Source: a virus. Taken from it: a stretch of DNA of 64,000 nucleotides. The notes beneath the pieces are model-generated. The model was not told where the DNA came from and searched no databases. It worked only from the letters and a program-made list of their open reading frames with translations. The position numbers and the translations under genes were made by a program. The stretch is from positions 32,001 to 96,000 of the IMG/VR virus record IMGVR_UViG_3300030202_003282, one strand, 5' to 3'. Below, piece by piece: positions 1-64,000 of this stretch (position 1 is the stretch's first letter; every line of letters starts with the position of its first letter).

Positions 1-1
1 G

Positions 2-3000
2 TTGAGTATGCAACAAGCTCAAAATAGAGTATTACAACAATTACCTCCAGAACAAAGAGAACAAGTTGCAATGATTGAACAAATGTTGCAACAACAAGCA
101 ATGCAACAACAAGCTGCAACTAATCAAGATCCTTCACAACAACCTGAACAAATGGGAATGCCACCTATGGAAGGAATGCAGGAAATGGCTCCTATGCCAC
201 AAGAAGAAATGCCTCCGCAGCAAATGATGCCACCTATGGATCAAGGAGCTATGCCTCCTCCAATGCCAATGGCTCAATATGGATATGAACTACCTGAATT
301 TCAACTTAGGGGGGAAATGGCTGGTCCTTTAGCTACTGAACAACCTATACCTTCAGCAGAAGGAATTGATTTAATAGATAATATACAACCATATATTGAT
401 GGGGCAGCATCAATGGGATTAACTGCAATAGTAGTAGATGCAAGAGGTCAACAAATAGATCCAAACAATGCAGGAGATGGAATGTATGAAATTAAATTTG
501 TAGATCAATATGGAAATGCTCAACAGTTTGGAAATCAACCGCCTATGTTATTTGGAATCCAACAAGGACAAATGATGATGAGTGATCCTTCTTTAAGACA
601 AGCTACTTCTAATGATATAGCTGGTATGATACAAAGTAATGTATTTAGTCAAGAAGATTTAGCGGATATACAAAATACAATGGAAATTCAAGATAGCGTA
701 GATCCAATGGAACAACCTATTATTGAAAATTTAGATCCAGTTGCTCAAACTGAAGGTGCTCCATTAATGTCAGCAATTAATCCAGTTTCAGGTGAAGAAA
801 TGCAATTATCACAAAATTTAATGAATCTTGCAGATACGGATGTAAATGTAGATCCATTAACTGCTCAAATTTTAGATCAAACTGATATTACTACTGAAGA
901 AACAATAGAGACAGTTGAAGAACCAGAATCAGATGCATATTCTAATTCTGCAGTATCAGATGTACAAAGAACAAATCTTAATAATGCTGTTAAGTTGGAT
1001 AACTTTGCAGAGGTACAAAAAGTATTAGAAGCAAATATAGGAAAAGTAGGAGATGATGGTAAAGCTGCAGGAACACCACAAGCTGCAGGAACATTTGCAT
1101 TATTTGATGGAGAAGGTGAGTTAGAAGGTCAAGAACCTATGAGAAGTGGTTATCCAAAAGTGGGAGTACAATCTTTATTTCCTGAATTAAAAACCAATCC
1201 AAATTTAATGGGTACTGCTAATGGGGAATTAATGAGAATGTTTAATGTAAACAGTCGTTTTGATCCTAGAGTAGCTGCTGGTATTGCACAAGGTTTAATA
1301 CCTTCTGAAGATAGAAAAAAATATTGGTTAGATAAAACTGATCCAGATTATTTAGATATTAATGATGTAAAAGGAATTAATCTAGCTGAAATTGATCCAG
1401 GTAGATTATTAGAAGAAGTTACTGATATTTATAAAGGTACGTACAGTGATGCATATCCAATTGATTCAGCTACTGGTATGTCAACAAACTATCCTGTATG
1501 GCAAGAAAGAATTAAATTTTTATCAGAAAGACATGGGTTAGATTATCCTGAAGGATTTACAGAAAAAGGGGATTTTAGAACGCAAACTATAAGAGAAGTA
1601 GATGATCAAGGAAATGTTACATTTAGTTCAACTAAACCAAAAAATACATCAGATAAAGTCTTTACATATGATAAAGGATCTGTTAGTAAATATGACGCAT
1701 ATGATCCTGATGAATATAATGGTGCACAAATTATTACTAATTTAGATAATCAAGAATTAATTGAAGAAGAAAACATTGAAAGTGCAGATGATGTTATTTC
1801 TAAAATAGAAGAGACAACTGAAGAGCTTAAAGAAGAAACAGATCCTGAAGTTAAACAAAAATTATGGGAAGAGCTTAATAATTATAAAAAGCTTGAAAAA
1901 GTATTTGCTAGTGAAAATAAACAATGGACTAACTATTTAGATAAAGCATATGCCGGATATAAATATATAATAGGTAGTGAAGACTTAAATCCAAAAAGTG
2001 CTGAACTAACAAATCCTGAAGATTTTCAAAAAAATGTATTGATGGGTAATGCCATTAATTTATCATTAAAAGATTTAAAAAATCAAGATAGTGATTTAGG
2101 AAGAAAAGTTAAAGCTGCTTTAGAAAATCCATCTGATGCTAAGTATTGGCAAAATCTTCTTGAAGATCCTGATATTCAAAAATATTTAGAAGAAGAAACC
2201 GGTGTAAATGGAGCAGAAGCACTAGCTTGGGCAAGCAATAAAGACAATGTAATGCAATTCCAAGCAGGAATGCAGGGATTCAGAAAAGCTGATGCTGAAG
2301 ATGAAACTGGAATGGAATTTTTAGGCAGTGAGTTTGCTGGTACCCAAGGAGGCAATGAAAAAGTTTATGATTCAGATTCATATCATCCATCTAAAATAGA
2401 TGGTATTGTAGGAGATCATACAGCAACTAGCGTATTGTTGGCTAATCAATTACCTGAAGAACCAGAACCAGAAATAGAAATAGAGCCGTGTGGAGCATGT
2501 CCTGATGGAACTGTTCCTGAAAGATTGGATGATGGTACTTGCCCTTGTGAAGAACCAACACCAGAAAAGAAAAAGAAAAAAGGATGTCCATGTAGTGATG
2601 GATCAGTATCTTATTTATGTTGTGCAAAAGCACCGGAAGCAAGATGGGAACCTTGGTTACAAGATGAAATACTTCTCAATACAAATCCTAGAAGGGATAT
2701 GTTTATGCCTTGGCAACCTGATCCTGAAAGAATAGATTTAGATTATGTTTTAGATGATCCAACAACACAAATTGCAGCAAACAATGCAGCAAAAGCTATA
2801 AGTGATCAAGCAGCAGGAGCATTTGGTGGCCGTCAAGGATTGGCAGCATTTACTGGTAAATCAGCTGGAGAAGCAATGGATGGTAATGCTAAAGCTTTAC
2901 AAAGGGTACAAACAAATAATGTAAATATTAAAAATAAATATTTTAGAGATCAAGCTCAATTAGATGCAGGTATTAATTTAGAGAGAAGAAACAGAAATGT

Positions 3001-3604
3001 AAAATATGTTGATGATGTTAACAGAACTCTTCAAAATTATCAGAATGAAAGAAATGCAGATGATTGGAACTATGCTCAAAAATTAGCTAACTATTACACA
3101 AATGCTGGTAAAACACAAGCAAGAAATAGTCAAGAACCTTATTTTCACATGATGCCTGGAGAAGGTGGTACAGTTAGGCAAGTAGGATACCGTAGTATGA
3201 CTGGAGATAAACCTACATCTGATAAAGGTGCATGGCAAGAAAATTATAAAACTGCTTATGCAGATTTACAACAAATAGCTGGACCTGATGGTAAAGTAAC
3301 TAATAAAATGATTACTGATTACATGAGAGGAGCACCTGCACCAACTAAAGCAAATACAAATAATCAAGGTTATCCAGGTAATAATAATTATTATAATTAT
3401 AATACTCATCCTAATATGATGTATAGTGGATATGGACCTACAGGATTTAATCAAGGATATCCAGGAGGGATGCCTGGTGGAAATATTAGAGGGCAAAGAC
3501 AACCAATATATAATAATGCAGGTCAAATAGTTGGTTATGCAAAAAAAGGAAAAGAGTTAAAAAAGTGGGCTAGACCTTTTTATACAGGAAAAATGGGAGT
3601 ATAA
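2..3604 (+). CDS. Large putative internal virion/ejection protein (5'-truncated); Q/P/M-rich N-terminus, Cys-rich patch
   Basis: 1200-aa ORF open at the window edge. It has a low-complexity Q/P/M N-terminus, a CxxCPDG...CPC...CPC...CC patch and a DGIVG motif, and is the first of four co-oriented giant ORFs around the vRNAP gene. Confidence 0.6.
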   Translation: MSMQQAQNRVLQQLPPEQREQVAMIEQMLQQQAMQQQAATNQDPSQQPEQMGMPPMEGMQEMAPMPQEEMPPQQMMPPMDQGAMPPPMPMAQYGYELPEFQLRGEMAGPLATEQPIPSAEGIDLIDNIQPYIDGAASMGLTAIVVDARGQQIDPNNAGDGMYEIKFVDQYGNAQQFGNQPPMLFGIQQGQMMMSDPSLRQATSNDIAGMIQSNVFSQEDLADIQNTMEIQDSVDPMEQPIIENLDPVAQTEGAPLMSAINPVSGEEMQLSQNLMNLADTDVNVDPLTAQILDQTDITTEETIETVEEPESDAYSNSAVSDVQRTNLNNAVKLDNFAEVQKVLEANIGKVGDDGKAAGTPQAAGTFALFDGEGELEGQEPMRSGYPKVGVQSLFPELKTNPNLMGTANGELMRMFNVNSRFDPRVAAGIAQGLIPSEDRKKYWLDKTDPDYLDINDVKGINLAEIDPGRLLEEVTDIYKGTYSDAYPIDSATGMSTNYPVWQERIKFLSERHGLDYPEGFTEKGDFRTQTIREVDDQGNVTFSSTKPKNTSDKVFTYDKGSVSKYDAYDPDEYNGAQIITNLDNQELIEEENIESADDVISKIEETTEELKEETDPEVKQKLWEELNNYKKLEKVFASENKQWTNYLDKAYAGYKYIIGSEDLNPKSAELTNPEDFQKNVLMGNAINLSLKDLKNQDSDLGRKVKAALENPSDAKYWQNLLEDPDIQKYLEEETGVNGAEALAWASNKDNVMQFQAGMQGFRKADAEDETGMEFLGSEFAGTQGGNEKVYDSDSYHPSKIDGIVGDHTATSVLLANQLPEEPEPEIEIEPCGACPDGTVPERLDDGTCPCEEPTPEKKKKKGCPCSDGSVSYLCCAKAPEARWEPWLQDEILLNTNPRRDMFMPWQPDPERIDLDYVLDDPTTQIAANNAAKAISDQAAGAFGGRQGLAAFTGKSAGEAMDGNAKALQRVQTNNVNIKNKYFRDQAQLDAGINLERRNRNVKYVDDVNRTLQNYQNERNADDWNYAQKLANYYTNAGKTQARNSQEPYFHMMPGEGGTVRQVGYRSMTGDKPTSDKGAWQENYKTAYADLQQIAGPDGKVTNKMITDYMRGAPAPTKANTNNQGYPGNNNYYNYNTHPNMMYSGYGPTGFNQGYPGGMPGGNIRGQRQPIYNNAGQIVGYAKKGKELKKWARPFYTGKMGV

Positions 3605-3666
3605 TAAACTTTAAAAGTGTGAAAAGAAAAGCAAGCAAACTTAAAAAATTTTAGTAATTTAGTATT

Positions 3667-6600
3667 ATGGCAACTTATATACCAGGAACGCAAACATTTA
3701 TGCCTACGTTTCAACCGTTTACACCAGATTATAAATTTTTATCTGATGTAATCAATACGAAAACAAATAGGTATGAAACTAATTATAAAGCAATTAATGA
3801 TACCTATGGTAGATTAATTCATTCTGATTTATCTAGATTAGATACTCAAGAACAAAGAGATCAGTATGTTAATGAATTAGCACCTAGATTAGAACAAATT
3901 GCAAGTACAGATTTATCATTAGTTCAAAATGCAGATCAAGCTAATGCATTATTTAAACCTTTTTATGAAGATAAATTAATTGTTGGAGATTTAGTTAGAA
4001 CTGCAGCTCTTAGAAGAGAAACTGCAAAAGCTGAAAGATATCATTATTCTGATAATCCAGAAGAAAGAGATTTATATGGTAATGGACAAGGTGTTAAAAG
4101 AATGAATTATGAAATGCAAGATTTTATAAATGCATCTCCTGAAGAAGCATTAAATATGCCTATTCCTAAATTTGTTCCTAATGCAGATGTTCATACAATG
4201 TCTATGGATTTATTAAAAAATGCTTGGGGTGAAGGAAAAGGAATGACATTAACACAAGATTTTTTACAAAACGGTTGGAAAATTAAAAAAACAAATGGTG
4301 ATTTATTAACTAATAGAGTAGTAGGGTATGCACCTACTGGACAAAAAGATAAAAATGGCCAAGAAATATTACAACCTATTACAGAGAATATAGCCGCTGC
4401 ATTTGTTCAAAAAGAATTATTAAATGATCCAAGGGTATTGGATTCTGAATGGACTAAAGCTTATGTAAGTTCAAGAGAAGCAGCTGATAGAGGAGTTATA
4501 ATTAATGGACAAACTGTATATGGGGATGAAGCCAAAAGAGCATGGGCACTTGAAAGAATTAATTTTGCAAAAGCAGCAAATAGTAAAAGAGTTGCTATGG
4601 CAAAAAATCATCAACAAAAAACTGTTCAAAGTGGAAAAGATTGGCAAAGCTATAAAGATGAGTATGGTATAGTTAAAGAATCACCGGCAGAAGTAGAATT
4701 TTTGAAAACAATTATGGCACTAGAAGCTTCTAATCAAGAAGTAGAAGTAGCTGAAGAAGTGGCCAATGTATCAGAAAATGTAAATACTGAAAATGCAGAT
4801 TTGAAAGGTTTATTAAATGAAGCATATGGAATAGTAATTTCAAGCAATTTAATGGGAGAAATCAGTGATGCTTCAATATTATATGCTGCTTCCACATCTC
4901 AAATGGAAATGGAAATAGATCAAAAATGGAAAATGTATAAGGAACAAGAATTTGATCTTCAAAAAATAAGCATAAACTATCAAAATGATATAAGAAAAAT
5001 TAGAGAAAAAGGTATAGTTGATGATGCTGTAAATAAAGCAAAATTTGAAAGAGAGCAAAATGTAAAACTAGAAGAAAATGCTAAGTTAGATGCTCTTGAA
5101 GCACTGATAAATGGAACAAGTTATGACGGTGACAACAACTATAGATATGAAAGAAATGAAGATGGTGAACCTGATCCAAATACAAATATAGTAACGGATG
5201 ATGAAAGATCTACATGGAATACATATTTTGGTTCTAATGGTGTTATACCTACAGAAAAATTTAACGCTATTAAAGCATTTATGCAAGAAAAAGCGGTAAT
5301 ATCTGGTGGTGATCAAGCAACATTTGCATGGTCAAATAAAAAAATGTCATGGGATGATGCACAAAAATATTTACTGAATACTGAAAAGGGCCGTGCTGAA
5401 TTAAACCAATTATTTAATTGGACAAATAAAGAACAAAGCCTTGTTGGTAAAAAAGAAGGTGTAATGATTAATCTAAATGATAAAGATCAAGTAGCATATG
5501 GTTATTCACCTAAAATGGCACAAAATCAAAATTTTCCTGCTATAAGAAATATGTTTAAAAAAGCAGAAGGACATGAACAGATGTTTGCTGATGGTAGTTG
5601 GAAAAAAATGAAGAATGATTATGGTAATCTAGTAGCAAATGCTGGTGTTGAAATAAATGGTAAACCAAGTTTAATTACAACTTATGATAAGTCTGGATTA
5701 CCATCTCCTTATATAAGTCCATTTGAACAAGTTTTACTTAATGCGGTTTACGCACAAAAATCATCAGGATTAAAATATATAGATAAAGCTGGTGGTGAAC
5801 ATATATTAAATCAAAATTCAGCAAATTTAGCAAGTGATATTGCTAGAATTTATGGAATAAATGTTGGTCAATTAAAAAAAGATGATCAAGATGTGCCTTT
5901 AAATACTTGGGAGGCTATAGAATATAGTAAAAATTTAATCTCTGAAGATAGCTGGAATACATTAGTATCTCGCAGCCCTCTTACAAAAAGGTATGGATAT
6001 GCCACTACTAGTAAGGATACCCGTGAAGGAGAATATAGATGGCCTACAGATAGAGCAGGGGGAGAACCAGAAGATGTTTATGCTTCTTATAGAGCAGCTA
6101 TTAATAAGCCTTATATTTCAGCATTTGCTGGAGCAAAAAGTAAAGAAGGTACAGCATTAGAACAACCTATTTTTGATTTAGGACAATATATGCAAGGTAA
6201 TAGTGCAGATGATATGACAGCAGTAGGTGGAGCTAAATATCCAATACACACAGAGTATATTGATCCATTAAATTTAGGAGAGAGAGATATAACAATGATG
6301 AGTGAAATAATAAAAATATTAAATGGTCCTCAATCAACTTACGCTGTTGGTTTTGGCACACCTCAAACATTTGAATTTATTAAAACAGATGGTTCTGAAG
6401 AAGCTAAAAATACTGTAATAACTACAATAAACAATGTTATAAAAGATGCAAAAACTGGAACAAAAGCACAATCAAGAAACGCTTTTCAAATCAAATATTA
6501 TACTGGTTATGGGCAAGGTGATGCAGATGAATATGCAGCATATCAAGTTCAAGTAAGTAAAAAAGAAGCTTTAGCTTTACAAAAATATTTAACCGGTGAA

Positions 6601-7263
6601 ACATCAGGTTTAATAACTGATTCAGAAAAACAACTAGTAACAATAAGGTTTAAAAAATCTATGGACAATAATCCTTTGGGAATGTCTGATACAAGATTTT
6701 CTCAAGTTGATTATGACATTCAAAGAAATGATGGTGTATATAATTGGAATGTACCTAATGGATTAGGTTTAAAAATTTGGAAAGAAGATGGTGCATATAT
6801 GAGATCATATACTCCAGTAATGTTTAATGATAAATCTGGAACAATACAAGTAAATCCAAATACTGGTCCAGGTAGAGCAGCTCCTATTACATATCTAAAC
6901 GGAAACCCTATTAGAAAAAAAGATTTAGATGTTTGGTTAAATAATTTTCAATCTACTGCATTACAAATGCATCAAGAACGTATTTTAATTCCAGAACAAA
7001 CATGGAAAAAAAATAATCCTGGAAAAATGGTTACATACGATATCCCTAAAAATTTATTACTTTCAAATTCTAATCCTGTTTTTCAACGTAATGTTTTGGA
7101 TTATGATCTTACAACAGATGTTGTTAAAGGTTTAACAGCAGGAGAAATTATGACGGATAATATTCTTAATCCACAAAATAGAAGGCCTAAAAATGCACCA
7201 AAAATGAATTCATCTGAAGATTTTTGGGAACAAGCATCAGATGCTTTTTCTTTTGATTGGTAA
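3667..7263 (+). CDS. Large putative virion ejection protein
   Basis: 1198-aa ORF with no catalytic motif recognised. It lies directly upstream of the vRNAP gene, as in crAss-like ejection-protein clusters. Confidence 0.55.
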   Translation: MATYIPGTQTFMPTFQPFTPDYKFLSDVINTKTNRYETNYKAINDTYGRLIHSDLSRLDTQEQRDQYVNELAPRLEQIASTDLSLVQNADQANALFKPFYEDKLIVGDLVRTAALRRETAKAERYHYSDNPEERDLYGNGQGVKRMNYEMQDFINASPEEALNMPIPKFVPNADVHTMSMDLLKNAWGEGKGMTLTQDFLQNGWKIKKTNGDLLTNRVVGYAPTGQKDKNGQEILQPITENIAAAFVQKELLNDPRVLDSEWTKAYVSSREAADRGVIINGQTVYGDEAKRAWALERINFAKAANSKRVAMAKNHQQKTVQSGKDWQSYKDEYGIVKESPAEVEFLKTIMALEASNQEVEVAEEVANVSENVNTENADLKGLLNEAYGIVISSNLMGEISDASILYAASTSQMEMEIDQKWKMYKEQEFDLQKISINYQNDIRKIREKGIVDDAVNKAKFEREQNVKLEENAKLDALEALINGTSYDGDNNYRYERNEDGEPDPNTNIVTDDERSTWNTYFGSNGVIPTEKFNAIKAFMQEKAVISGGDQATFAWSNKKMSWDDAQKYLLNTEKGRAELNQLFNWTNKEQSLVGKKEGVMINLNDKDQVAYGYSPKMAQNQNFPAIRNMFKKAEGHEQMFADGSWKKMKNDYGNLVANAGVEINGKPSLITTYDKSGLPSPYISPFEQVLLNAVYAQKSSGLKYIDKAGGEHILNQNSANLASDIARIYGINVGQLKKDDQDVPLNTWEAIEYSKNLISEDSWNTLVSRSPLTKRYGYATTSKDTREGEYRWPTDRAGGEPEDVYASYRAAINKPYISAFAGAKSKEGTALEQPIFDLGQYMQGNSADDMTAVGGAKYPIHTEYIDPLNLGERDITMMSEIIKILNGPQSTYAVGFGTPQTFEFIKTDGSEEAKNTVITTINNVIKDAKTGTKAQSRNAFQIKYYTGYGQGDADEYAAYQVQVSKKEALALQKYLTGETSGLITDSEKQLVTIRFKKSMDNNPLGMSDTRFSQVDYDIQRNDGVYNWNVPNGLGLKIWKEDGAYMRSYTPVMFNDKSGTIQVNPNTGPGRAAPITYLNGNPIRKKDLDVWLNNFQSTALQMHQERILIPEQTWKKNNPGKMVTYDIPKNLLLSNSNPVFQRNVLDYDLTTDVVKGLTAGEIMTDNILNPQNRRPKNAPKMNSSEDFWEQASDAFSFDW

Positions 7264-7286
7264 ATAAAAATAATTAAAGTAAAAAA

Positions 7287-10200
7287 ATGGAAGATTTTAA
7301 TCAACTAGATCCTCAATTACCTGATCCAACTGATCCAAATGGAGAATTTAATAATTTATTAGATCCTAATTTAAATTATGGAAAACCAGGTGCTCCTGAC
7401 ATGCCTGTAATAGATCCCAATTTTGCTGATGAAGTTGCAAATAGAGGTCTTCATACTGATTTAGGTTATCAAATGAGACAAGAATTTGATTATAAACCAA
7501 TTCAAGAATATTTAGCACCTGATATTCATGAAGGCTGGACAAATGCTGTAAATATGGAAACAGCTAATATGATTCAAGCAAATGCTCCAATGATTAACGC
7601 ATCATCTATAGGTGGTGTAAGTAATACTTTAGGAAGTAAGCCTGGACCTGCAGGCCTTGATTGGAATCCTTCTGGACCAACAGAAGATGATAGATGGCTT
7701 AATCAATTAAGTAATACTACAATTTCTGAAGATCAAACACAACCTGAAATGTTAGGGGATCCTATGGAGTTTGGTATAAGATCTAGCAATTTTGAAAGAT
7801 ATTATAATCATCCTAATTTTCAAAAGTTAGGATTTAACCCTTATGTAGATAATGAATCTTATTATAATGCTAACTCTAGTGCGTGGGATGATTCATTAAG
7901 AATGTGGCCACAATTTGGAGGACAATATGCAACAGGATTTAGTTCTATATTTAGATCAATAGGAGATTTATTTGATGATGATCCATATTTTACAGCTGCA
8001 GATATAGAAAGTGCACAAGAAATGCAAGATCAGATGAGAATTGGAATGAGTTCAAGAGGTGGTGCATCTGGATTCATGAATAACCTTACATTAAATTTGG
8101 GTTATACTGCAGGTATAGTTTCAGAAATGGCATTAGAAGAACTTGTATTATGGGGTGCTGCTGCTTTACAAGGTGGTATGAATCCAGCATCAGATGCAAT
8201 GGCTGTAGCATCAGGAGCAAATGTTATTAGAAGATTTGGAAACTTAGTAAAAGGTGGATTTGGATTTGTTAAAATGGCAGAAACAGCTAAACTTTTAAAA
8301 GCAATGACTGCTTCACAAACGGCTAAAGCTGTGTGGAATACTACTAAAGGTATTGGCAAAGGAGCTGGAAAATTCTTTACTCCTAATACTTTATATGCAA
8401 TGAAGTATTGGAGAACAACTGGAAAAGCAGCTGAAGGTTTAACTAATATGGCAAAAGTTTCAAGAACTGCCGGAGCATTTTATAGGGATGTTAGAGCAGT
8501 TAATCTTGCAGTTTCAGAATCTAAATTAGAAGGTGGATTAGTTTATAATGAAAGAATGAGTGCTGGTTTAGCACAATGGTATGCAAAACCTGAAAATAAA
8601 GGAAAACAACCTACAGCTCAAGATTTACAAGAAATACAAGTAAATGCTGCAAATGCTGCAAGTAGCACTGCTTTATGGAACATACCTTTTATATATGCTA
8701 CAAATAAACTTGTTTTAGATGGTGCATTAACAGGGTTTAAACCTATTAGTAGATTAATGGATGAAAGTTTAAGTGGTTGGCAAAGAAGAGTGATGCGTCA
8801 AGCAGCTACTAAAGGAGGTATGCCTCAAAAAAATATTTGGAAAAAAATATCAAAAGGAAAATTAGGAGGATGGTTGCCTAGCACACAAATGATGAAACAG
8901 TGGACTATAAAAGGTTCAATGAAAAGAGGAGCTGCAGGATCTTTAAGATATTTTTCTGGAAATTTAGGAGAAGGTGTTCAAGAGCTTTATCAAGAAGCTG
9001 TATCACATGGAATAAAAGATTATTACTCAGCTATATTTGATGATCCTGCAATGGCAGGTAGTGACGCTATGTTGGCATCAGCAGGTGAAGGCATTAAAAG
9101 TCAATGGGGTGCTCAAGGTGGTGAAGTGTTTTTATCAGGATTTTTAATGGGAGGACTGATACAAGGTCCTCAAAAATTATTTTTTGAAGGTGTTCCAGCA
9201 TTATATCAGTCTAAATTTCAAAAAGAAAAATGGAATGAATATCAAAAAAATAAAGAAGATTATATTGATTTAGCTGTTGAAAATCTTAACAATGTTCATA
9301 ATAGTCAAGTAGATAATCCAGATAAATTTATGGATTTTGATAAAATGAATTTTGTAGCTCAAAAACAAGCAGCAGAAGAAATGATGAAATCTGCTTATGA
9401 AAATGATGTTTATGGTTTTTATAATCATAAAGATGATTTAAAATATAGAGCTTTATATTCTGTACTTGGAGAATATAAAATGAAGGGTTATCTTAAAGAT
9501 CAATTAAAAGATTATTTAAAATTAGATGATAAAATGTTAGCTGAAGCTTTTCCAGGAAATCAAGCTGATATTAAAAACGGAAAATTTAGAGAAAGAATTC
9601 AAGATATGATTGGTCAAATTGATCAACATGATAAAATTGTAAGAAAAGACATGAGGCAAAATAAAAATCCTTATGACAGAACGCAATTTGAAGACGGAAG
9701 TACAGAATGGAAAAGAGAACTTTTAAGAGAAAGAGCTTGGGAACACGCACGTTTTTTAAAATTATTTACTAGAAATAAATGGAAAAGAGCAGGGGAAAGA
9801 ATACAAGAAATTGATAAAGAATTAGAATCACATCCAGTTCTTAGTAAGTTAGCAGCTAATGACTTAATTGCATTATCTGACGTAGAAACTTTAGATAGAG
9901 AAATAACTTTACTTAGAGAGGATTTAAAACTGACTAAAGGGGAAACTAAAAAAGAAAAAGAATTACTTAAATCTAAAACTGATAGATTACGTTTATTAGA
10001 AAATGTAAATAAAGTTTTAAATGATGAAACTAATTATAATAAAACTGGTCAAAGAAGAGGTCATTTTAACAAAAAGAAATTAAACAGTTTAGAAAAACCA
10101 GTTGTTAAATATTTGGAATATTTAGCAAAAGAAAGAAATCAGAATATAGAATGGGGTGAAGTTAAAGGTCTTATTGGCTTATTAGTAGACCGCACAAACT

Positions 10201-13200
10201 TAAAAGATGATTCTTTAAAATATGGCAGATCTGTAAGATTTATGGAAAACCCAAAAGAATTTGAAAAAATAGTTGATAAAACATTTGAGTATTTAGAAAA
10301 AAGATTTAAAAATGCTAAGTCTGAGTTGAGAAAAAGAATGAAAAAATATGCAGCTCAACAAGAAGGTATTGGTTTAGTAAAAGCATTTGAAAACTTAAAT
10401 GAAGGTAGTGGTGTAATTCCTACTCCAGAAGCTTTAGACTATTTCTTTAAAAGTGAAGATGCTACTGTATTTTTACAACAAACTGAAGATGGAACTTTAG
10501 TAAACTTAGTTACTGAATCTGGTGGTATTAATAAAGAATCAAGCCCATTAGTTTATAATGAAATTGTAAGACTTGTAGGTCAGTATAATAGAGCTCAAGG
10601 TCAAACAGAATCAGAGTCTGCTGAAGATATGTCAATGGGTGATGAATTTGATGTAGAATATGAAACAGATGAAACTAGTGAAAAAGCAACTGATGATCAA
10701 GTAAAAAAACCAAAAAGAAAAGTTGAAATATTAAAACCACAGGCTGAAGAAGTACTTAATAAAAAACATAAAAGTCATGTTAGTAAAACAATAACTGAAG
10801 GTGGTAAAAAACCTTTATCACCAGAAGGTTTTAGAAAAAGTAAAGAAGGTCAAAATATTATTAAAACTTTTATAAGGTTAGAAGAAAAATATCAAAACTA
10901 TTTAAACAGTGTACCTGAAGGACAAAACCAATTGCAATTTGAACAATGGCTAGCTTCTAATGAAACAAATCCAGAAATTGCTGACATTGTAAATAATGCA
11001 GGTTTAGCATTTTCAGATTTATCTGGAAAAGAAAATCCTCAAAATTTACCTGCTGATAAACTACAACCTTCTGATAAAGAAGTAAAAGATTATCAAATTC
11101 CTGGGTTACATCTTATAGAAAGAACTGGAGAAAGTGGAGACACAACAATAACTTATTATGTTATTCTTGATGAAAATGGTAATAATACATATAACACATA
11201 TAAAGGATTATCCACAGCTAAAACAAAAATTAATGACACATATACCACATTAGATGATGCCAAAAAAGCTTGGAGAAAAATTGAAGAAAATATGCCTGAT
11301 GATACTCCATTTGAATTTGATGGAGAACAACTATTTCATGGAGCTATAGTAAACAATAAAAAAACTAAAGATAAATATGTTGTTATATCTACACCAAAAG
11401 GATTAGCAAAAGGAAAACAAATGGGTAAAAGAAAATTATTTCTATTACCTCTTAATCTTGTTGATGCTCCAAAAGCACAAAAAAATAAAGGAACATTAAA
11501 GTTAAATGCAGGAGAATTTAAAAATAAATATGAATTAATTGATGAAACGTTTGAACCAGCACTTACAAATACAAGTAAGTTAAATCCAAATGAGTTTACT
11601 ACATTCTATGCTTGGGAAAATAAAATAGCTGGTGAATCAAAAGCTGATGCTCAAATGAGAATGGATTATATTTTAAATAATTTAACTAATGAAGAGTTAA
11701 ATAATTTAGAATTTGAAATAATTAGAAATAAAGAAGTAACTGCACCAGAACCTTTTCAAATTAAACAATCTAAAGATGGTAAAACATATGAGCCAAATAA
11801 TCAAGTTTTAATTGGTAGTGAACGTTACGGTATTGCTTTAGTTATAAAAGATCCTGCAGTAAGAGTTAAAGTAGAAACTATATTAGCAGAATCTAAAGCT
11901 TTTGCTGAGTTATTAGATAGCACTGGAAATCCATCCGGTAAATATTTAAATGAAAATGGAACAGTAGCATTTTATGGTGCAGCTAAACAAAGAGTTTTTA
12001 AAGATTCTTCTGGAAATACTATAGAAGTTCCTAATATGACATCTGCTCAAATAAGACAAATATTTAGACCATCATATAGTGGAACAGCACTTTACTTAGA
12101 TAAATCTATTAAAGATGGTTATGCTAAACAGCAATATATTTTAGAGCAATTATTAAAAGCTAAAGAAGCTGGGGCAGTTAGTGTTCCTGTTTCAAATTTA
12201 GATGGAGGAATAATATTAAAATCAAGTCCTGGAAGATTAGCATATGTATCAAAAGGTTCTGCTTTAGTTCCATTATCAGAATTATCAAACTATAGTGCGG
12301 ATAATAATGGTAATGTATTAATTTTAGACAATCAACGTGTAGACACTGAGTACACTAAAAAGGATCTGGAACAGTTAGAAAAAGATAATCCAGATACTAT
12401 ATATAAAGTAGATAATCAAGGCAAGGTTTATAAAGTTGCAGGAAATCCAATAAGTAATTTAAAAGGAAAAGCTTTAACTAAACTTTATAATGAGGTTAAA
12501 GCAGGTATGGGTAATTATTTAAATTCTGCAATGGCTGCTGGTAGATATGTGGCTATAATTAAATTACCAAATGGTGTATATACTTATGCAGAGCTGCAAT
12601 CACAAAAACTTAATGAAGAAGAAATATCAGATGTATTAGTAGATATTAAAGAAAGAGCTACTAAAACTATAAAAGATAATGTAGTTAAAGAAGAAAATGA
12701 ACCATGGTCAGATGCTACTGTAAAGGATGAATTTTACAACACTAAAATAAGTAAAACATATCCTGAAGGTTATAACAATGAATTAAATAAGAAATTTTAC
12801 ATATACAGTTTACCTGGTTATACTGTTAGTATGAAAGTAAGTTCTTATGGTTATGTTCAGATTGAATTTTATAATCAAAAAAATTCTGATAAAACATTTA
12901 CAATTAAAATTAATCAGGATCAGATTAGTGAAATGAAACCTGATATTGCAAATTTTAATGCTCTTGTTGGTGAAATTGCTACAGATTTTATAACTGGAAA
13001 TGAAAATTTATCTAAGTCTCAGAAACAAGCTTTAGAAACATTAGTTGCTGGAGGTACCATTTTTTCAACAGATAATTTCCGTAAATCTATTGATAGAAAA
13101 ATAACAAATGTTGATGATATAATAAATAATGTTGATTCAAAAATTGATAGTAGAATTAGATATGATGTTGGTTTATTAATTGATGTTACAGATTCTTCAG

Positions 13201-16200
13201 TAATACAAGCTTTAAAAGTTAAAGAAAATATTACTGATACACCAGTAGAAGAAACAGAAGAACCAGGTGGTAGTATAGATCTAAAAGATTTACAAAATCA
13301 AGATCCAACTATAAAATTAATTGATGATTTAACTGATGAAGAATTTAATGAAAGTAGAGAATTAGGATTTGAAGATATTAGTAATGAACAATTACAAGCT
13401 ATTGCTGATAAAGATCAAAACAAACTTTCTTCAAAAGAATCATTAGTTATTAAAGTATTAGATAGTAGATATCAACCAATGATAGCTGCTAAAGCTGTGG
13501 AAATGAGTACAGCTGCAAATAAAAGAACTGAGCTTCAAAATAAAAGAAAGGAAGTTATTGATGAAATAAAGCTTATCAAAGCAGAAAATAGAACTGCTGC
13601 AGGAGAATTATATCCTGAAGATAATGTTAAGATGAATAAAGAAAGAATGGCTCTTAACGAAAAATCTAAAAGGCTTAAAGCTTTAGAAAAAGAACAAAAA
13701 TCTATAGAAAGTCAATTAGCTAAAGGAGCTCTTAAAGTTGTTAGTGAATCAGCAGAGGTAAATAATCCTGAAGATTTAGATGTATTTATTGAATGGGTTC
13801 AAACTGTATTGCCAGACTTTGTAACTATTGGGGATATTAATACATTAAGAGAGCGTATAATAACAAATGGTTATACTGTAGGTGCATTTGTAATGAATTT
13901 AAAACAAATGTCAGGAGGTATAGATATTAACGGTACAATATTTACTGGAGAAAATATGCCTTCTAGATATCATGAAGCATTTCATGCAGTATTTAGAATG
14001 TTGCTTACAGAAGAAGAACAAAAAGTTTATTATGATATAGCAGCAAAAGAGGTTAGAGAAAAACTTAGAAAAGAAGGTAAAGTATTTAATGAGGAGTTAC
14101 AAAAACTTAAAAACTCATCAGTTATATATTCTAACTTATCTACTGAACAATTAAAGAAAGAATACTATGAAGAGTATATGGCGGATGAATTTGAAAAATT
14201 TAAAAAAGATCCAAAAAGTACTAAGACTAATTCTTTAATTAAATCATTATTTAACAGATTTGTTGAATGGATTAAAAGCATACTTGGAAATAAAAACAGA
14301 ACTGAACTAACAAGTTTCTTTAAAGCTATTAATGAAGGAAAATATAAAAATGCAACTATTCAAAACAATGCATTTACAGACAAGCCGTCATTAATGAATG
14401 GAGCTAATATTGCATTAGCACAAATTCCAATTGATTTTGTTGAGTATGAAACTTATAATCCATTTACAAAACAAGATGAAACTCAGTTTCAAACTGTATA
14501 TATGCCATCAAGAGATGTAGATAAAATACTGCATAGTATGGCAGCAATATATCTCAATAGAAAGATGAATGCTACTGGGGTTTGGATAGGTGCTGATCAG
14601 TTAGAAGATGTAATGGATCAATTTGCACTTATGTTTAATCCAGAGTCAGAAACTAATTTAATGAAGCCTGATTTAGATCAAATGGAAGATCAATTAGCAT
14701 TGTATAATGAAGCATTTGAGAATTCAATTACTAGAATGGAAATAAGAAATGCTGTAGAAAAAGTATTAAGTTTAGCTGATATTCAAATATCAGAAGAGGA
14801 AGAAATTATTGATGCCCAAGAAGAAACAAACGGTTTAAGAGATACTTCTCAATGGGATCTAGATGCAAGTATGATAGGAGGTTATTCATCATTAGCTTCT
14901 AGTTTAAGACAGTTTATAATGACAACTGCTGTTGAGACTTCTGATTCTTTTGGAAACACTGAATTACCTTCTGGAGAAAAACTTATTGTGCCTGTAAATT
15001 TTGTTGAAGCATATAATTTATTATTAAAAGCATCTGCTAATAGAACTAGTTCACAAGATGTATTAAAAGCCATGAATGCATTTACATTAAATGGCAATCA
15101 TGAAGGTGCTGCAGTAGTTGATAGAATTTTTACAGAAATAGGAATATCTAGAGATGATGTTTTAGCAGGAGATTTTGATAATGTTAAAAATCCATATTTT
15201 TATACATCAGTAATAAAAGCGTTTGATCAAGTTAGATTAGATTATATTTTTGTACATAGAGATGAAGACGGGAATGTATTATTATATGATGCTGCTTCTA
15301 GAGATGATGCTAAATCTCAGTTTAATCATTGGAATGATGCATATGATATGCAATTTGATAAACTAAGATTTGATTCAAAATTAAGAGAAGAAATCATAGA
15401 AAAACTAAGAGAACTACAAACTGAATACTTTGGAGAAAGTATGGCATCTCTTGATGGAAAAGCGGCTGATACTTTAATACAAGATTCTGAAGAATATTCT
15501 AATTTTATTCAAGATAAGTTAGGTATTTCACTTAGTCCCACATATATACAATATAGTATTCTTGATAATGTAGTAACTAAAAATGAAAGTCAACAAGCAT
15601 TGATGGATGTTTATACTGCTGAAGTATTAGATTTTGAAGATCTAGAACAAATGATGCTTCATTTAAGCCTTAATCAAAATCTTTTTGTACAAGAAGAAGG
15701 TGAAGGTATAAGAGGACGTTTAGAAAAATTAGCAAGAGGTAATGCAGCATTTGATGAAAGAATTGGTGCATCTGTTTTTAGAAATCCAAATGGAGATTTA
15801 GTTTATGCACATCAGTTACCTACAATGCATACGGTTAAAATTAATGAGTTAAATGATATAAATAACTTAGAAGATTTAAAAGATGGTGCATATTTAGAAA
15901 GAAATGCTTTATTAAATGATCCATATTTTTATCAATTAGCTACTGAAAAAAGAATAAAAGTTTTAAGAATAGCAGGTAGTAAAGAAGGAGGAACAATAGA
16001 TGAAGATACTTTAGTTGAAACAAGTGGTATGTCAAATGATGTTTCTGGTGTTACATATGGTGATTCAACTCCACAAGAATTTATAGTTGATTTAATAAAT
16101 GTGTATACTTATTTTTATAACACTAATAAAAAAGAAGTTGAAGGTGTTTCAATAGGTGATGATATTCCTAGAGCATTAGCTCCATCTTTAATAAGAGTTA

Positions 16201-19200
16201 TTGAAGCAAGTAATCAAGGTGATTTTATTGGACTACCTGTAATTAAATCTGTAGTTAAAAATGAAGATGGTGAAACAGCTATTAGTGAAGAAGCATTAAA
16301 TAAATTTGTAAATGAATTAGAAAACGAATATAATAGAATTAAACGTGAGTCAAATACAGATACAGCAACTGAGGATCTTATAGTAGGATATAATGCCCGT
16401 GAAGCAAATGGTACAATTATACCGGATGAATCAGGTAGAGCATTTAAATTATCTAATACCGGAAATTTAGTTTCACCTAAAAAAGCTAGAAGTATAGATA
16501 GAAGTAGATCTGTAGATGAAATATATGTAGCTCCAGAACAAGCAGAGTTATTATATGATGAAAAAAATCCAACCAATTTAATAATTAGAACACCAGCTAC
16601 TGCAATTAAATTAGGAATACGTAATGGAGAAACTGCTACAGTTGACATAACTAAAAAAGGTAATAAAAAAACACAAGATGAAATAGAAAAATTTACATTA
16701 AGAAGTAGAGGTAAAATAACAGTTGATGAAACTAATATTGATTCTATTATTAAAGCATTTGGAAGTTCTGTAAGTACTACAGAAGTAAAAGATTGGTTTG
16801 ATTTAAAAATAGGTGATAAAAAATGGTGGGTTCAAAACTATAAAATTTTACAATTTTTACAAGGTAAGAAAGCAATGGTTGCTTATGATATTACTAAGGG
16901 AGAAACAGCACCGGTTGATACTCAATCAACACAACCAACTAGTGATGTTGAAACTTATAAAGGTCTTGTTGATATCAAAAACTTAAAAGATAATGAAGAT
17001 ACTGCATTTGGATCTAATCAATTTGGATTTCATGGTGGTGGTACGGCAGGAATACTTTATGCAAATGATCCAAGAGCTTACAAAAAACAAGAGATTGAAG
17101 GCAAAGGTCTTAGAGTAGAAGTAGGTAAAGCTAGAGGATTTCAAACGGGTATAGAAGGTTCATCTTATGCATTACAAACTGTAACTGATTGGAAACTTAA
17201 AATGAATGATCCTAAAAGACAAGTTTCTAAATCTGAAATTACAAGTCAGATAAAAGACATGTATGATTACTATAGAAAAAACTCTGATAGAAAAGTATAT
17301 GTACTTTATACAACAGGTGGTAAAAACTTAAACGGGTATAGTTCTTTAGAGATGGCAAAAATGTTTGCATCTGCAGGTCCAATACCGTCTAATGTTGTTT
17401 TCAATGAAGACTTAATAGCTTTAGTAGACACCGCTTCTCAACCAATAGAACAAACTAGTGAGGTTGAAGCAGAAGAAGGTAGTGAAGCAATTCAACAAAC
17501 TAAATTATCAGAATCTCAGATTTTTGAAGATTTAAAAACTAAATTAGAAGAAAAAGCTAAAGCAGGAAGATCATTTAAACAAGCTCTTAATGAAATACCA
17601 GGTATTGATCAAAATATACTTAAGAGTTTAATGGAAGAAAGATTGATGGAGGAGTTTCAAGATTTTAGAATTACACTAGATGAAATTAATGCAACTAATT
17701 CTATATCCTCTAAGATTTTAGATGGCTTCTTTAATGAGAATAATAAAGTTGGACCTCTTGAAAATGATGCAATGAATGCATTAAATTTAAGAACAGAAGA
17801 CCCTGATTTTAACTTAATGCAAATTTATTTTAATGATTGGCTTAATTCAAAATCCTTTAATGATGTTATATTAGGAGATCAAGCAATGTCATTAAAAGAT
17901 GCTGTAGAAAAAATTAAAAGAGCTAAAGCTAATAATGCAGCTGGATATAGTGCACAAACAGATATATATAATGAAGATATAGATATACTACATCCTGTTG
18001 AAAATATTTCTTTGTTTACTATAACAGATCCTAAATACAAACAATTGTTTGATTTTGGAAAAGAAGGAGAAGGAGATAAAGCTGATGCTCAGATGTGGAT
18101 GACAATTAAAGCATTTCAATATATGTGGTTTGGTTTTGGTAAATTAAATGCAAAACAAAATGCCATTATACAAAAATTAAAGAAAGGTGAAAAATTAACT
18201 TCTGAAGATATATTTGGTAATCCAGAAACAGGAGCTGAAGGTTTAAAATCATTTAATGCATTTATAAATTCTAAAAAACTAGTATATGCAGATGGAAATA
18301 CTTTCTTAAAAATGTCAGCATTTGTTCTTACTAAACAATTAACATCTAGAAAAAATTCACAAGGACAGTGGGTTGCTAAAGAAAATAGAAAAGAGCTGCA
18401 TAGTCTTAGAGAAAACTTAGAATCTTTTGAAGAAAGAGAATGGAATGAAAATGGTAATGGAACATTAGCAATTGCTACACCAATGTCAGCTAGCAAAATG
18501 TTTAAGTCAAGTGTACTTAATGAAGAAAAGTTATTTTCAAGTTCAGAAAATTTAGCTGTAGATCAATCTACAACACTTAGTGCAAAATGGATGAGACTTC
18601 AAATGATAAATCCATCTGGTAAAGTAACTATTACTGATCCTACACAAATGAAAAGTTTAGTTACTAGTGAACAAAATGATGCAACAGAAGTTTGGATTAA
18701 TGGTGAAAAAACTGATTTAGGAACTATAAGAAAAGCTTATCAAAAATCTACTTCAAATAGAGCTCAGTTAAAATTTATTAATCAAAGAAATTTATTACTT
18801 GATTTTAATGTAGAAACTGCAATGCGGGAATTAGAAACAAGTAAAATAGAAGGAGATTTTACAGTAGATTTACATTCATTTTTAGAATATGCAATAGAAG
18901 GATTAGAATCTTCTCAATCATCTGCAAGTATAATAGAGTATTTTAGACAAGATGCGGATGGACAATCAAGAAATTTAAATAACCCTATTACAATAAATAA
19001 ATTTGAACAATTATTTTTATCATATTTTAGTAAGCAAGTATTTAGAGAAAAAATTCCAGGACATAAAGTTTCTTTACTTTCTGGAAAGGGATTTAAAGTA
19101 TATAGAAAAGTATTAAGTGTTGATGAAAATGGTCAACCAGAAAGATCTGAAATAATAAGAGATGATCAATGGGAAGCAATGTCTGAAAATGAAAGACCAG

Positions 19201-22200
19201 CTCTTTTTAAAACAGAATATGATGATGTAAAAAATAAAACTTTTGTAGGATTAGAGCAAGCATTAAAAAGTAATATAAAAGGTGGAGTTGTTGTTTTAGA
19301 TGAACTTAAATTTAATGTAAAAGAGTTTGATGAAAATGGTAATGAAACTGGACAAAGATATGCTGAATATATAATGCCTCCTCATTTTAAATCAATAATG
19401 GATAAAATTATTGCAACAGGTGGAGAAACAATTACAGCTTCTGAAATTCAAAAGAAATGGAAAACTTGGGCTAATACAAAATCTTATTCTCCTAAAGCTG
19501 ATGATTATATAGTAAGATCAAAAATAGAAGGATTTGATGCAAATAGATCTAAAAAAGAATATGCTGTTGCATTTGGTTATGCAACAACAACAAACAAAAA
19601 AGGAGACATTGTATTTTTATCAAAAAATGGTAAAGGTCTTGCTAATATTCCAGAAACTGTTGCTAAAGCATTTGGTGTACGTATTCCATCACAAGATATG
19701 CATTCATCTATTAATTTAAAATTAGTTGATTTTATGCCTGCATATTATGGTTCAACTGCTGTATTTCCGGATTCATTAATTGAAGTATCTGGTGCGGATT
19801 TTGATATTGATGCTCTATACATGCAGATAAAAGACTTTTATGAAGATGGGAATTCTTTTAAATCTTACGGTAGTGCAACTACTAAAATAGGAAAGTATAG
19901 AGAATATATTGACTATCAAATGAAAGATGCTTATAAAGGAGGATCTTCATTAGATGCAGCAAGAAAAAAATATTTAGCAAAAGGAGTTAACCGTAATACT
20001 TCATTAACGGATAAACAAAAAGCTAAAGCTAAAGAAGAAGGTTTGAGTGATGATGTTATAGGAGCATTAATGGTGTTAGGATTACCTATAACTCAAAAAC
20101 AATATGAAACTTATAAAGCAGAGCGTTCTTATACAGTTGGAAAAGGAGAAAATAAAATAGAGTTTGAACAAGAACCATATGCAGCTCCTATAAATAATGA
20201 TGTGTTAGATCAAAAATTTGCATTGTTAGGAAATGAAGCAATGACACTTACAAAAGATGGAAGACAAGTTCCTATTGCATATGAATCAGCTGTATTAGAT
20301 CCATTACTAGAAGAATGGGATTGGATTCAAGAAAACTTACCAGAATTAGCAGAATTAACACAAGAAGATGATGTAGATGTAGATAATTTAAGCGGTAAAT
20401 TAAAAGCATGGACAAACAATAAAGAAGGTGCAAGAGGAATTGGTGCTGCAGTATTACCAAATGTTATTCTTAATTTACTTAAAGAAGCCCGTGTAAAATA
20501 TAGAAGTATTAAAGTTGATGGTAGAGAAACATATCCTCAAATAAGATATAATGGAGTAACCTTTAATGAATTTGGTACAGAAATAGAAATTGATCCAATA
20601 ACTAAAAAAGAAAAGGTTGGTGGAGAAAGAACTCAATTTGTTATATCTGCACTTATTACAGCAATGACTGATAATGCTAAAGAAAGATTAGCTGCAAAAT
20701 TAGGATTAAACAAAGATGCATTAGCAACTGTTGTTAATCTTACTGCATTAGGTGTTCCAATAAGAACATCAATTTTATTAATTAATAACCCAATGATAAA
20801 AAGATTTTATTGGGAAAATTCAAATAAAGAAAATCCAGAAGATGCTGGAATTTTTAAAAGAGTTAAAGATATGTTAACTGGACCTGGCGGATTAGAAGAC
20901 GTGTATTTAAGTTTATATGGAAAAGATCTTGCTACTGATGCTAAACTAGAAGTAACTGATGCAAAGTTATCAGAAGCAATTAAAGAAATGAATGACTTTA
21001 ATTCAGATGAAAGAAAGTCAGGTACTATGTTTAGTTCAAAAAACGCTGAATCAAGAAGGTATAGTAAATCAATGTTTCAAAGAGATTATAAAATTTTAAA
21101 ACAATGGCAAAGTGCTCATAGACTTAAAAAGTTTACAGGTGAGCTTCAAAGTGTAGTTAATCTTGCAAAAACATTAGGTCAAAACTTTCAAAATGTTCAA
21201 GATAGAAATAATGCTGTTGAAAATTTAGGATTGTTTTATGAAGGACCGTATTCTTCTTTAACAATGTCAAATATAACTAATGAACCAATTGGTTTACCAT
21301 TAGAAAATGGATGGCAAAAAATATTTAAAGGTGATGATCAAACATTCCATGGAAACAATCTTAATATGGATAGACAATTGCAAGATCTTTTACCTAAAAT
21401 CTTTTTATCTAAAACTGAAAAATTCCAAGATATATTAAATGTTACACTTAGTAATATGAATCAAAGAGTTTTACAAGATAGATATAAGGGTTCAAAATTA
21501 TATGATAAAATAAGTACAGATCTTATTTCATATGTAACAATTAAAGCTTATATCCAAGGACTAAGAAAAGCGGGTAAACCTGTAAGTTTATCATCATTGA
21601 ATAATGGGCTTATCTATAAAGAGAATGGAAGCCCGGTTCAAATAGATGATGTAATAAATAGACTTAGAAAGGTATATGAAGGTAAAGAAAATTATTTTTT
21701 AAATAGATTTATTTTTAATGATTCACAATATAAACCTACAAATACTACTGGTATTAATCAGTTAAAATCTACTACCTGGACAAAAGTATCACCAGCACAA
21801 GTAGAAAAAATTCAAAATGGATTTGCAGATATATTTAGTAATATAGATACTAGATCAGATGCAATACATATAGCTCATTATTTAATGGTTAAAGATGGAT
21901 TGCAGTTTAAAAGCGGAAGTATTTTATCAGCAATGGCTCCTTTTATTTATGATCTTTATTTAGATTATGTTGATATAGCACATGAAGCATTTCAAACAGA
22001 AGAAGATAATAAAGCATTTGCAGATATATTTGGTATGAGCCATAAAGAAATGATAGGAGACTTTACATTAGGTTATCTTAAAGCTAACCCAATAAACTGG
22101 ATGTTAAATACTGTTGGTAATAGTGGAAGAAAAAATGGAAGAAATATAGGTGTATATGCACCAGGTGAAAACAAATATCAAATTGGATCATTTAAAATTG

Positions 22201-23621
22201 AAAATGTTGAAGCAGATCAAGATAATGCATATGTATTTTCAGAATCTCAAGGTTATAAAGGGAATGCAAAAATTAAAGATCTTGATAATGCATTTGGTAT
22301 TCAGTTTAAAAAAGATGCTGGAATAACTGAAGAAAGTTATTTTACTAATGATGATTTAGCAGATTTTCAAGAATTGATTGATGCTCAAATTGATGCTATA
22401 TTAGATGACGGAAGAAATGTTATTTTTCCTAGAACATTTTTAAGCAAAACTGAAAAAACAAATATTGCTAAATATGGTCCTGAAATTTTTAATTACATGC
22501 AACAAAGAATGCAAGATGTATTTAATTATAATATAAAAACTAATGATATAACAGCTGAAGGAAAAATAAGTGAAAAAGCTGCTGCTAATAGACCTGCATT
22601 AATATTAGAAACTGAAGAAGGAAATGGATTAATAGTAGATGTATATAATGGTGTAATAGCAAGACCTTCTGAAACAACATCAAAAAATGAAATTAATGAA
22701 AGATTTTATAGTAATGTAAGTAAAAAAGCTAATAAACAAGTAAGTATTAATCTATCAACTTTAGAAAGAACTCATGGTTTTAAAACAGTTAGAGTAGACA
22801 CTAAAGATGGATTAAGAACAGAAATAATTTTTCCTGCAGAGCTTAGAGTAAAAGAAATGATTGCAGAAAAAAATGAAAATGGAAGATTAATTAAAACACC
22901 TTTTATTAGAACGTTTGAATTAAAAAAGATTTGGAGTGGGACTAAAACAGGATCAACAGAATTATTGACTACAAATCAACCAGTAGCTATTGGCAATAGA
23001 GCTGAATATATAGAAACTACTCCGGTTGGTTCAAATCAAGCAACTCCAATTGCATTTTCATTTGATGGTGAAGTTCCAACATATGAAAACATTAGAAGAG
23101 GAGTGCTTGAAAGAGAAGAAGGAGATAATGATAATGAAGACAGCAATCCATTTAGTGCTGGTGTTATAGGCAATAAAAAATTTATAACTAAAGAAGATTT
23201 AGCTAAAGAACAAGCAGTACAAAATGGAAATATTAAAGCAGATGAAAATGAAATACTTGTAAATGGTGAAAATATTGCAGGTATTAATAAACAAGAAGAA
23301 ATTGAACCTACTATAGAAGATAATGGGTTAAATGAAACTACAGTTGTAGATCCTACAGATAGTGGACCTAGTATTGATATAGAAGCTTTAGGTTATACAT
23401 TTCCTGGTTCTGTTGATGAATCTTTTGTATTAATAGATAACTTTATTGAAACTGAAATAAAATCTAAATCTAAAGCTGAACAAACAGAACTTTGGAAAAA
23501 GATGAAAGAAAATAGTGAAGGTATAATTAAAGATGAAGAATCAACTATAGAGGCATATCAAGACAGTGTGTTTGAAACTGAAGAAGAATTCATTGATTAT
23601 CTAAAAAAATGTATAATTTAG
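7287..23621 (+). CDS. Giant virion-packaged RNA polymerase polyprotein (double-psi beta-barrel RNAP) with zincin metallopeptidase and Macro-like domains
   Basis: 5444 aa. RIPSQ (nt 19680), GADFDID catalytic loop (DFDID at 19797-19811) and AMTDNAKE (20661) resemble the phi14:2 gp66 / crAss vRNAP. HEAFH lies at 13971-13985 with a downstream EEYMADEF. The N-terminal region is G/A-rich and hydrophobic. Confidence 0.88.
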   Translation: MEDFNQLDPQLPDPTDPNGEFNNLLDPNLNYGKPGAPDMPVIDPNFADEVANRGLHTDLGYQMRQEFDYKPIQEYLAPDIHEGWTNAVNMETANMIQANAPMINASSIGGVSNTLGSKPGPAGLDWNPSGPTEDDRWLNQLSNTTISEDQTQPEMLGDPMEFGIRSSNFERYYNHPNFQKLGFNPYVDNESYYNANSSAWDDSLRMWPQFGGQYATGFSSIFRSIGDLFDDDPYFTAADIESAQEMQDQMRIGMSSRGGASGFMNNLTLNLGYTAGIVSEMALEELVLWGAAALQGGMNPASDAMAVASGANVIRRFGNLVKGGFGFVKMAETAKLLKAMTASQTAKAVWNTTKGIGKGAGKFFTPNTLYAMKYWRTTGKAAEGLTNMAKVSRTAGAFYRDVRAVNLAVSESKLEGGLVYNERMSAGLAQWYAKPENKGKQPTAQDLQEIQVNAANAASSTALWNIPFIYATNKLVLDGALTGFKPISRLMDESLSGWQRRVMRQAATKGGMPQKNIWKKISKGKLGGWLPSTQMMKQWTIKGSMKRGAAGSLRYFSGNLGEGVQELYQEAVSHGIKDYYSAIFDDPAMAGSDAMLASAGEGIKSQWGAQGGEVFLSGFLMGGLIQGPQKLFFEGVPALYQSKFQKEKWNEYQKNKEDYIDLAVENLNNVHNSQVDNPDKFMDFDKMNFVAQKQAAEEMMKSAYENDVYGFYNHKDDLKYRALYSVLGEYKMKGYLKDQLKDYLKLDDKMLAEAFPGNQADIKNGKFRERIQDMIGQIDQHDKIVRKDMRQNKNPYDRTQFEDGSTEWKRELLRERAWEHARFLKLFTRNKWKRAGERIQEIDKELESHPVLSKLAANDLIALSDVETLDREITLLREDLKLTKGETKKEKELLKSKTDRLRLLENVNKVLNDETNYNKTGQRRGHFNKKKLNSLEKPVVKYLEYLAKERNQNIEWGEVKGLIGLLVDRTNLKDDSLKYGRSVRFMENPKEFEKIVDKTFEYLEKRFKNAKSELRKRMKKYAAQQEGIGLVKAFENLNEGSGVIPTPEALDYFFKSEDATVFLQQTEDGTLVNLVTESGGINKESSPLVYNEIVRLVGQYNRAQGQTESESAEDMSMGDEFDVEYETDETSEKATDDQVKKPKRKVEILKPQAEEVLNKKHKSHVSKTITEGGKKPLSPEGFRKSKEGQNIIKTFIRLEEKYQNYLNSVPEGQNQLQFEQWLASNETNPEIADIVNNAGLAFSDLSGKENPQNLPADKLQPSDKEVKDYQIPGLHLIERTGESGDTTITYYVILDENGNNTYNTYKGLSTAKTKINDTYTTLDDAKKAWRKIEENMPDDTPFEFDGEQLFHGAIVNNKKTKDKYVVISTPKGLAKGKQMGKRKLFLLPLNLVDAPKAQKNKGTLKLNAGEFKNKYELIDETFEPALTNTSKLNPNEFTTFYAWENKIAGESKADAQMRMDYILNNLTNEELNNLEFEIIRNKEVTAPEPFQIKQSKDGKTYEPNNQVLIGSERYGIALVIKDPAVRVKVETILAESKAFAELLDSTGNPSGKYLNENGTVAFYGAAKQRVFKDSSGNTIEVPNMTSAQIRQIFRPSYSGTALYLDKSIKDGYAKQQYILEQLLKAKEAGAVSVPVSNLDGGIILKSSPGRLAYVSKGSALVPLSELSNYSADNNGNVLILDNQRVDTEYTKKDLEQLEKDNPDTIYKVDNQGKVYKVAGNPISNLKGKALTKLYNEVKAGMGNYLNSAMAAGRYVAIIKLPNGVYTYAELQSQKLNEEEISDVLVDIKERATKTIKDNVVKEENEPWSDATVKDEFYNTKISKTYPEGYNNELNKKFYIYSLPGYTVSMKVSSYGYVQIEFYNQKNSDKTFTIKINQDQISEMKPDIANFNALVGEIATDFITGNENLSKSQKQALETLVAGGTIFSTDNFRKSIDRKITNVDDIINNVDSKIDSRIRYDVGLLIDVTDSSVIQALKVKENITDTPVEETEEPGGSIDLKDLQNQDPTIKLIDDLTDEEFNESRELGFEDISNEQLQAIADKDQNKLSSKESLVIKVLDSRYQPMIAAKAVEMSTAANKRTELQNKRKEVIDEIKLIKAENRTAAGELYPEDNVKMNKERMALNEKSKRLKALEKEQKSIESQLAKGALKVVSESAEVNNPEDLDVFIEWVQTVLPDFVTIGDINTLRERIITNGYTVGAFVMNLKQMSGGIDINGTIFTGENMPSRYHEAFHAVFRMLLTEEEQKVYYDIAAKEVREKLRKEGKVFNEELQKLKNSSVIYSNLSTEQLKKEYYEEYMADEFEKFKKDPKSTKTNSLIKSLFNRFVEWIKSILGNKNRTELTSFFKAINEGKYKNATIQNNAFTDKPSLMNGANIALAQIPIDFVEYETYNPFTKQDETQFQTVYMPSRDVDKILHSMAAIYLNRKMNATGVWIGADQLEDVMDQFALMFNPESETNLMKPDLDQMEDQLALYNEAFENSITRMEIRNAVEKVLSLADIQISEEEEIIDAQEETNGLRDTSQWDLDASMIGGYSSLASSLRQFIMTTAVETSDSFGNTELPSGEKLIVPVNFVEAYNLLLKASANRTSSQDVLKAMNAFTLNGNHEGAAVVDRIFTEIGISRDDVLAGDFDNVKNPYFYTSVIKAFDQVRLDYIFVHRDEDGNVLLYDAASRDDAKSQFNHWNDAYDMQFDKLRFDSKLREEIIEKLRELQTEYFGESMASLDGKAADTLIQDSEEYSNFIQDKLGISLSPTYIQYSILDNVVTKNESQQALMDVYTAEVLDFEDLEQMMLHLSLNQNLFVQEEGEGIRGRLEKLARGNAAFDERIGASVFRNPNGDLVYAHQLPTMHTVKINELNDINNLEDLKDGAYLERNALLNDPYFYQLATEKRIKVLRIAGSKEGGTIDEDTLVETSGMSNDVSGVTYGDSTPQEFIVDLINVYTYFYNTNKKEVEGVSIGDDIPRALAPSLIRVIEASNQGDFIGLPVIKSVVKNEDGETAISEEALNKFVNELENEYNRIKRESNTDTATEDLIVGYNAREANGTIIPDESGRAFKLSNTGNLVSPKKARSIDRSRSVDEIYVAPEQAELLYDEKNPTNLIIRTPATAIKLGIRNGETATVDITKKGNKKTQDEIEKFTLRSRGKITVDETNIDSIIKAFGSSVSTTEVKDWFDLKIGDKKWWVQNYKILQFLQGKKAMVAYDITKGETAPVDTQSTQPTSDVETYKGLVDIKNLKDNEDTAFGSNQFGFHGGGTAGILYANDPRAYKKQEIEGKGLRVEVGKARGFQTGIEGSSYALQTVTDWKLKMNDPKRQVSKSEITSQIKDMYDYYRKNSDRKVYVLYTTGGKNLNGYSSLEMAKMFASAGPIPSNVVFNEDLIALVDTASQPIEQTSEVEAEEGSEAIQQTKLSESQIFEDLKTKLEEKAKAGRSFKQALNEIPGIDQNILKSLMEERLMEEFQDFRITLDEINATNSISSKILDGFFNENNKVGPLENDAMNALNLRTEDPDFNLMQIYFNDWLNSKSFNDVILGDQAMSLKDAVEKIKRAKANNAAGYSAQTDIYNEDIDILHPVENISLFTITDPKYKQLFDFGKEGEGDKADAQMWMTIKAFQYMWFGFGKLNAKQNAIIQKLKKGEKLTSEDIFGNPETGAEGLKSFNAFINSKKLVYADGNTFLKMSAFVLTKQLTSRKNSQGQWVAKENRKELHSLRENLESFEEREWNENGNGTLAIATPMSASKMFKSSVLNEEKLFSSSENLAVDQSTTLSAKWMRLQMINPSGKVTITDPTQMKSLVTSEQNDATEVWINGEKTDLGTIRKAYQKSTSNRAQLKFINQRNLLLDFNVETAMRELETSKIEGDFTVDLHSFLEYAIEGLESSQSSASIIEYFRQDADGQSRNLNNPITINKFEQLFLSYFSKQVFREKIPGHKVSLLSGKGFKVYRKVLSVDENGQPERSEIIRDDQWEAMSENERPALFKTEYDDVKNKTFVGLEQALKSNIKGGVVVLDELKFNVKEFDENGNETGQRYAEYIMPPHFKSIMDKIIATGGETITASEIQKKWKTWANTKSYSPKADDYIVRSKIEGFDANRSKKEYAVAFGYATTTNKKGDIVFLSKNGKGLANIPETVAKAFGVRIPSQDMHSSINLKLVDFMPAYYGSTAVFPDSLIEVSGADFDIDALYMQIKDFYEDGNSFKSYGSATTKIGKYREYIDYQMKDAYKGGSSLDAARKKYLAKGVNRNTSLTDKQKAKAKEEGLSDDVIGALMVLGLPITQKQYETYKAERSYTVGKGENKIEFEQEPYAAPINNDVLDQKFALLGNEAMTLTKDGRQVPIAYESAVLDPLLEEWDWIQENLPELAELTQEDDVDVDNLSGKLKAWTNNKEGARGIGAAVLPNVILNLLKEARVKYRSIKVDGRETYPQIRYNGVTFNEFGTEIEIDPITKKEKVGGERTQFVISALITAMTDNAKERLAAKLGLNKDALATVVNLTALGVPIRTSILLINNPMIKRFYWENSNKENPEDAGIFKRVKDMLTGPGGLEDVYLSLYGKDLATDAKLEVTDAKLSEAIKEMNDFNSDERKSGTMFSSKNAESRRYSKSMFQRDYKILKQWQSAHRLKKFTGELQSVVNLAKTLGQNFQNVQDRNNAVENLGLFYEGPYSSLTMSNITNEPIGLPLENGWQKIFKGDDQTFHGNNLNMDRQLQDLLPKIFLSKTEKFQDILNVTLSNMNQRVLQDRYKGSKLYDKISTDLISYVTIKAYIQGLRKAGKPVSLSSLNNGLIYKENGSPVQIDDVINRLRKVYEGKENYFLNRFIFNDSQYKPTNTTGINQLKSTTWTKVSPAQVEKIQNGFADIFSNIDTRSDAIHIAHYLMVKDGLQFKSGSILSAMAPFIYDLYLDYVDIAHEAFQTEEDNKAFADIFGMSHKEMIGDFTLGYLKANPINWMLNTVGNSGRKNGRNIGVYAPGENKYQIGSFKIENVEADQDNAYVFSESQGYKGNAKIKDLDNAFGIQFKKDAGITEESYFTNDDLADFQELIDAQIDAILDDGRNVIFPRTFLSKTEKTNIAKYGPEIFNYMQQRMQDVFNYNIKTNDITAEGKISEKAAANRPALILETEEGNGLIVDVYNGVIARPSETTSKNEINERFYSNVSKKANKQVSINLSTLERTHGFKTVRVDTKDGLRTEIIFPAELRVKEMIAEKNENGRLIKTPFIRTFELKKIWSGTKTGSTELLTTNQPVAIGNRAEYIETTPVGSNQATPIAFSFDGEVPTYENIRRGVLEREEGDNDNEDSNPFSAGVIGNKKFITKEDLAKEQAVQNGNIKADENEILVNGENIAGINKQEEIEPTIEDNGLNETTVVDPTDSGPSIDIEALGYTFPGSVDESFVLIDNFIETEIKSKSKAEQTELWKKMKENSEGIIKDEESTIEAYQDSVFETEEEFIDYLKKCII

Positions 23622-23635
23622 AATAAAAAAAAAAG

Positions 23636-26600
23636 ATGGCTAAATGTATAAATAGAAGTGCTCCAGAATATGCTCCTTTATTAAAGAAGTATAAGTCTGT
23701 AATTACAGTAGATAGTATTATAAATAAATGGCAAGATTTTAATTTTGGTACAGATTTATTTCCTACAGTAGCACAAGCGGAAGAATATCTTAATAATAAA
23801 AAAGCAGTATATTCATTAAAACAAAGAGAATTTGATGAAGCGTTAGTTGCTAATTTAAGAAAATTAGGTTTAGTGCAAAGAAGAAATGTAAATGGTCAAT
23901 TAACTATTTATGTGCAGAATACGCCTAAAGAAGGAGCCCCTTATATATTTAGAGCAGAAAAAGATCAGCTGTTAAATAATGAGCAATCTAAAAAAGTTGC
24001 AGATGAAAATTTTAATAAAGTTTTAAAATATCTGCAAGTTCACGGAATGCCTTTAGATTATTTTATTCCTACGTATACAAAAAGAACTATAAGATTAGAT
24101 GTTAATCCTTCTGCAGTTAAACCAAAAGATATAATAGAAATAGCTAAAAAAGCTACTAGAAAAATTTCTCCTAATACTACTGCAATATTAGAGCATTTAG
24201 GACAAATGTTTCCTCAATTAAATATTAATGTAGTTAATAAAGAACAAGCACGTAGATATTGGGAATCATTACCACAAGCAATAAGAGGGTTAAATAAAAA
24301 TAAATTTGACCAGGTAAACTCATTTTACTATAGAGGAAATGTAATATTAATTGAAGGAAGAATTAATAGTGAAACAGCAATAGAAGAAGTATTACACCCA
24401 TTTATGGATGCAGTATATGCACAAAATAAAAGTTTATTTGAAGGTTTATTGTCAGAAGCTAAAGAAAACTTTCCTGAATTAGTTGTTAAAATTGAAAATG
24501 CATATAAAACTAGTGATGATGTATTTTTTGATCAAACTCAAATAGATAAAGAAATAGTAACACAAGCTTTATCTAGACATTTTAATAGAGAATATGAAAA
24601 TAATCCAACAGAAAGTTGGACAACAATGATAAAAGATTTGTTTGATTTTTTTATGACAATTTTAAAAGATCTACATAAATATATAAGTGGTAAAAATTTA
24701 AAAGGAGTTAGAGTTGAATCTATAGTTGGCTTTGCAAAATTATCTGATATTGCTAAACTTTTAAATACTTCAAATATTTCATTTGATTTATCATTAGCAA
24801 ATAAAGATAAAATAAATAAAGTTCAGTATTCTTTATCTCCAGGTAAAATGGCTATTATAAATGCTGCAATAGCACAAGGAAATCCGCTTCAACAAAAAAT
24901 TGTAGCACAATTATTTCATACACCTGGAAATGTACCTATGGATAAAGATAGTGCTTTTACAGATGAAGATGGTAATTATGATTTTTTAACTGCTACAGGA
25001 GTACAGGATGGTGAAACTATAATAGTATTAAATGCAAAAGATCATGTATACTATAATGTAAAGACGGGAGAAGCATATACATCAGCTACTACTGTTATAA
25101 AAGGTACAATGCCTGAATCAGTGAGAAAAGATAAAAGAATAGCTCTTGAATTAGGAAATGATTTTGATGCAATTACAGACGGTATAGCTGCAGGATTAAC
25201 TTTAGATCAAATTAAAGATAATATGACAATATTAGATCCTGAAGTAATTAGAGATGCATATAATCAAATATTTGCAACAGTTAATAATATTGAAATGGAA
25301 CCTACAATGGTGGGTAAACCAGAAAGAAATATTGTTTTACCACAAGTAATTTTATATGATGAAAAGACAAAAACTGCTGGTACAGTAGATTTAATGGTTA
25401 TTACACCAACAGGACAAATAAGAATTATAGATTTAAAAACTAGTAAAAATTCAATTAACAAAATTGATAGATTTTCTAAAAGTCCTGCATATAGTACAAA
25501 TAGTTTTCCTTTAGGAGAAGATTCTAAATTATTATATGAAACTGAAGATGGTCAATATTTATTAGATTCAAAAGGTAATAAAATTAGAAAAACAGAATTA
25601 TCTGGAAAAAGAAAAGGTTTGCCTTTACGTATAGAAATGACTACAAAGCAACAACATGATATGCAAGTTAATCTTTATAGAAGAATGGCTGAAAACATGG
25701 GGTTAGAAATTGAGCATGGTAGGTTAGGTACAATGACTTATCATATTCATGTTCCTTGGACTACAAAAGATTTTAATAAAGATGGTAAATATACAGGAAC
25801 ATTTAGATTAGAAGGTTTCCAAGTTCAACAAGATCAACAAAATGAACTTTATATTGATCAATTAGTACCTGAAGATAGAAATAGTTGGAGTGCTGAAAAA
25901 ATGCAAAGAACGGTTGAGCAAGATGAAAATTCTCCTTTAAAGGATAATTATTTAAATGATAACGAAGCATTGCCAGAAGATATTACTGATGCAAATGGGC
26001 TTACAGAATACAATACTATTTTTACTGCATTGCAAGATTTTAAACAAGGATTGTTAGATAGAAAAACTGCATTATTACAATTAAGATCAGCAATTACATT
26101 AGACAAAACAAGAGCTGAAGCTGTTGAAATGATTGATGATAAAATAGCTGCTATTGAAGTTGCAACTTTAATAGGTGATGGTAAAAAAATGGCAGCTGAA
26201 TATACTAGACTTATGACATCTTCTATTAAAGAAATGGATAAGTTTATAGAATACATGAATAATCCTAAAAATTATAATTCTCAAAAGTATATTAATTATG
26301 CTTTAAATTTTGACAAGTTTATTGCAACATATTCTGGATTAAGAAATATAAAAAAATCTGGAGATTTGAATAATACTCAGATGAAATTATTATTGACTTT
26401 AGAAGATAAACTTAAAGAAATTGGTGGTTATCAAAAATCAGGTGGAGAAGTAGTAGAAGGACTTGTAGATAAAGCTATTTCAAATTATGTTAGAACATAT
26501 GTTAAAGAAAATAGTAACAGAGAAGATTTAGATGATGCTACATTAGATAGTATAATGAAGTTAGGTGAAGACATAGGCATGTTTGAATTTGGAACTTATG

Positions 26601-29521
26601 ATATATCTACATCAAGAGATACCCTTCTTGCATTGATGGATAAGGTTTTTAAAGCTAAACAACAAGAAGTATTAGATAAAATTTCTAATAGAGAATATAG
26701 AATAAGACAATCTGCTTCAACTTTAGCTAAATTATCTTCAGGAAATGATCAAAATGAATTCTATAATTATATGTTAGAATTTGATGAAGAAGGTGTTCCA
26801 ACAGGAATGGTTGTTCAGAAAATTGGAAAGCAATATTGGAATAAAAAGAAAACTTTTTATGATAAACTATCTGATGCTAGTGGTGTGCCATTACAATACA
26901 GACATATTGATAGTATAGAAGAAGCTAAAAAAACAAAACAAGGAAGAGAAGATATTGCATATAACATAGCATTACATAAAAGAAAAATGGAGTTTGCTGT
27001 TTTTATGAGAGCTGAATATACGCAAGATGGTACTTTAAGAGATGGTAGATATCACAGGTATAATGATGAATTTATTAAAGCACGTTTAATACATGAAACT
27101 TATGTACAAGTAGGAGATAATCATGGTCATTGGGAACAAAAGAAAGGTATGACTGATGCTGCATATCAAAAATATTTAGTTAAGTATTATGATCAAAAAG
27201 ATAATGTAACTAAATCTGAATACATTGGTGGTGAATTTACCGGTAAAGTATATGAAGTACCAACTAGATTTTATGTTAAAAAAGATTATGTAATTATAAA
27301 TGAAACTGCAAAAAATGATAAGGGTGGATTAGAGTCTATGGTTAGTGAAAAATGGGATAAAATAATGAATCCTACTGATGCACTAGGAGAAGCTCAAAAA
27401 GATTTTTATAACACTTACATGGAGATTTACAATGACATGTTGGAAAAATTACCTATGACAACTAGAGATAAGATGTTAGGTAAAATGCCTTTAATTAAAA
27501 ATACATTTTTTGAAAGCTTAAAAGATAAACCAAATGCAGTGGCTAACTTATGGACTAAAATGACCAGAGGTACTAAAGATTTCTTTACAAGTACTGCTCA
27601 TAGTAAAAGAGTTGTTTTAGATGAACAAGGTAATCTTACAGATCAATTGCCAATATTTTATGTTGGTTCTCCAAGAACAGAAGAACAATTGAAAAAAATT
27701 CTTGATGATATAGAAGCTTTAGAAATAAGATATAAAGAAGGAGGACCTAATGCAATAAGTTTTGAAGAGTATAAAAAACAGTTACAAGTTCTTAAAGGAG
27801 AAGAAGCTAAAATAAGACAAGTTCCTACAAGATCAGAAATAAGTAAAGATATGGCTGATAGTTTATTAAGATTTACTGCAATGGCTGAAAATTATGAAGT
27901 CATGGGACAAGCAGAAGATACTATAAATGCCATGTTAAAAATAATAGAAAAAAGAACTTATACAACATCTGAGAATGTTGTTACAGCATATATAAAAGGT
28001 AAAAAAGAACAAGTAGGAGAAGTTAAAGGTTCAGATTCAAATGTTTATAAAAGAGCTAAAAAATGGATGAACATGGTTTATTATAACAATGATTCAATGA
28101 GCAAATCTGTGGCAGATAAAATGGTATCTAAAGTAATAAGATATTCTTCTTTATCTTATGTTGCTTGGAATCCATTTGGTAATATAAACAACTATGTAAT
28201 AGCAAGATTAAATAATGGTATAGAAGTAGCAGGACAAAGATTTTTTTCTGCTAAATCATATGCAAGAGCAACGGCAGAATTTAATAAAAGAGTTATGCCA
28301 GACTTAGTAAGAAAAACAGCTTTTGCTGGTGGACAATTTGCATCAGGTCAATATGATCAATATGAGGCACAATCAAAATATGAAGCTTTTGTTGAATTAT
28401 TTAGAATGATGGATAATACTGCTGATATCCGTGAATCTGGTTATAATGGAAAAAAAGGTTTGTTTTCTAAATTTATGGATTTAGGTTATTTACTACAAGA
28501 TGGTGCAGAATATAATGTTCAAACTAAAGTAGGAATGGCCATGATTATGGATGTTCAAGTTAGAAAAAGTAAAGAGGGCAATGGAGGAGAAACATTGAGT
28601 TTATGGGATGCTATGGAATTTAACTCAGTTACTCATAAATTAACTTTAAAAGAAGGTTTTGATGAAGTAGCAGAAAGAAATAGTGCTGATCCTAAAAGTG
28701 GAGAAAGAAATTGGACAAAATATGATGATCAGTGGAGATATCAATATAGAAATAAAATACGTGAAGTAAACAAACAAATACACGGTAACTATGCTCATGA
28801 AGATAGAATGGTAATTCAATCACATTGGGGTGGTGAATTAATAGCTCAATTTCACAAGTGGGTTGTCCCTGCTATTAAGGCAAGATATAGAAAAGAATAT
28901 TTTGATGAAAATGTAGGTTACTTAGAAGGTAGATATAGAAGTTTATTTCAATTAACAAAATGGGCTTGGAAAAATAAAGCCAATATAAAAAATCTTAAAG
29001 AACAATTTAAACAAGATTTTGGTGAAGGAAATAGAGCTAAAATGAAAGTTTTAAATCTTTATAGAGCAGCTGGTGAAACAGCTATAATGTTTACTACACT
29101 TGCAGTAGCAAGTTTATTAAAAGGTTTATTTGAAGATGATGATGATGACTCACCAGGAATGAGAAGGCTTAAAAATGCTATGGTGTATCAAGCAGATAGA
29201 GCATATAAAGAATTAATACAATTTGCTTGGTTTACACCAGATGGAGTAAAACAAATATGGCAGATGGTAGGATCTCCTATAGCTTCTACAAGAACATTAG
29301 GAGAATTAACAGAAGCTTTTGTTGCAACTGCAGATTATGCATATTATGGATTAACTCAACCACCAGAAGAATTTTATAAAAATTCAGATATTTATTATCA
29401 AAGAAGGCCACGTAAAGGTCAGCTTAAATTAGCAAAGGAATGGAAAGATGTAGTTCCAATAATATATGGTATTCAAAGATGGGCTGATTTTGAAAATCAA
29501 AAAGATTTTTATATTAAATAA
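23636..29521 (+). CDS. Large virion/ejection protein with degenerate zincin-like motif and PD-(D/E)xK nuclease-like domain
   Basis: 1961 aa. EEVLHP (24383) is followed by a downstream KEIVTQAL. GTVDLMV...IIDLKTS...QVNLY (25379-25680) fits a PD-(D/E)xK pattern. It follows the vRNAP gene. Confidence 0.7.
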   Translation: MAKCINRSAPEYAPLLKKYKSVITVDSIINKWQDFNFGTDLFPTVAQAEEYLNNKKAVYSLKQREFDEALVANLRKLGLVQRRNVNGQLTIYVQNTPKEGAPYIFRAEKDQLLNNEQSKKVADENFNKVLKYLQVHGMPLDYFIPTYTKRTIRLDVNPSAVKPKDIIEIAKKATRKISPNTTAILEHLGQMFPQLNINVVNKEQARRYWESLPQAIRGLNKNKFDQVNSFYYRGNVILIEGRINSETAIEEVLHPFMDAVYAQNKSLFEGLLSEAKENFPELVVKIENAYKTSDDVFFDQTQIDKEIVTQALSRHFNREYENNPTESWTTMIKDLFDFFMTILKDLHKYISGKNLKGVRVESIVGFAKLSDIAKLLNTSNISFDLSLANKDKINKVQYSLSPGKMAIINAAIAQGNPLQQKIVAQLFHTPGNVPMDKDSAFTDEDGNYDFLTATGVQDGETIIVLNAKDHVYYNVKTGEAYTSATTVIKGTMPESVRKDKRIALELGNDFDAITDGIAAGLTLDQIKDNMTILDPEVIRDAYNQIFATVNNIEMEPTMVGKPERNIVLPQVILYDEKTKTAGTVDLMVITPTGQIRIIDLKTSKNSINKIDRFSKSPAYSTNSFPLGEDSKLLYETEDGQYLLDSKGNKIRKTELSGKRKGLPLRIEMTTKQQHDMQVNLYRRMAENMGLEIEHGRLGTMTYHIHVPWTTKDFNKDGKYTGTFRLEGFQVQQDQQNELYIDQLVPEDRNSWSAEKMQRTVEQDENSPLKDNYLNDNEALPEDITDANGLTEYNTIFTALQDFKQGLLDRKTALLQLRSAITLDKTRAEAVEMIDDKIAAIEVATLIGDGKKMAAEYTRLMTSSIKEMDKFIEYMNNPKNYNSQKYINYALNFDKFIATYSGLRNIKKSGDLNNTQMKLLLTLEDKLKEIGGYQKSGGEVVEGLVDKAISNYVRTYVKENSNREDLDDATLDSIMKLGEDIGMFEFGTYDISTSRDTLLALMDKVFKAKQQEVLDKISNREYRIRQSASTLAKLSSGNDQNEFYNYMLEFDEEGVPTGMVVQKIGKQYWNKKKTFYDKLSDASGVPLQYRHIDSIEEAKKTKQGREDIAYNIALHKRKMEFAVFMRAEYTQDGTLRDGRYHRYNDEFIKARLIHETYVQVGDNHGHWEQKKGMTDAAYQKYLVKYYDQKDNVTKSEYIGGEFTGKVYEVPTRFYVKKDYVIINETAKNDKGGLESMVSEKWDKIMNPTDALGEAQKDFYNTYMEIYNDMLEKLPMTTRDKMLGKMPLIKNTFFESLKDKPNAVANLWTKMTRGTKDFFTSTAHSKRVVLDEQGNLTDQLPIFYVGSPRTEEQLKKILDDIEALEIRYKEGGPNAISFEEYKKQLQVLKGEEAKIRQVPTRSEISKDMADSLLRFTAMAENYEVMGQAEDTINAMLKIIEKRTYTTSENVVTAYIKGKKEQVGEVKGSDSNVYKRAKKWMNMVYYNNDSMSKSVADKMVSKVIRYSSLSYVAWNPFGNINNYVIARLNNGIEVAGQRFFSAKSYARATAEFNKRVMPDLVRKTAFAGGQFASGQYDQYEAQSKYEAFVELFRMMDNTADIRESGYNGKKGLFSKFMDLGYLLQDGAEYNVQTKVGMAMIMDVQVRKSKEGNGGETLSLWDAMEFNSVTHKLTLKEGFDEVAERNSADPKSGERNWTKYDDQWRYQYRNKIREVNKQIHGNYAHEDRMVIQSHWGGELIAQFHKWVVPAIKARYRKEYFDENVGYLEGRYRSLFQLTKWAWKNKANIKNLKEQFKQDFGEGNRAKMKVLNLYRAAGETAIMFTTLAVASLLKGLFEDDDDDSPGMRRLKNAMVYQADRAYKELIQFAWFTPDGVKQIWQMVGSPIASTRTLGELTEAFVATADYAYYGLTQPPEEFYKNSDIYYQRRPRKGQLKLAKEWKDVVPIIYGIQRWADFENQKDFYIK

Positions 29522-29574
29522 TATTCTTATAAATTTTTTGCTAGCAATAAGATTTTTGTTAGATTATAAGAGTA

Positions 29575-29814
29575 ATGAATTGGACAAACATAATCAACAG
29601 AAAAAGAAAGCTAACTCCAACAGAAAGAATAGCTAGTAGAATAGGGTATTTAGGTGCTGGACTTTTAATAGCTGGACAATGGACGTTAGAACCAATTTTA
29701 TTTATAATTGGATTTATATTTGTTATTGTACAAGTTGTTGTACGTAAACAATGGAATTTGGTAGCACTAAATATAAATGGTTTATTAGCTTGGTTAAAGC
29801 ATTTGCTTTTATAA
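29575..29814 (+). CDS. Small membrane protein
   Basis: 79 aa with 2-3 hydrophobic segments, ATG start and an upstream promoter-like motif. Confidence 0.6.
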   Translation: MNWTNIINRKRKLTPTERIASRIGYLGAGLLIAGQWTLEPILFIIGFIFVIVQVVVRKQWNLVALNINGLLAWLKHLLL

Positions 29815-29847
29815 ATAAAGGGCAGTATCTCTACCACCCTCTATTTA
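29812..29847 (-). terminator. Hairpin/terminator downstream of nrdJ, between convergent genes
   Basis: The minus strand reads TAAATAGAGGGTGGTA-GAGA-TACTGCCCTTTATTTA, a 16-bp stem with three G-U pairs and a GNRA loop. Confidence 0.7.
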
Positions 29848-29916
29848 ACCTTTATATAAATATGAACGAAACTTATAAAGGTATTCCATAATATAATTTT
29901 TCAATCCAACACATAA

Positions 29917-31776
29917 CTATTGAATTTCACAAGCTCCACCAGCACAAGCCAGTTCACCTGTTAGATTTGTTTCATCTTTTTCTTCAATTACTTTAGAAAG
30001 ATCTATTTCTTGTAAATGTATTAACATTTTTTCATATTCTTTTTTAGTAATATCTTGAAAAGGTGCTTGTTTGTATGTACCTCCATTATAAGGTAGTACA
30101 GATAATCCATTATAATATTTACGATTATCCCACATCCATTCACCTGCAGCTTCCCACTCATGTTCTTTTAAGCTAATTGTTGCAGAAACATTGTGTGTAT
30201 TAGATCCAGTTCTATGACCTGGTTTAATCCACTCTTGTGCTATACGCTTAACTCTATCTAACAATTGAAATGGAGATTCAGTTCTCATTATAGCTCCAGA
30301 AGGAGCTTTTTGAGGAATACTGATTACAGCTGTAGTATGAGGACTAAAATACTCATCTTCAACTAGTTCAGGGATATTCTTAGAGAGATACTCATAAATA
30401 GCTTCATTTTTACCTACACGTAAAGTACGTATATAATAATCATTATGCCAAGCATGAATACCAGAAGAAGTACCTAAAGTAAGAGATGTAGTTCCAGCAG
30501 GTTTTACAGTTGTTGTTCTAGCTGACTTGTTAATATCAATTAACTTTGCAATTCTAGAGTTTTCTCTCTTTACAAGATCTGCAGCTTTAGTCATGTCATA
30601 ACCTAATACAGCTCCGGATCCAATTCCTGTCATTGATACACCAATAAGTGCATCTTTTTCAGTTGTTTCTCTCCAGATATCTCTTAAATAATGAAAGTCA
30701 GTGTAACCAGCTTGCAATGTTCCAATAAAAGCTGCAGCTTTAACTCTTTCATTAAGATCTTCTTGAGATGTAATATTAGATACATTAACTTCACAAAGAT
30801 TACAGAATTGATATGGACGCAATGCAATTTCACAACAAGGATTAGTTCCCCAATCTTTATCATTATTAAAGTAAATACCAGGTTCACCAGCACCACTCTT
30901 TTCTACACGCTCCCAAAGTTTCATAAAAAATTCTTTAGTAATTTTATGTCTCATCAGGACAGCAGAATTATTAGCACGGCCACGTTGTGGATTTAATTCC
31001 CACCAATCACCAGATTTAGATGCAATCATATCATTATCATCAGCAGAAAATAAACTAATAAGTGCAGCTCTACGTATACCACCTGCTAATACAGCATCAG
31101 CAATATGACAAACAATATCATGAACTTCTAATGTTGTTAATTGATCACCATCCTCTTTACTTTCTAAAATACCTGTTAATTTAACAATGCATTCTTTAAG
31201 TGGTTGAGGTCCAGGTGCTTTACCACCAGATGTTACAAGTCTTGCACCTTTAGCACGAATATCTGAATAATCAAATTCAATACGAGATCCTTTACCATTA
31301 AGATAAGACTTCATAAGTACTTTAATAGAATCAGCCCAACCTTCAATTGAATCACCAATTAAAAATCTTCTGCTTCTTTTTACATAAGGTTTATTTATAG
31401 GAGGTAATTTAGCTACATGATGTTTTTGTACAGAATAACCTACACCAGTTCCTCCCAATAATAAGAACATAATCTCACTAAATGAGTCAATATGATCTAA
31501 TGGTAAATATGCACAGTTATAAATTCTATTAGGAGATATTTCAATTGGTTTACCACCAAATTGCATACTTCTCATAGAAGGAAGAACTTTTTTATCATAT
31601 ACCATTTTATAAACTTCTTTAATTTCAGAAGAAAGTTTAGGATACTTTTTAATATGCATGTTTTTATTTCTAGTAACTAATTCATGCCAGGTTTCCCTGC
31701 GGTTTAGTTCTGGAACAAATCTTGCATATTTCATATAGACAGTGATTTCACTTAGAATTTGATTGCTTAATTCCAT
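29917..31776 (-). CDS. nrdJ: Class II (adenosylcobalamin-dependent) ribonucleotide reductase
   Basis: RIYNCAY, TNPCCEI catalytic motif, TVKPAGT and C-terminal ACAGGACEI cysteine pair; 619 aa with no beta-subunit gene nearby. Confidence 0.92.
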   Translation of the reverse strand: MELSNQILSEITVYMKYARFVPELNRRETWHELVTRNKNMHIKKYPKLSSEIKEVYKMVYDKKVLPSMRSMQFGGKPIEISPNRIYNCAYLPLDHIDSFSEIMFLLLGGTGVGYSVQKHHVAKLPPINKPYVKRSRRFLIGDSIEGWADSIKVLMKSYLNGKGSRIEFDYSDIRAKGARLVTSGGKAPGPQPLKECIVKLTGILESKEDGDQLTTLEVHDIVCHIADAVLAGGIRRAALISLFSADDNDMIASKSGDWWELNPQRGRANNSAVLMRHKITKEFFMKLWERVEKSGAGEPGIYFNNDKDWGTNPCCEIALRPYQFCNLCEVNVSNITSQEDLNERVKAAAFIGTLQAGYTDFHYLRDIWRETTEKDALIGVSMTGIGSGAVLGYDMTKAADLVKRENSRIAKLIDINKSARTTTVKPAGTTSLTLGTSSGIHAWHNDYYIRTLRVGKNEAIYEYLSKNIPELVEDEYFSPHTTAVISIPQKAPSGAIMRTESPFQLLDRVKRIAQEWIKPGHRTGSNTHNVSATISLKEHEWEAAGEWMWDNRKYYNGLSVLPYNGGTYKQAPFQDITKKEYEKMLIHLQEIDLSKVIEEKDETNLTGELACAGGACEIQ

Positions 31777-31879
31777 ATTGATTGTTTTAAAATGTTAATA
31801 ATTAATACATAATTGATTACTTCATCAATTATTTGGTTTTTGTTGTGATGTGTATTATAAGATATAAAAATTTAATTTA

Positions 31880-32086
31880 TTAAACAACACGTTCATATCT
31901 AAAAGTAATAAAAAAAATACCTAAATGTATTCCAGTACAACTTTTAAAATTTTCTTTATCATTGCTTACTTCACAATTTTTGATTTTTATTCCTATCAAT
32001 GCTTCAGAAGGTAAAAAATCAATATTAAAATTATTTTTTTTATTTAAACCCTTATAATTTTGGGCATTTGTATGTCTTTCTTCCAT
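31880..32086 (-). CDS. Small hypothetical protein
   Basis: 68-aa ATG ORF filling the gap upstream of nrdJ. Confidence 0.5.
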   Translation of the reverse strand: MEERHTNAQNYKGLNKKNNFNIDFLPSEALIGIKIKNCEVSNDKENFKSCTGIHLGIFFITFRYERVV

Positions 32087-32120
32087 ATATATTTAGTTTA
32101 AATTAAGGAAATTAGATAAT

Positions 32121-32141
32121 TTCTTTGTATATTATATTATA
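32121..32141 (+). promoter_or_regulatory. Putative phage late-type promoter motif (T-run + GTATATT)
   Basis: TTCTTTGTATATTATATTATA. Similar motifs lie upstream of other + strand genes near 32885, 29552 and 3648. Confidence 0.45.
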
Positions 32142-32183
32142 TGCATTAAATATTAATGCTAAGTAAAATGTTTATATTTTGTA

Positions 32184-32564
32184 ATGTTAAATAAATTAGG
32201 TCATATATTAAAATATTATGACTCAGAACCTACTGAGATTATGCAAGGTTTAATATGGTTTTTATTATTCCCTATTATTTACATATTAGAAGTAGGTTTA
32301 AACTTATGGATTCTTATCCCAAGTATTTTAATTGGTTATGGCACATTGAGAGCAGTGTGCTTTTTCTCTTTACGTAAAAGAAAAACTTTTGCTTATGCAT
32401 GTTTTATATTATCCTTAGTAGTCTGTGCGTTATTTTTATGTGATGGCTGTCTTTTAAAAGATGCAACACATCTGGGTTGGATATTTGTAGCTTTTAGTGC
32501 TTTAACAAGTTTAAAAAGAGTTACAGCAAGATATTATGCTAAAGAATCATGTGTAAAAAAATAA
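32184..32564 (+). CDS. Integral membrane protein (about 4 TM)
   Basis: 126 aa with four hydrophobic stretches. Confidence 0.65.
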   Translation: MLNKLGHILKYYDSEPTEIMQGLIWFLLFPIIYILEVGLNLWILIPSILIGYGTLRAVCFFSLRKRKTFAYACFILSLVVCALFLCDGCLLKDATHLGWIFVAFSALTSLKRVTARYYAKESCVKK

Positions 32565-32568
32565 TATA

Positions 32569-32883
32569 ATGGAAAATTTAGATAGTTTAACTACAGTACT
32601 TGTATCCCTGATGACAGTTTTATTTTCAGCGGGTGCTTGGAAATTTTATGAAAAAAGAATGGCACTAAAACATGAAGAGACTTCAGATGAAAAATCAGAA
32701 AAGAATATGTACAGAGATGATTTACGAGAAAGAGTAAGAAAACTAGAGTCTTTATTAGAAGAAAGTTCTAAAGAAAAAGATGAAATGAGAGAGCAAATTC
32801 TTTCTTTAACAAGTGAGGTATCAGCCCTTCAAGTTAAAGTTGATCACCTTGAAAAAGAGAATCAACGTTTGAAAAATATATAA
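32569..32883 (+). CDS. Membrane-anchored coiled-coil protein (possible holin/lysis accessory)
   Basis: An N-terminal TM segment is followed by a heptad-rich charged tail. Confidence 0.55.
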   Translation: MENLDSLTTVLVSLMTVLFSAGAWKFYEKRMALKHEETSDEKSEKNMYRDDLRERVRKLESLLEESSKEKDEMREQILSLTSEVSALQVKVDHLEKENQRLKNI

Positions 32884-32884
32884 A

Positions 32885-32906
32885 TTTTTTGTATATTGAT
32901 AATATA
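32885..32906 (+). promoter_or_regulatory. Putative phage late-type promoter motif
   Basis: TTTTTTGTATATTGATAATATA lies just upstream of the ATG at 32918. Confidence 0.45.
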
Positions 32907-32917
32907 AACTAATAATC

Positions 32918-33190
32918 ATGATTAAAACAATTTTAAACGGTATATGGACATTCAGTCTTAAAAAAGGTTGGAACTGGGTTTGGGATCAAACTACTATAGA
33001 CGAAAAAGCTATAGAGGTAGCAAAAGAAACTAAACGAAGAGTAAAAGCAGTTGGTGAAGAACTCAAAGATGTGGGTGAAGCAATTGCTGAAGTTGCCGAT
33101 CAAGCTGGTGATGTAGCAAAAGCAGCAGCTGGTAAAAAACGTCCAGGAAGAAAAAAAGGTTCAACTAATAAAAAGAAAAAAGATGCCTAA
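32918..33190 (+). CDS. Small protein with amphipathic helices and basic tail
   Basis: 90 aa with a Trp-rich N-terminus and a K/R-rich C-terminus (GKKRPGRKKG). Confidence 0.65.
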   Translation: MIKTILNGIWTFSLKKGWNWVWDQTTIDEKAIEVAKETKRRVKAVGEELKDVGEAIAEVADQAGDVAKAAAGKKRPGRKKGSTNKKKKDA

Positions 33191-33341
33191 TTTAAACGGA
33201 AAAAAATACTCTTATGATGCAGCTGGAATGGCTCAGTATAAGGAGGATCTTAAAGCTATGAAAATGGCAAGATCAGGAAAAGAAGTAAAAATGCCTAAGT
33301 ATAGAAAAGGTGGTTGTACACCAATGAAACTTAAAAAATAA
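33183..33341 (+). CDS. Small basic protein (52 aa; not in ORF track)
   Basis: Hand translation gives MPNLNGKKYSYDAAGMAQYKEDLKAMKMARSGKEVKMPKYRKGGCTPMKLKK. It overlaps the upstream stop and fills the gap. Confidence 0.7.
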   Translation: MPNLNGKKYSYDAAGMAQYKEDLKAMKMARSGKEVKMPKYRKGGCTPMKLKK

Positions 33342-33345
33342 CATT

Positions 33346-33492
33346 ATGGGCTGCGGCTGTAGTAATAAAAGAAGAACTGTTAAATCAACAAAAAAAATAA
33401 AAAATACTACTTTATTACAAAGTGGTAGAGTAACTTCTGTGTATGATCAAAAAAATGCACAAGGAAGAAAATCACATAAATACGGTACATAA
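33346..33492 (+). CDS. Small basic protein with N-terminal MGCGC (48 aa; not in ORF track)
   Basis: Hand translation gives [48 protein letters not shown]. It has a TAATG overlap with the next gene. Confidence 0.65.
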
Positions 33493-35966
33493 TGGGCACA
33501 AAAAAAGTAGCAGGTAAAGCATTAGGCGTTGTAAGATTTAAAGATCTGCATGCTCAAGTAAAAAATATTGATACTAGTATTCAAGGCAATTTAGCTCTTG
33601 GTACTCCAGGTCCACAGGGTCCACAAGGCCCTACAGGTCCGCAAGGCTCTACCGGCCCAGCAGGTACAGCATCAATTGTTCCTGGACCTCAAGGGCCAAC
33701 AGGTTCTGCAGGTGCTACAGGAGCAATTGGCCCTCAAGGTCCTCAAGGAGATCCTGGTACAAATGGTACAAATGGATCTACAGGTGCAACTGGTTCTCAA
33801 GGCCCAGCAGGTCCAGCAGGTCCAATAGGTCCAATAGGCCCGGCAGGAACTAATGGTACAGATGGTACAGATGGAGTAACAGGTCCTATAGGCCCAACTG
33901 GATTGCAAGGTCCAACTGGTACAACGGGTGCAACTGGTGCAATAGGTCCACAAGGATCAACGGGTCCAACCGGCCCACAAGGAGCACAAGGTGGTGTTGG
34001 CCCTGGAATTACATTTAAAGGTAGTGTAGCTGATCAAGCAGCATTGAATGCTTTAAGTAGCCCATCTGTTGGAGATGCTTATATAAGACAAGATGATGAT
34101 TCTTTTCATGTTTATGATGGATCAGCATTTGTTAACGGTGGTTCAATACAAGGTGATGAAGGACCAATTGGTTCAACTGGTCCAACTGGACCTCAAGGTG
34201 CTACGGGAGCAGCAGGAAGTAATGGTTCTGATGGATCAACCGGTCCACAAGGTCCTTCTGGAGCAGCCGGTGCCATAGGACCACAGGGGCCAGCCGGACT
34301 TCAAGGACCTACAGGTTCTACTGGATCTAATGGTGCTACAGGTGCTACAGGTGCAGCATGTGAAATAGAAACTCAAAACTATAATGCAAGTACTGGTATT
34401 TTAACTTTAGAATTTTCTGATGCAACTGAAGTTATAACAGGAGATTTAAGAGGAGCAACAGGAAATGACGGTGTTTTAGGTGGGATGTTTGAATTAGACT
34501 ATGAATATTATGTAAGTAGTGGAAATGGTAATACAGGTGGAGGTGGACCTCCTGGCACTCCTCCAGGACCTCAAGCATCAAGTGGTGCTACAAAGTTTAG
34601 AACTGCAAATGCAAATGGAGACGCTTTTTCAAATATTACACAGATCTTGTTAAATGGGGCATTTGCTCATTTAGATTTATTAAATCTTATAAAAAGAAGT
34701 TTTAATGGTATAAATCAGTTTCATACAGATTGTGAGATTTTATTAAAAATGACAAAGAAGGATGATCCTTTAACATATAAATTATTTAAAGTTGAAGGTA
34801 TTTATCATGTATTTACTTTGGGTTTTACCGTATCAGAATTAGAATCTGAAATAAATTCAAATGATAGTGATCCAGCTAATTGGACAAATGATACTTTTGT
34901 ATTTACATTCCATGCTATACCAACTCCTACTAAAGTAATTGCAAGAGTATTAGATAGTGCTGCTACAATGACTTTACCTTCAGATACATTAGGTCAACAA
35001 CTAGCATCGGAAGTATTAGCAAGTCATGCATGGATATTAAGAAAAGGAAGTACATCAGGGACTATAATTGCTTCTAATGTTAATCCTGATGATGGATCTC
35101 CTTATGGATCTGTACTTTTTAATGATGATGATTGGGAACAATCAACGTCTTTTACTTTAACAGCTGCTGATTTTGCAAGTGGTTCACCAACTTTATATTT
35201 AACTACTGATAATCCAGGAATTGATGCAAATGAGGCATGGGTTTGTATAAGTAAAGGTGCAGCATTAAATGATGGTAATACTACTATTAATTCATTATCT
35301 GGTTATAGTTCTACTGCAGGAGCTGACGGTTCTGTAGCATGGGCACAAGGTCATGGTAATCTTCCATTAGGATCTGATAGTGTTGGAGCTGGTAAAGGAG
35401 CTATAACAAATGTAGCTATAAATATTCCTGTAGCTAATGCAGGATGGGGTCCTGGAACATATTATGTAAACTGTTATGATGAATATGAAGATGGTTGGGG
35501 TTCTACTGGATTAGGAATTACACAATCAGCTCAATTTCAACCAGGTACTACACCTGATTTTGAAATATTAAACTTAAATTCTGATGGTACAAATAGAACA
35601 CTAGGTACAGCATTTAATGCTTTAACTACAACATATAGAATATATTATAGATTTCAATTAGAAAATACTGAATCATCAGCAGTTACTGTAGCGTTTCAAC
35701 CAGTTGATGGTACAACAGGTATTACAGCAGTAACAGGTACTGAAGGTATTAATCATAGAATTGTATCACTTCCAGCATCAAGTACAACAATATTAGAAGG
35801 TTATTTAGATGTAGAAGGATTAACACTAGGTAATGGAGCAGCACCAGCTGATTCAAGAGTTAATATGCAAGCTAAGTGTACAACTTCTGAAAAAACAGTT
35901 AAATTAACTGCCGGATTTCCACATGAGTTATGGTGGGAACCATTACAAGTAGTATTAAATCCTTAA
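33492..35966 (+). CDS. Collagen-like (Gly-X-Y) fibre protein with beta-rich C-terminal domains
   Basis: Two long GXY runs are separated by a FKGSVA...GDAY...YDG insert; the C-terminal half is globular. Confidence 0.85.
33600..34356 (+). repeat. Collagen triplet repeat region (9-nt periodicity)
   Basis: GGN codons every 9 nt give GPQ/GPT/GAT/GST triplets and locally higher GC. Confidence 0.9.
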
Positions 35967-35974
35967 TTTTTATC

Positions 35975-36175
35975 ATGGCAAGTAAAAAAAAATGGATTAA
36001 AGGAGCTATAAAAAATCCTGGCTCATTAAATGCGGCAGCAAAACGTGCTGGTAAAAGTAAATCAGAGTTTTGTAAAACTGCAAAAGGTAAAAATAAAAAA
36101 CGTTGTACATTATGGAAAACTTTAAATAGAGTTAGACCATCTAAAAAAGCAGCGTATGGTTTTGAAATTCAATAA
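35975..36175 (+). CDS. Small basic protein (66 aa; start corrected to ATG 35975)
   Basis: MASKKKWIKGAIKNPGSL...KKAAYGFEIQ. The ATG follows the fibre gene stop. Confidence 0.7.
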   Translation: MASKKKWIKGAIKNPGSLNAAAKRAGKSKSEFCKTAKGKNKKRCTLWKTLNRVRPSKKAAYGFEIQ

Positions 36176-36186
36176 AAAAAGAAATT

Positions 36187-36591
36187 ATGGCAGTCCCAGC
36201 TTTTGTAACTAAAATATTTGGTGGCTTATTTGGTAAAGCAGATAAGATCATAGATGAGATTGTAACTTCTAAAGAGGAAAAAATGACTCTTAAGAATGCA
36301 TTACAACAAATGCTTATTGACAGTGAGGCAGAGCTTCAAAAAAATGTAACAGAAAGATGGAAAGCTGATATGTCTTCTGATTCTTGGTTAAGTAAAAATG
36401 TTAGACCTATGGTTTTAATATTTTTAGTTCTTTCTACAGTAATAATGATTTTTATTGATGCTGGTTGGATTGAATTTGATGTTGAGCAAAAATGGACAAG
36501 CTTATTAGAATTAGTCCTTATTACAGTTATTGGTGCCTATTTTGGTGGCAGATCTGTTGAAAAAGTAAAAAATACTAATAGAAAAAAATAA
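36187..36591 (+). CDS. 3TM-type holin (GTA holin family-like)
   Basis: RWKADMSSDSWLSKNVRP followed by a TM, then a second TM ending GAYFGGRSVEK, is the characteristic signature of this family. Confidence 0.8.
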   Translation: MAVPAFVTKIFGGLFGKADKIIDEIVTSKEEKMTLKNALQQMLIDSEAELQKNVTERWKADMSSDSWLSKNVRPMVLIFLVLSTVIMIFIDAGWIEFDVEQKWTSLLELVLITVIGAYFGGRSVEKVKNTNRKK

Positions 36592-36755
36592 TGAGTTCAG
36601 AAACTTCAGGTTGGGATGCTTCATTAGTATTACATTGGCCTCATGATAGATTTGCTTTAGGTTGGGAATATATTGGACCAACAAGACAGTTTCCTGCTAC
36701 AACAATTAGTATTTTTTTGTTTGTAGCAACAATCAATATAAATATTTATAAGTAA
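36591..36755 (+). CDS. Small hypothetical protein (54 aa; not in ORF track)
   Basis: Hand translation gives MSSETSGWDASLVLHWPHDRFALGWEYIGPTRQFPATTISIFLFVATININIYK. It has a TAATG overlap with the holin stop. Confidence 0.6.
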   Translation: MSSETSGWDASLVLHWPHDRFALGWEYIGPTRQFPATTISIFLFVATININIYK

Positions 36756-36764
36756 CTTACAATC

Positions 36765-36857
36765 ATGAATGAAAAAGAACAATGGGTTTTCATCTATTGG
36801 GATGATTGGCGTCCAAAAGATAATGACACTGAGGAAAAACCTCAAGAACATAAATAA
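36765..36857 (+). CDS. Possible 30-aa peptide
   Basis: MNEKEQWVFIYWDDWRPKDNDTEEKPQEHK; the ATG lies shortly after the previous stop. Confidence 0.4.
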   Translation: MNEKEQWVFIYWDDWRPKDNDTEEKPQEHK

Positions 36858-36927
36858 AAGAAGTATGTGGTCCTGGCTTTAACAGTCTTGGCTTTTCACT
36901 CCCACACACTTTCTTTCACTCAACCAT

Positions 36928-37185
36928 CTATAGTTTACCCAACCTTTTCAGTTTACGATAAATTGAGATTGGTTGATATATTATACCAATTAAGAAACCA
37001 TATATTGCTATATAAGCTCCTATTAAAGGCCATATGGGCATATATCCATAATACCATTCATCCCATACAATTGGGGTGGCATAAATAACTTGTATTATTC
37101 CGTAGATAGTTGCTGGGATTTTCATCATTTGTGACCATCCTTGCTTTACGTGTTTAGTAAAAAACCATGTTAAGTATTCTTTCAT
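36928..37185 (-). CDS. Small membrane protein
   Basis: 85 aa with two TM-like segments; last gene of the minus-strand block. Confidence 0.6.
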   Translation of the reverse strand: MKEYLTWFFTKHVKQGWSQMMKIPATIYGIIQVIYATPIVWDEWYYGYMPIWPLIGAYIAIYGFLIGIIYQPISIYRKLKRLGKL

Positions 37186-37201
37186 GTTTGTTGATTTTGA
37201 T

Positions 37202-37750
37202 TTATAATCTTTTCAGTCTTATTTTAATATCATGAGGAGCTGTCTCATCTCCACCAAAATAAGGCCATAAAATATATTTATTATAATTAGTTCTAATTCC
37301 ACAATTACGAGGAACCATCTCACATGTATTGTTTACGCATAATACATAATACTCTGATTGTATATCAATACTACATATATAATTAACATTTGGTTTTATA
37401 TATGTTATAAACCCATATGTAAAAGCTTCATTTTCATGTTTAAACCATAAAAGTTGTAAACGATCATTATAATATCTCCATCCAAACCTTATAGAGTTAT
37501 CCATATGGTGTGATTTGCAATCACTAACTCCAAAAAGTTTATTTATATCAGCTTGATTTTCTTCAATTGTTGTTTTATAAATTGCAGAACTGTCAAACTT
37601 GACTTTAAATTCTAAATAGGTTGAGTTTGTTGATCTATATTTAAAAGTAGATCTGTGGGTGCCTTGATAAATGGTAAATATTTCCATACCTTCTTGGTCA
37701 ATTTTTTTACAACCAAAAAAAAGTAATAGAAATATAAACAGTTTTCTCAT
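37202..37750 (-). CDS. Putative lipoprotein with beta-sandwich-like body
   Basis: MRKLFIFLLLFFGC is a lipoprotein signal peptide pattern; the body is aromatic and beta-rich. Confidence 0.65.
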   Translation of the reverse strand: MRKLFIFLLLFFGCKKIDQEGMEIFTIYQGTHRSTFKYRSTNSTYLEFKVKFDSSAIYKTTIEENQADINKLFGVSDCKSHHMDNSIRFGWRYYNDRLQLLWFKHENEAFTYGFITYIKPNVNYICSIDIQSEYYVLCVNNTCEMVPRNCGIRTNYNKYILWPYFGGDETAPHDIKIRLKRL

Positions 37751-37941
37751 TTATTAATATCAATTGCTTTAATTTCACCTAATCTATACCATTCTCCTAA
37801 TTCTAAATCATCATGTGTTATAATTATTTCAATACCGTGTTTAGGGCTTTGTAGGTGATACATATTTACACGGACTTCTTGTATTACTTGATATTTCTTA
37901 CATCCAAAGAAAAAAAATGGTATTAAAAGTAAAAGCCTCAT
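37747..37941 (-). CDS. Putative small lipoprotein
   Basis: MRLLLLIPFFFFGCKK signal and an ATGA overlap with the next gene. Confidence 0.6.
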   Translation of the reverse strand: MRLLLLIPFFFFGCKKYQVIQEVRVNMYHLQSPKHGIEIIITHDDLELGEWYRLGEIKAIDINK

Positions 37942-37957
37942 ATTATAAAGATAATAA

Positions 37958-38038
37958 AAAAATTGACATTTAACAGAGGAAGGCAGGCCAGAAATGCAAA
38001 ACTAGCCTGATTGGTTCCTTCCGTTAAGATCAATTTTT
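37958..38038 (-). ncRNA. 81-nt interrupted rod-like hairpin (structured RNA or long terminator)
   Basis: Nested pairings AAAAATTGA/TCAATTTTT, TTAAC/GTTAA, GGAAGG/CCTTCC and CAGGCTAG/CTGGCCTG. The last stem has a G-U pair only on the minus strand. Confidence 0.55.
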
Positions 38039-38112
38039 GTCAAATGGATCTTTTCTGTTTATAATTAAATATAATACAGTAGATAAAATAAGTATCTTTA
38101 ATATTATAATTA

Positions 38113-38400
38113 TCATCTATGATAGAATATATTTTCTTTAAAATATACTCTTGGATAAAAATGCCTATCATCATCCCATTCTCTTTCTCCATCTTCAATT
38201 TCTTTTAAAGTAAGATAAACTGTTGCATGTTTTTGTTCATAAACAACAGCAGGAAAAAAAGAATTAATTTTATCATAATCTTCTGAATCTAAATACTGAG
38301 TATTTAATTGAAATGAAGTCTCATTAATTTGAGAAACTGAAAGATCATGACATTCTAATAAACTTTCTAAATTAGACAATTTAGTTTTAGCATTCATCAT
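38113..38400 (-). CDS. Hypothetical protein
   Basis: 95-aa ORF overlapping the upstream stop. Confidence 0.55.
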   Translation of the reverse strand: MMNAKTKLSNLESLLECHDLSVSQINETSFQLNTQYLDSEDYDKINSFFPAVVYEQKHATVYLTLKEIEDGEREWDDDRHFYPRVYFKENIFYHR

Positions 38401-39251
38401 ATTTTATAATTACCCATTGTAAAAAAATCTTGTGCTTCAATATCTGCTGCTGCATTTGTTGCTTCTTCAGGTATACTGCTAGGACTATCTGTGGGGTTAA
38501 TTCCCATACTTGATAATACATTAGATGTATAAAATTCATGAAACTTTTGCAAATCACTTAACCAACTAGTAGGATGAGATTTTTTTAAAGCATGTGTTAC
38601 ATGGTTATAAAATACCCATGCATTTTCTTGATCACATTGATAATCATAAGAAGGATCAGTCATTTCTTTTTTAACTGTAGAAAGATGACTTGTTTCAAGA
38701 ATATTTTCCTCAGCATACAAACGTCCTAATAATTCAGATTGTGTTTGCTTATCTAAAGTAATATTTTTCATATTTCTTTTATCATCCACAAGCCTCTTAT
38801 AGAATTTTTCAGCACTTTTGATTTGATTACTTATTTGCATTTTAGCATCAAAATTTGCACTTCCTGTATGTTTTCTTGCATATGACATCATATCTCCTGC
38901 ACACATGCCATTATTACATACTAAAACATATCCTCCAATTGCACATTGAAATCTTATTCTTTTATTGTAACTGTTTAGCCAAGCAAACATCATTCCCAAT
39001 TCAGTTTCTGAATTTAAATTAGGATCTAAATAATTATTCTTTGGTTTTATATAATAGATGCCTTGAGCAATTTGTGCTTCATCAGTACATCTATATTGCT
39101 CATCTGTAATTACAAACCCAGAAGCATTTAATAAATTTACGGTGTTATCTATAACTTCTCTATGAGGAATTACAGTATAACTTTTTTTATGATTTGGTGT
39201 TGCAGCATTAATAATATCATATTTATCTGCAAATTGAATTTTTTTTGGCAT
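38397..39251 (-). CDS. DUF932-like protein
   Basis: NSYN...GGYVLVCNNGM...RKHTG and AWVFYNHVT motifs are typical of DUF932/DUF945. Confidence 0.7.
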   Translation of the reverse strand: MPKKIQFADKYDIINAATPNHKKSYTVIPHREVIDNTVNLLNASGFVITDEQYRCTDEAQIAQGIYYIKPKNNYLDPNLNSETELGMMFAWLNSYNKRIRFQCAIGGYVLVCNNGMCAGDMMSYARKHTGSANFDAKMQISNQIKSAEKFYKRLVDDKRNMKNITLDKQTQSELLGRLYAEENILETSHLSTVKKEMTDPSYDYQCDQENAWVFYNHVTHALKKSHPTSWLSDLQKFHEFYTSNVLSSMGINPTDSPSSIPEEATNAAADIEAQDFFTMGNYKI

Positions 39252-39253
39252 AA

Positions 39254-39478
39254 TTAATCAATTAATTTATTAGTTAAAGGAATATCAGCTTTTCTTCTTT
39301 TAAGTTTAGCTTCTCTTGTTTTTTGTATAATGTATTCCCTAAAAGTTCTTTCATTAAACTTAGGGTTAACCTTTTTTAGCATTTTAGATAAGTTTGCTAA
39401 TAACTCATTTCTACATCCATCATTAACGACAGATATAGAAATGGCATCAGCAATTAAAATGAAATCTTTTTTAGTCAT
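39254..39478 (-). CDS. Hypothetical protein
   Basis: 74 aa; MTKKDFILIA...NPKFNERTF is a small phage protein pattern. Confidence 0.6.
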   Translation of the reverse strand: MTKKDFILIADAISISVVNDGCRNELLANLSKMLKKVNPKFNERTFREYIIQKTREAKLKRRKADIPLTNKLID

Positions 39479-39840
39479 TTTTTGTTAAGAATTTGTTTTT
39501 CTTCTTTAGAAATTTCATCCCAATTATATTTAGGAAGACTTTCTTCTTTAACAAATTGACCGTTGATCATTTTTCCTTTTCTTTTTGCTATTACTTTATA
39601 TGCTGATTCAAGACATTCTTCAAGAGATACTTTTTGCATTTTAGCTTGAATAATAAGAGTGACCATAATGTCACCCATAGCATCTATAATCTCTGCACGG
39701 TCATCACTATTGATAGCCGTGCAAAGCTCTGTTGTTTCTTCCAATGTTTTTAATGCTTGGGCCATTGGTGTAGCTTTTTCAAAGATACCTTTATCTTCTG
39801 CCCATTTTTCTACGGCACATTCTAATTCAAAATAATCCAT
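39475..39840 (-). CDS. mazG: MazG-like nucleotide pyrophosphohydrolase
   Basis: KTLEETTEL...DAMGDIMVTL...AYKVIAKRKGKMING. Confidence 0.85.
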   Translation of the reverse strand: MDYFELECAVEKWAEDKGIFEKATPMAQALKTLEETTELCTAINSDDRAEIIDAMGDIMVTLIIQAKMQKVSLEECLESAYKVIAKRKGKMINGQFVKEESLPKYNWDEISKEEKQILNKK

Positions 39841-39849
39841 TTTTTTAAT

Positions 39850-41841
39850 TTAAAATAATTGTAATTGATTTGCTGAAACTTGCAATATATTATTGATTTC
39901 TTTTTCTATAGCTTGTAAATAATAGCCATTATCAATATTATAATTTTCCCACTTGGGTTCAAGTTTCATATCATTATAGATATGTTGTAACCATTTTCCA
40001 GCTTCTAATTGTATTTCTCTTTTATCTTCTTTATTTACTTTAATAATTTTTACGCCAGATTTGGTGATATAATATCTATTGATTTTTTGCAATTCTTCTT
40101 CATTAAATTCACCATTTTTAATATACCTGGATACTTGTTTCCAATTACCTTTTGATTTACCTCCTATACAATAGTCAAGAATATTTTTATTTTTATTTAA
40201 ATATTCTTCTGGAAGTATATCATGAATAAAGTAATTGTAAATAGCTTTAGGTATAATTAATTTTGATTTATTTTTATGAAGAGCTAAATCATGAAAATCA
40301 AATCTACCTTTCATTTTAGCAGGTGCATAAAGAAATTTATTATTTACTATTTTAAATAAATAATGCGGGTTAGATTGTTTGATTTTTCTCCAAGTTGTAA
40401 TGTCCACCTCTTTAAAATTATTTAGACCAATGTAATTATTTACATCACCTAAAACTAATTTTTGGTATTCATCATGTTCTAAGTTCAAATCAGTTATATC
40501 TTCCCATTCTTTACATATTTCCATATACTGATCATAATATTCTCTAGGTATTCTAGTTTCAATACCATCAGTATTTTGTAATAACGCCACAGCTCCAGGT
40601 ATTCTTTCCATTATCATTTCATATAACATCATCAAACTAAGTTGACCATTTACAGTTATACGCATACATAATTCAGGATCATAAAAAAAGCTGTTTTCAT
40701 CATTACTTAAACCAAAAGTTGAATTAAGTATAATTTTATAAACATAATTCATAGGATTGCTCTTAGGAATTTTCTTTCTTTCTTTAAAGAACCATTCATA
40801 CTGATCACAAAATTCTTCTTTTGGAAAATGTGCTGGGGACCATTTATTTTTAATAGCTAGGTTTGGATAAAAACTAGTAACATCTGAAGACATAATCATA
40901 TGTTCATCATCAGATACATAAACCCCTTTTTTTCTAGCTCCATGAACACCACCTAAACCAAAATGTGTAGAAACATTTTTATAATCAATGTGATATTTAA
41001 ATTGACCTTTTAGTCTCATAGCATCTAATTCAACAGCTTTAAACCGGCTTAATAGATTCTGAAACTCCAAAGACTCAAACTTTATATAAGGAAGTATAAT
41101 ATCATTTAACTTAATAGTATCACGATAAGTTCTCATCTTTTTAATTTCACCTTTATAAATATTAAGTTTTTTACTTAAATAATAAGCAAATAACTCTTTA
41201 CTAATTCTAGGTTCAGATGCTGAGAATAAATTAATATTATACTGCTGCGTAAGATCTTTACGTAGTCCTATTTGTGATTTTGATCTATTATAGATTTCTT
41301 TAGTTGATTTTACGTCATTAATGCAATATCTAATTATAAGATCAATCTCCTCTTTAGAAGAAATATTAGTAGTATGCTCAATGGGCATGTCAATAATATT
41401 TTCCCAATCCATACTATATTGGATCCATTTAAGACTAGATCTTTTAGCGGGATTATCCCAATGATGCATTTTAAAAATATCAATTTGACCAATAGTTAAA
41501 TGCCATTGTGGATATACCTGCCATTGTTTACTTTTAGATCTATTGATACAATCTTGAGCCATTTGATAAATCCAGGCAGCTATTTCTTCTGGAGTTTGAG
41601 TTAATAAAAAATCTTTATTATTTAATATATGCTGAGTGATCTGTGCATCAAATGCTAATCCATTATAAGATATATGCCACTCTCTATTTTCAACGTTATT
41701 TTCTAAAAAACTTATGAATTCTTCTAAATCATTCTGTAAAGCATGTATAACAAAGATTTTTACCTCTTCTTTTTTATAATGTTCAAACACGCCTACAAAA
41801 CAATTAGATAAAGTTTCATAGTCCATTACATAGTGATTCAT
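39850..41841 (-). CDS. polB: Family B DNA polymerase
   Basis: ExoI DYET, ExoII YNGLAFD, ExoIII YCINDV, and polymerase motifs DVTSFYP, KIILNSTFG and NTDG. Confidence 0.92.
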   Translation of the reverse strand: MNHYVMDYETLSNCFVGVFEHYKKEEVKIFVIHALQNDLEEFISFLENNVENREWHISYNGLAFDAQITQHILNNKDFLLTQTPEEIAAWIYQMAQDCINRSKSKQWQVYPQWHLTIGQIDIFKMHHWDNPAKRSSLKWIQYSMDWENIIDMPIEHTTNISSKEEIDLIIRYCINDVKSTKEIYNRSKSQIGLRKDLTQQYNINLFSASEPRISKELFAYYLSKKLNIYKGEIKKMRTYRDTIKLNDIILPYIKFESLEFQNLLSRFKAVELDAMRLKGQFKYHIDYKNVSTHFGLGGVHGARKKGVYVSDDEHMIMSSDVTSFYPNLAIKNKWSPAHFPKEEFCDQYEWFFKERKKIPKSNPMNYVYKIILNSTFGLSNDENSFFYDPELCMRITVNGQLSLMMLYEMIMERIPGAVALLQNTDGIETRIPREYYDQYMEICKEWEDITDLNLEHDEYQKLVLGDVNNYIGLNNFKEVDITTWRKIKQSNPHYLFKIVNNKFLYAPAKMKGRFDFHDLALHKNKSKLIIPKAIYNYFIHDILPEEYLNKNKNILDYCIGGKSKGNWKQVSRYIKNGEFNEEELQKINRYYITKSGVKIIKVNKEDKREIQLEAGKWLQHIYNDMKLEPKWENYNIDNGYYLQAIEKEINNILQVSANQLQLF

Positions 41842-42182
41842 ATATTTTTAGAGTTTTTAATATCTGTTATTCTTTTTCTTAGTGCATGTTTAAACTGTGC
41901 ATTTAATTGCGGCAATTTAACATACCATTCTAAATAAGGTAGGTCCTTACATTCTTGTATAAGCTGATTTTTATATTTACCAAAAGTAAACTTTTTTACT
42001 TCAAATGTTCTAGTTTCAGTAATAGTAGAATATTTAAATTGAAATTTTCTTTTTCCTTTCATTACTAGTCTACTCTCATCAGCACTTTCTTTAATTTTTG
42101 TTACGGGAATTCCCAACATTTCACCGGCCAACTTCATTGATTCAAAATTTTGACGTGTGAAAATATCCATTACTGGTTTCAT
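41838..42182 (-). CDS. Small protein with NUMOD1-like HTH and FGKYK (ExoX C-terminal-like) domain
   Basis: FESMKLAGEMLGI pattern and FTFGKYKNQ...YLEW. Confidence 0.55.
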   Translation of the reverse strand: MKPVMDIFTRQNFESMKLAGEMLGIPVTKIKESADESRLVMKGKRKFQFKYSTITETRTFEVKKFTFGKYKNQLIQECKDLPYLEWYVKLPQLNAQFKHALRKRITDIKNSKNI

Positions 42183-42193
42183 AATTTAAAAAT

Positions 42194-42225
42194 AAAAAAA
42201 GGGATACAAATTAATGCATCCCTTT
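42194..42225 (-). terminator. Rho-independent terminator
   Basis: The minus strand reads GGGATGCA-TTAATT-TGTATCCC followed by a T7 run. Confidence 0.8.
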
Positions 42226-42254
42226 AATGATAAACATAAAAAGAACTTAACAAT

Positions 42255-42686
42255 TTAAGCGTTAGGTCCTAGAATAAGATTTGAAGGCTTTACATCTTTT
42301 GTTTCTACAAAATATTCATCAGTATCAAATTCTTTATAGTTAATAGCAAATAATGCTAAAAATGTTTGAATATCCTCTTTTTCAGTTAAATAAAATTCAG
42401 AAAAAGTATCTACAGATACTCTTTGCTCTTTAACTGTTTTTCCGGCTTCTTTGTTAGGTACTTTAAGCCTTTGAGGTTGTCCTTCTTCATTTAGTCTTGG
42501 GACCATATGAAAAGACTGTTTCATATTTTTTGTTATTACAGCAAGGATTGTTGTTGTAGGATCAAACATTGCTTCAACATATGGGCAGTCTAAAGTGACT
42601 GGTACTAGATTAAAAGTTTTGACATTTCTAAATGTCCCTGTAGTAAGGAGCATGTTAGCTCCAACGGTTGGTTTTGTATTTGCCAT
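42255..42686 (-). CDS. Hypothetical phage protein
   Basis: 143-aa ORF with its own promoter box upstream and a terminator downstream. Confidence 0.7.
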   Translation of the reverse strand: MANTKPTVGANMLLTTGTFRNVKTFNLVPVTLDCPYVEAMFDPTTTILAVITKNMKQSFHMVPRLNEEGQPQRLKVPNKEAGKTVKEQRVSVDTFSEFYLTEKEDIQTFLALFAINYKEFDTDEYFVETKDVKPSNLILGPNA

Positions 42687-43273
42687 TATTTATTTTTTTC
42701 CAAAGATACAGATTTATTTTTGATTTGCAAGTTTTCAGGTTCAGGATCTACTAAAGTTTCTTTATCTAAATCCGGTTTACTACACAGTTCATAAACATCT
42801 TGAATAGCTTCAATTTTTACACCTAAGTAATCAGCATATGTTCCGTGATATTCTTCTGGATTAATATAACTTTGTATATAATTAGATACTGTTCCAACTT
42901 CACCAAAAAAATTAGATATGATATCTTTAGTTTTTACACTAAATTTTGAATATTTACCTTTTCTAAATACTTCAAGATCTCTTTTAAAAGGACTAAAATC
43001 AAAAACATAAAGATGTGTTTCTTCATCTAATTGATAATAAGCTTCAAATAACTTATGAGATTTTAAGAATTTAAATTCAAAGTTTTTAAACTTTTCTATT
43101 TCCTCTGGATCTACAGAGTATAAACAAAGAAATTTGTTTTCTAAAGCATCATATACATTATTCCAAGCAATAAAAGTTTCAGAAGGGACATGTGTAATGC
43201 CTTTTCTAAGACTCAAAAGTGGATATAAAAACACTTTGCTTTTTTGAAAATAATCTGTATATATACTCTTCAT
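42686..43273 (-). CDS. Hypothetical phage protein
   Basis: 195-aa ORF in the operon, containing a GKYSKFS motif. Confidence 0.7.
   Translation of the reverse strand: MKSIYTDYFQKSKVFLYPLLSLRKGITHVPSETFIAWNNVYDALENKFLCLYSVDPEEIEKFKNFEFKFLKSHKLFEAYYQLDEETHLYVFDFSPFKRDLEVFRKGKYSKFSVKTKDIISNFFGEVGTVSNYIQSYINPEEYHGTYADYLGVKIEAIQDVYELCSKPDLDKETLVDPEPENLQIKNKSVSLEKNK
42701..42708 (-). promoter_or_regulatory. Bacteroidota -7 promoter box (TAnnTTTG)
   Basis: TATCTTTG on the minus strand, about 15 nt upstream of the ATG at 42686. Confidence 0.55.
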
Positions 43274-44257
43274 TTATAAAATAATTTTATTATTTAAAAA
43301 CTCATACGGTAATTCATATTTTTTTTCCGTGTAATGATAATTAACTTTTTCAAGACAATGTTCCATTTTACTAGCCCATCTTCTTAATGTTTCACCAGAC
43401 ACATCAAAAACATATACCTGGTTATATTTATCAATCACTACAAATTTAAATAATATTTTATAATCTGAGGCAGCCTCATCTAAATTATCTATCACTAGTT
43501 TAGTATAAACCGCTGCTTGTAAATCATAATTCCAATAATCTATTGCATCTGTAAAATCAGTAATAGTTTTACCAGTAGTTTTTAAATCAACTATGGTTAT
43601 TGTTTTTTGATCATGATTGATTTGATAATAATCAATTATGCCTTTTAAACCAAACTTATATGATTGTAATTCACTGGTTAATTTATTTTCTGCATATGCT
43701 TCAATAGGATCTAATTCAAAATCAGTTTGTGCTAAGTTAAATAAAGACATTACTTCTTCATTTGATTTAATAATCTCTACTCTTTCTTGACATCTAACCA
43801 ATGTATCTTGATCTATAACATCTTTTCCAGTAGTGCACATAAACTTATAATAATCCTCAGCATCAGTAGTTTTTACTTTAGCAACTCTTGATTGATCTGT
43901 TTTTAATGACTGATAAAGATTTGCTTCTTTTAATGAATCTAAAATCACAAAATCTTCTACGTCAGCTAAAACAGGAACATCTGTATGTAAAGTAACACTT
44001 TTAAGAACTTTTTTTATATTATCAGAAGGAACTTTACCTGGAACCATTGAAAATATATTATTTAAATTATTTGGTTCAAATAAAAGACAGTGAATTACAC
44101 GGCCTTCAATTAGATGTTTATCTGTTCTCTCCTCTCTATCTAAAAGAACATACTCCTTATAGAATAATTTAGGAGAAAATAACATTTTATTTATAGAAGA
44201 ATAACTAAAGCTAAACTTCTTGTTGTAAAAACTATTTTCTTTTTCTTTATTTATCAT
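43274..44257 (-). CDS. PD-(D/E)xK exonuclease (RecE/ExoVIII C-terminal-like)
   Basis: SYSSI, GRVIHCLL and KGIID...IVDLKTT...YDLQAAVY. Confidence 0.85.
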   Translation of the reverse strand: MINKEKENSFYNKKFSFSYSSINKMLFSPKLFYKEYVLLDREERTDKHLIEGRVIHCLLFEPNNLNNIFSMVPGKVPSDNIKKVLKSVTLHTDVPVLADVEDFVILDSLKEANLYQSLKTDQSRVAKVKTTDAEDYYKFMCTTGKDVIDQDTLVRCQERVEIIKSNEEVMSLFNLAQTDFELDPIEAYAENKLTSELQSYKFGLKGIIDYYQINHDQKTITIVDLKTTGKTITDFTDAIDYWNYDLQAAVYTKLVIDNLDEAASDYKILFKFVVIDKYNQVYVFDVSGETLRRWASKMEHCLEKVNYHYTEKKYELPYEFLNNKIIL

Positions 44258-44423
44258 TTTTCTTTTTTTCAGGTTTATAATTATATACTGCAGCTAATCT
44301 AGCAGGAATTACTTTTGTTGTATTACAATTTGTACAACATTTTCCGTCTGCAACTGGTGCTGCATTATGAGGATAAAGATCTTTTATCTCTTTCTCACAT
44401 ATAATACAAATTTCTTTACTCAT
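44247..44423 (-). CDS. Small zinc-finger protein (58 aa; not in ORF track)
   Basis: Hand translation gives MSKEICIICEKEIKDLYPHNAAPVADGKCCTNCNTTKVIPARL..., with CxxC...CxxC. It overlaps both neighbours. Confidence 0.7.
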   Translation of the reverse strand: MSKEICIICEKEIKDLYPHNAAPVADGKCCTNCNTTKVIPARLAAVYNYKPEKKKNDK

Positions 44424-44757
44424 CTTTTTTATTTTTTAATGAATCAAAAGCAGCATCATCAATTTCCCATCTAGTTAATTTAAAACTATACCCTACATTG
44501 GACAAAGCTTTATTAACCCAATAGCATATATGACCAGGTGGTTCACTATCAAGGATTTCTCCATACTTTTTATTTAATGAAGCTTTCATAACTTTTTTAC
44601 CTATATAATTATAAAGTTCTTTTTCAGATATTCTTTTTTTAGAATATACTTTTTTTACTGATGCTTTAATAATACTTCTTACTTTATTATCTCCTTCAAC
44701 AGTAAACATTTCAAACCCTTTTTTATCTAATCTTTCTAATAAATTTTCTTTACTCAT
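44416..44757 (-). CDS. Hypothetical protein (start corrected to ATG 44757)
   Basis: MSKENLLERL... The longer track start runs into a structured intergenic element. Confidence 0.6.
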   Translation of the reverse strand: MSKENLLERLDKKGFEMFTVEGDNKVRSIIKASVKKVYSKKRISEKELYNYIGKKVMKASLNKKYGEILDSEPPGHICYWVNKALSNVGYSFKLTRWEIDDAAFDSLKNKKDE

Positions 44758-44771
44758 ATTTTTTATATTAA

Positions 44772-44834
44772 AGAGGTGAGGGCTGTGCACTAAAAAGTAC
44801 ACAACCCACAATCAATTATGGCAATTGAACCTCT
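44772..44834 (-). ncRNA. Three-way-junction structured RNA candidate
   Basis: P1 AGAGGT/ACCTCT, P2 TCAATT-GCCAT-AATTGA and P3 GGGTTGTGTACT-TTTT-AGTGCACAGCCC (two G-U pairs on the minus strand). Confidence 0.5.
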
Positions 44835-44837
44835 AAA

Positions 44838-46091
44838 TTAAAATGGTAAATCATCAGCAGTATCAAATATTAAATTATCTTCTACATCTGTATACACGCT
44901 TACATTTTTTAATGACCATTTTCCATTTTGTGCTTCTAATTTTTCTTTCCATTCTGGTTTTAATTTAAAAGCACTTGTATCTAGATCAAAAATAGAATTT
45001 TTACCAAAACCTGCATTTCCACTTATAACATTAGAAAACATTCTAGTTACTGTTTCTTTAAATGCAAATTCAGTTAATGCTTCTTCTTGATCTAATTTCT
45101 TTATAAATGATTCAAAACCATGAGCATTTTGACCACCATAAAGACCATCTGCAAAAGATTTCATTCTTGTTCTTAATGATTTTACATTAACGGTATTCCA
45201 ATTTTTAGCATATCTTAAATTATCATTATTATAATAAAATAATAACGCTAAATATGGAATTGATTTTTCAATGTTACAATTAGACATTAATTCTAAAGCT
45301 AATGTGCAGTTTTCTGCATCATCTGCTTCTATCATTTTTAAACATTGATAATAATCATCTTCTGTAAGAACATGTGAATCTTCTGTTGTAAATTTATTTA
45401 AATGACTATCTAGCACTAATGTAGTGGAATTTAATAATGGTTCTAATGTAGACCATTCTTCAGCTTTAACATACCAAGGAGTCTTTCTATTGATGTTTTT
45501 CCATTTTAAAGAATTAGTGTCTTTATAAGGACTTAATGAATTTTCTAATATATCTTTATTTGAACTAGATTGATTATAAGAATATCCACATGTAATAGCA
45601 ATTCTAGAATCATTTTCTAAAATATTAAACCATTCAACAATATTTTGCCATGTTGCTTCCATAAACCTATTACTTTTTTTAAAATCTTGAAATACACTTT
45701 TAAGTTCTTCTTTTGATAAAAGAGTGCCTTGGTATTGTTGATCTAATGTAGAGTCTAAATACTTATAAGATATTACTGAATAATCAGCTTTATCTTGATT
45801 TCTAGTAACAGATAAATTATATTTTTCTTTTAAAACATCTACCTTTTGTCTAGGTAAATCTAATTTAGGAAATCTATAAATAGTTGCATCCTGTAAATCA
45901 TTTGAATCAATATCTTGTATTGAAAAATTATTTACTAATTGTTTTTTTTGTGATTCTCTGATGCTATATCCTTCAGATGCAAATACTATCATACCAAGAT
46001 ATTCTGTTGTAATAGCTTCTGGATTTAATCTATTATTTACATTAAATTTAGGATAAAAGTTAAAATTTAAATTATATAGTTTATGTCTCAT
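44838..46091 (-). CDS. BRCT-like domain protein with helical domain and SSB-type DDLPF C-terminus
   Basis: ATIYRFPKLDLPRQKVDVLKEKYNLSVTRNQDKADYSVI has a BRCT-like pattern. The protein ends ADDLPF and looks paralogous to 46081-47157. Confidence 0.55.
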   Translation of the reverse strand: MRHKLYNLNFNFYPKFNVNNRLNPEAITTEYLGMIVFASEGYSIRESQKKQLVNNFSIQDIDSNDLQDATIYRFPKLDLPRQKVDVLKEKYNLSVTRNQDKADYSVISYKYLDSTLDQQYQGTLLSKEELKSVFQDFKKSNRFMEATWQNIVEWFNILENDSRIAITCGYSYNQSSSNKDILENSLSPYKDTNSLKWKNINRKTPWYVKAEEWSTLEPLLNSTTLVLDSHLNKFTTEDSHVLTEDDYYQCLKMIEADDAENCTLALELMSNCNIEKSIPYLALLFYYNNDNLRYAKNWNTVNVKSLRTRMKSFADGLYGGQNAHGFESFIKKLDQEEALTEFAFKETVTRMFSNVISGNAGFGKNSIFDLDTSAFKLKPEWKEKLEAQNGKWSLKNVSVYTDVEDNLIFDTADDLPF

Positions 46092-47157
46092 TTTTAATTG
46101 TTTTTTTTAAATATTTACGATACTCTGGTTTAACACTCACTTTAAATACATAAAGTTCTCTATTACAAATAGATATTTCTTTTCTTACTAAAGGTTCAAG
46201 ATGGCAAAAACTTTCATGAGTTAATTGTTCTTTTTCTTCTAAGTACACAATCATGTCTTCTGCACTTTTATATCTAAGATTATCCCAATCAACATTTTCT
46301 AACCAATATTGCACATCTTTATTTCTATTAAATTTGTGCATATAGTTATCCATTTTAGAAATAAATTCCCAAAATAAATGAGGAACTCCTGTTGGATCAA
46401 TGGTTGGAATTAATTTACCAGCTAATTCAATGTCTTCATTATTATAATTATTACATTGACTATAAATTAAATCTCCAAGCTCTTCAGTAAATGGAGTTCT
46501 AGTAGCAGAAGATAATAGTAAATCATCCATTGCTATTGGAGTAATTAAACCTGTGTCAATTTTGTATGCAAGATTTATTGCCATTCCAGTAAGACACCAA
46601 ACATCATAACAACTCTCTCCTGCTGTATGATCATGACGTCTACCAAATTCTTCTAGTTTTTCATCCCAAATTACAGAACCATTATCTAAAATCCATTTAT
46701 TAGCTTGATTTATAAAACTATAATTATTAGAATTATCAAATTCATTAACAGATTCATAATTCCATAATTTAAAACTCATATGGCTATTTAATATTCTTTC
46801 ACCATTATTTAAAGTATGACTAGTATTATCATCATGAACAATAACCATATCAGCTAAAGTATAGTCATTTGTTATAGTTATTTTATGCTCTTTACATGCA
46901 GCTTTTACTCTATCTAAAGAGACAGGAGACTTGCTGTAAACAAAAGCTTTTTTACATGAACTAAAGTTTTTTGTTGGAGCTGCAGTTAATATATTATTTA
47001 TTTTATCATATGTTGTTTCAGATTCTGATACTAACACTTTACCAAACTCATATCCTCCGGATAAAGGAACTCCCATAAAAGAGAGCTCCTCATCTGTTCC
47101 AAAGAAATGGTCCAGTGCATCTTGATCAAAATCTTGATATACTGTTTTTTTTGCCAT
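46081..47157 (-). CDS. BRCT-like domain protein
   Basis: KAFVYSKSPVSLDRVKAACKEHKITITNDYTLADMVIV has a BRCT-like pattern. Confidence 0.55.
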   Translation of the reverse strand: MAKKTVYQDFDQDALDHFFGTDEELSFMGVPLSGGYEFGKVLVSESETTYDKINNILTAAPTKNFSSCKKAFVYSKSPVSLDRVKAACKEHKITITNDYTLADMVIVHDDNTSHTLNNGERILNSHMSFKLWNYESVNEFDNSNNYSFINQANKWILDNGSVIWDEKLEEFGRRHDHTAGESCYDVWCLTGMAINLAYKIDTGLITPIAMDDLLLSSATRTPFTEELGDLIYSQCNNYNNEDIELAGKLIPTIDPTGVPHLFWEFISKMDNYMHKFNRNKDVQYWLENVDWDNLRYKSAEDMIVYLEEKEQLTHESFCHLEPLVRKEISICNRELYVFKVSVKPEYRKYLKKTIKNET

Positions 47158-47158
47158 T

Positions 47159-48424
47159 TTATTTCATTGTCATTTTAATAATCTCAGGCTTCATCATAAG
47201 TTTATTAAACTTTTGTTTGTTACCATTGAATATTGTTCTTACTACTAAATACTTAAGATCATCAGTAAAATAATCTTTAGTACATAAGGTTTCAAGTCTA
47301 TCTGTTATCTTCTGACTAATAGTATTTTCTTTAGAATATACCACTGAGAAGTTAGCAAGTCTTGTTGCCAATGTTGATGCAATATCTGCACGATAAGCAT
47401 CATCTTTTCCAATACAACCAGTTAACTCACCAAGAATATATTGCTCATTATCATGAGTTAATAAATCTTTAGGTGTTACTAGTTTATCTAGTTTATTGTT
47501 AATAAAAGTTGTAAACATAGATGCAAATTCATCACCTACAGAACCTTCACCAATCATTTGAATTAGTGGTAACTCATCTTCAAATTTTTCAATAGAACTT
47601 ATAGAGTTAAAAAAGCTTGTAATAGATCTTGCATTTGTTTCTTGAGTTACAAGTTCAGGGTGTAATAACAAAAAGTTAATACATCTTGAATCAATACCTG
47701 ATTCTTCTGCCCAACGAGCCCATACTTCAACATCAAATTTAAGATTTGCAGAAATAAATCTAGTTTTTTGTGCAGAATCTATTGAGTTAACCATATAATC
47801 TCCATTGTCTGGATTTGCAGTTAAAACAATATGCCAATCTTGAGGTAAAGACCAAGAAATATAAGTTTGTCTGTCCACTAATTCCATAACGGCTTGAACA
47901 AATCTCATATCTGCACGGTTCCAATCATCTAAGATTAACATGCCACCTTTTTTTACATCAGCAATCCAGTTAGGAGCACAATAAGACATTCTATTCTTAC
48001 CTGTTACTTTCCAACCTTGTTTTAAATATTCTTCAACAGCAAGTTCATCAACCCACTGACCAACTTTTTTAGTTATAGTTGCAGTTGCAACTTGAGCAGA
48101 AGCTGCTGCTTTTTGTGCTGCAGTATAATTAAGATCATCTATCTTTTTAGATGGAACTTTCTTTTCTTTATACATTTGAAATTGTCTAACAGGAAATCCT
48201 ACAAGATCTCCTAACTCTTCAATTTGAGCTAAATTTAATTTTACACAATCTAGATTGTTTTCTTTTGCAATTTCCATTACAGTAGATGTTTTACCAATTC
48301 CTGATTCACCTACTACTTCAATAGCTACAGGAAGTTTATTTTCTTCTTGTAAAAATCTATTATTAGTTATTATGTGGTTAATAAACCCTTTTAATTCATC
48401 AATGTTTAAATTTACTTGTGCCAT
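47159..48424 (-). CDS. MoxR-like AAA+ ATPase
   Basis: Walker A GESGIGKT, GDLVGFP, Walker B LILDDWNRA, LTANP and DSAQKTRF (Arg finger). Confidence 0.85.
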   Translation of the reverse strand: MAQVNLNIDELKGFINHIITNNRFLQEENKLPVAIEVVGESGIGKTSTVMEIAKENNLDCVKLNLAQIEELGDLVGFPVRQFQMYKEKKVPSKKIDDLNYTAAQKAAASAQVATATITKKVGQWVDELAVEEYLKQGWKVTGKNRMSYCAPNWIADVKKGGMLILDDWNRADMRFVQAVMELVDRQTYISWSLPQDWHIVLTANPDNGDYMVNSIDSAQKTRFISANLKFDVEVWARWAEESGIDSRCINFLLLHPELVTQETNARSITSFFNSISSIEKFEDELPLIQMIGEGSVGDEFASMFTTFINNKLDKLVTPKDLLTHDNEQYILGELTGCIGKDDAYRADIASTLATRLANFSVVYSKENTISQKITDRLETLCTKDYFTDDLKYLVVRTIFNGNKQKFNKLMMKPEIIKMTMK

Positions 48425-48432
48425 AATTTTTA

Positions 48433-49599
48433 TTAGTTTAATTGTATTTTAAATCCGGGTAATTCTTCATTTATTCCACAGTCAGAACTATGAACCCATA
48501 ACGTATTATTTGGACAGTTGTTAGGACTTGGAGCCTCTCCATCTGTAAAATATATAAGTGCAGTATATGCACGTTTATTATCATTATAATGATCTATAAC
48601 AGGTTGAAATGATGTACCACCTCTACCGTGTATTTCCCAATCTTGTTTTGGATTAAATTCTTTTATTCCTCTAAAAGTAGAATCACATTGTGCAACAGTA
48701 ATCTTATGACCTGTTTTATGCATATGTGTTAATTCACTCCAAAATTCTTCTAGTTCTTTAGAACTAACTGATCCAGATGTATCTACACCTACAAGAATAT
48801 GATTTTTAAATTTAACTTTAAGACCAGGATTTTCACTGTATCTTTTATTAAATTTTCTACGCATTTTTCTTGTATAGCTTACTGTAGAATTTCCAACAAA
48901 TCTTCTAAGATATCCTCTCCAATCAAATTTTGGAGGTTCAACATGTCTTAGTCTTTGAATTAAATCTGCAAGTTCACCTGGAATGTTACCACATCTTTTT
49001 TCAGTTGTTTCAGCAGTCTCTTTAATTTGATGTTCAATTTGTTTTTCAACTAACTTTTTATCTGCTTCATTTAATTCATCAAATTCAGCCCAAGTTTTAT
49101 GATCATATTGACTATCACCATCCATTTGTCCTAACAAAGATTCTAATGAAGGACAATTTCCACTTTGTTTAGCTTGTTCCAGCAATTCATAATACTTTTT
49201 AGTACCAGCTTTAACAGGAAGATTTAATTCAGGAAATGTATCTAAAGTTAATCCACCATCAGGTAAATCATTTTTATTTATATATTGATTTATTTCTAAA
49301 TCAGCAGCTATATTAAATAATTTATGATCAGAATATAAATCTCTTAACGTTAAATGACCAAATGAAACATGAAGTAATTCATGCTTTAAAAGACCAACTT
49401 GTTGTCTTATATTTAATTCTTGAAAAAAATCTGGATTAATAGCTAATTGAATACCTATTCCTTTTTTACTCACACCTGCAGTAGGTATGTCTTTTCTATA
49501 ACTTTTATTTAATCCAATAAGAAAAAGTCCGTAAAAGGGCTCTTCTAAGATTAAAGTTTTAACGGTTTTTGCAACCTTTTCACTTATTATTATACTCAT
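48433..49599 (-). CDS. Metallopeptidase-VWA protein (DUF2201-like)
   Basis: HELLH and NIAADLEIN, plus VWA MIDAS elements VDTSGS, GRGGT and FTDG. Confidence 0.85.
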   Translation of the reverse strand: MSIIISEKVAKTVKTLILEEPFYGLFLIGLNKSYRKDIPTAGVSKKGIGIQLAINPDFFQELNIRQQVGLLKHELLHVSFGHLTLRDLYSDHKLFNIAADLEINQYINKNDLPDGGLTLDTFPELNLPVKAGTKKYYELLEQAKQSGNCPSLESLLGQMDGDSQYDHKTWAEFDELNEADKKLVEKQIEHQIKETAETTEKRCGNIPGELADLIQRLRHVEPPKFDWRGYLRRFVGNSTVSYTRKMRRKFNKRYSENPGLKVKFKNHILVGVDTSGSVSSKELEEFWSELTHMHKTGHKITVAQCDSTFRGIKEFNPKQDWEIHGRGGTSFQPVIDHYNDNKRAYTALIYFTDGEAPSPNNCPNNTLWVHSSDCGINEELPGFKIQLN

Positions 49600-50032
49600 G
49601 ATTATAAATTGATTTAAATTTTGAAAAATAACGTTCTATTGCTTGTTTTTCAGGAGTAATTTTATTCATTTGATATACAATAATATCCATAATAGAAGAT
49701 TTAAACTCTTCATTTTTTCTTTTAAATAAAAATTTTGTAATGGATAATATATCTTCCCAAGTATAACTACCATGACGGTAATTCCAAGGCCTTGGGATAT
49801 TATGACCTGTATCATGGAGTAAACTAAACTCTTTCATAAGTTTATTATACTCAGGAAATTTTTTCATATATACAGCTCTACGCTTATAAAATAATGTTTT
49901 AATAAATAACATATGATACGTAACATCTAATTTAAAATTTTTAATATTAGAAAAAGCTACTTCCATATCTTCATCAGTTCCATTTAACATTTTTTCTAAT
50001 ACTATAAACTCTTCTAAACTTAATATTTTCAT
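49580..50032 (-). CDS. Hypothetical protein with shared helical motif
   Basis: 150 aa; LEKMLNGTDEDMEVAF. Confidence 0.6.
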   Translation of the reverse strand: MKILSLEEFIVLEKMLNGTDEDMEVAFSNIKNFKLDVTYHMLFIKTLFYKRRAVYMKKFPEYNKLMKEFSLLHDTGHNIPRPWNYRHGSYTWEDILSITKFLFKRKNEEFKSSIMDIIVYQMNKITPEKQAIERYFSKFKSIYNHEYNNK

Positions 50033-50033
50033 A

Positions 50034-50501
50034 TTAATCCCAGTTTATGTTTGATTTTACATTAAGAAACGGAAACATATTATTAATATCACCTATAAGA
50101 TTTTTTTGGACAACATAATTAAAAAATTCTATTAAAAGAGGATCTTTATTTTCTTTAATCCATTCATATAATTGATCATATTCATATCCTGCTCTATTAT
50201 CCCAAGTACTTATTTTTAAACGGTTTACAAAACTTTGATAAGCAGCCGGATTACAATTTGATATTAATTGCATTGTTAATATAGTATAGGGAGTTAAATA
50301 AGTTTCTGTTCCCCAATCATAAAAATGTAAAGATGTGTCTTCTATTATTTTATAAGCTATTTCTTTATCATCTCTATTTGGAGAATTAATTAATTTTATT
50401 AATCCTTTTATATCAGACAAAGTTTTAATAGACTCTACAAAAGATTCTTCATTTATTGATTTTAAAACTTTCATTCCGTTATTAGTTAATATTTGATTCA
50501 T
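50034..50501 (-). CDS. Hypothetical protein with shared helical motif
   Basis: 155 aa; LIKLINSPNRDDKEIAY. Confidence 0.6.
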   Translation of the reverse strand: MNQILTNNGMKVLKSINEESFVESIKTLSDIKGLIKLINSPNRDDKEIAYKIIEDTSLHFYDWGTETYLTPYTILTMQLISNCNPAAYQSFVNRLKISTWDNRAGYEYDQLYEWIKENKDPLLIEFFNYVVQKNLIGDINNMFPFLNVKSNINWD

Positions 50502-50848
50502 TAGTCTTCAATTTTTAAAGTTCTAAGCATCCACGTTGGATGTTTTTTTTCAGTCATATTAATAATCCATTCTTTTGCAGAAGGTATATAATTATTACAA
50601 TCTTCTTTTACATGTTGTTCACCAACATACCGTGTATACACAGTTTTACCATCAGAATTAGTAAAATGTTCTCCAAATGTTTTTTCACATTCAAAAATTC
50701 CTTCACTATGATGTCTATACATTCTATGATAAGAATTACCAATCCAAGATTTAGTTTCATCAAACCAATTATGAATATGAATATAATCTGTTTCCAAACC
50801 ACCCCATTTTCTTACAGATGATTTAGCATGTTTTAAAGGATGAGCCAT
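50501..50848 (-). CDS. DUF6915-like His-rich protein
   Basis: MAHPLKHAKSS..KWGG...IHNWFD...HR..RHHSEGI...GEQHVKED. Confidence 0.7.
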   Translation of the reverse strand: MAHPLKHAKSSVRKWGGLETDYIHIHNWFDETKSWIGNSYHRMYRHHSEGIFECEKTFGEHFTNSDGKTVYTRYVGEQHVKEDCNNYIPSAKEWIINMTEKKHPTWMLRTLKIED

Positions 50849-51225
50849 TAAATATTATTTAATAAAGTTCCGGCATCATCATATTCTTCATATGTTCTTT
50901 GATTATAATTAATTATATAAGATAAATTACTTAATTGTATATCAATTGATCCCCAACCACCTTCATTGTTAACCCAATCACCTATTCTATTTACATAGTT
51001 TTCAAAAAAATGATATGCTAATTCTTCAATGTCATCAGTTCTAATAAAAGGTTCACAACCTTTATAGTCAGATATATAATTACCGTTAGGATCTAAATAT
51101 TCTATTTCATGAATAGAACCGTCATCCCCTCCTCCATCAAAATGAGCTCTAATTGTATGTACTCCTTTATTTAATAGGGCTAGTTTTGTTTTTAATATTA
51201 ATTGTTTTCTTTTTCCTTTTTGCAT
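50848..51225 (-). CDS. DUF6878-like protein
   Basis: FDGGGDDGSI...WVNNEGGWG, adjacent to the DUF6915-like gene. Confidence 0.65.
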   Translation of the reverse strand: MQKGKRKQLILKTKLALLNKGVHTIRAHFDGGGDDGSIHEIEYLDPNGNYISDYKGCEPFIRTDDIEELAYHFFENYVNRIGDWVNNEGGWGSIDIQLSNLSYIINYNQRTYEEYDDAGTLLNNI

Positions 51226-51595
51226 TTTTTTTAGTTATAATTTCAATAATTACACCAGGCTTTTCTTTATCATATAAATATGCTTCAAATTTTGGAATTA
51301 TAAATTCACAATTATCATCTTCTATCCAACCGTGTGTAACCATATCATCTTGTACAGTTTGTGCTGGATTTATATAATCAAATTTATGCCGTGTGCCTCT
51401 AATAAAAGTAAATGAAATTACAGCAGGTAGTTTATGCTTCTTTAGTTCTTTTTGAAACTGAGGAGCATATTTTTGATAGAAAGATTTAGTATCTTTTCTA
51501 TATTTCATAACTGTTTTACTAGCTATAAAGTACTTGCCTGTCCAACGTCTTCCATTTTTGCTTGAGGGTACATTACCCGGTATAAACCATTTCAT
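51167..51595 (-). CDS. RusA-like Holliday junction resolvase
   Basis: PGNVPSSKN...FDYIN...VQDDMV...IEDDN. Confidence 0.7.
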   Translation of the reverse strand: MKWFIPGNVPSSKNGRRWTGKYFIASKTVMKYRKDTKSFYQKYAPQFQKELKKHKLPAVISFTFIRGTRHKFDYINPAQTVQDDMVTHGWIEDDNCEFIIPKFEAYLYDKEKPGVIIEIITKKNAKRKKKTINIKNKTSPIK

Positions 51596-52572
51596 AAGCT
51601 TAGTGTTTGTTTTAACAATGGCTTTAATTTTTTATGCAATAGATCTAATCCGTGTAAATGCAAAGCATCTGCAGGATCATTTTCTAATGGACAAACAAAA
51701 CCATTTATATTATATACTTCTTTATATCTATCTACAGCTTTTTTACCAGCAGTATCATTATCAAAAAGAGTTATAATTTTTTTATACTTGTTTTTTAAAT
51801 TCTCAATAAGAATTGGTTTTAACATTGTGTTTTCACTATCAGGAGCTATTAATTCAACATTGTAACCTATTCCAGCTAAAGACATTACATCTTTTAAACC
51901 TGAAGTAATTACTAAATAAGGTTGGGTATATGTTAATTGATCTAATCCTTGAGTATGCATGCATACCTTTATGAATTTATGCTTTTTTTGTGCAGGTTGA
52001 TATATTTTATAAATAGAACCATCCTGTTTAAAATAACCATAAAGTTTAGATCCTTTAATTTTAATAAGATCAGTAGATCCGTCCTCTCCTTTTTTAACCA
52101 TATTATAATATTCCAGTGGCTTAACATTATATGTATTAAGTATTGTAGCACCAATCCTAAACCTTAACCAAAAGTTTTTATCTTCTTCTGTCCACTCTCT
52201 TGGTTTAACATAATCCACTTTATATTTTTCTTGAGCTTTAAAATTGCTATTTAAAAACTCATTATTTTTTATAAATGAATTAAAGTCTTCAATAATTTTT
52301 TCTACAGCACCGGGATAACCAACATGAAATAGTTCTTTTACTAAATCAATTTTACTACCAAATTTTCCACTTGAAAAATCTTTGTATTTATATTGTGCAT
52401 TAATTTGATCTACAAAAATACACATACTAGGTGTTCTTTCATTTGGGTTAAATATTGATTTTATTTTAACATCCTGACCAGTTAATTTTTCTGGTAGATC
52501 TAAATAGTATTCAAATACCCAATTACTTGGAACATCTTTTTCAGTAAAAACTAATTGTTTTGTATTAAACAT
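51592..52572 (-). CDS. dnaG: DNA primase (TOPRIM; start corrected to ATG 52572)
   Basis: Degenerate Zn-binding region (ERTPS...KDFSSG) and TOPRIM motifs ITSGLKDVMSL and LFDNDTAG. Confidence 0.85.
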   Translation of the reverse strand: MFNTKQLVFTEKDVPSNWVFEYYLDLPEKLTGQDVKIKSIFNPNERTPSMCIFVDQINAQYKYKDFSSGKFGSKIDLVKELFHVGYPGAVEKIIEDFNSFIKNNEFLNSNFKAQEKYKVDYVKPREWTEEDKNFWLRFRIGATILNTYNVKPLEYYNMVKKGEDGSTDLIKIKGSKLYGYFKQDGSIYKIYQPAQKKHKFIKVCMHTQGLDQLTYTQPYLVITSGLKDVMSLAGIGYNVELIAPDSENTMLKPILIENLKNKYKKIITLFDNDTAGKKAVDRYKEVYNINGFVCPLENDPADALHLHGLDLLHKKLKPLLKQTLSL

Positions 52573-52576
52573 TTTC

Positions 52577-52584
52577 CAAATATA
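52577..52584 (-). promoter_or_regulatory. Bacteroidota -7 promoter box (TAnnTTTG)
   Basis: TATATTTG ends 5 nt before the primase ATG. Confidence 0.6.
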
Positions 52585-52591
52585 ATAAATT

Positions 52592-52682
52592 AAAAAAAAA
52601 GATGCGGCAGGGGATGAGTCCTGAGCCACCCTGCCTTAAGAAATAGTATCATCATTTAAAGGACTGCCTTATCTTACATCTT
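52592..52682 (-). ncRNA. GC-rich structured element with alternative pairings and U-tract (terminator/attenuator/pseudoknot)
   Basis: A GGCAGGG/CCCTGCC hairpin has loop sequence AGGACT complementary to upstream AGTCCT. It is closed by AAGATG/CATCTT and followed by a T run. Confidence 0.5.
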
Positions 52683-52687
52683 ATTAA

Positions 52688-52759
52688 AGAAAAAGTAAAA
52701 GTTTTTCTGTTTGCCACATTTCATAGCTCCGAATTTCACGGTATACAATTACTTTTCCT
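52688..52759 (-). ncRNA. Multi-stem RNA with twin UGAAAU loops
   Basis: An 11-bp AGGAAAAGTAA/TTACTTTTTCT stem encloses CCG-TGAAATT-CGG and GCTA-TGAAATG-TGGC. Confidence 0.45.
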
Positions 52760-52767
52760 ATGTTTTT

Positions 52768-53445
52768 TTATAAATCAAAGTCAGATGCACTACCATTTTG
52801 ACTTACTGGTTCAAAATTAGTAGCTGCAGGTGCTGAAGCTTTCTTTTTTAAAGGAATAATGTGATTATCTTTATCAAAAGTTAAAAGTCTAGAGTTTTCA
52901 ATATCTAATGCTTCCATTGGAATACCATCTTTAGACATTCTAGGTAAAAATAAATCTTGGTTAGTATAACCTTCTTTATTTTCCCATTCTTTTCCACCAA
53001 CACACATATTAAACCATCCACTAGCAGAAAAAAGATCATTACAAGATGTCATAAACTCTTCAATAGTATTTGCTTGTACTTTATCAAGTTCATCTCTTTT
53101 ACCTAAAACTTCAGAAAGATATACCATACCTTTCATCACTTCATTATCTCTACTAATTTCTCTTCCAGATGGAAGTGTAGCATCTTTATATGGATAAGGA
53201 GAAAATCTCACTCTTCCTACTTGACCTTGGTATCTTGGACCATTTGGCTCATTTACATTCAATAAAAATCCTTCAAACTCTCCACCTACAGGCTTTGTTT
53301 CAACATTTAATAAAATATTATAAGCTTCTGCATCATATGGTGTTTGATCAAAACTAACTGAATTGATTCTTACAACGTGATTTCCAGCACTAATTACTGG
53401 TTTAGTTTTTCCGCTTCCAACGGACATGTCTTTAGTGTTTAACAT
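52768..53445 (-). CDS. Putative single-stranded DNA-binding protein
   Basis: It lies between the Sak4-like ATPase and primase, has a beta-rich body and ends in a flexible acidic-aromatic tail (SDFDL). Confidence 0.6.
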   Translation of the reverse strand: MLNTKDMSVGSGKTKPVISAGNHVVRINSVSFDQTPYDAEAYNILLNVETKPVGGEFEGFLLNVNEPNGPRYQGQVGRVRFSPYPYKDATLPSGREISRDNEVMKGMVYLSEVLGKRDELDKVQANTIEEFMTSCNDLFSASGWFNMCVGGKEWENKEGYTNQDLFLPRMSKDGIPMEALDIENSRLLTFDKDNHIIPLKKKASAPAATNFEPVSQNGSASDFDL

Positions 53446-53468
53446 AGTTACTTTTTTTGATTAATTAT

Positions 53469-54152
53469 TTATTTATTGTATTCTTCTATATGTTCTTTTA
53501 CATATTGAAGGTCATTTGGAATGAATTGATCCTCAAACATCCCCATTGGTGATTTACATGTATTCTCTCCATTAGTTTGTGTTTCAAAACCATAGTCAAG
53601 AGTACCATCATCATTTTTACGTACTTTGCCAAAAAGTACCATTGAAAAAAGGCCTTCTAAAGTTAAAGCATTATCTATCATTTTACCAACAGTTTTAGCT
53701 TTAACTCTTCTGTGACCATTAACATCCGTTGATTCTTCTGAATGAGTTAAAAAAAATATACATAAATCATCTCTCAAATCTTTTGGATATTTTGCAACCT
53801 GTGCCAGGTTAGTAGCTATTTGAGTAAATTTATCATATCCTTTTTCATTGGCTCTATCAAAATATTCAAAGCTGGACATATATTGCCAATCATCTACAAC
53901 TAAAGTTTTAATATGTGTCATTTTTTCATTTACATGACGCATTGCTTTTATAATGCCTTGTGCAGTAGATGCTGCTGTCATATTACCTTCAGGATTTTCT
54001 TTAGAAATTAATGTATAATTCTTTTTCCATCCTTTAAAAGGTAGAGGCTTGTTTGCAATATTTATAATAAATGTTTCTTCAGGATTTAAATTCCTGATAG
54101 AAGTAGATTTTCCACTTCCTGATTCTGCAATTACTAATGTACTTTCTGCCAT
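53469..54152 (-). CDS. AAA_24 / Sak4-like ATPase (recombinase)
   Basis: AESGSGKST, LVVDDWQY, FLTHSE, KTVGKMID and KSPMGMF. Confidence 0.8.
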   Translation of the reverse strand: MAESTLVIAESGSGKSTSIRNLNPEETFIINIANKPLPFKGWKKNYTLISKENPEGNMTAASTAQGIIKAMRHVNEKMTHIKTLVVDDWQYMSSFEYFDRANEKGYDKFTQIATNLAQVAKYPKDLRDDLCIFFLTHSEESTDVNGHRRVKAKTVGKMIDNALTLEGLFSMVLFGKVRKNDDGTLDYGFETQTNGENTCKSPMGMFEDQFIPNDLQYVKEHIEEYNK

Positions 54153-54709
54153 TATTTTAAATTATTTATTGTTAATATATCAGCTATTCTATCTAATGAA
54201 TTTGTAATGTTATCTAATCTTTCAATTAATTCACCACCTGCTTTTGGAGCATCTGGATTTGGAAGTTTAGCAAATTCTTTATCTATTATGTTTTTGATAA
54301 TTTTACTTGCTGTTTTTTGCTTTCTAGAATTAACATCATTAATTATGTTTAATTCAGATACTGGAACAATGTGTCTTTCAAATCCTGAATTGCTTACAAT
54401 TGCTTCATATTCTTCTTTCCAGTGTAAATTTTTATGTAAAAGATAAAGAGTTCTTTTAGGATCTTCAGTATCATAATTAATACTTACAAATTCTGTATAA
54501 ATATCTTCTTCTTTTTGAAATTCACTTGGAAAAAAACTTACATGTAATTCATCTTTTCCTGGCGGCCTATAAGCCATCTTAGGTATATATAGAGCATCTG
54601 AAATATTATTTTTATCAAAATAATCTTGATGTTCTTTTCTTAAGTTTTTAACTTTCTCTTTACGTTCTGTTGGAGTCATGTTTTTAGTTTTTGTACTTAT
54701 CATAATCAT
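54152..54709 (-). CDS. Hypothetical protein
   Basis: 185-aa ORF translationally coupled between the helicase and ATPase genes. Confidence 0.65.
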   Translation of the reverse strand: MIMISTKTKNMTPTERKEKVKNLRKEHQDYFDKNNISDALYIPKMAYRPPGKDELHVSFFPSEFQKEEDIYTEFVSINYDTEDPKRTLYLLHKNLHWKEEYEAIVSNSGFERHIVPVSELNIINDVNSRKQKTASKIIKNIIDKEFAKLPNPDAPKAGGELIERLDNITNSLDRIADILTINNLK

Positions 54710-55662
54710 CTTCTTTGCTGTTGTCCTGGTGTAATCATCTCTGCAATTTCCATTTGTTCAAAATGTGCTTTGAAAAAACTCATTCTAGTGTCTCCATTTC
54801 TAGCTTTTAAAAAATGAAGAACTAATGTTCTATCATCTTCTATAATATATCTATCAGGACCATAAAATCTAATTTTTTGTTTAGCAGGACGATTAATACC
54901 AATTAATGTATCTGCATGTTGTAACATTGCATCTGAACCAAATATATCTGATTCAAGAATATAATTTCCATACTTACCATCTATTGCTCTTTCTGGGTTA
55001 TCAATATTCCTATTGAGCTGAGATAAAGCAATAAATAAACAAGGATAATCACGCTTACATTGTGTAAAGAATTCACCTAATTCAAATAACATATCTAATC
55101 TATTATTTTGATAAGGTGCTCTTTTTACAAGAATAGTATGATCTAATGTTATTATAGTTTTTTGACCTTGATGTTCATTCATATACATGTCAATTTGATC
55201 ACGCATTTGATTCACTGTCATAGGAGTTCCTATAATATCAACTGGATATTTTACTCTTTCTTTTGCATATTGATGACAAACATTCAAAACATCTGTTGTT
55301 AATGTGCTTCCTGCACTACATAATTCTTTATAGGTTTTACCAGTTATAGAACTAAATTCTCTAATGGCTGAAGTTCTTCCAACCATTTCAAACTGAAATT
55401 CTAAAACTCTAAAATTATCATCTGGATTTAATGTAAATGATTCTCTTATAATTTGATCTTTAATTAATGTTTTACCTGATCCAGGTCTTCCACCAATTAC
55501 AGTAAGAGTATTCCATTCTAATCCATCTGTAGTAGCATCATTAAATTTAGGCCAAGGAGTATATATTGATTTTTCTTCTCCACTTTGCCTATTAAGCATA
55601 TACTTTAATGCTTCATTAAATGCACTAAATTGACCAACCCACGCTTCTTTTTTTTTACTCAT
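54706..55662 (-). CDS. dnaB: DnaB-like replicative helicase (C-terminal ATPase domain only)
   Basis: GRPGSGKT, FEM, ITLDH, LSQLNR and KARNG. Confidence 0.9.
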   Translation of the reverse strand: MSKKKEAWVGQFSAFNEALKYMLNRQSGEEKSIYTPWPKFNDATTDGLEWNTLTVIGGRPGSGKTLIKDQIIRESFTLNPDDNFRVLEFQFEMVGRTSAIREFSSITGKTYKELCSAGSTLTTDVLNVCHQYAKERVKYPVDIIGTPMTVNQMRDQIDMYMNEHQGQKTIITLDHTILVKRAPYQNNRLDMLFELGEFFTQCKRDYPCLFIALSQLNRNIDNPERAIDGKYGNYILESDIFGSDAMLQHADTLIGINRPAKQKIRFYGPDRYIIEDDRTLVLHFLKARNGDTRMSFFKAHFEQMEIAEMITPGQQQRR

Positions 55663-56252
55663 ACTACTTTTTCTTTAAAATGATCTTCTATTGTATCAAC
55701 ACCTTCTTTAATCAAATCACAATAATCAGCAAGTAATGAAACTTTTACTCTATGCTTATCTTGTTTTGAGACAAAATATTGACTTGTTACCATATAAAGA
55801 TATTCAGCATCTCTATATTCATTAACATACATTTTTGTTGCTTTAATAACATCATCCCATGTATAGTCATAGTTTTCAAAAAACCATCTAAATGAATCAG
55901 TTAACGCTTTTACATTTTGCCTTGCAGGTTTACCACTAGGTAATTTTTTAGCAGGAAAGATTTCTCTATACTGTTTAATTTTCTCATTAAAATCTTTTCC
56001 CATTAGCTGCAAATTTGTTTTCTTTTTTGCTTTTAAAAAATAATTATCTAAATGAGCCATTAAAATTTTTCCTTCAACAGTAATATTATAACCTCCTTCT
56101 AATAAAGGTTCTATATAATTATTGTTTTTAAGATCTTCTATATCTTGATTGGTTATTATAGGCATTGAAACTTTATTCTTCAGGGAAAAAAGCGTGAATG
56201 CTTGGTTTGGTGTTATCTTGTGTTTTAATATTATTTTCAGAAATTCCCACAT
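55659..56252 (-). CDS. Putative helicase loader/replication protein with winged-helix N-terminus
   Basis: A wHTH-like L..NNYIE...YNITVEG segment; the gene is coupled (ATGA) to the helicase. Confidence 0.45.
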   Translation of the reverse strand: MWEFLKIILKHKITPNQAFTLFSLKNKVSMPIITNQDIEDLKNNNYIEPLLEGGYNITVEGKILMAHLDNYFLKAKKKTNLQLMGKDFNEKIKQYREIFPAKKLPSGKPARQNVKALTDSFRWFFENYDYTWDDVIKATKMYVNEYRDAEYLYMVTSQYFVSKQDKHRVKVSLLADYCDLIKEGVDTIEDHFKEKVV

Positions 56253-56679
56253 AATTTTTTATTTCTTTTAAGATTTTAGTATGTACTTTTAAAAAAGTGC
56301 TTGATTTACAAAAAATATAATTTTCTGCAGACCTAATAGCATTTATAACACTGGCATGATTTCTATGTATATGTCTGGCCACCATACTTTTATTATGTCC
56401 ATAAATATATGATATTAAACAAAATGCTTGTAAATGCATTTGATAATTGATTTCTCTAGTTCTATATGAAAGGAATTTAACCTGATCATATTGAGGATAA
56501 TCCTCTTTTAAGATATTTAATGTAATTTTTTCAATTACTGATAATGATATTTTTGCGTCTCCAGAAATATCTGTTTCTCCAATAATTACAGTAACTTTTT
56601 CACTAAAATTATTTTCAAATGAAACTTTAAATTCTTCAATAGCATTATGCATGCTATGAAGCTCTTCTTTTATAGACAT
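56173..56679 (-). CDS. Protein with DnaA domain IV-like HTH
   Basis: RTRE...VARHIHRNHASVINAI resembles the DnaA C-terminal GRDHTTVLHA signature. Confidence 0.6.
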   Translation of the reverse strand: MSIKEELHSMHNAIEEFKVSFENNFSEKVTVIIGETDISGDAKISLSVIEKITLNILKEDYPQYDQVKFLSYRTREINYQMHLQAFCLISYIYGHNKSMVARHIHRNHASVINAIRSAENYIFCKSSTFLKVHTKILKEIKNYVGISENNIKTQDNTKPSIHAFFPEE

Positions 56680-56698
56680 ATGTTAGTTTATTTAAGAA

Positions 56699-56706
56699 CA
56701 AATATA
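56699..56706 (-). promoter_or_regulatory. Bacteroidota -7 promoter box for the replication operon
   Basis: TATATTTG on the minus strand, about 20 nt upstream of the ATG at 56679. Confidence 0.6.
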
Positions 56707-56774
56707 CGGATTTTTAATGATATTTTAGTGCAAAATAAGATATAATACACTTTTTTAGTTTAAAATATTTTTAT

Positions 56775-56782
56775 TATATTTG
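56775..56782 (+). promoter_or_regulatory. Bacteroidota -7 promoter box, divergent
   Basis: TATATTTG on the plus strand upstream of the lone + gene at 56888. Confidence 0.55.
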
Positions 56783-56887
56783 TCCAATGTTATACAATTT
56801 AAAATTACTGCGTGATCTTGAATTATTAAATAATTTACCTAGCCACAAACAATTTGTGGTCTATAACAACTCATTAAATACAAAGAA

Positions 56888-57358
56888 ATGTCAGAAAATA
56901 AAACCTCAGAAGCAAATGCTCCTAAAAGAGAAAAAAGAAAAATAATTGATAGAACTAAAGTAATAACAGGACTTACATTAAATGCGTCTATTGTTCCAGT
57001 ATTTCAAAATATTTTAATGACTCTTATTGCTCAAATGAAAAACCCAGAAGATATTTCTGGTATTTATAAAAAAATTAATGAAATTGAAAAACATATTCAA
57101 GAAGAAACAAAAATTCCTATGGAACTTGTTTTAAATCAATTTGAGCAAATGATTTATACCTGCACTTATTTGGTTCAATATTGCCAAGTAGAAGCAGAAA
57201 AACAGGGGTGTATGGTTGAAGTAGAATCAAATCCTCTTGATCCTGAACAGACCAAGAAGATGTTTGATTTGATTCTTAATGATAAAAATAAAACTGATAA
57301 TGAACAATCAGAAATTATGAAAGATTTAATAAAATCTTTAGATGTTAAAAAAGTCTAA
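56888..57358 (+). CDS. Hypothetical helical protein (lone + strand gene)
   Basis: 156-aa ATG ORF with its own promoter box and no competing ORF. Confidence 0.7.
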   Translation: MSENKTSEANAPKREKRKIIDRTKVITGLTLNASIVPVFQNILMTLIAQMKNPEDISGIYKKINEIEKHIQEETKIPMELVLNQFEQMIYTCTYLVQYCQVEAEKQGCMVEVESNPLDPEQTKKMFDLILNDKNKTDNEQSEIMKDLIKSLDVKKV

Positions 57359-57744
57359 GTTCTTAATTGACTTCCATTAAAATCACCTATTCTTATCAAT
57401 TCTTGAATTACTAAATTTAATTCAGATTTATCACAATCTGCAAATGATTTACAATACTCTTGATTATCTTTATTAAAACAAAGACCTGTATGTCTTTTAG
57501 ACATCATTTTAACTTCTTCAAAAGTATAGCCAATATCATTAGCTAATTGTCTTATCATAGCATGTACTCTTGCCAGTTGGGCATTAGACCCTTTACTGGT
57601 TGTAGATATGCTAATAAATATTTCTATATTGGCCCCATCAGGGATATCTTCTATAAACTTTTTATATCTTGTACCTTGAGCCTTAATTGGATACTTGACT
57701 TCACCATCTTGTTTAATGGCTTTTACAAATAGATTATTTTTCAT
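57355..57744 (-). CDS. NinB-like recombination protein
   Basis: SNAQLARVHAMIRQLANDIGYTFEEVK...KSFADCDKSEL pattern. Confidence 0.55.
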   Translation of the reverse strand: MKNNLFVKAIKQDGEVKYPIKAQGTRYKKFIEDIPDGANIEIFISISTTSKGSNAQLARVHAMIRQLANDIGYTFEEVKMMSKRHTGLCFNKDNQEYCKSFADCDKSELNLVIQELIRIGDFNGSQLRT

Positions 57745-57997
57745 GTGATATATAATACATCTCTTTTCCTTTTTTATGACCTTTAGTCCATTTTTGGATT
57801 CTGTATTTATCTCTGCATTGACCTAATAAATTTTCAGCTTCAGCTTTAGAAGAAATATTTTTAAAAGATAAAGTATTATATGTAATAAGAATTTCTTGAG
57901 TTATTTTTTCTACTTCATTTGTCTTAGAATTTAATAATTTTCTTTTTCTTTCTTCTCTTTTTTGTTCTGCGTTTTCTATATGTATTGTAAGTCTCAT
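57734..57997 (-). CDS. Hypothetical protein
   Basis: 87-aa basic ORF. Confidence 0.6.
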   Translation of the reverse strand: MRLTIHIENAEQKREERKRKLLNSKTNEVEKITQEILITYNTLSFKNISSKAEAENLLGQCRDKYRIQKWTKGHKKGKEMYYISHEK

Positions 57998-58046
57998 ATT
58001 TTATTGATTTTTTGTAATTGAGCAACCCTCTTGTTCATCTCCAGGA

Positions 58047-58523
58047 TCACTGATGTAAATTGTTGTCATTATATTCTTTAATAGTTTTAAATTTAGTTAG
58101 CAGTAATAAGTGAAATAAACTTATTCCTGTAATACATATTATTTCTCCAATTAGTAAACTAAAAGACATAGATATACCTCCAAGTATATATAAATAAAAG
58201 ATGTAAACGTATCTTTTAGTTTTCCATAATGGAACTAAACATGTTAGAAAAAATGCAATTGCAAATACGTTATGTAATTCTCCATATAAATCAACTGAAA
58301 AAACAGTTAACAAAATTAATAATAAACCAGGAATTTCCCAATTTTTCATTTGTAAGAAATAATAAGCTGTTGCAATATTTGCTAATATAAATACAGGTTG
58401 TAATGGTGTTTGCCAATAAGATGACAAAGATGGTTCATAACCATGTATTAATAAACAAAGGTATGGATACGTGGATGCCATTAAGATTGTTAGTAACCTC
58501 CAAGCATATCCATATGACTTCAT
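58047..58523 (-). CDS. Multi-pass membrane protein (DUF998-like)
   Basis: Five to six TM segments with PSLSSYW and LHNVFA motifs. Confidence 0.6.
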   Translation of the reverse strand: MKSYGYAWRLLTILMASTYPYLCLLIHGYEPSLSSYWQTPLQPVFILANIATAYYFLQMKNWEIPGLLLILLTVFSVDLYGELHNVFAIAFFLTCLVPLWKTKRYVYIFYLYILGGISMSFSLLIGEIICITGISLFHLLLLTKFKTIKEYNDNNLHQ

Positions 58524-58590
58524 TTTAATTTAAAATATAATTGTTAGAAAATAGTTGATACATAATAATATACGAATTTTATTTCAATAA

Positions 58591-58821
58591 TCACTTGAAT
58601 CTTACTGTATTCCTATCAATTAAAATAAAATCATACCCGCATGTGGCACAATTCATTTCATTGTTTTCTTTTTGTACCAATTTATCAGTTAGACAATTTG
58701 GACAAAGAATGTTTATAGGCTTAATTAAAGCCTCTTCTTTTTGTAAATTAATGAATTCTTCTAATGGACCGTTGAATTCAGCTTCACGCATTTGCATGAA
58801 GATTTCTTTCATTTTACCCAT
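58591..58821 (-). CDS. Small Zn-ribbon protein
   Basis: CPNC...CATC. Confidence 0.7.
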   Translation of the reverse strand: MGKMKEIFMQMREAEFNGPLEEFINLQKEEALIKPINILCPNCLTDKLVQKENNEMNCATCGYDFILIDRNTVRFK

Positions 58822-59243
58822 TAGAAATTTCCTGGTGCTACTTGTAAAACTCTAAGCCCTAAAGATCTCCACATATCAACTACTTGATCACGGTCATCAA
58901 TAACATACATAACATTATACTTAGGTCTAATATGATCCATATAGATCTCAGACTTAATAATATTATCTTTTCTAAAGTCACCGGTTTTTCTAATATAAAA
59001 ATCATCAAATCCTACTTTATATTTACGTAACCATGTTACAGTATCTTGTTCACAAATACCATCTCTACCTGTAGTAATAATAATTTTATATTTATTAAGA
59101 CTTGCTAAATCTTTAATAAGTTCAATAACATCCTGATGAGGTTTATCTTGTAAAACTTTATCCCATTCAAAAGGACTTCTTACACCTCTCATGTCTGCTA
59201 ATGTACCATCTACATCAACAATAATTGCTTTTTCTTTTGCCAT
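58821..59243 (-). CDS. HAD-family phosphatase (T4 PNK/PseT 3'-phosphatase-like)
   Basis: DVDGTL, TGR, RKDNIIK and IDDR. Confidence 0.88.
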   Translation of the reverse strand: MAKEKAIIVDVDGTLADMRGVRSPFEWDKVLQDKPHQDVIELIKDLASLNKYKIIITTGRDGICEQDTVTWLRKYKVGFDDFYIRKTGDFRKDNIIKSEIYMDHIRPKYNVMYVIDDRDQVVDMWRSLGLRVLQVAPGNF

Positions 59244-59253
59244 ATAATTATTT

Positions 59254-60087
59254 TTAAAAAATATATCTAATTGTATTTAAGTTAAAATATTGACTGTAAA
59301 TCTGTCTAAATTGATTTAACAATGTAGTTTTATATTTTAATGGATATCTCATTACTCCACCACCATTTTTAATTTCACTAGATAATCTCATTATTTCTCT
59401 AGCTTCTGGTGATGCACGTTGCATTTGTCTTTGATGATTAGTTAATGCAATTACTTCACATTTATTTTCACCTGCTATATCATTTACTAAATTAAATAAA
59501 CGATCATATTCAGTTTTCCATTGTCTATAGAATATTAAAGGACTATAATTTAAATGAACTTCCCATCCTAATTTTTTTAATCTATTAATATCATGAACTC
59601 TTGATTCAATTTTTTGCATCTTAGGTTCTAAAACATTTGAATAACGTTGAGGCATAAGACTTACACGTACCCTTGGAGCTTTGTTAAAGTGATTTACATC
59701 TAACTTTAATAATCCTGGATACTTAGTGGCCATAGTGCTATTAAGTTGCTCATGATCATCATATCTTTTAAGATAATCAATCAATGGTTCTGGCATATGT
59801 TTTTGCATTAATACTAAATCTGAATTGCAAGCAATATCTACCATAGTATATACTGGATCTTGTTGATTGGGAATTTTTTTATAAGTTTTTTCCCAATCAA
59901 CTACAGATCCAAATATTTCATTTACATTTTCATTTACAAAAACTCTTTCACCATTAAATCTGGCCATATAACAATATGTTTTAAGGCATCTACCTAAACA
60001 TCCATAAATAATGTTTGGTGCAATGCAATCAGAACTATTGTTATTAGGTTTTGTAATTAAAGTTTTAGTTTTTTGTTTTTTTATCAT
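59254..60087 (-). CDS. Spore photoproduct lyase-like radical SAM protein
   Basis: GCLGRCLKTYCY cluster motif, DIACNSD, ATK, RVRVSLMP, EVHLNYSP and MRY. Confidence 0.75.
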   Translation of the reverse strand: MIKKQKTKTLITKPNNNSSDCIAPNIIYGCLGRCLKTYCYMARFNGERVFVNENVNEIFGSVVDWEKTYKKIPNQQDPVYTMVDIACNSDLVLMQKHMPEPLIDYLKRYDDHEQLNSTMATKYPGLLKLDVNHFNKAPRVRVSLMPQRYSNVLEPKMQKIESRVHDINRLKKLGWEVHLNYSPLIFYRQWKTEYDRLFNLVNDIAGENKCEVIALTNHQRQMQRASPEAREIMRLSSEIKNGGGVMRYPLKYKTTLLNQFRQIYSQYFNLNTIRYIF

Positions 60088-61196
60088 GTTAAAGGATTAA
60101 AATAAGTAATCTTATTACGATCAAAATTTTCCAAAGCTTTTTCTAACCATACTTCATCTACAGTGTTTTTATAACATAGTATATGACATATAGCTGTTTC
60201 ATCTGGATTCAATCTTAACAATCTACCAATCCTTTGAGATGTTTTTCTTTCATTACCATATGAATGCATAATAACACCTTGTTTTAAGTTAGGTATTGTA
60301 ACACCTTCTGACAATTGTAACACACATGATAATTTATCAATTCTATTATCTTTAAAATATTCTAAATTGTCTTCTGATTGTTTATTTTTTGAATGATAAC
60401 TATTTTTACACACTCTATCAGCCTGGGCTTGAGTATTTGCAAAGATTATACACTTTTCATTTATATTTTTAAGAAGTCCCTTTAAATAGTCTTCTTTAGA
60501 TGTGTAATCCATAATACCTCTCATTCTCAATATAGAGGAGAATTGTCTTTGCTTTGGAGTAACTGATTGTGCCAATCTTTCACATAAATAAGCATAATCT
60601 TTTTTTTCAGATGTATACCATTTACCACCATTTTTAGCTTTTTTCATTAATGTAGGTAGTCCTGATAATTCAAGATGATGAATAATAATCTTATAATCAT
60701 TTAAAATATTACTATCAGCTGCTTGATCAACAGTAAAAGTGTAAACAATGGGACAATATTTTTGCACCATTCTCCACTTTTCAGAACCCTTTCTTTTAGG
60801 AGGAGTTCCCGTTAACCCAAGAATTCTACCTTTAAATTGAGACAAAAATGGTTCATGACTTTCTAATAAACTATGACATTCATCTAAATAAACATAATCA
60901 AAATCATTAGGGTTATGTTTATTTATAGACAAATATGTAGTAAATGTTATATGAGGTATTAATTCTTCTGCATTAATTTCAGCAATTTCATCAATCCAAG
61001 ATTTAAATATAGAGTGTTTTGGACCTACAATTAGATATCTTACAAAAGGATCATAAAAATGTTGCATATGATTTAAACCTATTCTGGTTTTACCTATACC
61101 CATTGACATTCCTAATCCACATCTTTGATGTTTATATGCTTCTGTTAAAGCTTCTTTATTAACAACATCTCTATTCAAAGGTATTGTCTTCTCCAT
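60084..61196 (-). CDS. SF2 DExH helicase
   Basis: MGIGKT, LDECH, GLTGT and QRIGRLLR. Confidence 0.9.
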   Translation of the reverse strand: MEKTIPLNRDVVNKEALTEAYKHQRCGLGMSMGIGKTRIGLNHMQHFYDPFVRYLIVGPKHSIFKSWIDEIAEINAEELIPHITFTTYLSINKHNPNDFDYVYLDECHSLLESHEPFLSQFKGRILGLTGTPPKRKGSEKWRMVQKYCPIVYTFTVDQAADSNILNDYKIIIHHLELSGLPTLMKKAKNGGKWYTSEKKDYAYLCERLAQSVTPKQRQFSSILRMRGIMDYTSKEDYLKGLLKNINEKCIIFANTQAQADRVCKNSYHSKNKQSEDNLEYFKDNRIDKLSCVLQLSEGVTIPNLKQGVIMHSYGNERKTSQRIGRLLRLNPDETAICHILCYKNTVDEVWLEKALENFDRNKITYFNPLT

Positions 61197-61509
61197 ATTT
61201 CATTTTTATAACATCTCTAATAAATGCAGCTTTTTTATAATCTTCTTTATTTACTGCCATTTCTAAACTAAAAATTAAAAGCTCTTTTTGATCAAAATCA
61301 CCAATTAAGCCTTCATAATTTTTTTCAACAGAATTATCTGTTTGTGCATTTCTAACTTCTTTTAATAAAGTAATAATGTTTTCTTCTAGATTACTTATAG
61401 TTTTTTGCAATGCATTATATAATTGAACTCTTTTATGTAAAGATCCAATATAAAATCCTAATAATCCTGCACATAAGCCTATGCTTATATTTAATATTAT
61501 TTGTTCCAT
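61171..61509 (-). CDS. Membrane-anchored protein with C-terminal UVR (UvrB/C) motif
   Basis: N-terminal TM segment and AVNKEDYKKAAFIRD. Confidence 0.65.
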   Translation of the reverse strand: MEQIILNISIGLCAGLLGFYIGSLHKRVQLYNALQKTISNLEENIITLLKEVRNAQTDNSVEKNYEGLIGDFDQKELLIFSLEMAVNKEDYKKAAFIRDVIKMKYGEDNTFE

Positions 61510-61510
61510 A

Positions 61511-61786
61511 TTAATCAGTTTTTTTTAAATTTTTATATAAATCATTAAAAGCTTCTTCTGGATTTTTTCCTTTACCTATTTTATAAGTATTTCCATTAAA
61601 GTATTCTCTTTTATGATCAGAAGGAAAACAAAACCATTGTCCCCTATGATGATTATAATGAAATAATACTCCGTAAAGTTTATTTCCAAATTTTTGAGTA
61701 AATGATGAATAAGTATTTCCTAAAGGTTGTACGTAACCAAATGTTTTTTCTTGCCTTATTTCATTTAATGTTCTTTTTTTTGTCAT
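61511..61786 (-). CDS. Hypothetical protein (start corrected to ATG 61786)
   Basis: MTKKRTLNEIRQEK...; the ATG follows the HNH gene stop. Confidence 0.6.
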   Translation of the reverse strand: MTKKRTLNEIRQEKTFGYVQPLGNTYSSFTQKFGNKLYGVLFHYNHHRGQWFCFPSDHKREYFNGNTYKIGKGKNPEEAFNDLYKNLKKTD

Positions 61787-61791
61787 AATAT

Positions 61792-62052
61792 TTATTTTGA
61801 CTGAGAAAATCCTAACTCTTTTGCATCTTTTGGATTTTCTTCTATCCACATGTGACAATTTCTACATACTGCTAGCCAGGTAGTTGTATCTAAATGATAC
61901 TTTCCCCGGCCTTTCATATGATGCACATCTGTAGCTTTAAGCATACAATTGTGTATAACTGCTTCACAAAGTGGTTTATTTTTAAAAAATTCTTTTCTTA
62001 ATTTAGAATAAGAATTATTTTGCTTTGCTAACTTCTTTGAGACTTTTCTCAT
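61792..62052 (-). CDS. Small HNH nuclease
   Basis: C...C...DVHH...WLAVCRNCH. Confidence 0.8.
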   Translation of the reverse strand: MRKVSKKLAKQNNSYSKLRKEFFKNKPLCEAVIHNCMLKATDVHHMKGRGKYHLDTTTWLAVCRNCHMWIEENPKDAKELGFSQSK

Positions 62053-62584
62053 TTTTAATTGGTTTTAATGATAAAAAATCCTTTGGTAAAAGCCCTTTTG
62101 ATATATAAAATAATATTAAATCATCATAGGTTAAACCTAAATCTTTTAAACTTATTTTATTTTTATATGTAAGGTCTACATCATTAATAGATGCATTTAC
62201 AAAGCCTTCAGCTAAAGAACTATTAGTAAATATACGGAATATTTCATTTGATCTTTTATTGCAAATGACTTGTTTCCACATATTTAACTCATTTTGACCT
62301 CTTTGCCAAACTTTTTTAATTCTTCTTTTTTTGTCCCAATGCATTTTCTGAACTTCTTCAGGTTTATATACATTTAGACCGTGTAACACTCTTTTAAATA
62401 AAAAATGTTGATGCGGATTTAATTTAGTATAACATATAGTTTGTACTAAATTTTTTGGTTGAGTTTGATATTCAGATAATAAACCTAAATATGCATATCT
62501 CTCTTCTCTTTTTTTTAATTCCTCAATTGCTTGAGCTTTATTTACTTCTTTTTTAATTTTTTGTAATTGTTCTGGTTTAAACAT
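62015..62584 (-). CDS. Hypothetical protein
   Basis: 189-aa ORF. Confidence 0.7.
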   Translation of the reverse strand: MFKPEQLQKIKKEVNKAQAIEELKKREERYAYLGLLSEYQTQPKNLVQTICYTKLNPHQHFLFKRVLHGLNVYKPEEVQKMHWDKKRRIKKVWQRGQNELNMWKQVICNKRSNEIFRIFTNSSLAEGFVNASINDVDLTYKNKISLKDLGLTYDDLILFYISKGLLPKDFLSLKPIKNEKSLKEVSKAK

Positions 62585-62619
62585 AAGATTTATTTTAAGT
62601 GATTATTAAGATTGATATG

Positions 62620-62656
62620 AAAAAAAAAGAGAGACAGTGCTAATACTGCCTCTCTT
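62620..62656 (-). terminator. Rho-independent terminator
   Basis: The minus strand reads AAGAGAGGCAGT-ATTAGC-ACTGTCTCTCTT followed by a T run. Confidence 0.85.
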
Positions 62657-62703
62657 ATGAATTACTAGTTTCCCCGGCTTAACCCGTTGGCAATCTATTA
62701 ATT

Positions 62704-63309
62704 TTATAGATCAAAGTCTTGAGAAGAATCTTCATCTTCTAATACTAAATCATCACCTGCATCTTCCATTACTTCTTCAGTAACTTCAGCTGTTGGTTCT
62801 TGTTTAGCTTTCTTTGAGGATTTTTTTCCTTTTTCTACAGCTTTATCAAATTCATCAGCTGCTATATCATTAGCACCTGAAGTACTTGAGTTAGCTTCTC
62901 TGATTGCTTGTCCATTTGCATGTGCAACTAATGTATCTTCTATAGATCCAGTTCCATCATACATAGTTTTTCTGTATATTGGTTCACCATCAGCATTACA
63001 GCAAATAATACCTGTTTCACCAGCTATTTTAAGATCTCTATCTGGATCTGATTCACTGAAAGGTGCAATTTGTTCTTGAATTACTATATTTCCGGATAAT
63101 TCTTTTTCATTTTGAATACCCATAGCTTCTAAATCTTCTACTTTACCATGAAGTAATGTACTAAGATTTGTTTTTTTTACCCAGCCAGTAGCTGTAAATG
63201 TTACTTTTGTTTGTGTCAATCTAACATGTCCGAATTCTGGATTGTTTTTTGACACTCTGATTACTGCACCTAAATCATTAGGCACGATTTGAACTTTAGC
63301 TTTTTGCAT
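62704..63309 (-). CDS. Putative OB-fold / ssDNA-binding-like protein with acidic tail
   Basis: The N-terminal two thirds are beta-rich and a long acidic tail ends QDFDL. Confidence 0.5.
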   Translation of the reverse strand: MQKAKVQIVPNDLGAVIRVSKNNPEFGHVRLTQTKVTFTATGWVKKTNLSTLLHGKVEDLEAMGIQNEKELSGNIVIQEQIAPFSESDPDRDLKIAGETGIICCNADGEPIYRKTMYDGTGSIEDTLVAHANGQAIREANSSTSGANDIAADEFDKAVEKGKKSSKKAKQEPTAEVTEEVMEDAGDDLVLEDEDSSQDFDL

Positions 63310-63352
63310 TTTTTAAAGTTTAATAAAGGTTAATAAAATAATTGATTGATTG

Positions 63353-63625
63353 CTAATCTTGATCATAAAAATCAGCATCATTTAACTTGTCAGCTTCATC
63401 TAGTTCATCCAATCTAGGCTCATATTCATGTTTTTCTTCTTGAGCTTCAATTGTATCAGACTTAGTTGACGATCTTTTAGCAAAACTAAAAGCATTAGGA
63501 TTGTGACAATCACTAGTATAAGCAGATCCCAAACCATTTAATTCATTTATCTCCTCTTCACTCATAGAGAGAAATTGTTCAAGAGATAATTCAATAATTC
63601 TTCCGTTTGGTAATTGATAAATCAT
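63353..63625 (-). CDS. Small acidic hypothetical protein
   Basis: 90 aa, MIYQLPNGRIIELSLEQFL... Confidence 0.65.
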   Translation of the reverse strand: MIYQLPNGRIIELSLEQFLSMSEEEINELNGLGSAYTSDCHNPNAFSFAKRSSTKSDTIEAQEEKHEYEPRLDELDEADKLNDADFYDQD

Positions 63626-63730
63626 TTGTTAAAAAATAATTTTAAAAATAATTAAATCTTTACACTTTATACGGATAAAAAATTTTAAATGTTTAGGATT
63701 TGTAAAAATAAATAGCATAACTATAGCTAT

Positions 63731-63979
63731 CTACACTAAAAAGATTTTTCCATTTGATCTTTTAATGTATTTATGGTCTTTTAATTCAGCTATTTTTCTT
63801 GAAACAGTGCGTTGACTAACATCTGCTAAATCAGCAATAGTGCTGATAGATGGATAACAACTCCTGTTTTTGTCTGCAAATAAACAAAGTATAGCATATA
63901 TACCTTTTGCTTGCAATGTTATACTTGGATCAGACATGACTTTATAAGAAATTATACCAAATCTAACTTTCTTCCCCAT
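63731..63979 (-). CDS. Helix-turn-helix protein (HTH_36-like)
   Basis: AKGIYAIL...CYPSISTIADLADVSQRTVSRKIAEL. Confidence 0.8.
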   Translation of the reverse strand: MGKKVRFGIISYKVMSDPSITLQAKGIYAILCLFADKNRSCYPSISTIADLADVSQRTVSRKIAELKDHKYIKRSNGKIFLV

Positions 63980-64000
63980 TAGTGAGAAATTTAAAAGGCA

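What the first reader, a model, noticed from the sequence alone, without database searches (positions are those of the whole stretch)
16910..17468. Direct-repeat-flanked Macro-like cassette inserted in frame within the vRNAP polyprotein
Seen: AACTAGTGATGTTGAA (16937-16952) and AACTAGTGAGGTTGAA (17453-17468) are identical at 15 of 16 positions and lie 516 nt apart, so they are in frame. They encode the linkers VDTQSTQPTSDVE and VDTASQPIEQTSEVE. The enclosed ~165 aa contains FGSN..GFHGGGTA...SYALQT, which I recognise as resembling the Macro-like A1S_2505-type phage protein (FGSNxxGxHGxGAA...YAIPT). Inference: the repeated linker may act as a recombination joint for swapping effector domains into the injected polymerase. 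This would deliver, for example, an ADP-ribose-processing anti-defence activity at the moment of infection.
Basis: partly seen in the sequence, partly recalled or inferred. Interest (0 to 1): 0.8.

Follow-up and report, generated by a model that had tools for sequence, protein, structure and literature searches.

The report
Swappable macro-domain cassette in phage polymerase
A marine crAss-like phage carries a small ADP-ribose-type (macro-fold) domain in one slot of its giant virion RNA-polymerase protein, and near-identical phages have that slot empty or filled with a different enzyme domain, so it looks like an exchangeable counter-defence slot.

Summary
The two 16-mers are where stated, 15/16 identical and 516 nt apart in frame. 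As a bare DNA match this is at chance level: 8 such pairs in the ORF against a mean of 3.7 (range 1-8) in codon shuffles.

Between the repeats lies a real A1S_2505-family domain (NF049995, 48.6 bits, cut-off 45). It folds on its own (pLDDT 87) as a macro domain.

It sits in a 5444-aa zincin plus DFDID crAss-like vRNAP polyprotein of a 116.7-kb marine phage.

The site is a polymorphic slot:
- Relatives 90% identical have a short acidic linker there (P0003, P0201, a contig in run X19).
- A relative 96% identical has a GNAT-like domain between similar linkers (P0199).
- A 70-77% relative has ART-PolyVal.
- Distant relatives have other domains.

The same cassette, at 82-87% nt identity and dN/dS 0.13-0.20, sits in at least six unrelated backbone contexts.

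Not shown: that the linker motif drives recombination, and that the domain processes ADP-ribose.

This scan also noted the stretch in an overlapping window (e1-6165240).

Verdict: a new variant of the known polyvalent-protein theme.

The parts
7287..23621 (+). 5444-aa zincin plus vRNAP polyprotein (polyvalent virion protein), the backbone that hosts the slot
   Evidence: It is a single ORF. aa 4121-4316 hit 'putative RNA polymerase' of crAss001, and 86 phage records match in all; the best hit has E 5e-7. There were 39 full-length homologues with both anchors.
13971..13985 (+). HEAFH zincin-type motif (aa 2229-2233)
   Evidence: Found by regex. This region aligns to P0011 and P0014 at 23-28%. 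The metallopeptidase reading comes from the literature passages. It was not tested by any profile here, and Pfam gave no hit.
16914..16916 (+). Last backbone codon before the slot (V3210 of ..GETAPV)
   Evidence: P0003, P0201 and P0199 share ..GETAPV. The run X19 contig leaves the window sequence after 16917.
16917..16952 (+). Leader linker DTQSTQPTSDVE; it contains repeat copy R1 (16937-16952)
   Evidence: Nucleotide homology to the cassette copies in L010, L011 and L012 starts at 16921-16924. A related leader, PVDTQLVQQASDVE, precedes the GNAT-like cassette of P0199.
16953..17429 (+). Macro-fold A1S_2505 domain core (aa 3223-3381, TYKG...LVD)
   Evidence: Family: NF049995 E 7.8e-13, 48.6 bits against a cut-off of 45; PHROG 2072 E 7e-15. 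Fold: AF2 pLDDT 87.3, pTM 0.84. Foldseek top PDB hits are macrodomains, E 2.6e-5, TM 0.5-0.66, and BFVD agrees. Selection: dN/dS 0.17-0.20 against three other copies.
17430..17471 (+). Trailer linker TASQPIEQTSEVEA; it contains repeat copy R2 (17453-17468)
   Evidence: Window 17439-17471 matches the L010 leader at 87.9% over 33 nt. The X19 contig rejoins the window at 17471.
17472..17486 (+). First backbone residues after the slot (EEGSE)
   Evidence: These residues are shared by P0003, P0201 and P0199, and as ESGSE by P0004.
19797..19811 (+). DFDID catalytic-type motif of crAss-like vRNAP (aa 4171-4175)
   Evidence: Found by regex. The motif is described for phi14:2 gp66 in passages of 10.1101/2020.03.07.982082.
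22191..22505 (+). DUF7831 domain (aa 4969-5073), a fixed C-terminal module
   Evidence: Pfam PF25176, E 1.3e-11, 44.9 bits against a cut-off of 27. PF25176 is precomputed on 16 of the 45 homologues listed.

Best explanation
What it is. Window 16917-17471 is a self-contained effector cassette: a leader linker, a ~160-aa macro-fold domain of the A1S_2505 family, and a trailer linker. It occupies a hypervariable slot between ..GETAPV and EEGSE.. of a 5444-aa zincin plus DFDID vRNAP polyprotein. The phage is a marine crAss-like phage and the protein is of the polyvalent, virion-packaged kind.

Shown here:
- The domain identity and its fold.
- The slot is empty, or holds a GNAT-like or an ART-PolyVal domain, in close relatives, and holds other domains in distant ones.
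- The same cassette, under purifying selection, sits in at least six unrelated backbone contexts.
- Recombination breakpoints fall at the cassette edges.

Inferred:
- The domain is packaged and ejected with the polymerase.
- It acts in the first moments of infection on an ADP-ribose-containing substrate. Candidates are ADP-ribosylated DNA, RNA or protein, or an NAD-derived immune signal. This would blunt a host defence.
- Alternative cassettes give other counter-measures.
- The conserved (Q/P)(T/A)S(D/E)VE-type linkers mark the module boundaries where in-frame exchange occurs. Whether they actively promote the exchange is open.
For: Domain and fold:
- NF049995 scores 48.6 bits against a cut-off of 45 on the insert.
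- PHROG 2072, E 7e-15.
- All invariant columns of alignment A1 are kept.
- AF2 pLDDT 87.3, pTM 0.84.
- 62 PDB chains at E<=1e-3. Macrodomains lead the list: VEEV nsP3, TARG1, DarG, YmdB, Poa1p, Af1521.
- BFVD gives crAss-like giant proteins first, then macro-domain proteins.

Backbone:
- DFDID at aa 4171 and HEAFH at aa 2229.
- Hits to crAss-like 'putative RNA polymerase' in 86 phage records.
- Literature passages describe a zincin-RNAP polyprotein in crAss-like phages, and vRNAP-MPTase polyvalent proteins.

Slot polymorphism:
- P0003 is 90% identical over 3227 and 2053 aa, with a 15-aa acidic linker at the site.
- P0201 has an 11-aa linker.
- A 3534-nt contig in run X19 covers 16300-16917 and 17471-18016. 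It skips 553 nt and has 43 other letters between.
- P0199 is 96% identical over 2057 aa. It carries a different ~170-aa domain between a PVDTQ..ASDVE leader and a trailer that contains QTSEGE.
- That domain is GNAT-like by an Atlas score of 0.95 (GNAT family on 13-62% of cluster members) and a weak PDB hit, E 0.012.
- Of 39 homologues with both anchors, 4 have >=100 extra residues at the site: P0004 ART-PolyVal at E 2.1e-8; P0007 A1S_2505 at 44.9 bits plus an unknown domain; P0008 unknown plus PolyA_pol plus HD; P0030 unknown.

Cassette mobility:
- 86.2%, 86.8% and 81.6% nt identity over about 500 nt to L010, L011 and L012. In the 1001 nt of window compared (16700-17700), the only other match is the short leader-like one.
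- The P0014 and P0011 backbones are only 23-38% identical to P0001, while the cassette is 77-79% identical.
- dN/dS 0.13-0.20.
- P0023 and P0047 cores are 98.7% identical, with the same downstream sequence and unrelated upstream sequence. P0018 and P0198 show the same pattern.
- Among the 150 best of 534 representative hits, 48 are proteins of >=2000 aa with the domain at any position, and 62 are <=400 aa.

Functional context:
- NADAR lies directly upstream of the cassette in P0200 (E 7.3e-15).
- By my reading, the same holds in P0023/L012.
- Phage NADAR enzymes are experimentally proven anti-DarT1 factors (passages of PMC11825919).
Against: - No Pfam Macro model hits the insert at E<=0.01.
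- The fold match is moderate: TM 0.45-0.66, rmsd 4-7 A.
- In the 2000-aa context the NCBIfam score (40.6) falls below the cut-off.
- No ligand or catalytic residue was tested.
- Packaging and ejection are taken from other phages, not shown for this one.
- PADLOC gave nothing.
- The GNAT call for P0199 rests on weak evidence. Pfam found nothing and the single-sequence model was unusable.
- P0199 begins only 13 residues before its leader, so its upstream backbone is barely seen.
- The cassette copies differ by dS 0.46-0.83, so no recent donor was found.
- The 16-nt repeat alone is at chance level.
Confidence: 0.8

Rival explanations
1. The linker motif is an active recombination joint. Short conserved linker-coding DNA on both sides of each cassette supplies the homology for in-frame replacement of one effector domain by another. 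It is analogous to the conserved junction motifs in front of swappable toxin tips (recalled).
For: - Two different domains in 96%-identical backbones are bracketed by similar leaders and by trailers holding QTSE[VG]E.
- The leader ..QTSEVE directly precedes the cassette in the unrelated backbones P0011, P0014 and L011.
- R2 matches the L010 leader at 87.9% over 33 nt.
- Similar TQPSTSV / QTSEVE strings flank A1S_2505 on either side in P0046, P0051, P0053, P0069, P0093, P0097 and P0171. They also flank what I read as a NADAR-like domain in P0006.
- Breakpoints lie at cassette edges.
Against: - The empty alleles hold no copy of the motif.
- The leaders of the two cassette alleles are only 10 of 14 identical (my count), while their backbones are 96% identical. 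So each cassette seems to bring its own linkers.
- Homology of 16-30 nt at about 80-94% is short for homologous recombination.
- L012 and P0200 carry the cassette behind other linkers.
- Linkers rich in Q, P, T and S can converge by composition.
Confidence: 0.35
2. The repeated motif is a processing site. The flanking ..TS(D/E)VE peptides are cut, either by the embedded zincin peptidase or by a head or host protease, so that the macro domain is released from the polyprotein after ejection.
For: - A HEAFH zincin-type motif lies in the same protein.
- Literature passages propose that such polyproteins are cleaved by embedded metallopeptidases.
- The motif brackets the domain on both sides and recurs around cassettes in other proteins.
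Against: - The motif occurs nowhere else in 26,714 aa of large ORFs in this genome, including the other cargo proteins and the other domain borders of the polyprotein.
- No cleavage data exist.
- The motif is variable between copies (SDVE, SEVE, SEGE, TEVK).
Confidence: 0.15
3. The repeat has no role of its own. Both linkers are ordinary flexible spacers of similar composition. Cassettes move by illegitimate recombination, and only in-frame, linker-bounded products survive selection.
For: - The 15/16 DNA match is within the codon-shuffle range.
- L012, P0200 and P0198 hold the cassette behind different linkers.
- The empty alleles lack the motif.
Against: - The peptide motif occurs twice against 0.01 expected.
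- The same motif stands in front of the cassette in three or more unrelated backbones, and around a different domain in P0199.
Confidence: 0.3
4. The segment is a fixed structural part of the RNA polymerase, not a cassette.
For: It is in frame and the ORF is uninterrupted.
Against: - Of 39 homologues with both anchors, 38 lack an A1S_2505 domain at the site, and 35 have no domain-sized insert there.
- Near-identical alleles lack it.
- It folds alone.
- It occurs as a stand-alone protein: 62 of the 150 best representatives are <=400 aa.
Confidence: 0.02

Closest known systems
Polyvalent proteins of phages and conjugative elements (Iyer et al. 2017, PMC5512222; I read the abstract, sections 18 and 34, and passages)
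   Same: Large virion-associated proteins that join disparate effector domains (ART, GNAT, NTase) to a zincin-like peptidase and, in N4-like phages, to a virion RNAP. They are predicted to be injected with the DNA. Their domains also exist as solo proteins and were accreted repeatedly.
   Different: - That paper's RNAP examples are N4-like single-subunit vRNAPs. Here the polymerase is of the crAss-like DFDID type.
- In its main text 'macro' occurs only inside 'macromolecule', so a macro-type module is not described there. Its supplementary domain lists could not be seen.
- A strain-level polymorphic slot with shared linkers is not described in the parts I read.
crAss-like phage virion RNAP gp66 and zincin protein gp65 of phi14:2, fused into one polyprotein in some phages (Drobysheva et al., 10.1101/2020.03.07.982082; passages read)
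   Same: A DFDID motif, a zincin-like protease partner, huge size, and virion packaging and ejection with the DNA.
   Different: - No sequence hit to solved structures was found.
- No phi14:2 record appeared, which listed 25 of 86 records.
- Effector cassettes inside the polyprotein are not mentioned in the passages read, nor in the Crassvirales review PMC10136315.
A1S_2505 family phage non-structural protein (NCBIfam NF049995) / PHROG 2072
   Same: The profile score is above the cut-off on the excised insert. The conserved TYxG, FGSN..G.HG.G and SYA..T motifs are present.
   Different: - Here it is an internal module of a 5444-aa protein, not a small stand-alone protein.
- The family has no tested function. 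Searching for the name found 2 papers on Acinetobacter; I saw only their titles and abstract starts.
Macrodomain ADP-ribosylhydrolases (DarG, TARG1, YmdB, Poa1p, viral nsP3) and phage anti-DarT enzymes (AdfN NADAR, PMC11825919 passages; DarG2-like of chimalliviruses, PMC13309987, listing and abstract start only)
   Same: The predicted fold matches. A NADAR domain is its neighbour in other polyproteins. The setting is a phage one where reversal of ADP-ribosylation is a proven counter-defence.
   Different: There is no detectable sequence membership in Pfam Macro. The catalytic residues were not compared and no activity is known. The known anti-DarT factors are separately expressed early proteins, not parts of a virion polymerase.
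Polymorphic toxin cassettes with conserved junction motifs (CdiA VENN, Rhs tips). Recalled; no paper was read for this.
   Same: Variable enzymatic modules follow a short conserved peptide motif and are exchanged between otherwise conserved large proteins.
   Different: Those are C-terminal tips with immunity genes. Here the module is internal and bracketed on both sides, it serves a phage, and a role of the motif in exchange has not been shown.

Membership tests
A1S_2505 family (NCBIfam NF049995) | Profile score at or above the curated cut-off (45 bits) | tested here: met
   48.6 bits, E 7.8e-13, on the 186-aa insert. Scored inside a 2000-aa piece it reaches only 40.6 bits.
A1S_2505 family (NCBIfam NF049995) | Conserved motifs of the family alignment (FGSN, G.HG.G, G..SYA..T, NLNGY, IP.N) | tested here: met
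   In A1 (42 sequences) the invariant columns are F33, G34, N36, G44, G72, G76, G80, G83, T90 and N161, numbered on the window copy.
Macro domain superfamily | Three-layer alpha/beta macro fold | tested here: met
   The model has pLDDT 87.3. Foldseek PDB gives 62 chains at E<=1e-3 with macrodomains at the top, TM 0.45-0.66. BFVD macro-domain proteins also match.
Macro domain superfamily | Sequence match to the Pfam Macro profiles | tested here: not met
   No Pfam family matched the insert at E<=0.01.
Macro domain superfamily | Binding or hydrolysis of ADP-ribose derivatives | not testable with these tools
   This needs biochemistry. The only support is indirect: a NADAR neighbour in P0200.
Polyvalent proteins (Iyer et al. 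2017) | Several domains of disparate activity in one polypeptide, often with a zincin-like peptidase | tested here: met
   The protein has an HEAFH motif, a macro-fold domain, a DFDID RNAP region and DUF7831. The peptidase is identified by motif only.
Polyvalent proteins (Iyer et al. 2017) | Delivery into the host with the DNA | not testable with these tools
   This is taken from phi14:2 and crAss001 work.
crAss-like virion RNAP | DFDxD motif and homology to crAss-like RNAP genes | tested here: met
   DFDID at aa 4171. tblastn of aa 3950-4650 hit 86 phage records. All 25 listed rows are annotated putative RNA polymerase or its subunit, at 25.6% identity and E 5e-7.
Junction-motif cassette exchange (polymorphic-toxin-like) | A conserved junction motif shared by cassettes that carry different domains | tested here: inconclusive
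   It is shared by the macro-like and GNAT-like cassettes in one backbone, and by the macro-like cassette in three other backbones. It is absent in front of the cassette in L012 and P0200. No DNA of the other alleles was available.

The most novel reading that the evidence does not exclude
Marine phage virion polyproteins share a dedicated in-frame cassette-exchange system. Effector domains (macro-like, GNAT, ART, NADAR, SLOG-like, CCA/HD) would be bounded by a conserved linker 'address', (Q/P)xTSEVE or TQPSTSV. That address would let them be swapped between slots of unrelated polyproteins. This would amount to a protein-level integron for injected counter-defence domains, with turnover at the strain level.
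Probability: 0.25. Interest if true: 0.85.

Novelty: new variant of a known kind. Interest (0 to 1): 0.62.

Why it matters
Injected polyvalent proteins are thought to be a phage's first move against host immunity. How their domain sets change has been inferred only from distant comparisons.

Here one slot in a virion polymerase polyprotein differs between phages whose backbones are 90-96% identical. It is empty, macro-like or GNAT-like. The same cassette is shared with very different phages.

This gives a natural, nearly isogenic series for testing three things:
- what a delivered macro-fold domain protects against;
- whether delivery with the virion matters;
- whether conserved linkers guide domain exchange.

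It also attaches a fold and a context to a family of unknown function (A1S_2505 / PHROG 2072). That family has 534 cluster representatives at E<=1e-3.

Tried and rejected
Searches that found nothing or were unusable:
- blastn of 15500-19000 against the phage collection: no match.
- phmmer of three pieces of the protein against PDB sequences: nothing meaningful.
- Pfam on the insert: none.
- Pfam on P0199, P0011, P0014 and P0198: no GNAT and no Macro. Only sub-threshold 2OG-Fe(II) hits in P0198 and P0014.
- PADLOC on the three cassettes: none.
- IMG/VR scan with the insert: no relative.
- AlphaFold on the GNAT-like cassette without an alignment: pLDDT 42.8, discarded.
- Literature: 'Crassvirales' plus 'macrodomain' gave 0 papers. 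'A1S_2505' gave 2 Acinetobacter papers, of which I saw only titles and abstract starts.

Read mapping:
- Runs X11 and X12 cover only parts of the stretch. Their uncovered parts are not evidence.
- Run X13 shows a joint from 16920 to 17437, a skip of exactly 516 nt, with 32 letters on the shorter side, followed by sequence unlike the stretch.
- This could be an allele with another cassette behind an R2-like leader, or an alignment choice between the two repeat copies.

Ideas rejected:
- Target-site duplication made on insertion. The empty alleles hold no copy of the motif, and the leader accompanies the cassette elsewhere.
- A general polyprotein cleavage motif. It is absent from all other large ORFs.
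- A fixed part of the RNAP. The empty alleles rule this out.

Supplementary files of the papers were closed. The domain tables of Iyer et al. 2017 and 2022 may list this domain under another name.
Full report
**Observation**

The two 16-mers are at 16937-16952 and 17453-17468. They are 15/16 identical and 516 nt (172 codons) apart. Both lie inside a single 5444-aa ORF, 7287-23621 +.

At the same offset the similarity extends to 26 of 32 positions from 16921 and 17437 (my count).

As a DNA match alone it is unremarkable. The ORF has 8 in-frame pairs of >=15/16 within 1 kb. Thirty codon shuffles gave a mean of 3.7, range 1-8.

At the peptide level it stands out. [ST]S[DE]VE occurs twice in the giant protein, against 0.01 expected. 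A looser pattern occurs only twice in all 26,714 aa of ORFs >=300 aa in the 116,753-bp virus record, and both copies flank this domain. The motif was chosen after the fact, so the comparative evidence below counts for more.

**What lies between the repeats**

- The 186-aa insert scores 48.6 bits (cut-off 45, E 7.8e-13) on NCBIfam NF049995, A1S_2505_Nterm. It also hits PHROG 2072. Pfam finds nothing.
- A phmmer search of 1.84 billion representatives found 534 relatives at E<=1e-3 and 149 at E<=1e-10.
- In a 42-sequence alignment, the window copy keeps every invariant column.
- With that alignment AlphaFold2 gives pLDDT 87.3 and pTM 0.84.
- Foldseek against the PDB returns 62 chains at E<=1e-3. 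Macrodomains lead the list: VEEV and CHIKV nsP3, TARG1, DarG, YmdB, Poa1p and Af1521, with TM 0.45-0.66.
- BFVD returns crAss-like giant proteins first, then viral macro-domain proteins.

Activity was not tested.

**The host protein**

- DFDID lies at aa 4171 and an HEAFH zincin-type motif at aa 2229.
- aa 4121-4316 hit 'putative RNA polymerase' genes of crAss001 and other crAss-like phages. There are 86 records; the best has E 5e-7 at 25.6% identity.
- Iyer et al. 2017 describe virion RNAP modules fused to a metallopeptidase and to effector domains as 'polyvalent proteins'.
- The rest of the window is phage-like: ribonucleotide reductase, DNA polymerase and tail fibre.
- The runs that hold the stretch are marine metagenomes.

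**The site is a polymorphic slot**

Among 44 long homologues (P0003-P0046), 39 have both flanking anchors:
- 22 have -6 to +44 residues at the site.
- 13 lack about 154-173 residues, meaning the module just upstream is absent.
- 4 have >=100 extra residues.

The four with extra residues are:
- P0004 (+196): ART-PolyVal, PF18760, E 2.1e-8.
- P0007 (+317): A1S_2505 at 44.9 bits plus an unnamed domain.
- P0008 (+673): a related unnamed domain plus the PolyA_pol head and HD.
- P0030 (+165): the unnamed domain alone.

The closest relatives are decisive:
- P0003 is 90% identical over 3227 and 2053 aa. It reads ..GETAPV, then a 15-aa acidic linker, then EEGSEAIQQ...
- P0201 has an 11-aa version of that linker.
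- A 3534-nt contig of run X19 covers 16300-16917 with 5 differences and 17471-18016 with 17 differences. It skips 553 nt and has 43 other letters between. Together with one flanking base on each side, those 43 letters make 45 nt. That is the 15 codons of the P0003 linker (my arithmetic).
- P0199 is 96% identical over 2057 aa downstream. It has ..GETAPVDTQLVQQASDVE, then a different ~170-aa domain, then ..TQTSEGE.. and EEGSEAIQQ.
- That domain is GNAT-like by an Atlas score of 0.95 (viral clusters in which 13-62% of members carry Acetyltransf_1) and a weak PDB hit to an N-acetyltransferase, E 0.012.
- Pfam and a single-sequence fold did not confirm the GNAT reading.

**The cassette is mobile**

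- Three metagenome loci hold it at 86.2%, 86.8% and 81.6% nt identity over about 500 nt (window 16921-17428). In the 1001 nt of window compared (16700-17700), nothing else matched except a short second match of window 17436-17471 to the leaders of L010 and L011.
- The giant proteins around two of these copies (P0014, P0011) resemble P0001 only at 23-38% in the zincin and DFDID regions, against 77-79% in the cassette. There the cassette sits after the zincin region (P0011) or after DFDID (P0014).
- dN/dS among four copies is 0.13-0.20, with dS 0.46-0.83. The domain is therefore selected in every context, and no sampled copy is a recent donor.
- Seven flanking contexts were seen for copies 75-99% identical.
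- P0023 and P0047 have 98.7% identical cores and the same downstream sequence but unrelated upstream sequence. P0018 and P0198 show the same pattern. This places breakpoints at the N-terminal edge of the cassette.
- In annotated phages the domain sits at quite different places in the giant 'putative RNA polymerase' proteins of cr112_1 and Kolpuevirus 'frurule', and in a further giant protein of cr50_1. It is stand-alone in jumbo and other phages.
- Of the 150 best representatives, 62 are <=400 aa and 48 are >=2000 aa. In those 48 the domain lies anywhere along the protein, with 22 in the last fifth.

**The linkers**

- The leader ..QTSEVE immediately precedes TY[KS]G in P0011 and P0014/L010, and ..AQASEVE does so in L011.
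- The window's R2 shares 18 consecutive bases with the L010 leader.
- L011 also has a SEV-type string after the domain.
- Related strings (TQPSTSV[KE], STQPSTQPT, TQTSEVE) flank the domain upstream or downstream in P0046, P0051, P0053, P0069, P0093, P0097 and P0171. They also bracket another domain in P0006.

Hence the repeat is a real, recurrent feature of cassette borders. It is not a scar made at this site.

Three readings remain: a recombination joint, a processing site, or a conserved flexible spacer.
- Against the joint: the empty alleles lack the motif, the two cassette alleles' leaders are only 10/14 identical, and some copies use other linkers.
- Against a general processing site: the motif is absent elsewhere in the genome.
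The X13 joint, with its 516-nt skip, stays unresolved.

**Function**

The following steps are inferred, not shown. The domain would be packaged as part of the polymerase polyprotein and delivered on infection. There it would act on an ADP-ribose-containing target.

Support is contextual:
- The macro fold.
- NADAR directly upstream in P0200.
- ART-PolyVal as the alternative occupant of the same slot.
- Published proof that phage NADAR enzymes reverse DarT1 ADP-ribosylation of DNA (PMC11825919 passages).
- The survey of viral Macro/NADAR/SLOG associations (PMC9503650 passages).

The substrate could equally be a soluble ADPr derivative or an RNA-repair by-product.

**Novelty**

Already in print are polyvalent injected proteins, vRNAP-peptidase fusions and crAss-like polyproteins. 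I did not find the following in the parts of the papers I read, or in searches:
- a macro-fold A1S_2505 module inside a crAss-like vRNAP polyprotein;
- a slot that is polymorphic at the strain level, with alternative enzyme domains between similar linkers.

I rate it a new variant of a known kind.

Note e1-6165249 gave the HEAFH lead, which I checked by motif only.

Noticed in passing
window 22191-22505 (aa 4969-5073 of the giant ORF): A DUF7831 domain (PF25176, E 1.3e-11) sits near the C-terminus. PF25176 is precomputed on 16 of the 45 homologues listed. It also follows the cassette in P0200 (26.3 bits, just under the cut-off of 27). Its function is unknown.
   Followed up: partly
P0030 aa ~3440-3575; P0007 aa ~3510-3630; P0046 after aa 3566; related in P0008: An unnamed ~130-aa domain (KGKGTPxGDGKDKAMR ... 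VVGDMPGVDSQF ... YHTG) occupies the same slot, either alone or next to A1S_2505. For the P0030 copy there were no Pfam, NCBIfam or PADLOC hits. It looks SLOG-like to me, from recall only.
   Followed up: partly
window ~16500-16910 (aa ~3071-3208), just upstream of the slot: The ~140-165-aa module before the slot is missing in 13 of the 39 homologues with both anchors. It may be a second optional module. A similar module precedes the cassette in the fragment P0047.
   Followed up: no
window 16920 / 17437, run X13: One contig joins 16920 to 17437. The skip is exactly 516 nt, with 32 letters on the shorter side, and the contig then runs on for about 750 nt unlike the stretch. Another X13 contig starts matching at 17450 after 54 unlike letters. 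This may be a further allele behind an R2-like leader.
   Followed up: partly
P0199 (2252 aa, on a 54-kb contig): The gene call starts at a Met only 13 residues before the leader, although the contig is long. The upstream part of the polyprotein may be split off or broken in that assembly.
   Followed up: no
P0020 and P0037 (Pfam PF08719); P0006 C-terminus (my reading): NADAR domains sit near the C-terminus of distant homologues of the polyprotein. In P0006 the NADAR-like part is bracketed by two near-identical TQPSTSV strings.
   Followed up: partly
window 23636-29521: The 1961-aa ORF after the polyprotein has a PHROG 298 'exonuclease' match at aa 472-694, E 8.8e-8.
   Followed up: no
window 9429, 10643, 13685, 18444, 19120, 21819, 22605: Seven other in-frame pairs of >=15/16 within 1 kb occur in the giant ORF. 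They were not examined for linker or module borders.
   Followed up: no

Follow-up and report, generated by a model that had tools for sequence, protein, structure and literature searches.

Four unannotated proteins that flank an AAA+ ATPase and an HExxH-VWA protein in an uncultured marine phage (∼ 117 kb) are, on the evidence of their family profiles, paralogs through one common helical domain. This domain matches no Pfam model here and appears to be previously undescribed. The pair and its neighbours lie inside a replication–recombination gene array in the stretch analysed (the window, 64,000 nucleotides). We regard it as plausible, if somewhat short of probable, that the locus represents an elaboration, specific to one clade, of a pair of the N4 gp24/gp25 type, with helical adaptors or clients and an SSB-tail-like handle added to it.

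The eight ORFs lie back-to-back on the minus strand (Table 1), and the order and domains given for them by the first-pass annotation are confirmed by ORF coordinates, strand and Pfam/PHROG matches. Neighbouring ORFs overlap by at most 20 nt and are separated by at most 8 nt; since the replication array is packed as tightly from ∼ 56.2 kb down to 39.8 kb, this tightness is not special to the eight genes. Upstream of the conserved module (see below) are genes for a DnaB-like helicase, an AAA_24 protein, a Toprim primase and a RusA-like resolvase; an exonuclease VIII-like nuclease and a DNA polymerase are encoded downstream.

Table 1. Features of the locus (nucleotide positions are those of the window).
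Feature	Position (nt)	Strand	Length or residues	Assignment
g125	50848-51225	-	125 aa	DUF6878, 37.2 bits (cut-off 24.3), Pfam E 3.2e-9
g115	50501-50848	-	115 aa	DUF6915, 133.5 bits, Pfam E 3.5e-39
g155	50034-50501	-	155 aa	Recent tandem paralog of g150; Pfam without match at E<=0.1
g150	49580-50032	-	150 aa	Stand-alone shared helical domain
g388	48433-49599	-	388 aa	HExxH zincin-like N-domain and VWA/MIDAS, N4 gp25-type
g421	47159-48424	-	421 aa	AAA+ ATPase (AAA_5/MoxR-Midasin class), N4 gp24-type
g358	46081-47157	-	358 aa	Alpha/beta N-region with BRCT-like unit; C-terminal helical domain
g358 BRCT-like unit	46807-46965	-	∼ 65-117	
g358 C-terminal helical domain	46111-46512	-	∼ 216-349	
g417	44838-46091	-	417 aa	g358 paralog: BRCT-like unit, helical domain, disordered tail
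g417 BRCT-like unit	45675-45890	-	∼ 68-139	
g417 helical domain	44922-45377	-	∼ 239-390	
g417 disordered tail	44841-44921	-	391-417	
g417 DDLPF-COOH end	44841-44855	-		Resembles SSB C-terminal tip

The AAA+ and HExxH-VWA assignments are borne out by Pfam, PHROG and solved-structure sequence matches. g388 matches DUF2201_N (73.4 bits, E 3.1e-20) and DUF2201 (56.1 bits, E 5.1e-15), both above cut-off, as well as phrog_1314 (E 7.9e-65). g421 falls just short of the AAA_5 cut-off (21.4 versus 22 bits), matches the phrog_1297 ATPase (E 7.4e-34) and has Midasin as its best solved-structure sequence match (E 4.8e-7). Both proteins are present in 80/80 related loci, with mean column identities of 89% (AAA) and 80% (VWA). 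H73, E74, H77 and E102 of g388 are invariant in 61/61 sequences, as are the MIDAS residues D273, S275, S277, T329 and D353; the MIDAS site is intact. The Walker A residues G39, G42, G44, K45 and T46 and the Walker B residues D166-D167 of g421 are kept in 63/63. Walker B reads DD in the whole clade, versus DE in the homologues of BpSp, AD45-P1, Pokken and LUZ7, and this exchange of glutamate for aspartate may make ATPase turnover atypical.

A tblastn search with g388 returned 458 phage records, including the ‘N4 gp25-like protein’ of LUZ7 (E 6e-11), which g388 also matches by HMM, and the g421 HMM matches gp24-like proteins of LUZ7 and Pokken; g421 and g388 are homologous to gp24 and gp25 of N4 (Schitoviridae). 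The locus had been proposed as an undescribed system, but the LUZ7 match and the MoxR-vWA literature identify its core as the known N4 gp24/gp25-type pair, which is therefore not a new system. As here, N4-like phages have the two genes next or almost next to each other, near replication/nucleotide-metabolism genes. The present pair differs in running VWA then AAA, in having DD instead of DE at Walker B, and in being flanked by three to four helical-domain paralogs, which are lacking in 3/3 N4-like loci examined.

Midasin (Rea1), an AAA_5 ring with a MIDAS domain, provides a working analogy, in which a client is bound at the MIDAS site through an acidic residue while the AAA ring applies force. 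However, Midasin is one giant eukaryotic polypeptide that acts in ribosome assembly, whereas here there are two small proteins and a zincin domain. Bacterial MoxR-VWA systems such as CbbQ/CbbO, NorQ/NorD and RavA/ViaA pair an ATPase of the MoxR class with a VWA adaptor, and in the Bat operon of Bacteroides the MoxR-VWA proteins have TPR helical-repeat companions; no sequence relation between TPR or HEAT Pfam models and the helical domain described here was found. The bacterial MoxR-VWA systems are not known to carry a zincin fusion. The function of N4 gp24 (AAA ATPase) and gp25 (vWFA) is listed as unknown in an excerpt of PMC2784036. Sections of Iyer et al. 2021 (PMC7824862) describe a MoxR-vWA chaperone–cochaperone pair with a fused N-terminal metallopeptidase in jumbo phages. 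The architecture here is the same, in that the VWA protein carries an N-terminal HExxH peptidase domain and is paired with an AAA+ ATPase, and BpSp has it too; compared with the pair in those sections, the present locus is set in a replication array and has extra paralogs.

The segment that the first-pass annotation aligned across g155, g150, g358 and g417 is real, and in the same register, when family profiles and not single sequences are compared; all-versus-all BLASTP of the four proteins gave no E below 0.05. Using hhalign, the family profiles of g155 and g150 (95%, E 3.5e-8, 113 columns), of g150 and g417 residues 241–360 (89%, E 2.4e-6) and of g358 and g417 (52%, E 1.4e-4) were aligned to each other, g155/g358 (21%) and g150/g358 (12%) aligned at the equivalent place, and all 16 control pairs with g388, g421, g115 or g125 remained at <= 5%. 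A second profile comparison gave 67% for g358/g417 (E 5.1e-5, 274 columns), 88% for g150/g417 and 14% for the third pair. When a g150 profile derived from 140 database representatives was run on the 4075 ORFs of 80 related loci (E<=0.01), it matched only g150-slot proteins, nine g358 orthologues and six g417 orthologues, and no unrelated ORF. Bridging sequences exist as well: short g358-slot proteins of two divergent lineages match the g358, g417 and g150 HMMs simultaneously. A conserved acidic residue lies in the turn of the shared motif (g150 position 21), with E or D at the equivalent position in 61/61 g150, 3/3 g155, 50/54 g417 and 18/19 g358 sequences. Mean column identities of the helical-domain proteins are 57%, 31% and 23%. 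A further likeness noted earlier, L[IM]SNCN in both g155 and g417, is out of register in the domain alignment (g155 79–84 lies ∼ 27 residues past the position equivalent to g417 268–273) and thus probably due to chance.

g150 always lies directly upstream of the VWA gene, the start of which it overlaps by 20 nt. A homologue occupies this slot in 79/79 loci that reach it, and the family HMM is matched by 61/61 unique sequences. Two residues of the family, D22 and K45, never vary. A search of 1.84 billion proteins gave 242 cluster representatives (E<=1e-3), and all 150 of those listed are 50–163 aa long. No recurrent Pfam family was found for g150, at most 3/61 members matching any one; a SarA/Rot match was rejected as chance-level (E 0.02, 15.4 bits versus a cut-off of 27). 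g155, whose helical domain spans residues 24–155, scores 29.3 bits with the g150-family HMM and was found by BLASTP in only 2/80 related loci (L001, L002). It is a recent tandem duplicate of g150.

g358 and g417 match no Pfam or PHROG family. Their AF2 models (g358, pLDDT 85.3, pTM 0.73; g417, pLDDT 84.1, pTM 0.73, with residues 391–417 below pLDDT 50) have parallel predicted topologies, and the two proteins are full-length paralogs. g417 has four structural relatives in BFVD (E 4e-10 to 1e-7), and the g150 profile matches its orthologues at residues 243–362 (best 27.8 bits). g358 is present in 78/80 loci and g417 in 73/80, the two and seven absences all falling at contig ends; in divergent lineages the g358 slot holds the helical domain alone (∼ 160 aa). 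The N-terminal segments of both proteins had been described as shared and BRCT-like. Profiles and bridging proteins uphold their homology, but the scores that bear on a BRCT identity are all sub-threshold, and we treat the BRCT-likeness as a lead at that level. Pfam BRCT reached 13–15 bits (cut-off 21.3) in 11/60 g358 orthologues, the two matches inspected covering residues 65–115 and profile positions 7–60 of 78. No recurrent BRCT match was seen in any member of the g417 family, and with E<=10 as limit Pfam BRCT matches nothing in the genome of this phage itself. Foldseek gave local matches to the PARP1 BRCT domain (rmsd 2.0–2.1 over 44–49 columns) and, for both models, no PDB match at E<=1e-3. 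The predicted order of g417 70–139, beta-alpha-beta-beta-alpha-beta-(extra beta)-alpha, follows the canonical strand–helix order of BRCT (PF00533) except for the one extra strand.

A point beyond the first-pass annotation is the C-terminus of g417, a disordered tail that ends DDLPF-COOH. As in the C-terminal tip of SSB, an acidic-hydrophobic end (D-D-L-P-F) follows a disordered linker; the SSB-Ct consensus is given as DDDIPF in the abstract of PMC5872125. g417 is, however, not an SSB, and a C-terminal [DEN][IL]PF is present in only 16/69 complete orthologues (about one-quarter) and lacking in 53/69. The tip is kept at 27–80% identity while the residues before it vary. A scan of the 80 loci (4075 ORFs) showed no other such C-terminus, g417 is alone in having it in the phage's own genome (444 ORFs), and nothing in this genome matches Pfam SSB at E<=1.

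Five genes, g150 – VWA – AAA – g358-type – g417, form a module with strict order. This order is kept in the ∼ 102-kb sublineage (loci L093–L095) and in L102 and L103, where the AAA protein is only 49% identical. The module was seen in one marine phage clade only: of the proposal that four related segments accompany AAA/DUF2201 pairs in other phages, the relatedness stands and the co-occurrence is restricted to this clade. A Bacteroidota host, also suggested earlier, finds no support in the related contigs, which lie in MAGs with six different labels. Six other gp24/gp25 loci (LUZ7, Pokken, VBP47, AD45-P1, MTATph1, BpSp) have no detectable relatives of g150, g358 or g417; the pair works without them elsewhere.

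In the reading that we favour, the helical-domain proteins would be adaptor or client subunits of an ATPase-VWA remodeller, and g358 and g417 would supply a BRCT-like module. Through its tail, acting as an SSB-tail-like handle, g417 would link the machine to replication/repair proteins of host or phage that read SSB tips, and these complexes could then be acted on by ATP-driven remodelling, possibly with zincin cleavage. It is also conceivable, though on balance rather unlikely, that the helical paralogs are replication/recombination accessory or host-hijack proteins independent of the AAA/VWA pair, for instance recruiting or sequestering SSB-tip readers by themselves. Their adjacency to the pair would then be inherited synteny: co-occurrence is confined to one syntenic clade and may reflect descent, not function. 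The helicase-to-polymerase array is one dense co-oriented block that is syntenic as a whole across the clade, and in its distant members synteny holds to the same degree for the upstream genes (primase, RusA-like and DUF genes are kept in L103). Independence would also fit the 6/6 other lineages with pairs that lack these proteins, and no true fusion with the pair was found, the sole candidate (AAA with a helical domain in L102) being an artefact of a run of N. Against this, the paralogs flank the pair on both sides in every locus that reaches them, over AAA identities of 49–97%; the flanking survives the insertion of an HNH-like ORF in L103 and VWA-AAA gaps of ∼ 400 nt in several loci, and the overlap of g150 with the VWA gene also argues for a link.

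A host-takeover or anti-defence machine, in which interchangeable specificity adaptors bring proteins of host defence or DNA metabolism to the AAA-VWA-zincin to be unfolded or cleaved, seems improbable to us. The paralogs do diverge more than the enzymes (mean column identity 23–57% versus 80–89%), and the family shows duplication (g155), truncation (the short g358-slot forms) and changes of tail (the variable g417 C-termini), but weakly constrained scaffolds are also expected to diverge fast. The invariant HExxH and E102 are compatible with an active peptidase; in searches that did not extend to PADLOC or defence libraries, nothing resembled a known anti-defence protein. This proposal is close to that of the first-pass annotation, which also envisages proteolysis and, more speculatively, docking of an acidic helix on the MIDAS site. 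A virion-assembly chaperone, by which structural proteins would be folded or processed and for which the helical proteins would be assembly co-factors (as proposed for the jumbo-phage and Acidianus two-tailed virus pairs), is very doubtful, since, although sections of PMC7824862 propose such a role for the MoxR-vWA(metallopeptidase) pair of group 2.2 jumbo phages, which has the same domain architecture, the pair here and in the N4-like phages examined lies among replication/nucleotide-metabolism and not structural genes, and the BRCT-like unit and SSB-tip-like tail point to DNA transactions.

The remaining genes do not extend the module to the eight-gene system originally envisaged: by BLASTP, DUF6878 is present in 36, DUF6915 in 38 and g155 in 2 of the 80 related loci. 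DUF6878 and DUF6915 are an unrelated optional cassette outside the conserved module. DUF6915 homologues occur in 127 cultured phage records, and in the three such phages examined neither the AAA and VWA genes nor the helical-domain families are present within 3 kb. DUF6878 does not adjoin DUF6915 in Tsamsa, phiM12 and Daubenski; of the 36 related loci with g125, 35 have it immediately upstream of g115.

The source virus record (116,753 bp) is rated complete, and the G+C content of the window is 26-36%. The eight ORFs of the first-pass annotation are all on the minus strand at the coordinates given there, and searches against Pfam and PHROGs bore out their domain assignments (see table; ORFs are named by their length in amino acids). 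Neighbouring ORFs overlap by up to 20 nt or are separated by up to 8 nt. The eight had been singled out as tightly coupled, and the packing is indeed tight, but it is not special to them: they lie within a long co-oriented replication-recombination array that is packed likewise, with a DnaB-like helicase, an AAA_24 protein, a Toprim primase and a RusA-like resolvase upstream, and an exonuclease VIII-like PD-(D/E)XK nuclease and a DNA polymerase downstream. Tight coupling is thus a property of the whole array.

Coordinates of the eight-gene locus and of other features of the window
Feature	Coordinates	Strand	Description
g125	50848-51225	-	125 aa, DUF6878 (37.2 bits)
g115	50501-50848	-	115 aa, DUF6915 (133.5 bits)
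g155	50034-50501	-	155 aa, no family
g150	49580-50032	-	150 aa, nothing above family threshold
g388	48433-49599	-	388 aa, DUF2201_N + DUF2201 (VWA protein)
g421	47159-48424	-	421 aa, AAA_5 (21.4 bits, curated cut-off 22); phrog_1297 (E 7e-34)
g358	46081-47157	-	358 aa, no family
g417	44838-46091	-	417 aa, no family
Terminator-like hairpin	42198-42225	-	11-bp stem, then T run
225-aa ORF	52768-53445	-	no family in Pfam or PHROG; C-terminus ...SASDFDL
Giant ORF	2-3604	+	1200 aa
Giant ORF	3667-7263	+	1198 aa, no PHROG match
Giant ORF	7287-23621	+	5444 aa
Giant ORF	23636-29521	+	1961 aa, weak exonuclease PHROG match

Of the terminator-like hairpins in the region, the strongest follows a 143-aa ORF and is the first strong one on the minus strand of the array; it is likely to mark the end of the transcription unit containing the eight-gene locus. 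One run of an oligo-dT RNA library gave seven short contigs, 150-422 nt long, that fall on g417, g358 and g421, a weak indication, as contigs from an RNA library do not equate to transcription. Two metatranscriptomes of the sample holding the DNA contained no contigs of the locus.

At the centre of the locus are the AAA protein g421 and the VWA protein g388, the latter well above the Pfam cut-offs for DUF2201_N (73.4 versus 23.2 bits) and DUF2201 (56.1 versus 26.4 bits). The MIDAS motif of g388, DxSxS...T...D (D273, S275, S277, T329, D353), and its HExxH zinc-binding motif (H73, E74, H77) of a putative peptidase, together with E102, are invariant in 61/61 clade members. In g421, the Walker A motif GESGIGKT is invariant at G39, G42, G44, K45 and T46 in 63/63 members. 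Its Walker B motif, LILDDW (residues 163-170), departs from hhhhDE in that the aspartate is kept and the catalytic glutamate is replaced by aspartate clade-wide; D166-D167 are found in all 63 members and in the distant locus L103. The corresponding residues are DE in the homologues of BpSp, AD45-P1, Pokken and LUZ7, and EE in that of MTATph1. The DD of the marine clade is a derived feature. The best match of the AAA family profile among PDB sequences is Midasin (E 4.8e-7), and the AD45-P1 homologue is annotated as COG0714 MoxR-like; the profile of the VWA family matched no PDB sequence.

The locus had been put forward as an undescribed system. This does not hold for its core, since the AAA/HExxH-VWA pair, with its motifs intact, is of the known phage N4 gp24/gp25 kind. 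A tblastn search of cultured phages with g388 returned 458 records, among them N4-like phages, Alteromonas AD45 phages, one Moorella phage and one Bacillus jumbo phage; the same search with g421 gave one partial match, to Listeria phage LPJP1. The two genes are adjacent in the window, as in the gp24/gp25 arrangement, and in LUZ7 the 'N4 gp25-like protein' matched by g388 adjoins the 'N4 gp24-like protein'. In six distant phage loci the g388 HMM matched the VWA gene every time and the g421 HMM matched the neighbouring AAA gene in five (none in VBP47 at E ≤ 0.1). A jumbo-phage MoxR-vWA chaperone-cochaperone pair with a fused metallopeptidase, equal in architecture to g421 plus g388, is described in passages of Iyer et al. 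(2021; PMC7824862), where a role in virion assembly is proposed. Widespread as the pair is, a table of the roseophage paper (PMC2784036) lists the function of gp24 (AAA) and gp25 (vWFA) as 'Unknown', and a role has elsewhere only been proposed. Going by titles and abstracts, none of the papers found on DUF2201 appears to address function.

An IMG/VR scan with g421 returned at least 533 relatives, of which 80 loci with AAA identities of 80-97% (4075 ORFs) were retained. Both g388 and g421 are found in 80/80, g358 in 78 and g417 in 73, all absences being at contig ends. Each of the 79 loci reaching that far has an ORF of 95-157 aa that ends at the VWA start, and all 61 unique sequences from this slot belong to the g150 family by HMM. 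BLASTP detects the DUF6915 gene in 38 of the 80 loci and the DUF6878 gene in 36, but g155 in just two of them. The order g150 - VWA - AAA - g358-type - g417 is kept clade-wide, including a ∼ 102-kb sublineage (L093-L095) and L102 and L103, where the AAA protein is only 49% identical; in divergent lineages the g358 slot holds a ∼ 160-aa protein consisting of the helical domain alone. Mean column identity falls steeply from the AAA (89%) and VWA (80%) proteins to g358 (57%), g417 (31%) and g150 (23%).

Outside this clade the picture is different. Relatives of g150, g358 and g417 were found in 0/6 gp24/gp25 loci (LUZ7, Pokken, VBP47, AD45-P1, MTATph1, BpSp; E ≤ 0.1), so that the anticipated co-occurrence of the paralogs with AAA/DUF2201 pairs in other phages is confined to one clade. 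This is compatible with the main rival explanation, that the paralogs may be independent neighbours of the pair in a syntenic array. So is the fate of the sole apparent fusion of an AAA and a helical domain, a 555-aa ORF in L102 that spans a run of N and was rejected as an artefact. A megablast search with the region and tblastn searches of cultured phages with g417 and g358 gave nothing useful (one match at E = 4).

DUF6915 homologues occur in 127 cultured phages of unrelated hosts, and no AAA, VWA, helical-domain or DUF6878 gene lies within 3 kb of DUF6915 in the three examined. Its neighbours in Tsamsa (L088), phiM12 (L089) and Daubenski (L090) include an RNA ligase, an 'RNA-binding protein', tRNA clusters, NAD-salvage genes or a metallophosphoesterase. 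Such neighbours hint at a role of DUF6915 in RNA or nucleotide biology, separate from the AAA/VWA pair. From the locus counts, the outside loci and these contexts it follows that the conserved unit is five genes (g150, VWA, AAA, g358-type and g417); g155 is a recent duplicate, and the DUF6878/DUF6915 pair is an independent optional cassette. Five members of the proposed eight-gene system thus stand as a core, while g155 and the DUF pair drop out.

Some loci depart from this layout. The VWA-AAA spacing is ∼ 400-600 nt in L019, L020, L028, L029, L070, L071 and L079 and 1-24 nt elsewhere. In L102 (3632-5987) the VWA gene is broken into two ORFs and followed by an additional ORF of 259 aa, and in L103 (7223-7777) an HNH-like, Cys-rich 185-aa ORF separates the AAA gene from that of the short helical protein; these extra ORFs may be homing-endonuclease or intron insertions.

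The first-pass annotation had aligned a common segment in g155, g150, g358 and g417 from the sequence alone. Single-sequence BLASTP among the eight proteins found nothing significant. Family profiles establish the homology: hhalign paired g155 with g150 (95%, E 3.5e-8, 113 columns), g150 with g417 residues 241-360 (89%, E 2.4e-6, 117 columns) and g358 with g417 (52%, E 1.4e-4, covering nearly the full lengths upon realignment), and, over shorter stretches, g155 with g358 (21%, E 1.1e-3, 36 columns) and g150 with g358 (12%, E 2.4e-3, 42 columns). All 16 control pairs with g388, g421, g115 or g125 remained at or below 5% (E ≥ 0.008). A second profile comparison with family alignments A1-A3 (A1, g417; A3, g150) gave 67% for g358-g417, 88% for g150-g417 and 14% for the remaining pair. 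Three of the pairwise alignments put the same columns together, in exactly the register of the annotated segments. The L[IM]SNCN motif said to be common to g155 and g417 falls out of register in the two proteins; it was rejected as a shared motif and is probably due to chance.

An exhaustive search with the g150-family profile collected 242 cluster representatives, with lengths of 50-163 aa throughout the 150 listed, and 140 of the 242 were used to build a deeper profile. It scored g155 at 29.3 bits, g417 orthologues at up to 27.8 bits and g358 orthologues at up to 20.1 bits, against best scores of 5.1 and 2.1 bits for the VWA and AAA families; among the 4075 ORFs it detected, at E ≤ 0.01, only the slot proteins and nine g358 and six g417 orthologues. 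Bridging proteins that match several family HMMs close the argument for relatedness. One of them (L093:8870-9355) matches the g358 HMM (31.3 bits, positions 214-343), the g417 HMM (18.7 bits) and the g150 HMM (10.9 bits), and the g417-like protein adjoining it matches the g358 HMM in its N-terminal region.

Common to the four families is a two-helix core, h-x-x-h-x-x-h-h-x-[GSA]-x-x-[ED]-[DN]-x-x-h-[AG]-x-x-h-h-x-[ND] (h, hydrophobic), whose acidic position is E or D in 61/61 g150, 3/3 g155, 50/54 g417 and 18/19 g358 sequences (the 19 of 60 g358 members that pass the domain threshold). The homology spans ∼ 115 residues in g150, g155 and g417. No Pfam family recurs among g150 family members; Pfam repeat families (TPR/HEAT) match at most 2/59 members of A1 and 2/61 of A3, and Fis1, a TPR fold, recurs among weak Foldseek matches of the helical part (probability 0.2-0.38). 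A homologue search with the g358 family gave 521 proteins, the 120 listed all coming from the same marine lineage; the g150 family had no match to longer proteins at E ≤ 0.01, which is weak evidence. The pair is surrounded by three to four paralogs of a new helical-domain family.

AlphaFold2 models of g417 and g358 (pLDDT 84.1 and 85.3, pTM 0.73 for both) place the start of the helical domain at residue ∼ 244 and ∼ 225 respectively. Neither model has a Foldseek match in the PDB at E ≤ 1e-3, neither family profile matches PDB sequences, and the ESM Atlas held no usable match for either protein. The BRCT fold is a four-stranded parallel sheet with three helices in the order beta1-alpha1-beta2-beta3-alpha2-beta4-alpha3. 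A BRCT-like N-terminal segment had been noted in g358 and g417, and their predicted secondary structures do run in parallel (strand 70-73, helix 81-90 or 81-91, strand 104-107), but the PF00533 threshold is not reached. BRCT domains recur among weak local Foldseek matches: PARP1 BRCT 2cok (probability 0.89 for g358), 2le0 (rmsd 2.0-2.1 over 44-49 columns for both models) and, for g358 only, Sir4 H-BRCT and MCPH1 BRCT. Pfam BRCT is also the family matched by most g358 orthologues (11/60), always below threshold (best E 0.0083); two inspected matches cover residues 65-115 with 13.1 and 15.3 bits (cut-off 21.3 bits). BRCT is absent from the 25 listed of 33 families matched by 59 g417 family members. 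As the scores are all below threshold and the phage's own genome has no PF00533 match at E ≤ 10, 'BRCT-like' is no more than a lead. Four structural relatives of g417 were found in BFVD (A0A6J5LXR8, A0A8S5QMV2, A0A8S5TKB2 and A0A8S5TL70; E 4e-10 to 1e-7), all uncharacterized; one is encoded by a crAss-like virus and two by the same 'Podoviridae sp.' genome. The crAss001 record had no match to the VWA and g358 profiles, an empty result that shows little.

A feature absent from the first-pass annotation is the C-terminus of g417, ...DTADDLPF, which follows a predicted disordered tail (residues 391-417, pLDDT < 50). It resembles the tip of SSB, D-D-D-[IL]-P-F after a disordered linker (consensus DDDIPF; PMC5872125). 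A C-terminal [DEN][IL]PF is present in 16/69 complete g417 orthologues and in no other of the 4075 ORFs; in the phage's own genome g417 alone carries it among 444 ORFs. The motif persists across 27-80% identity while the residues before it vary freely, and eight further orthologues end in an acidic stretch and a terminal Phe. Some g417 proteins thus carry an SSB-tip-like tail. Since the SSB OB-fold ssDNA-binding domain (PF00436) has no match in the phage genome at E ≤ 1, g417 is at most an SSB tail mimic and not an SSB. At the level of abstracts, the literature yielded no described case of a phage non-SSB protein with an SSB-type tip. Given the lack of a Pfam SSB match in the genome, the 225-aa ORF beside the AAA_24 gene, whose C-terminus is acidic/aromatic, is a candidate for a non-canonical protein of ssDNA binding or annealing.

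The earlier observation is confirmed, and the interpretation built on it, a remodelling machine with paralogous adaptors or substrates, is partly supported. The paralogs may be adaptors or clients of the remodeller and would then connect it to DNA replication or repair proteins. We speculate, while holding it unlikely, that they are exchangeable adaptors of the AAA-VWA-zincin machine, whose BRCT-like module and SSB-tip mimic capture readers of the host SSB C-terminus (e.g. restart, repair or nuclease enzymes) to be remodelled or cleaved. Such adaptors would make the locus a new kind of phage takeover device and open a first functional approach to a pair that belongs to the core genes of N4-like phages and still lacks an assigned role. 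The clade's paralogs offer testable features in the conserved two-helix motif, the BRCT-like unit and the SSB-tip-like tail, whose binding partners could disclose the targets of the pair. A confirmed link to the SSB interactome would tie MoxR-VWA remodellers to replication and repair and provide an example of a non-SSB protein with an SSB-type tip. Follow-up should centre on the g417 tail and the helical-domain family.

Near-identical DNA is present in marine metagenomes of several studies. Clade contigs L098-L104, some of 114-120 kb, were binned in MAGs labelled Campylobacteraceae, Pseudomonadales, Rickettsiales, Micavibrio, Bathyarchaeia and Flavobacterium, and are evidently mis-binned phage genomes; as the labels of related contigs conflict, they were rejected as a guide to the host and no host is inferred. 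No tRNA genes were found in the window. Four giant plus-strand ORFs stand in a row, the first of which may run past the 5' end of the window; in size they recall the virion RNA polymerase, or giant injected proteins, known from N4-like and crAss-like phages.
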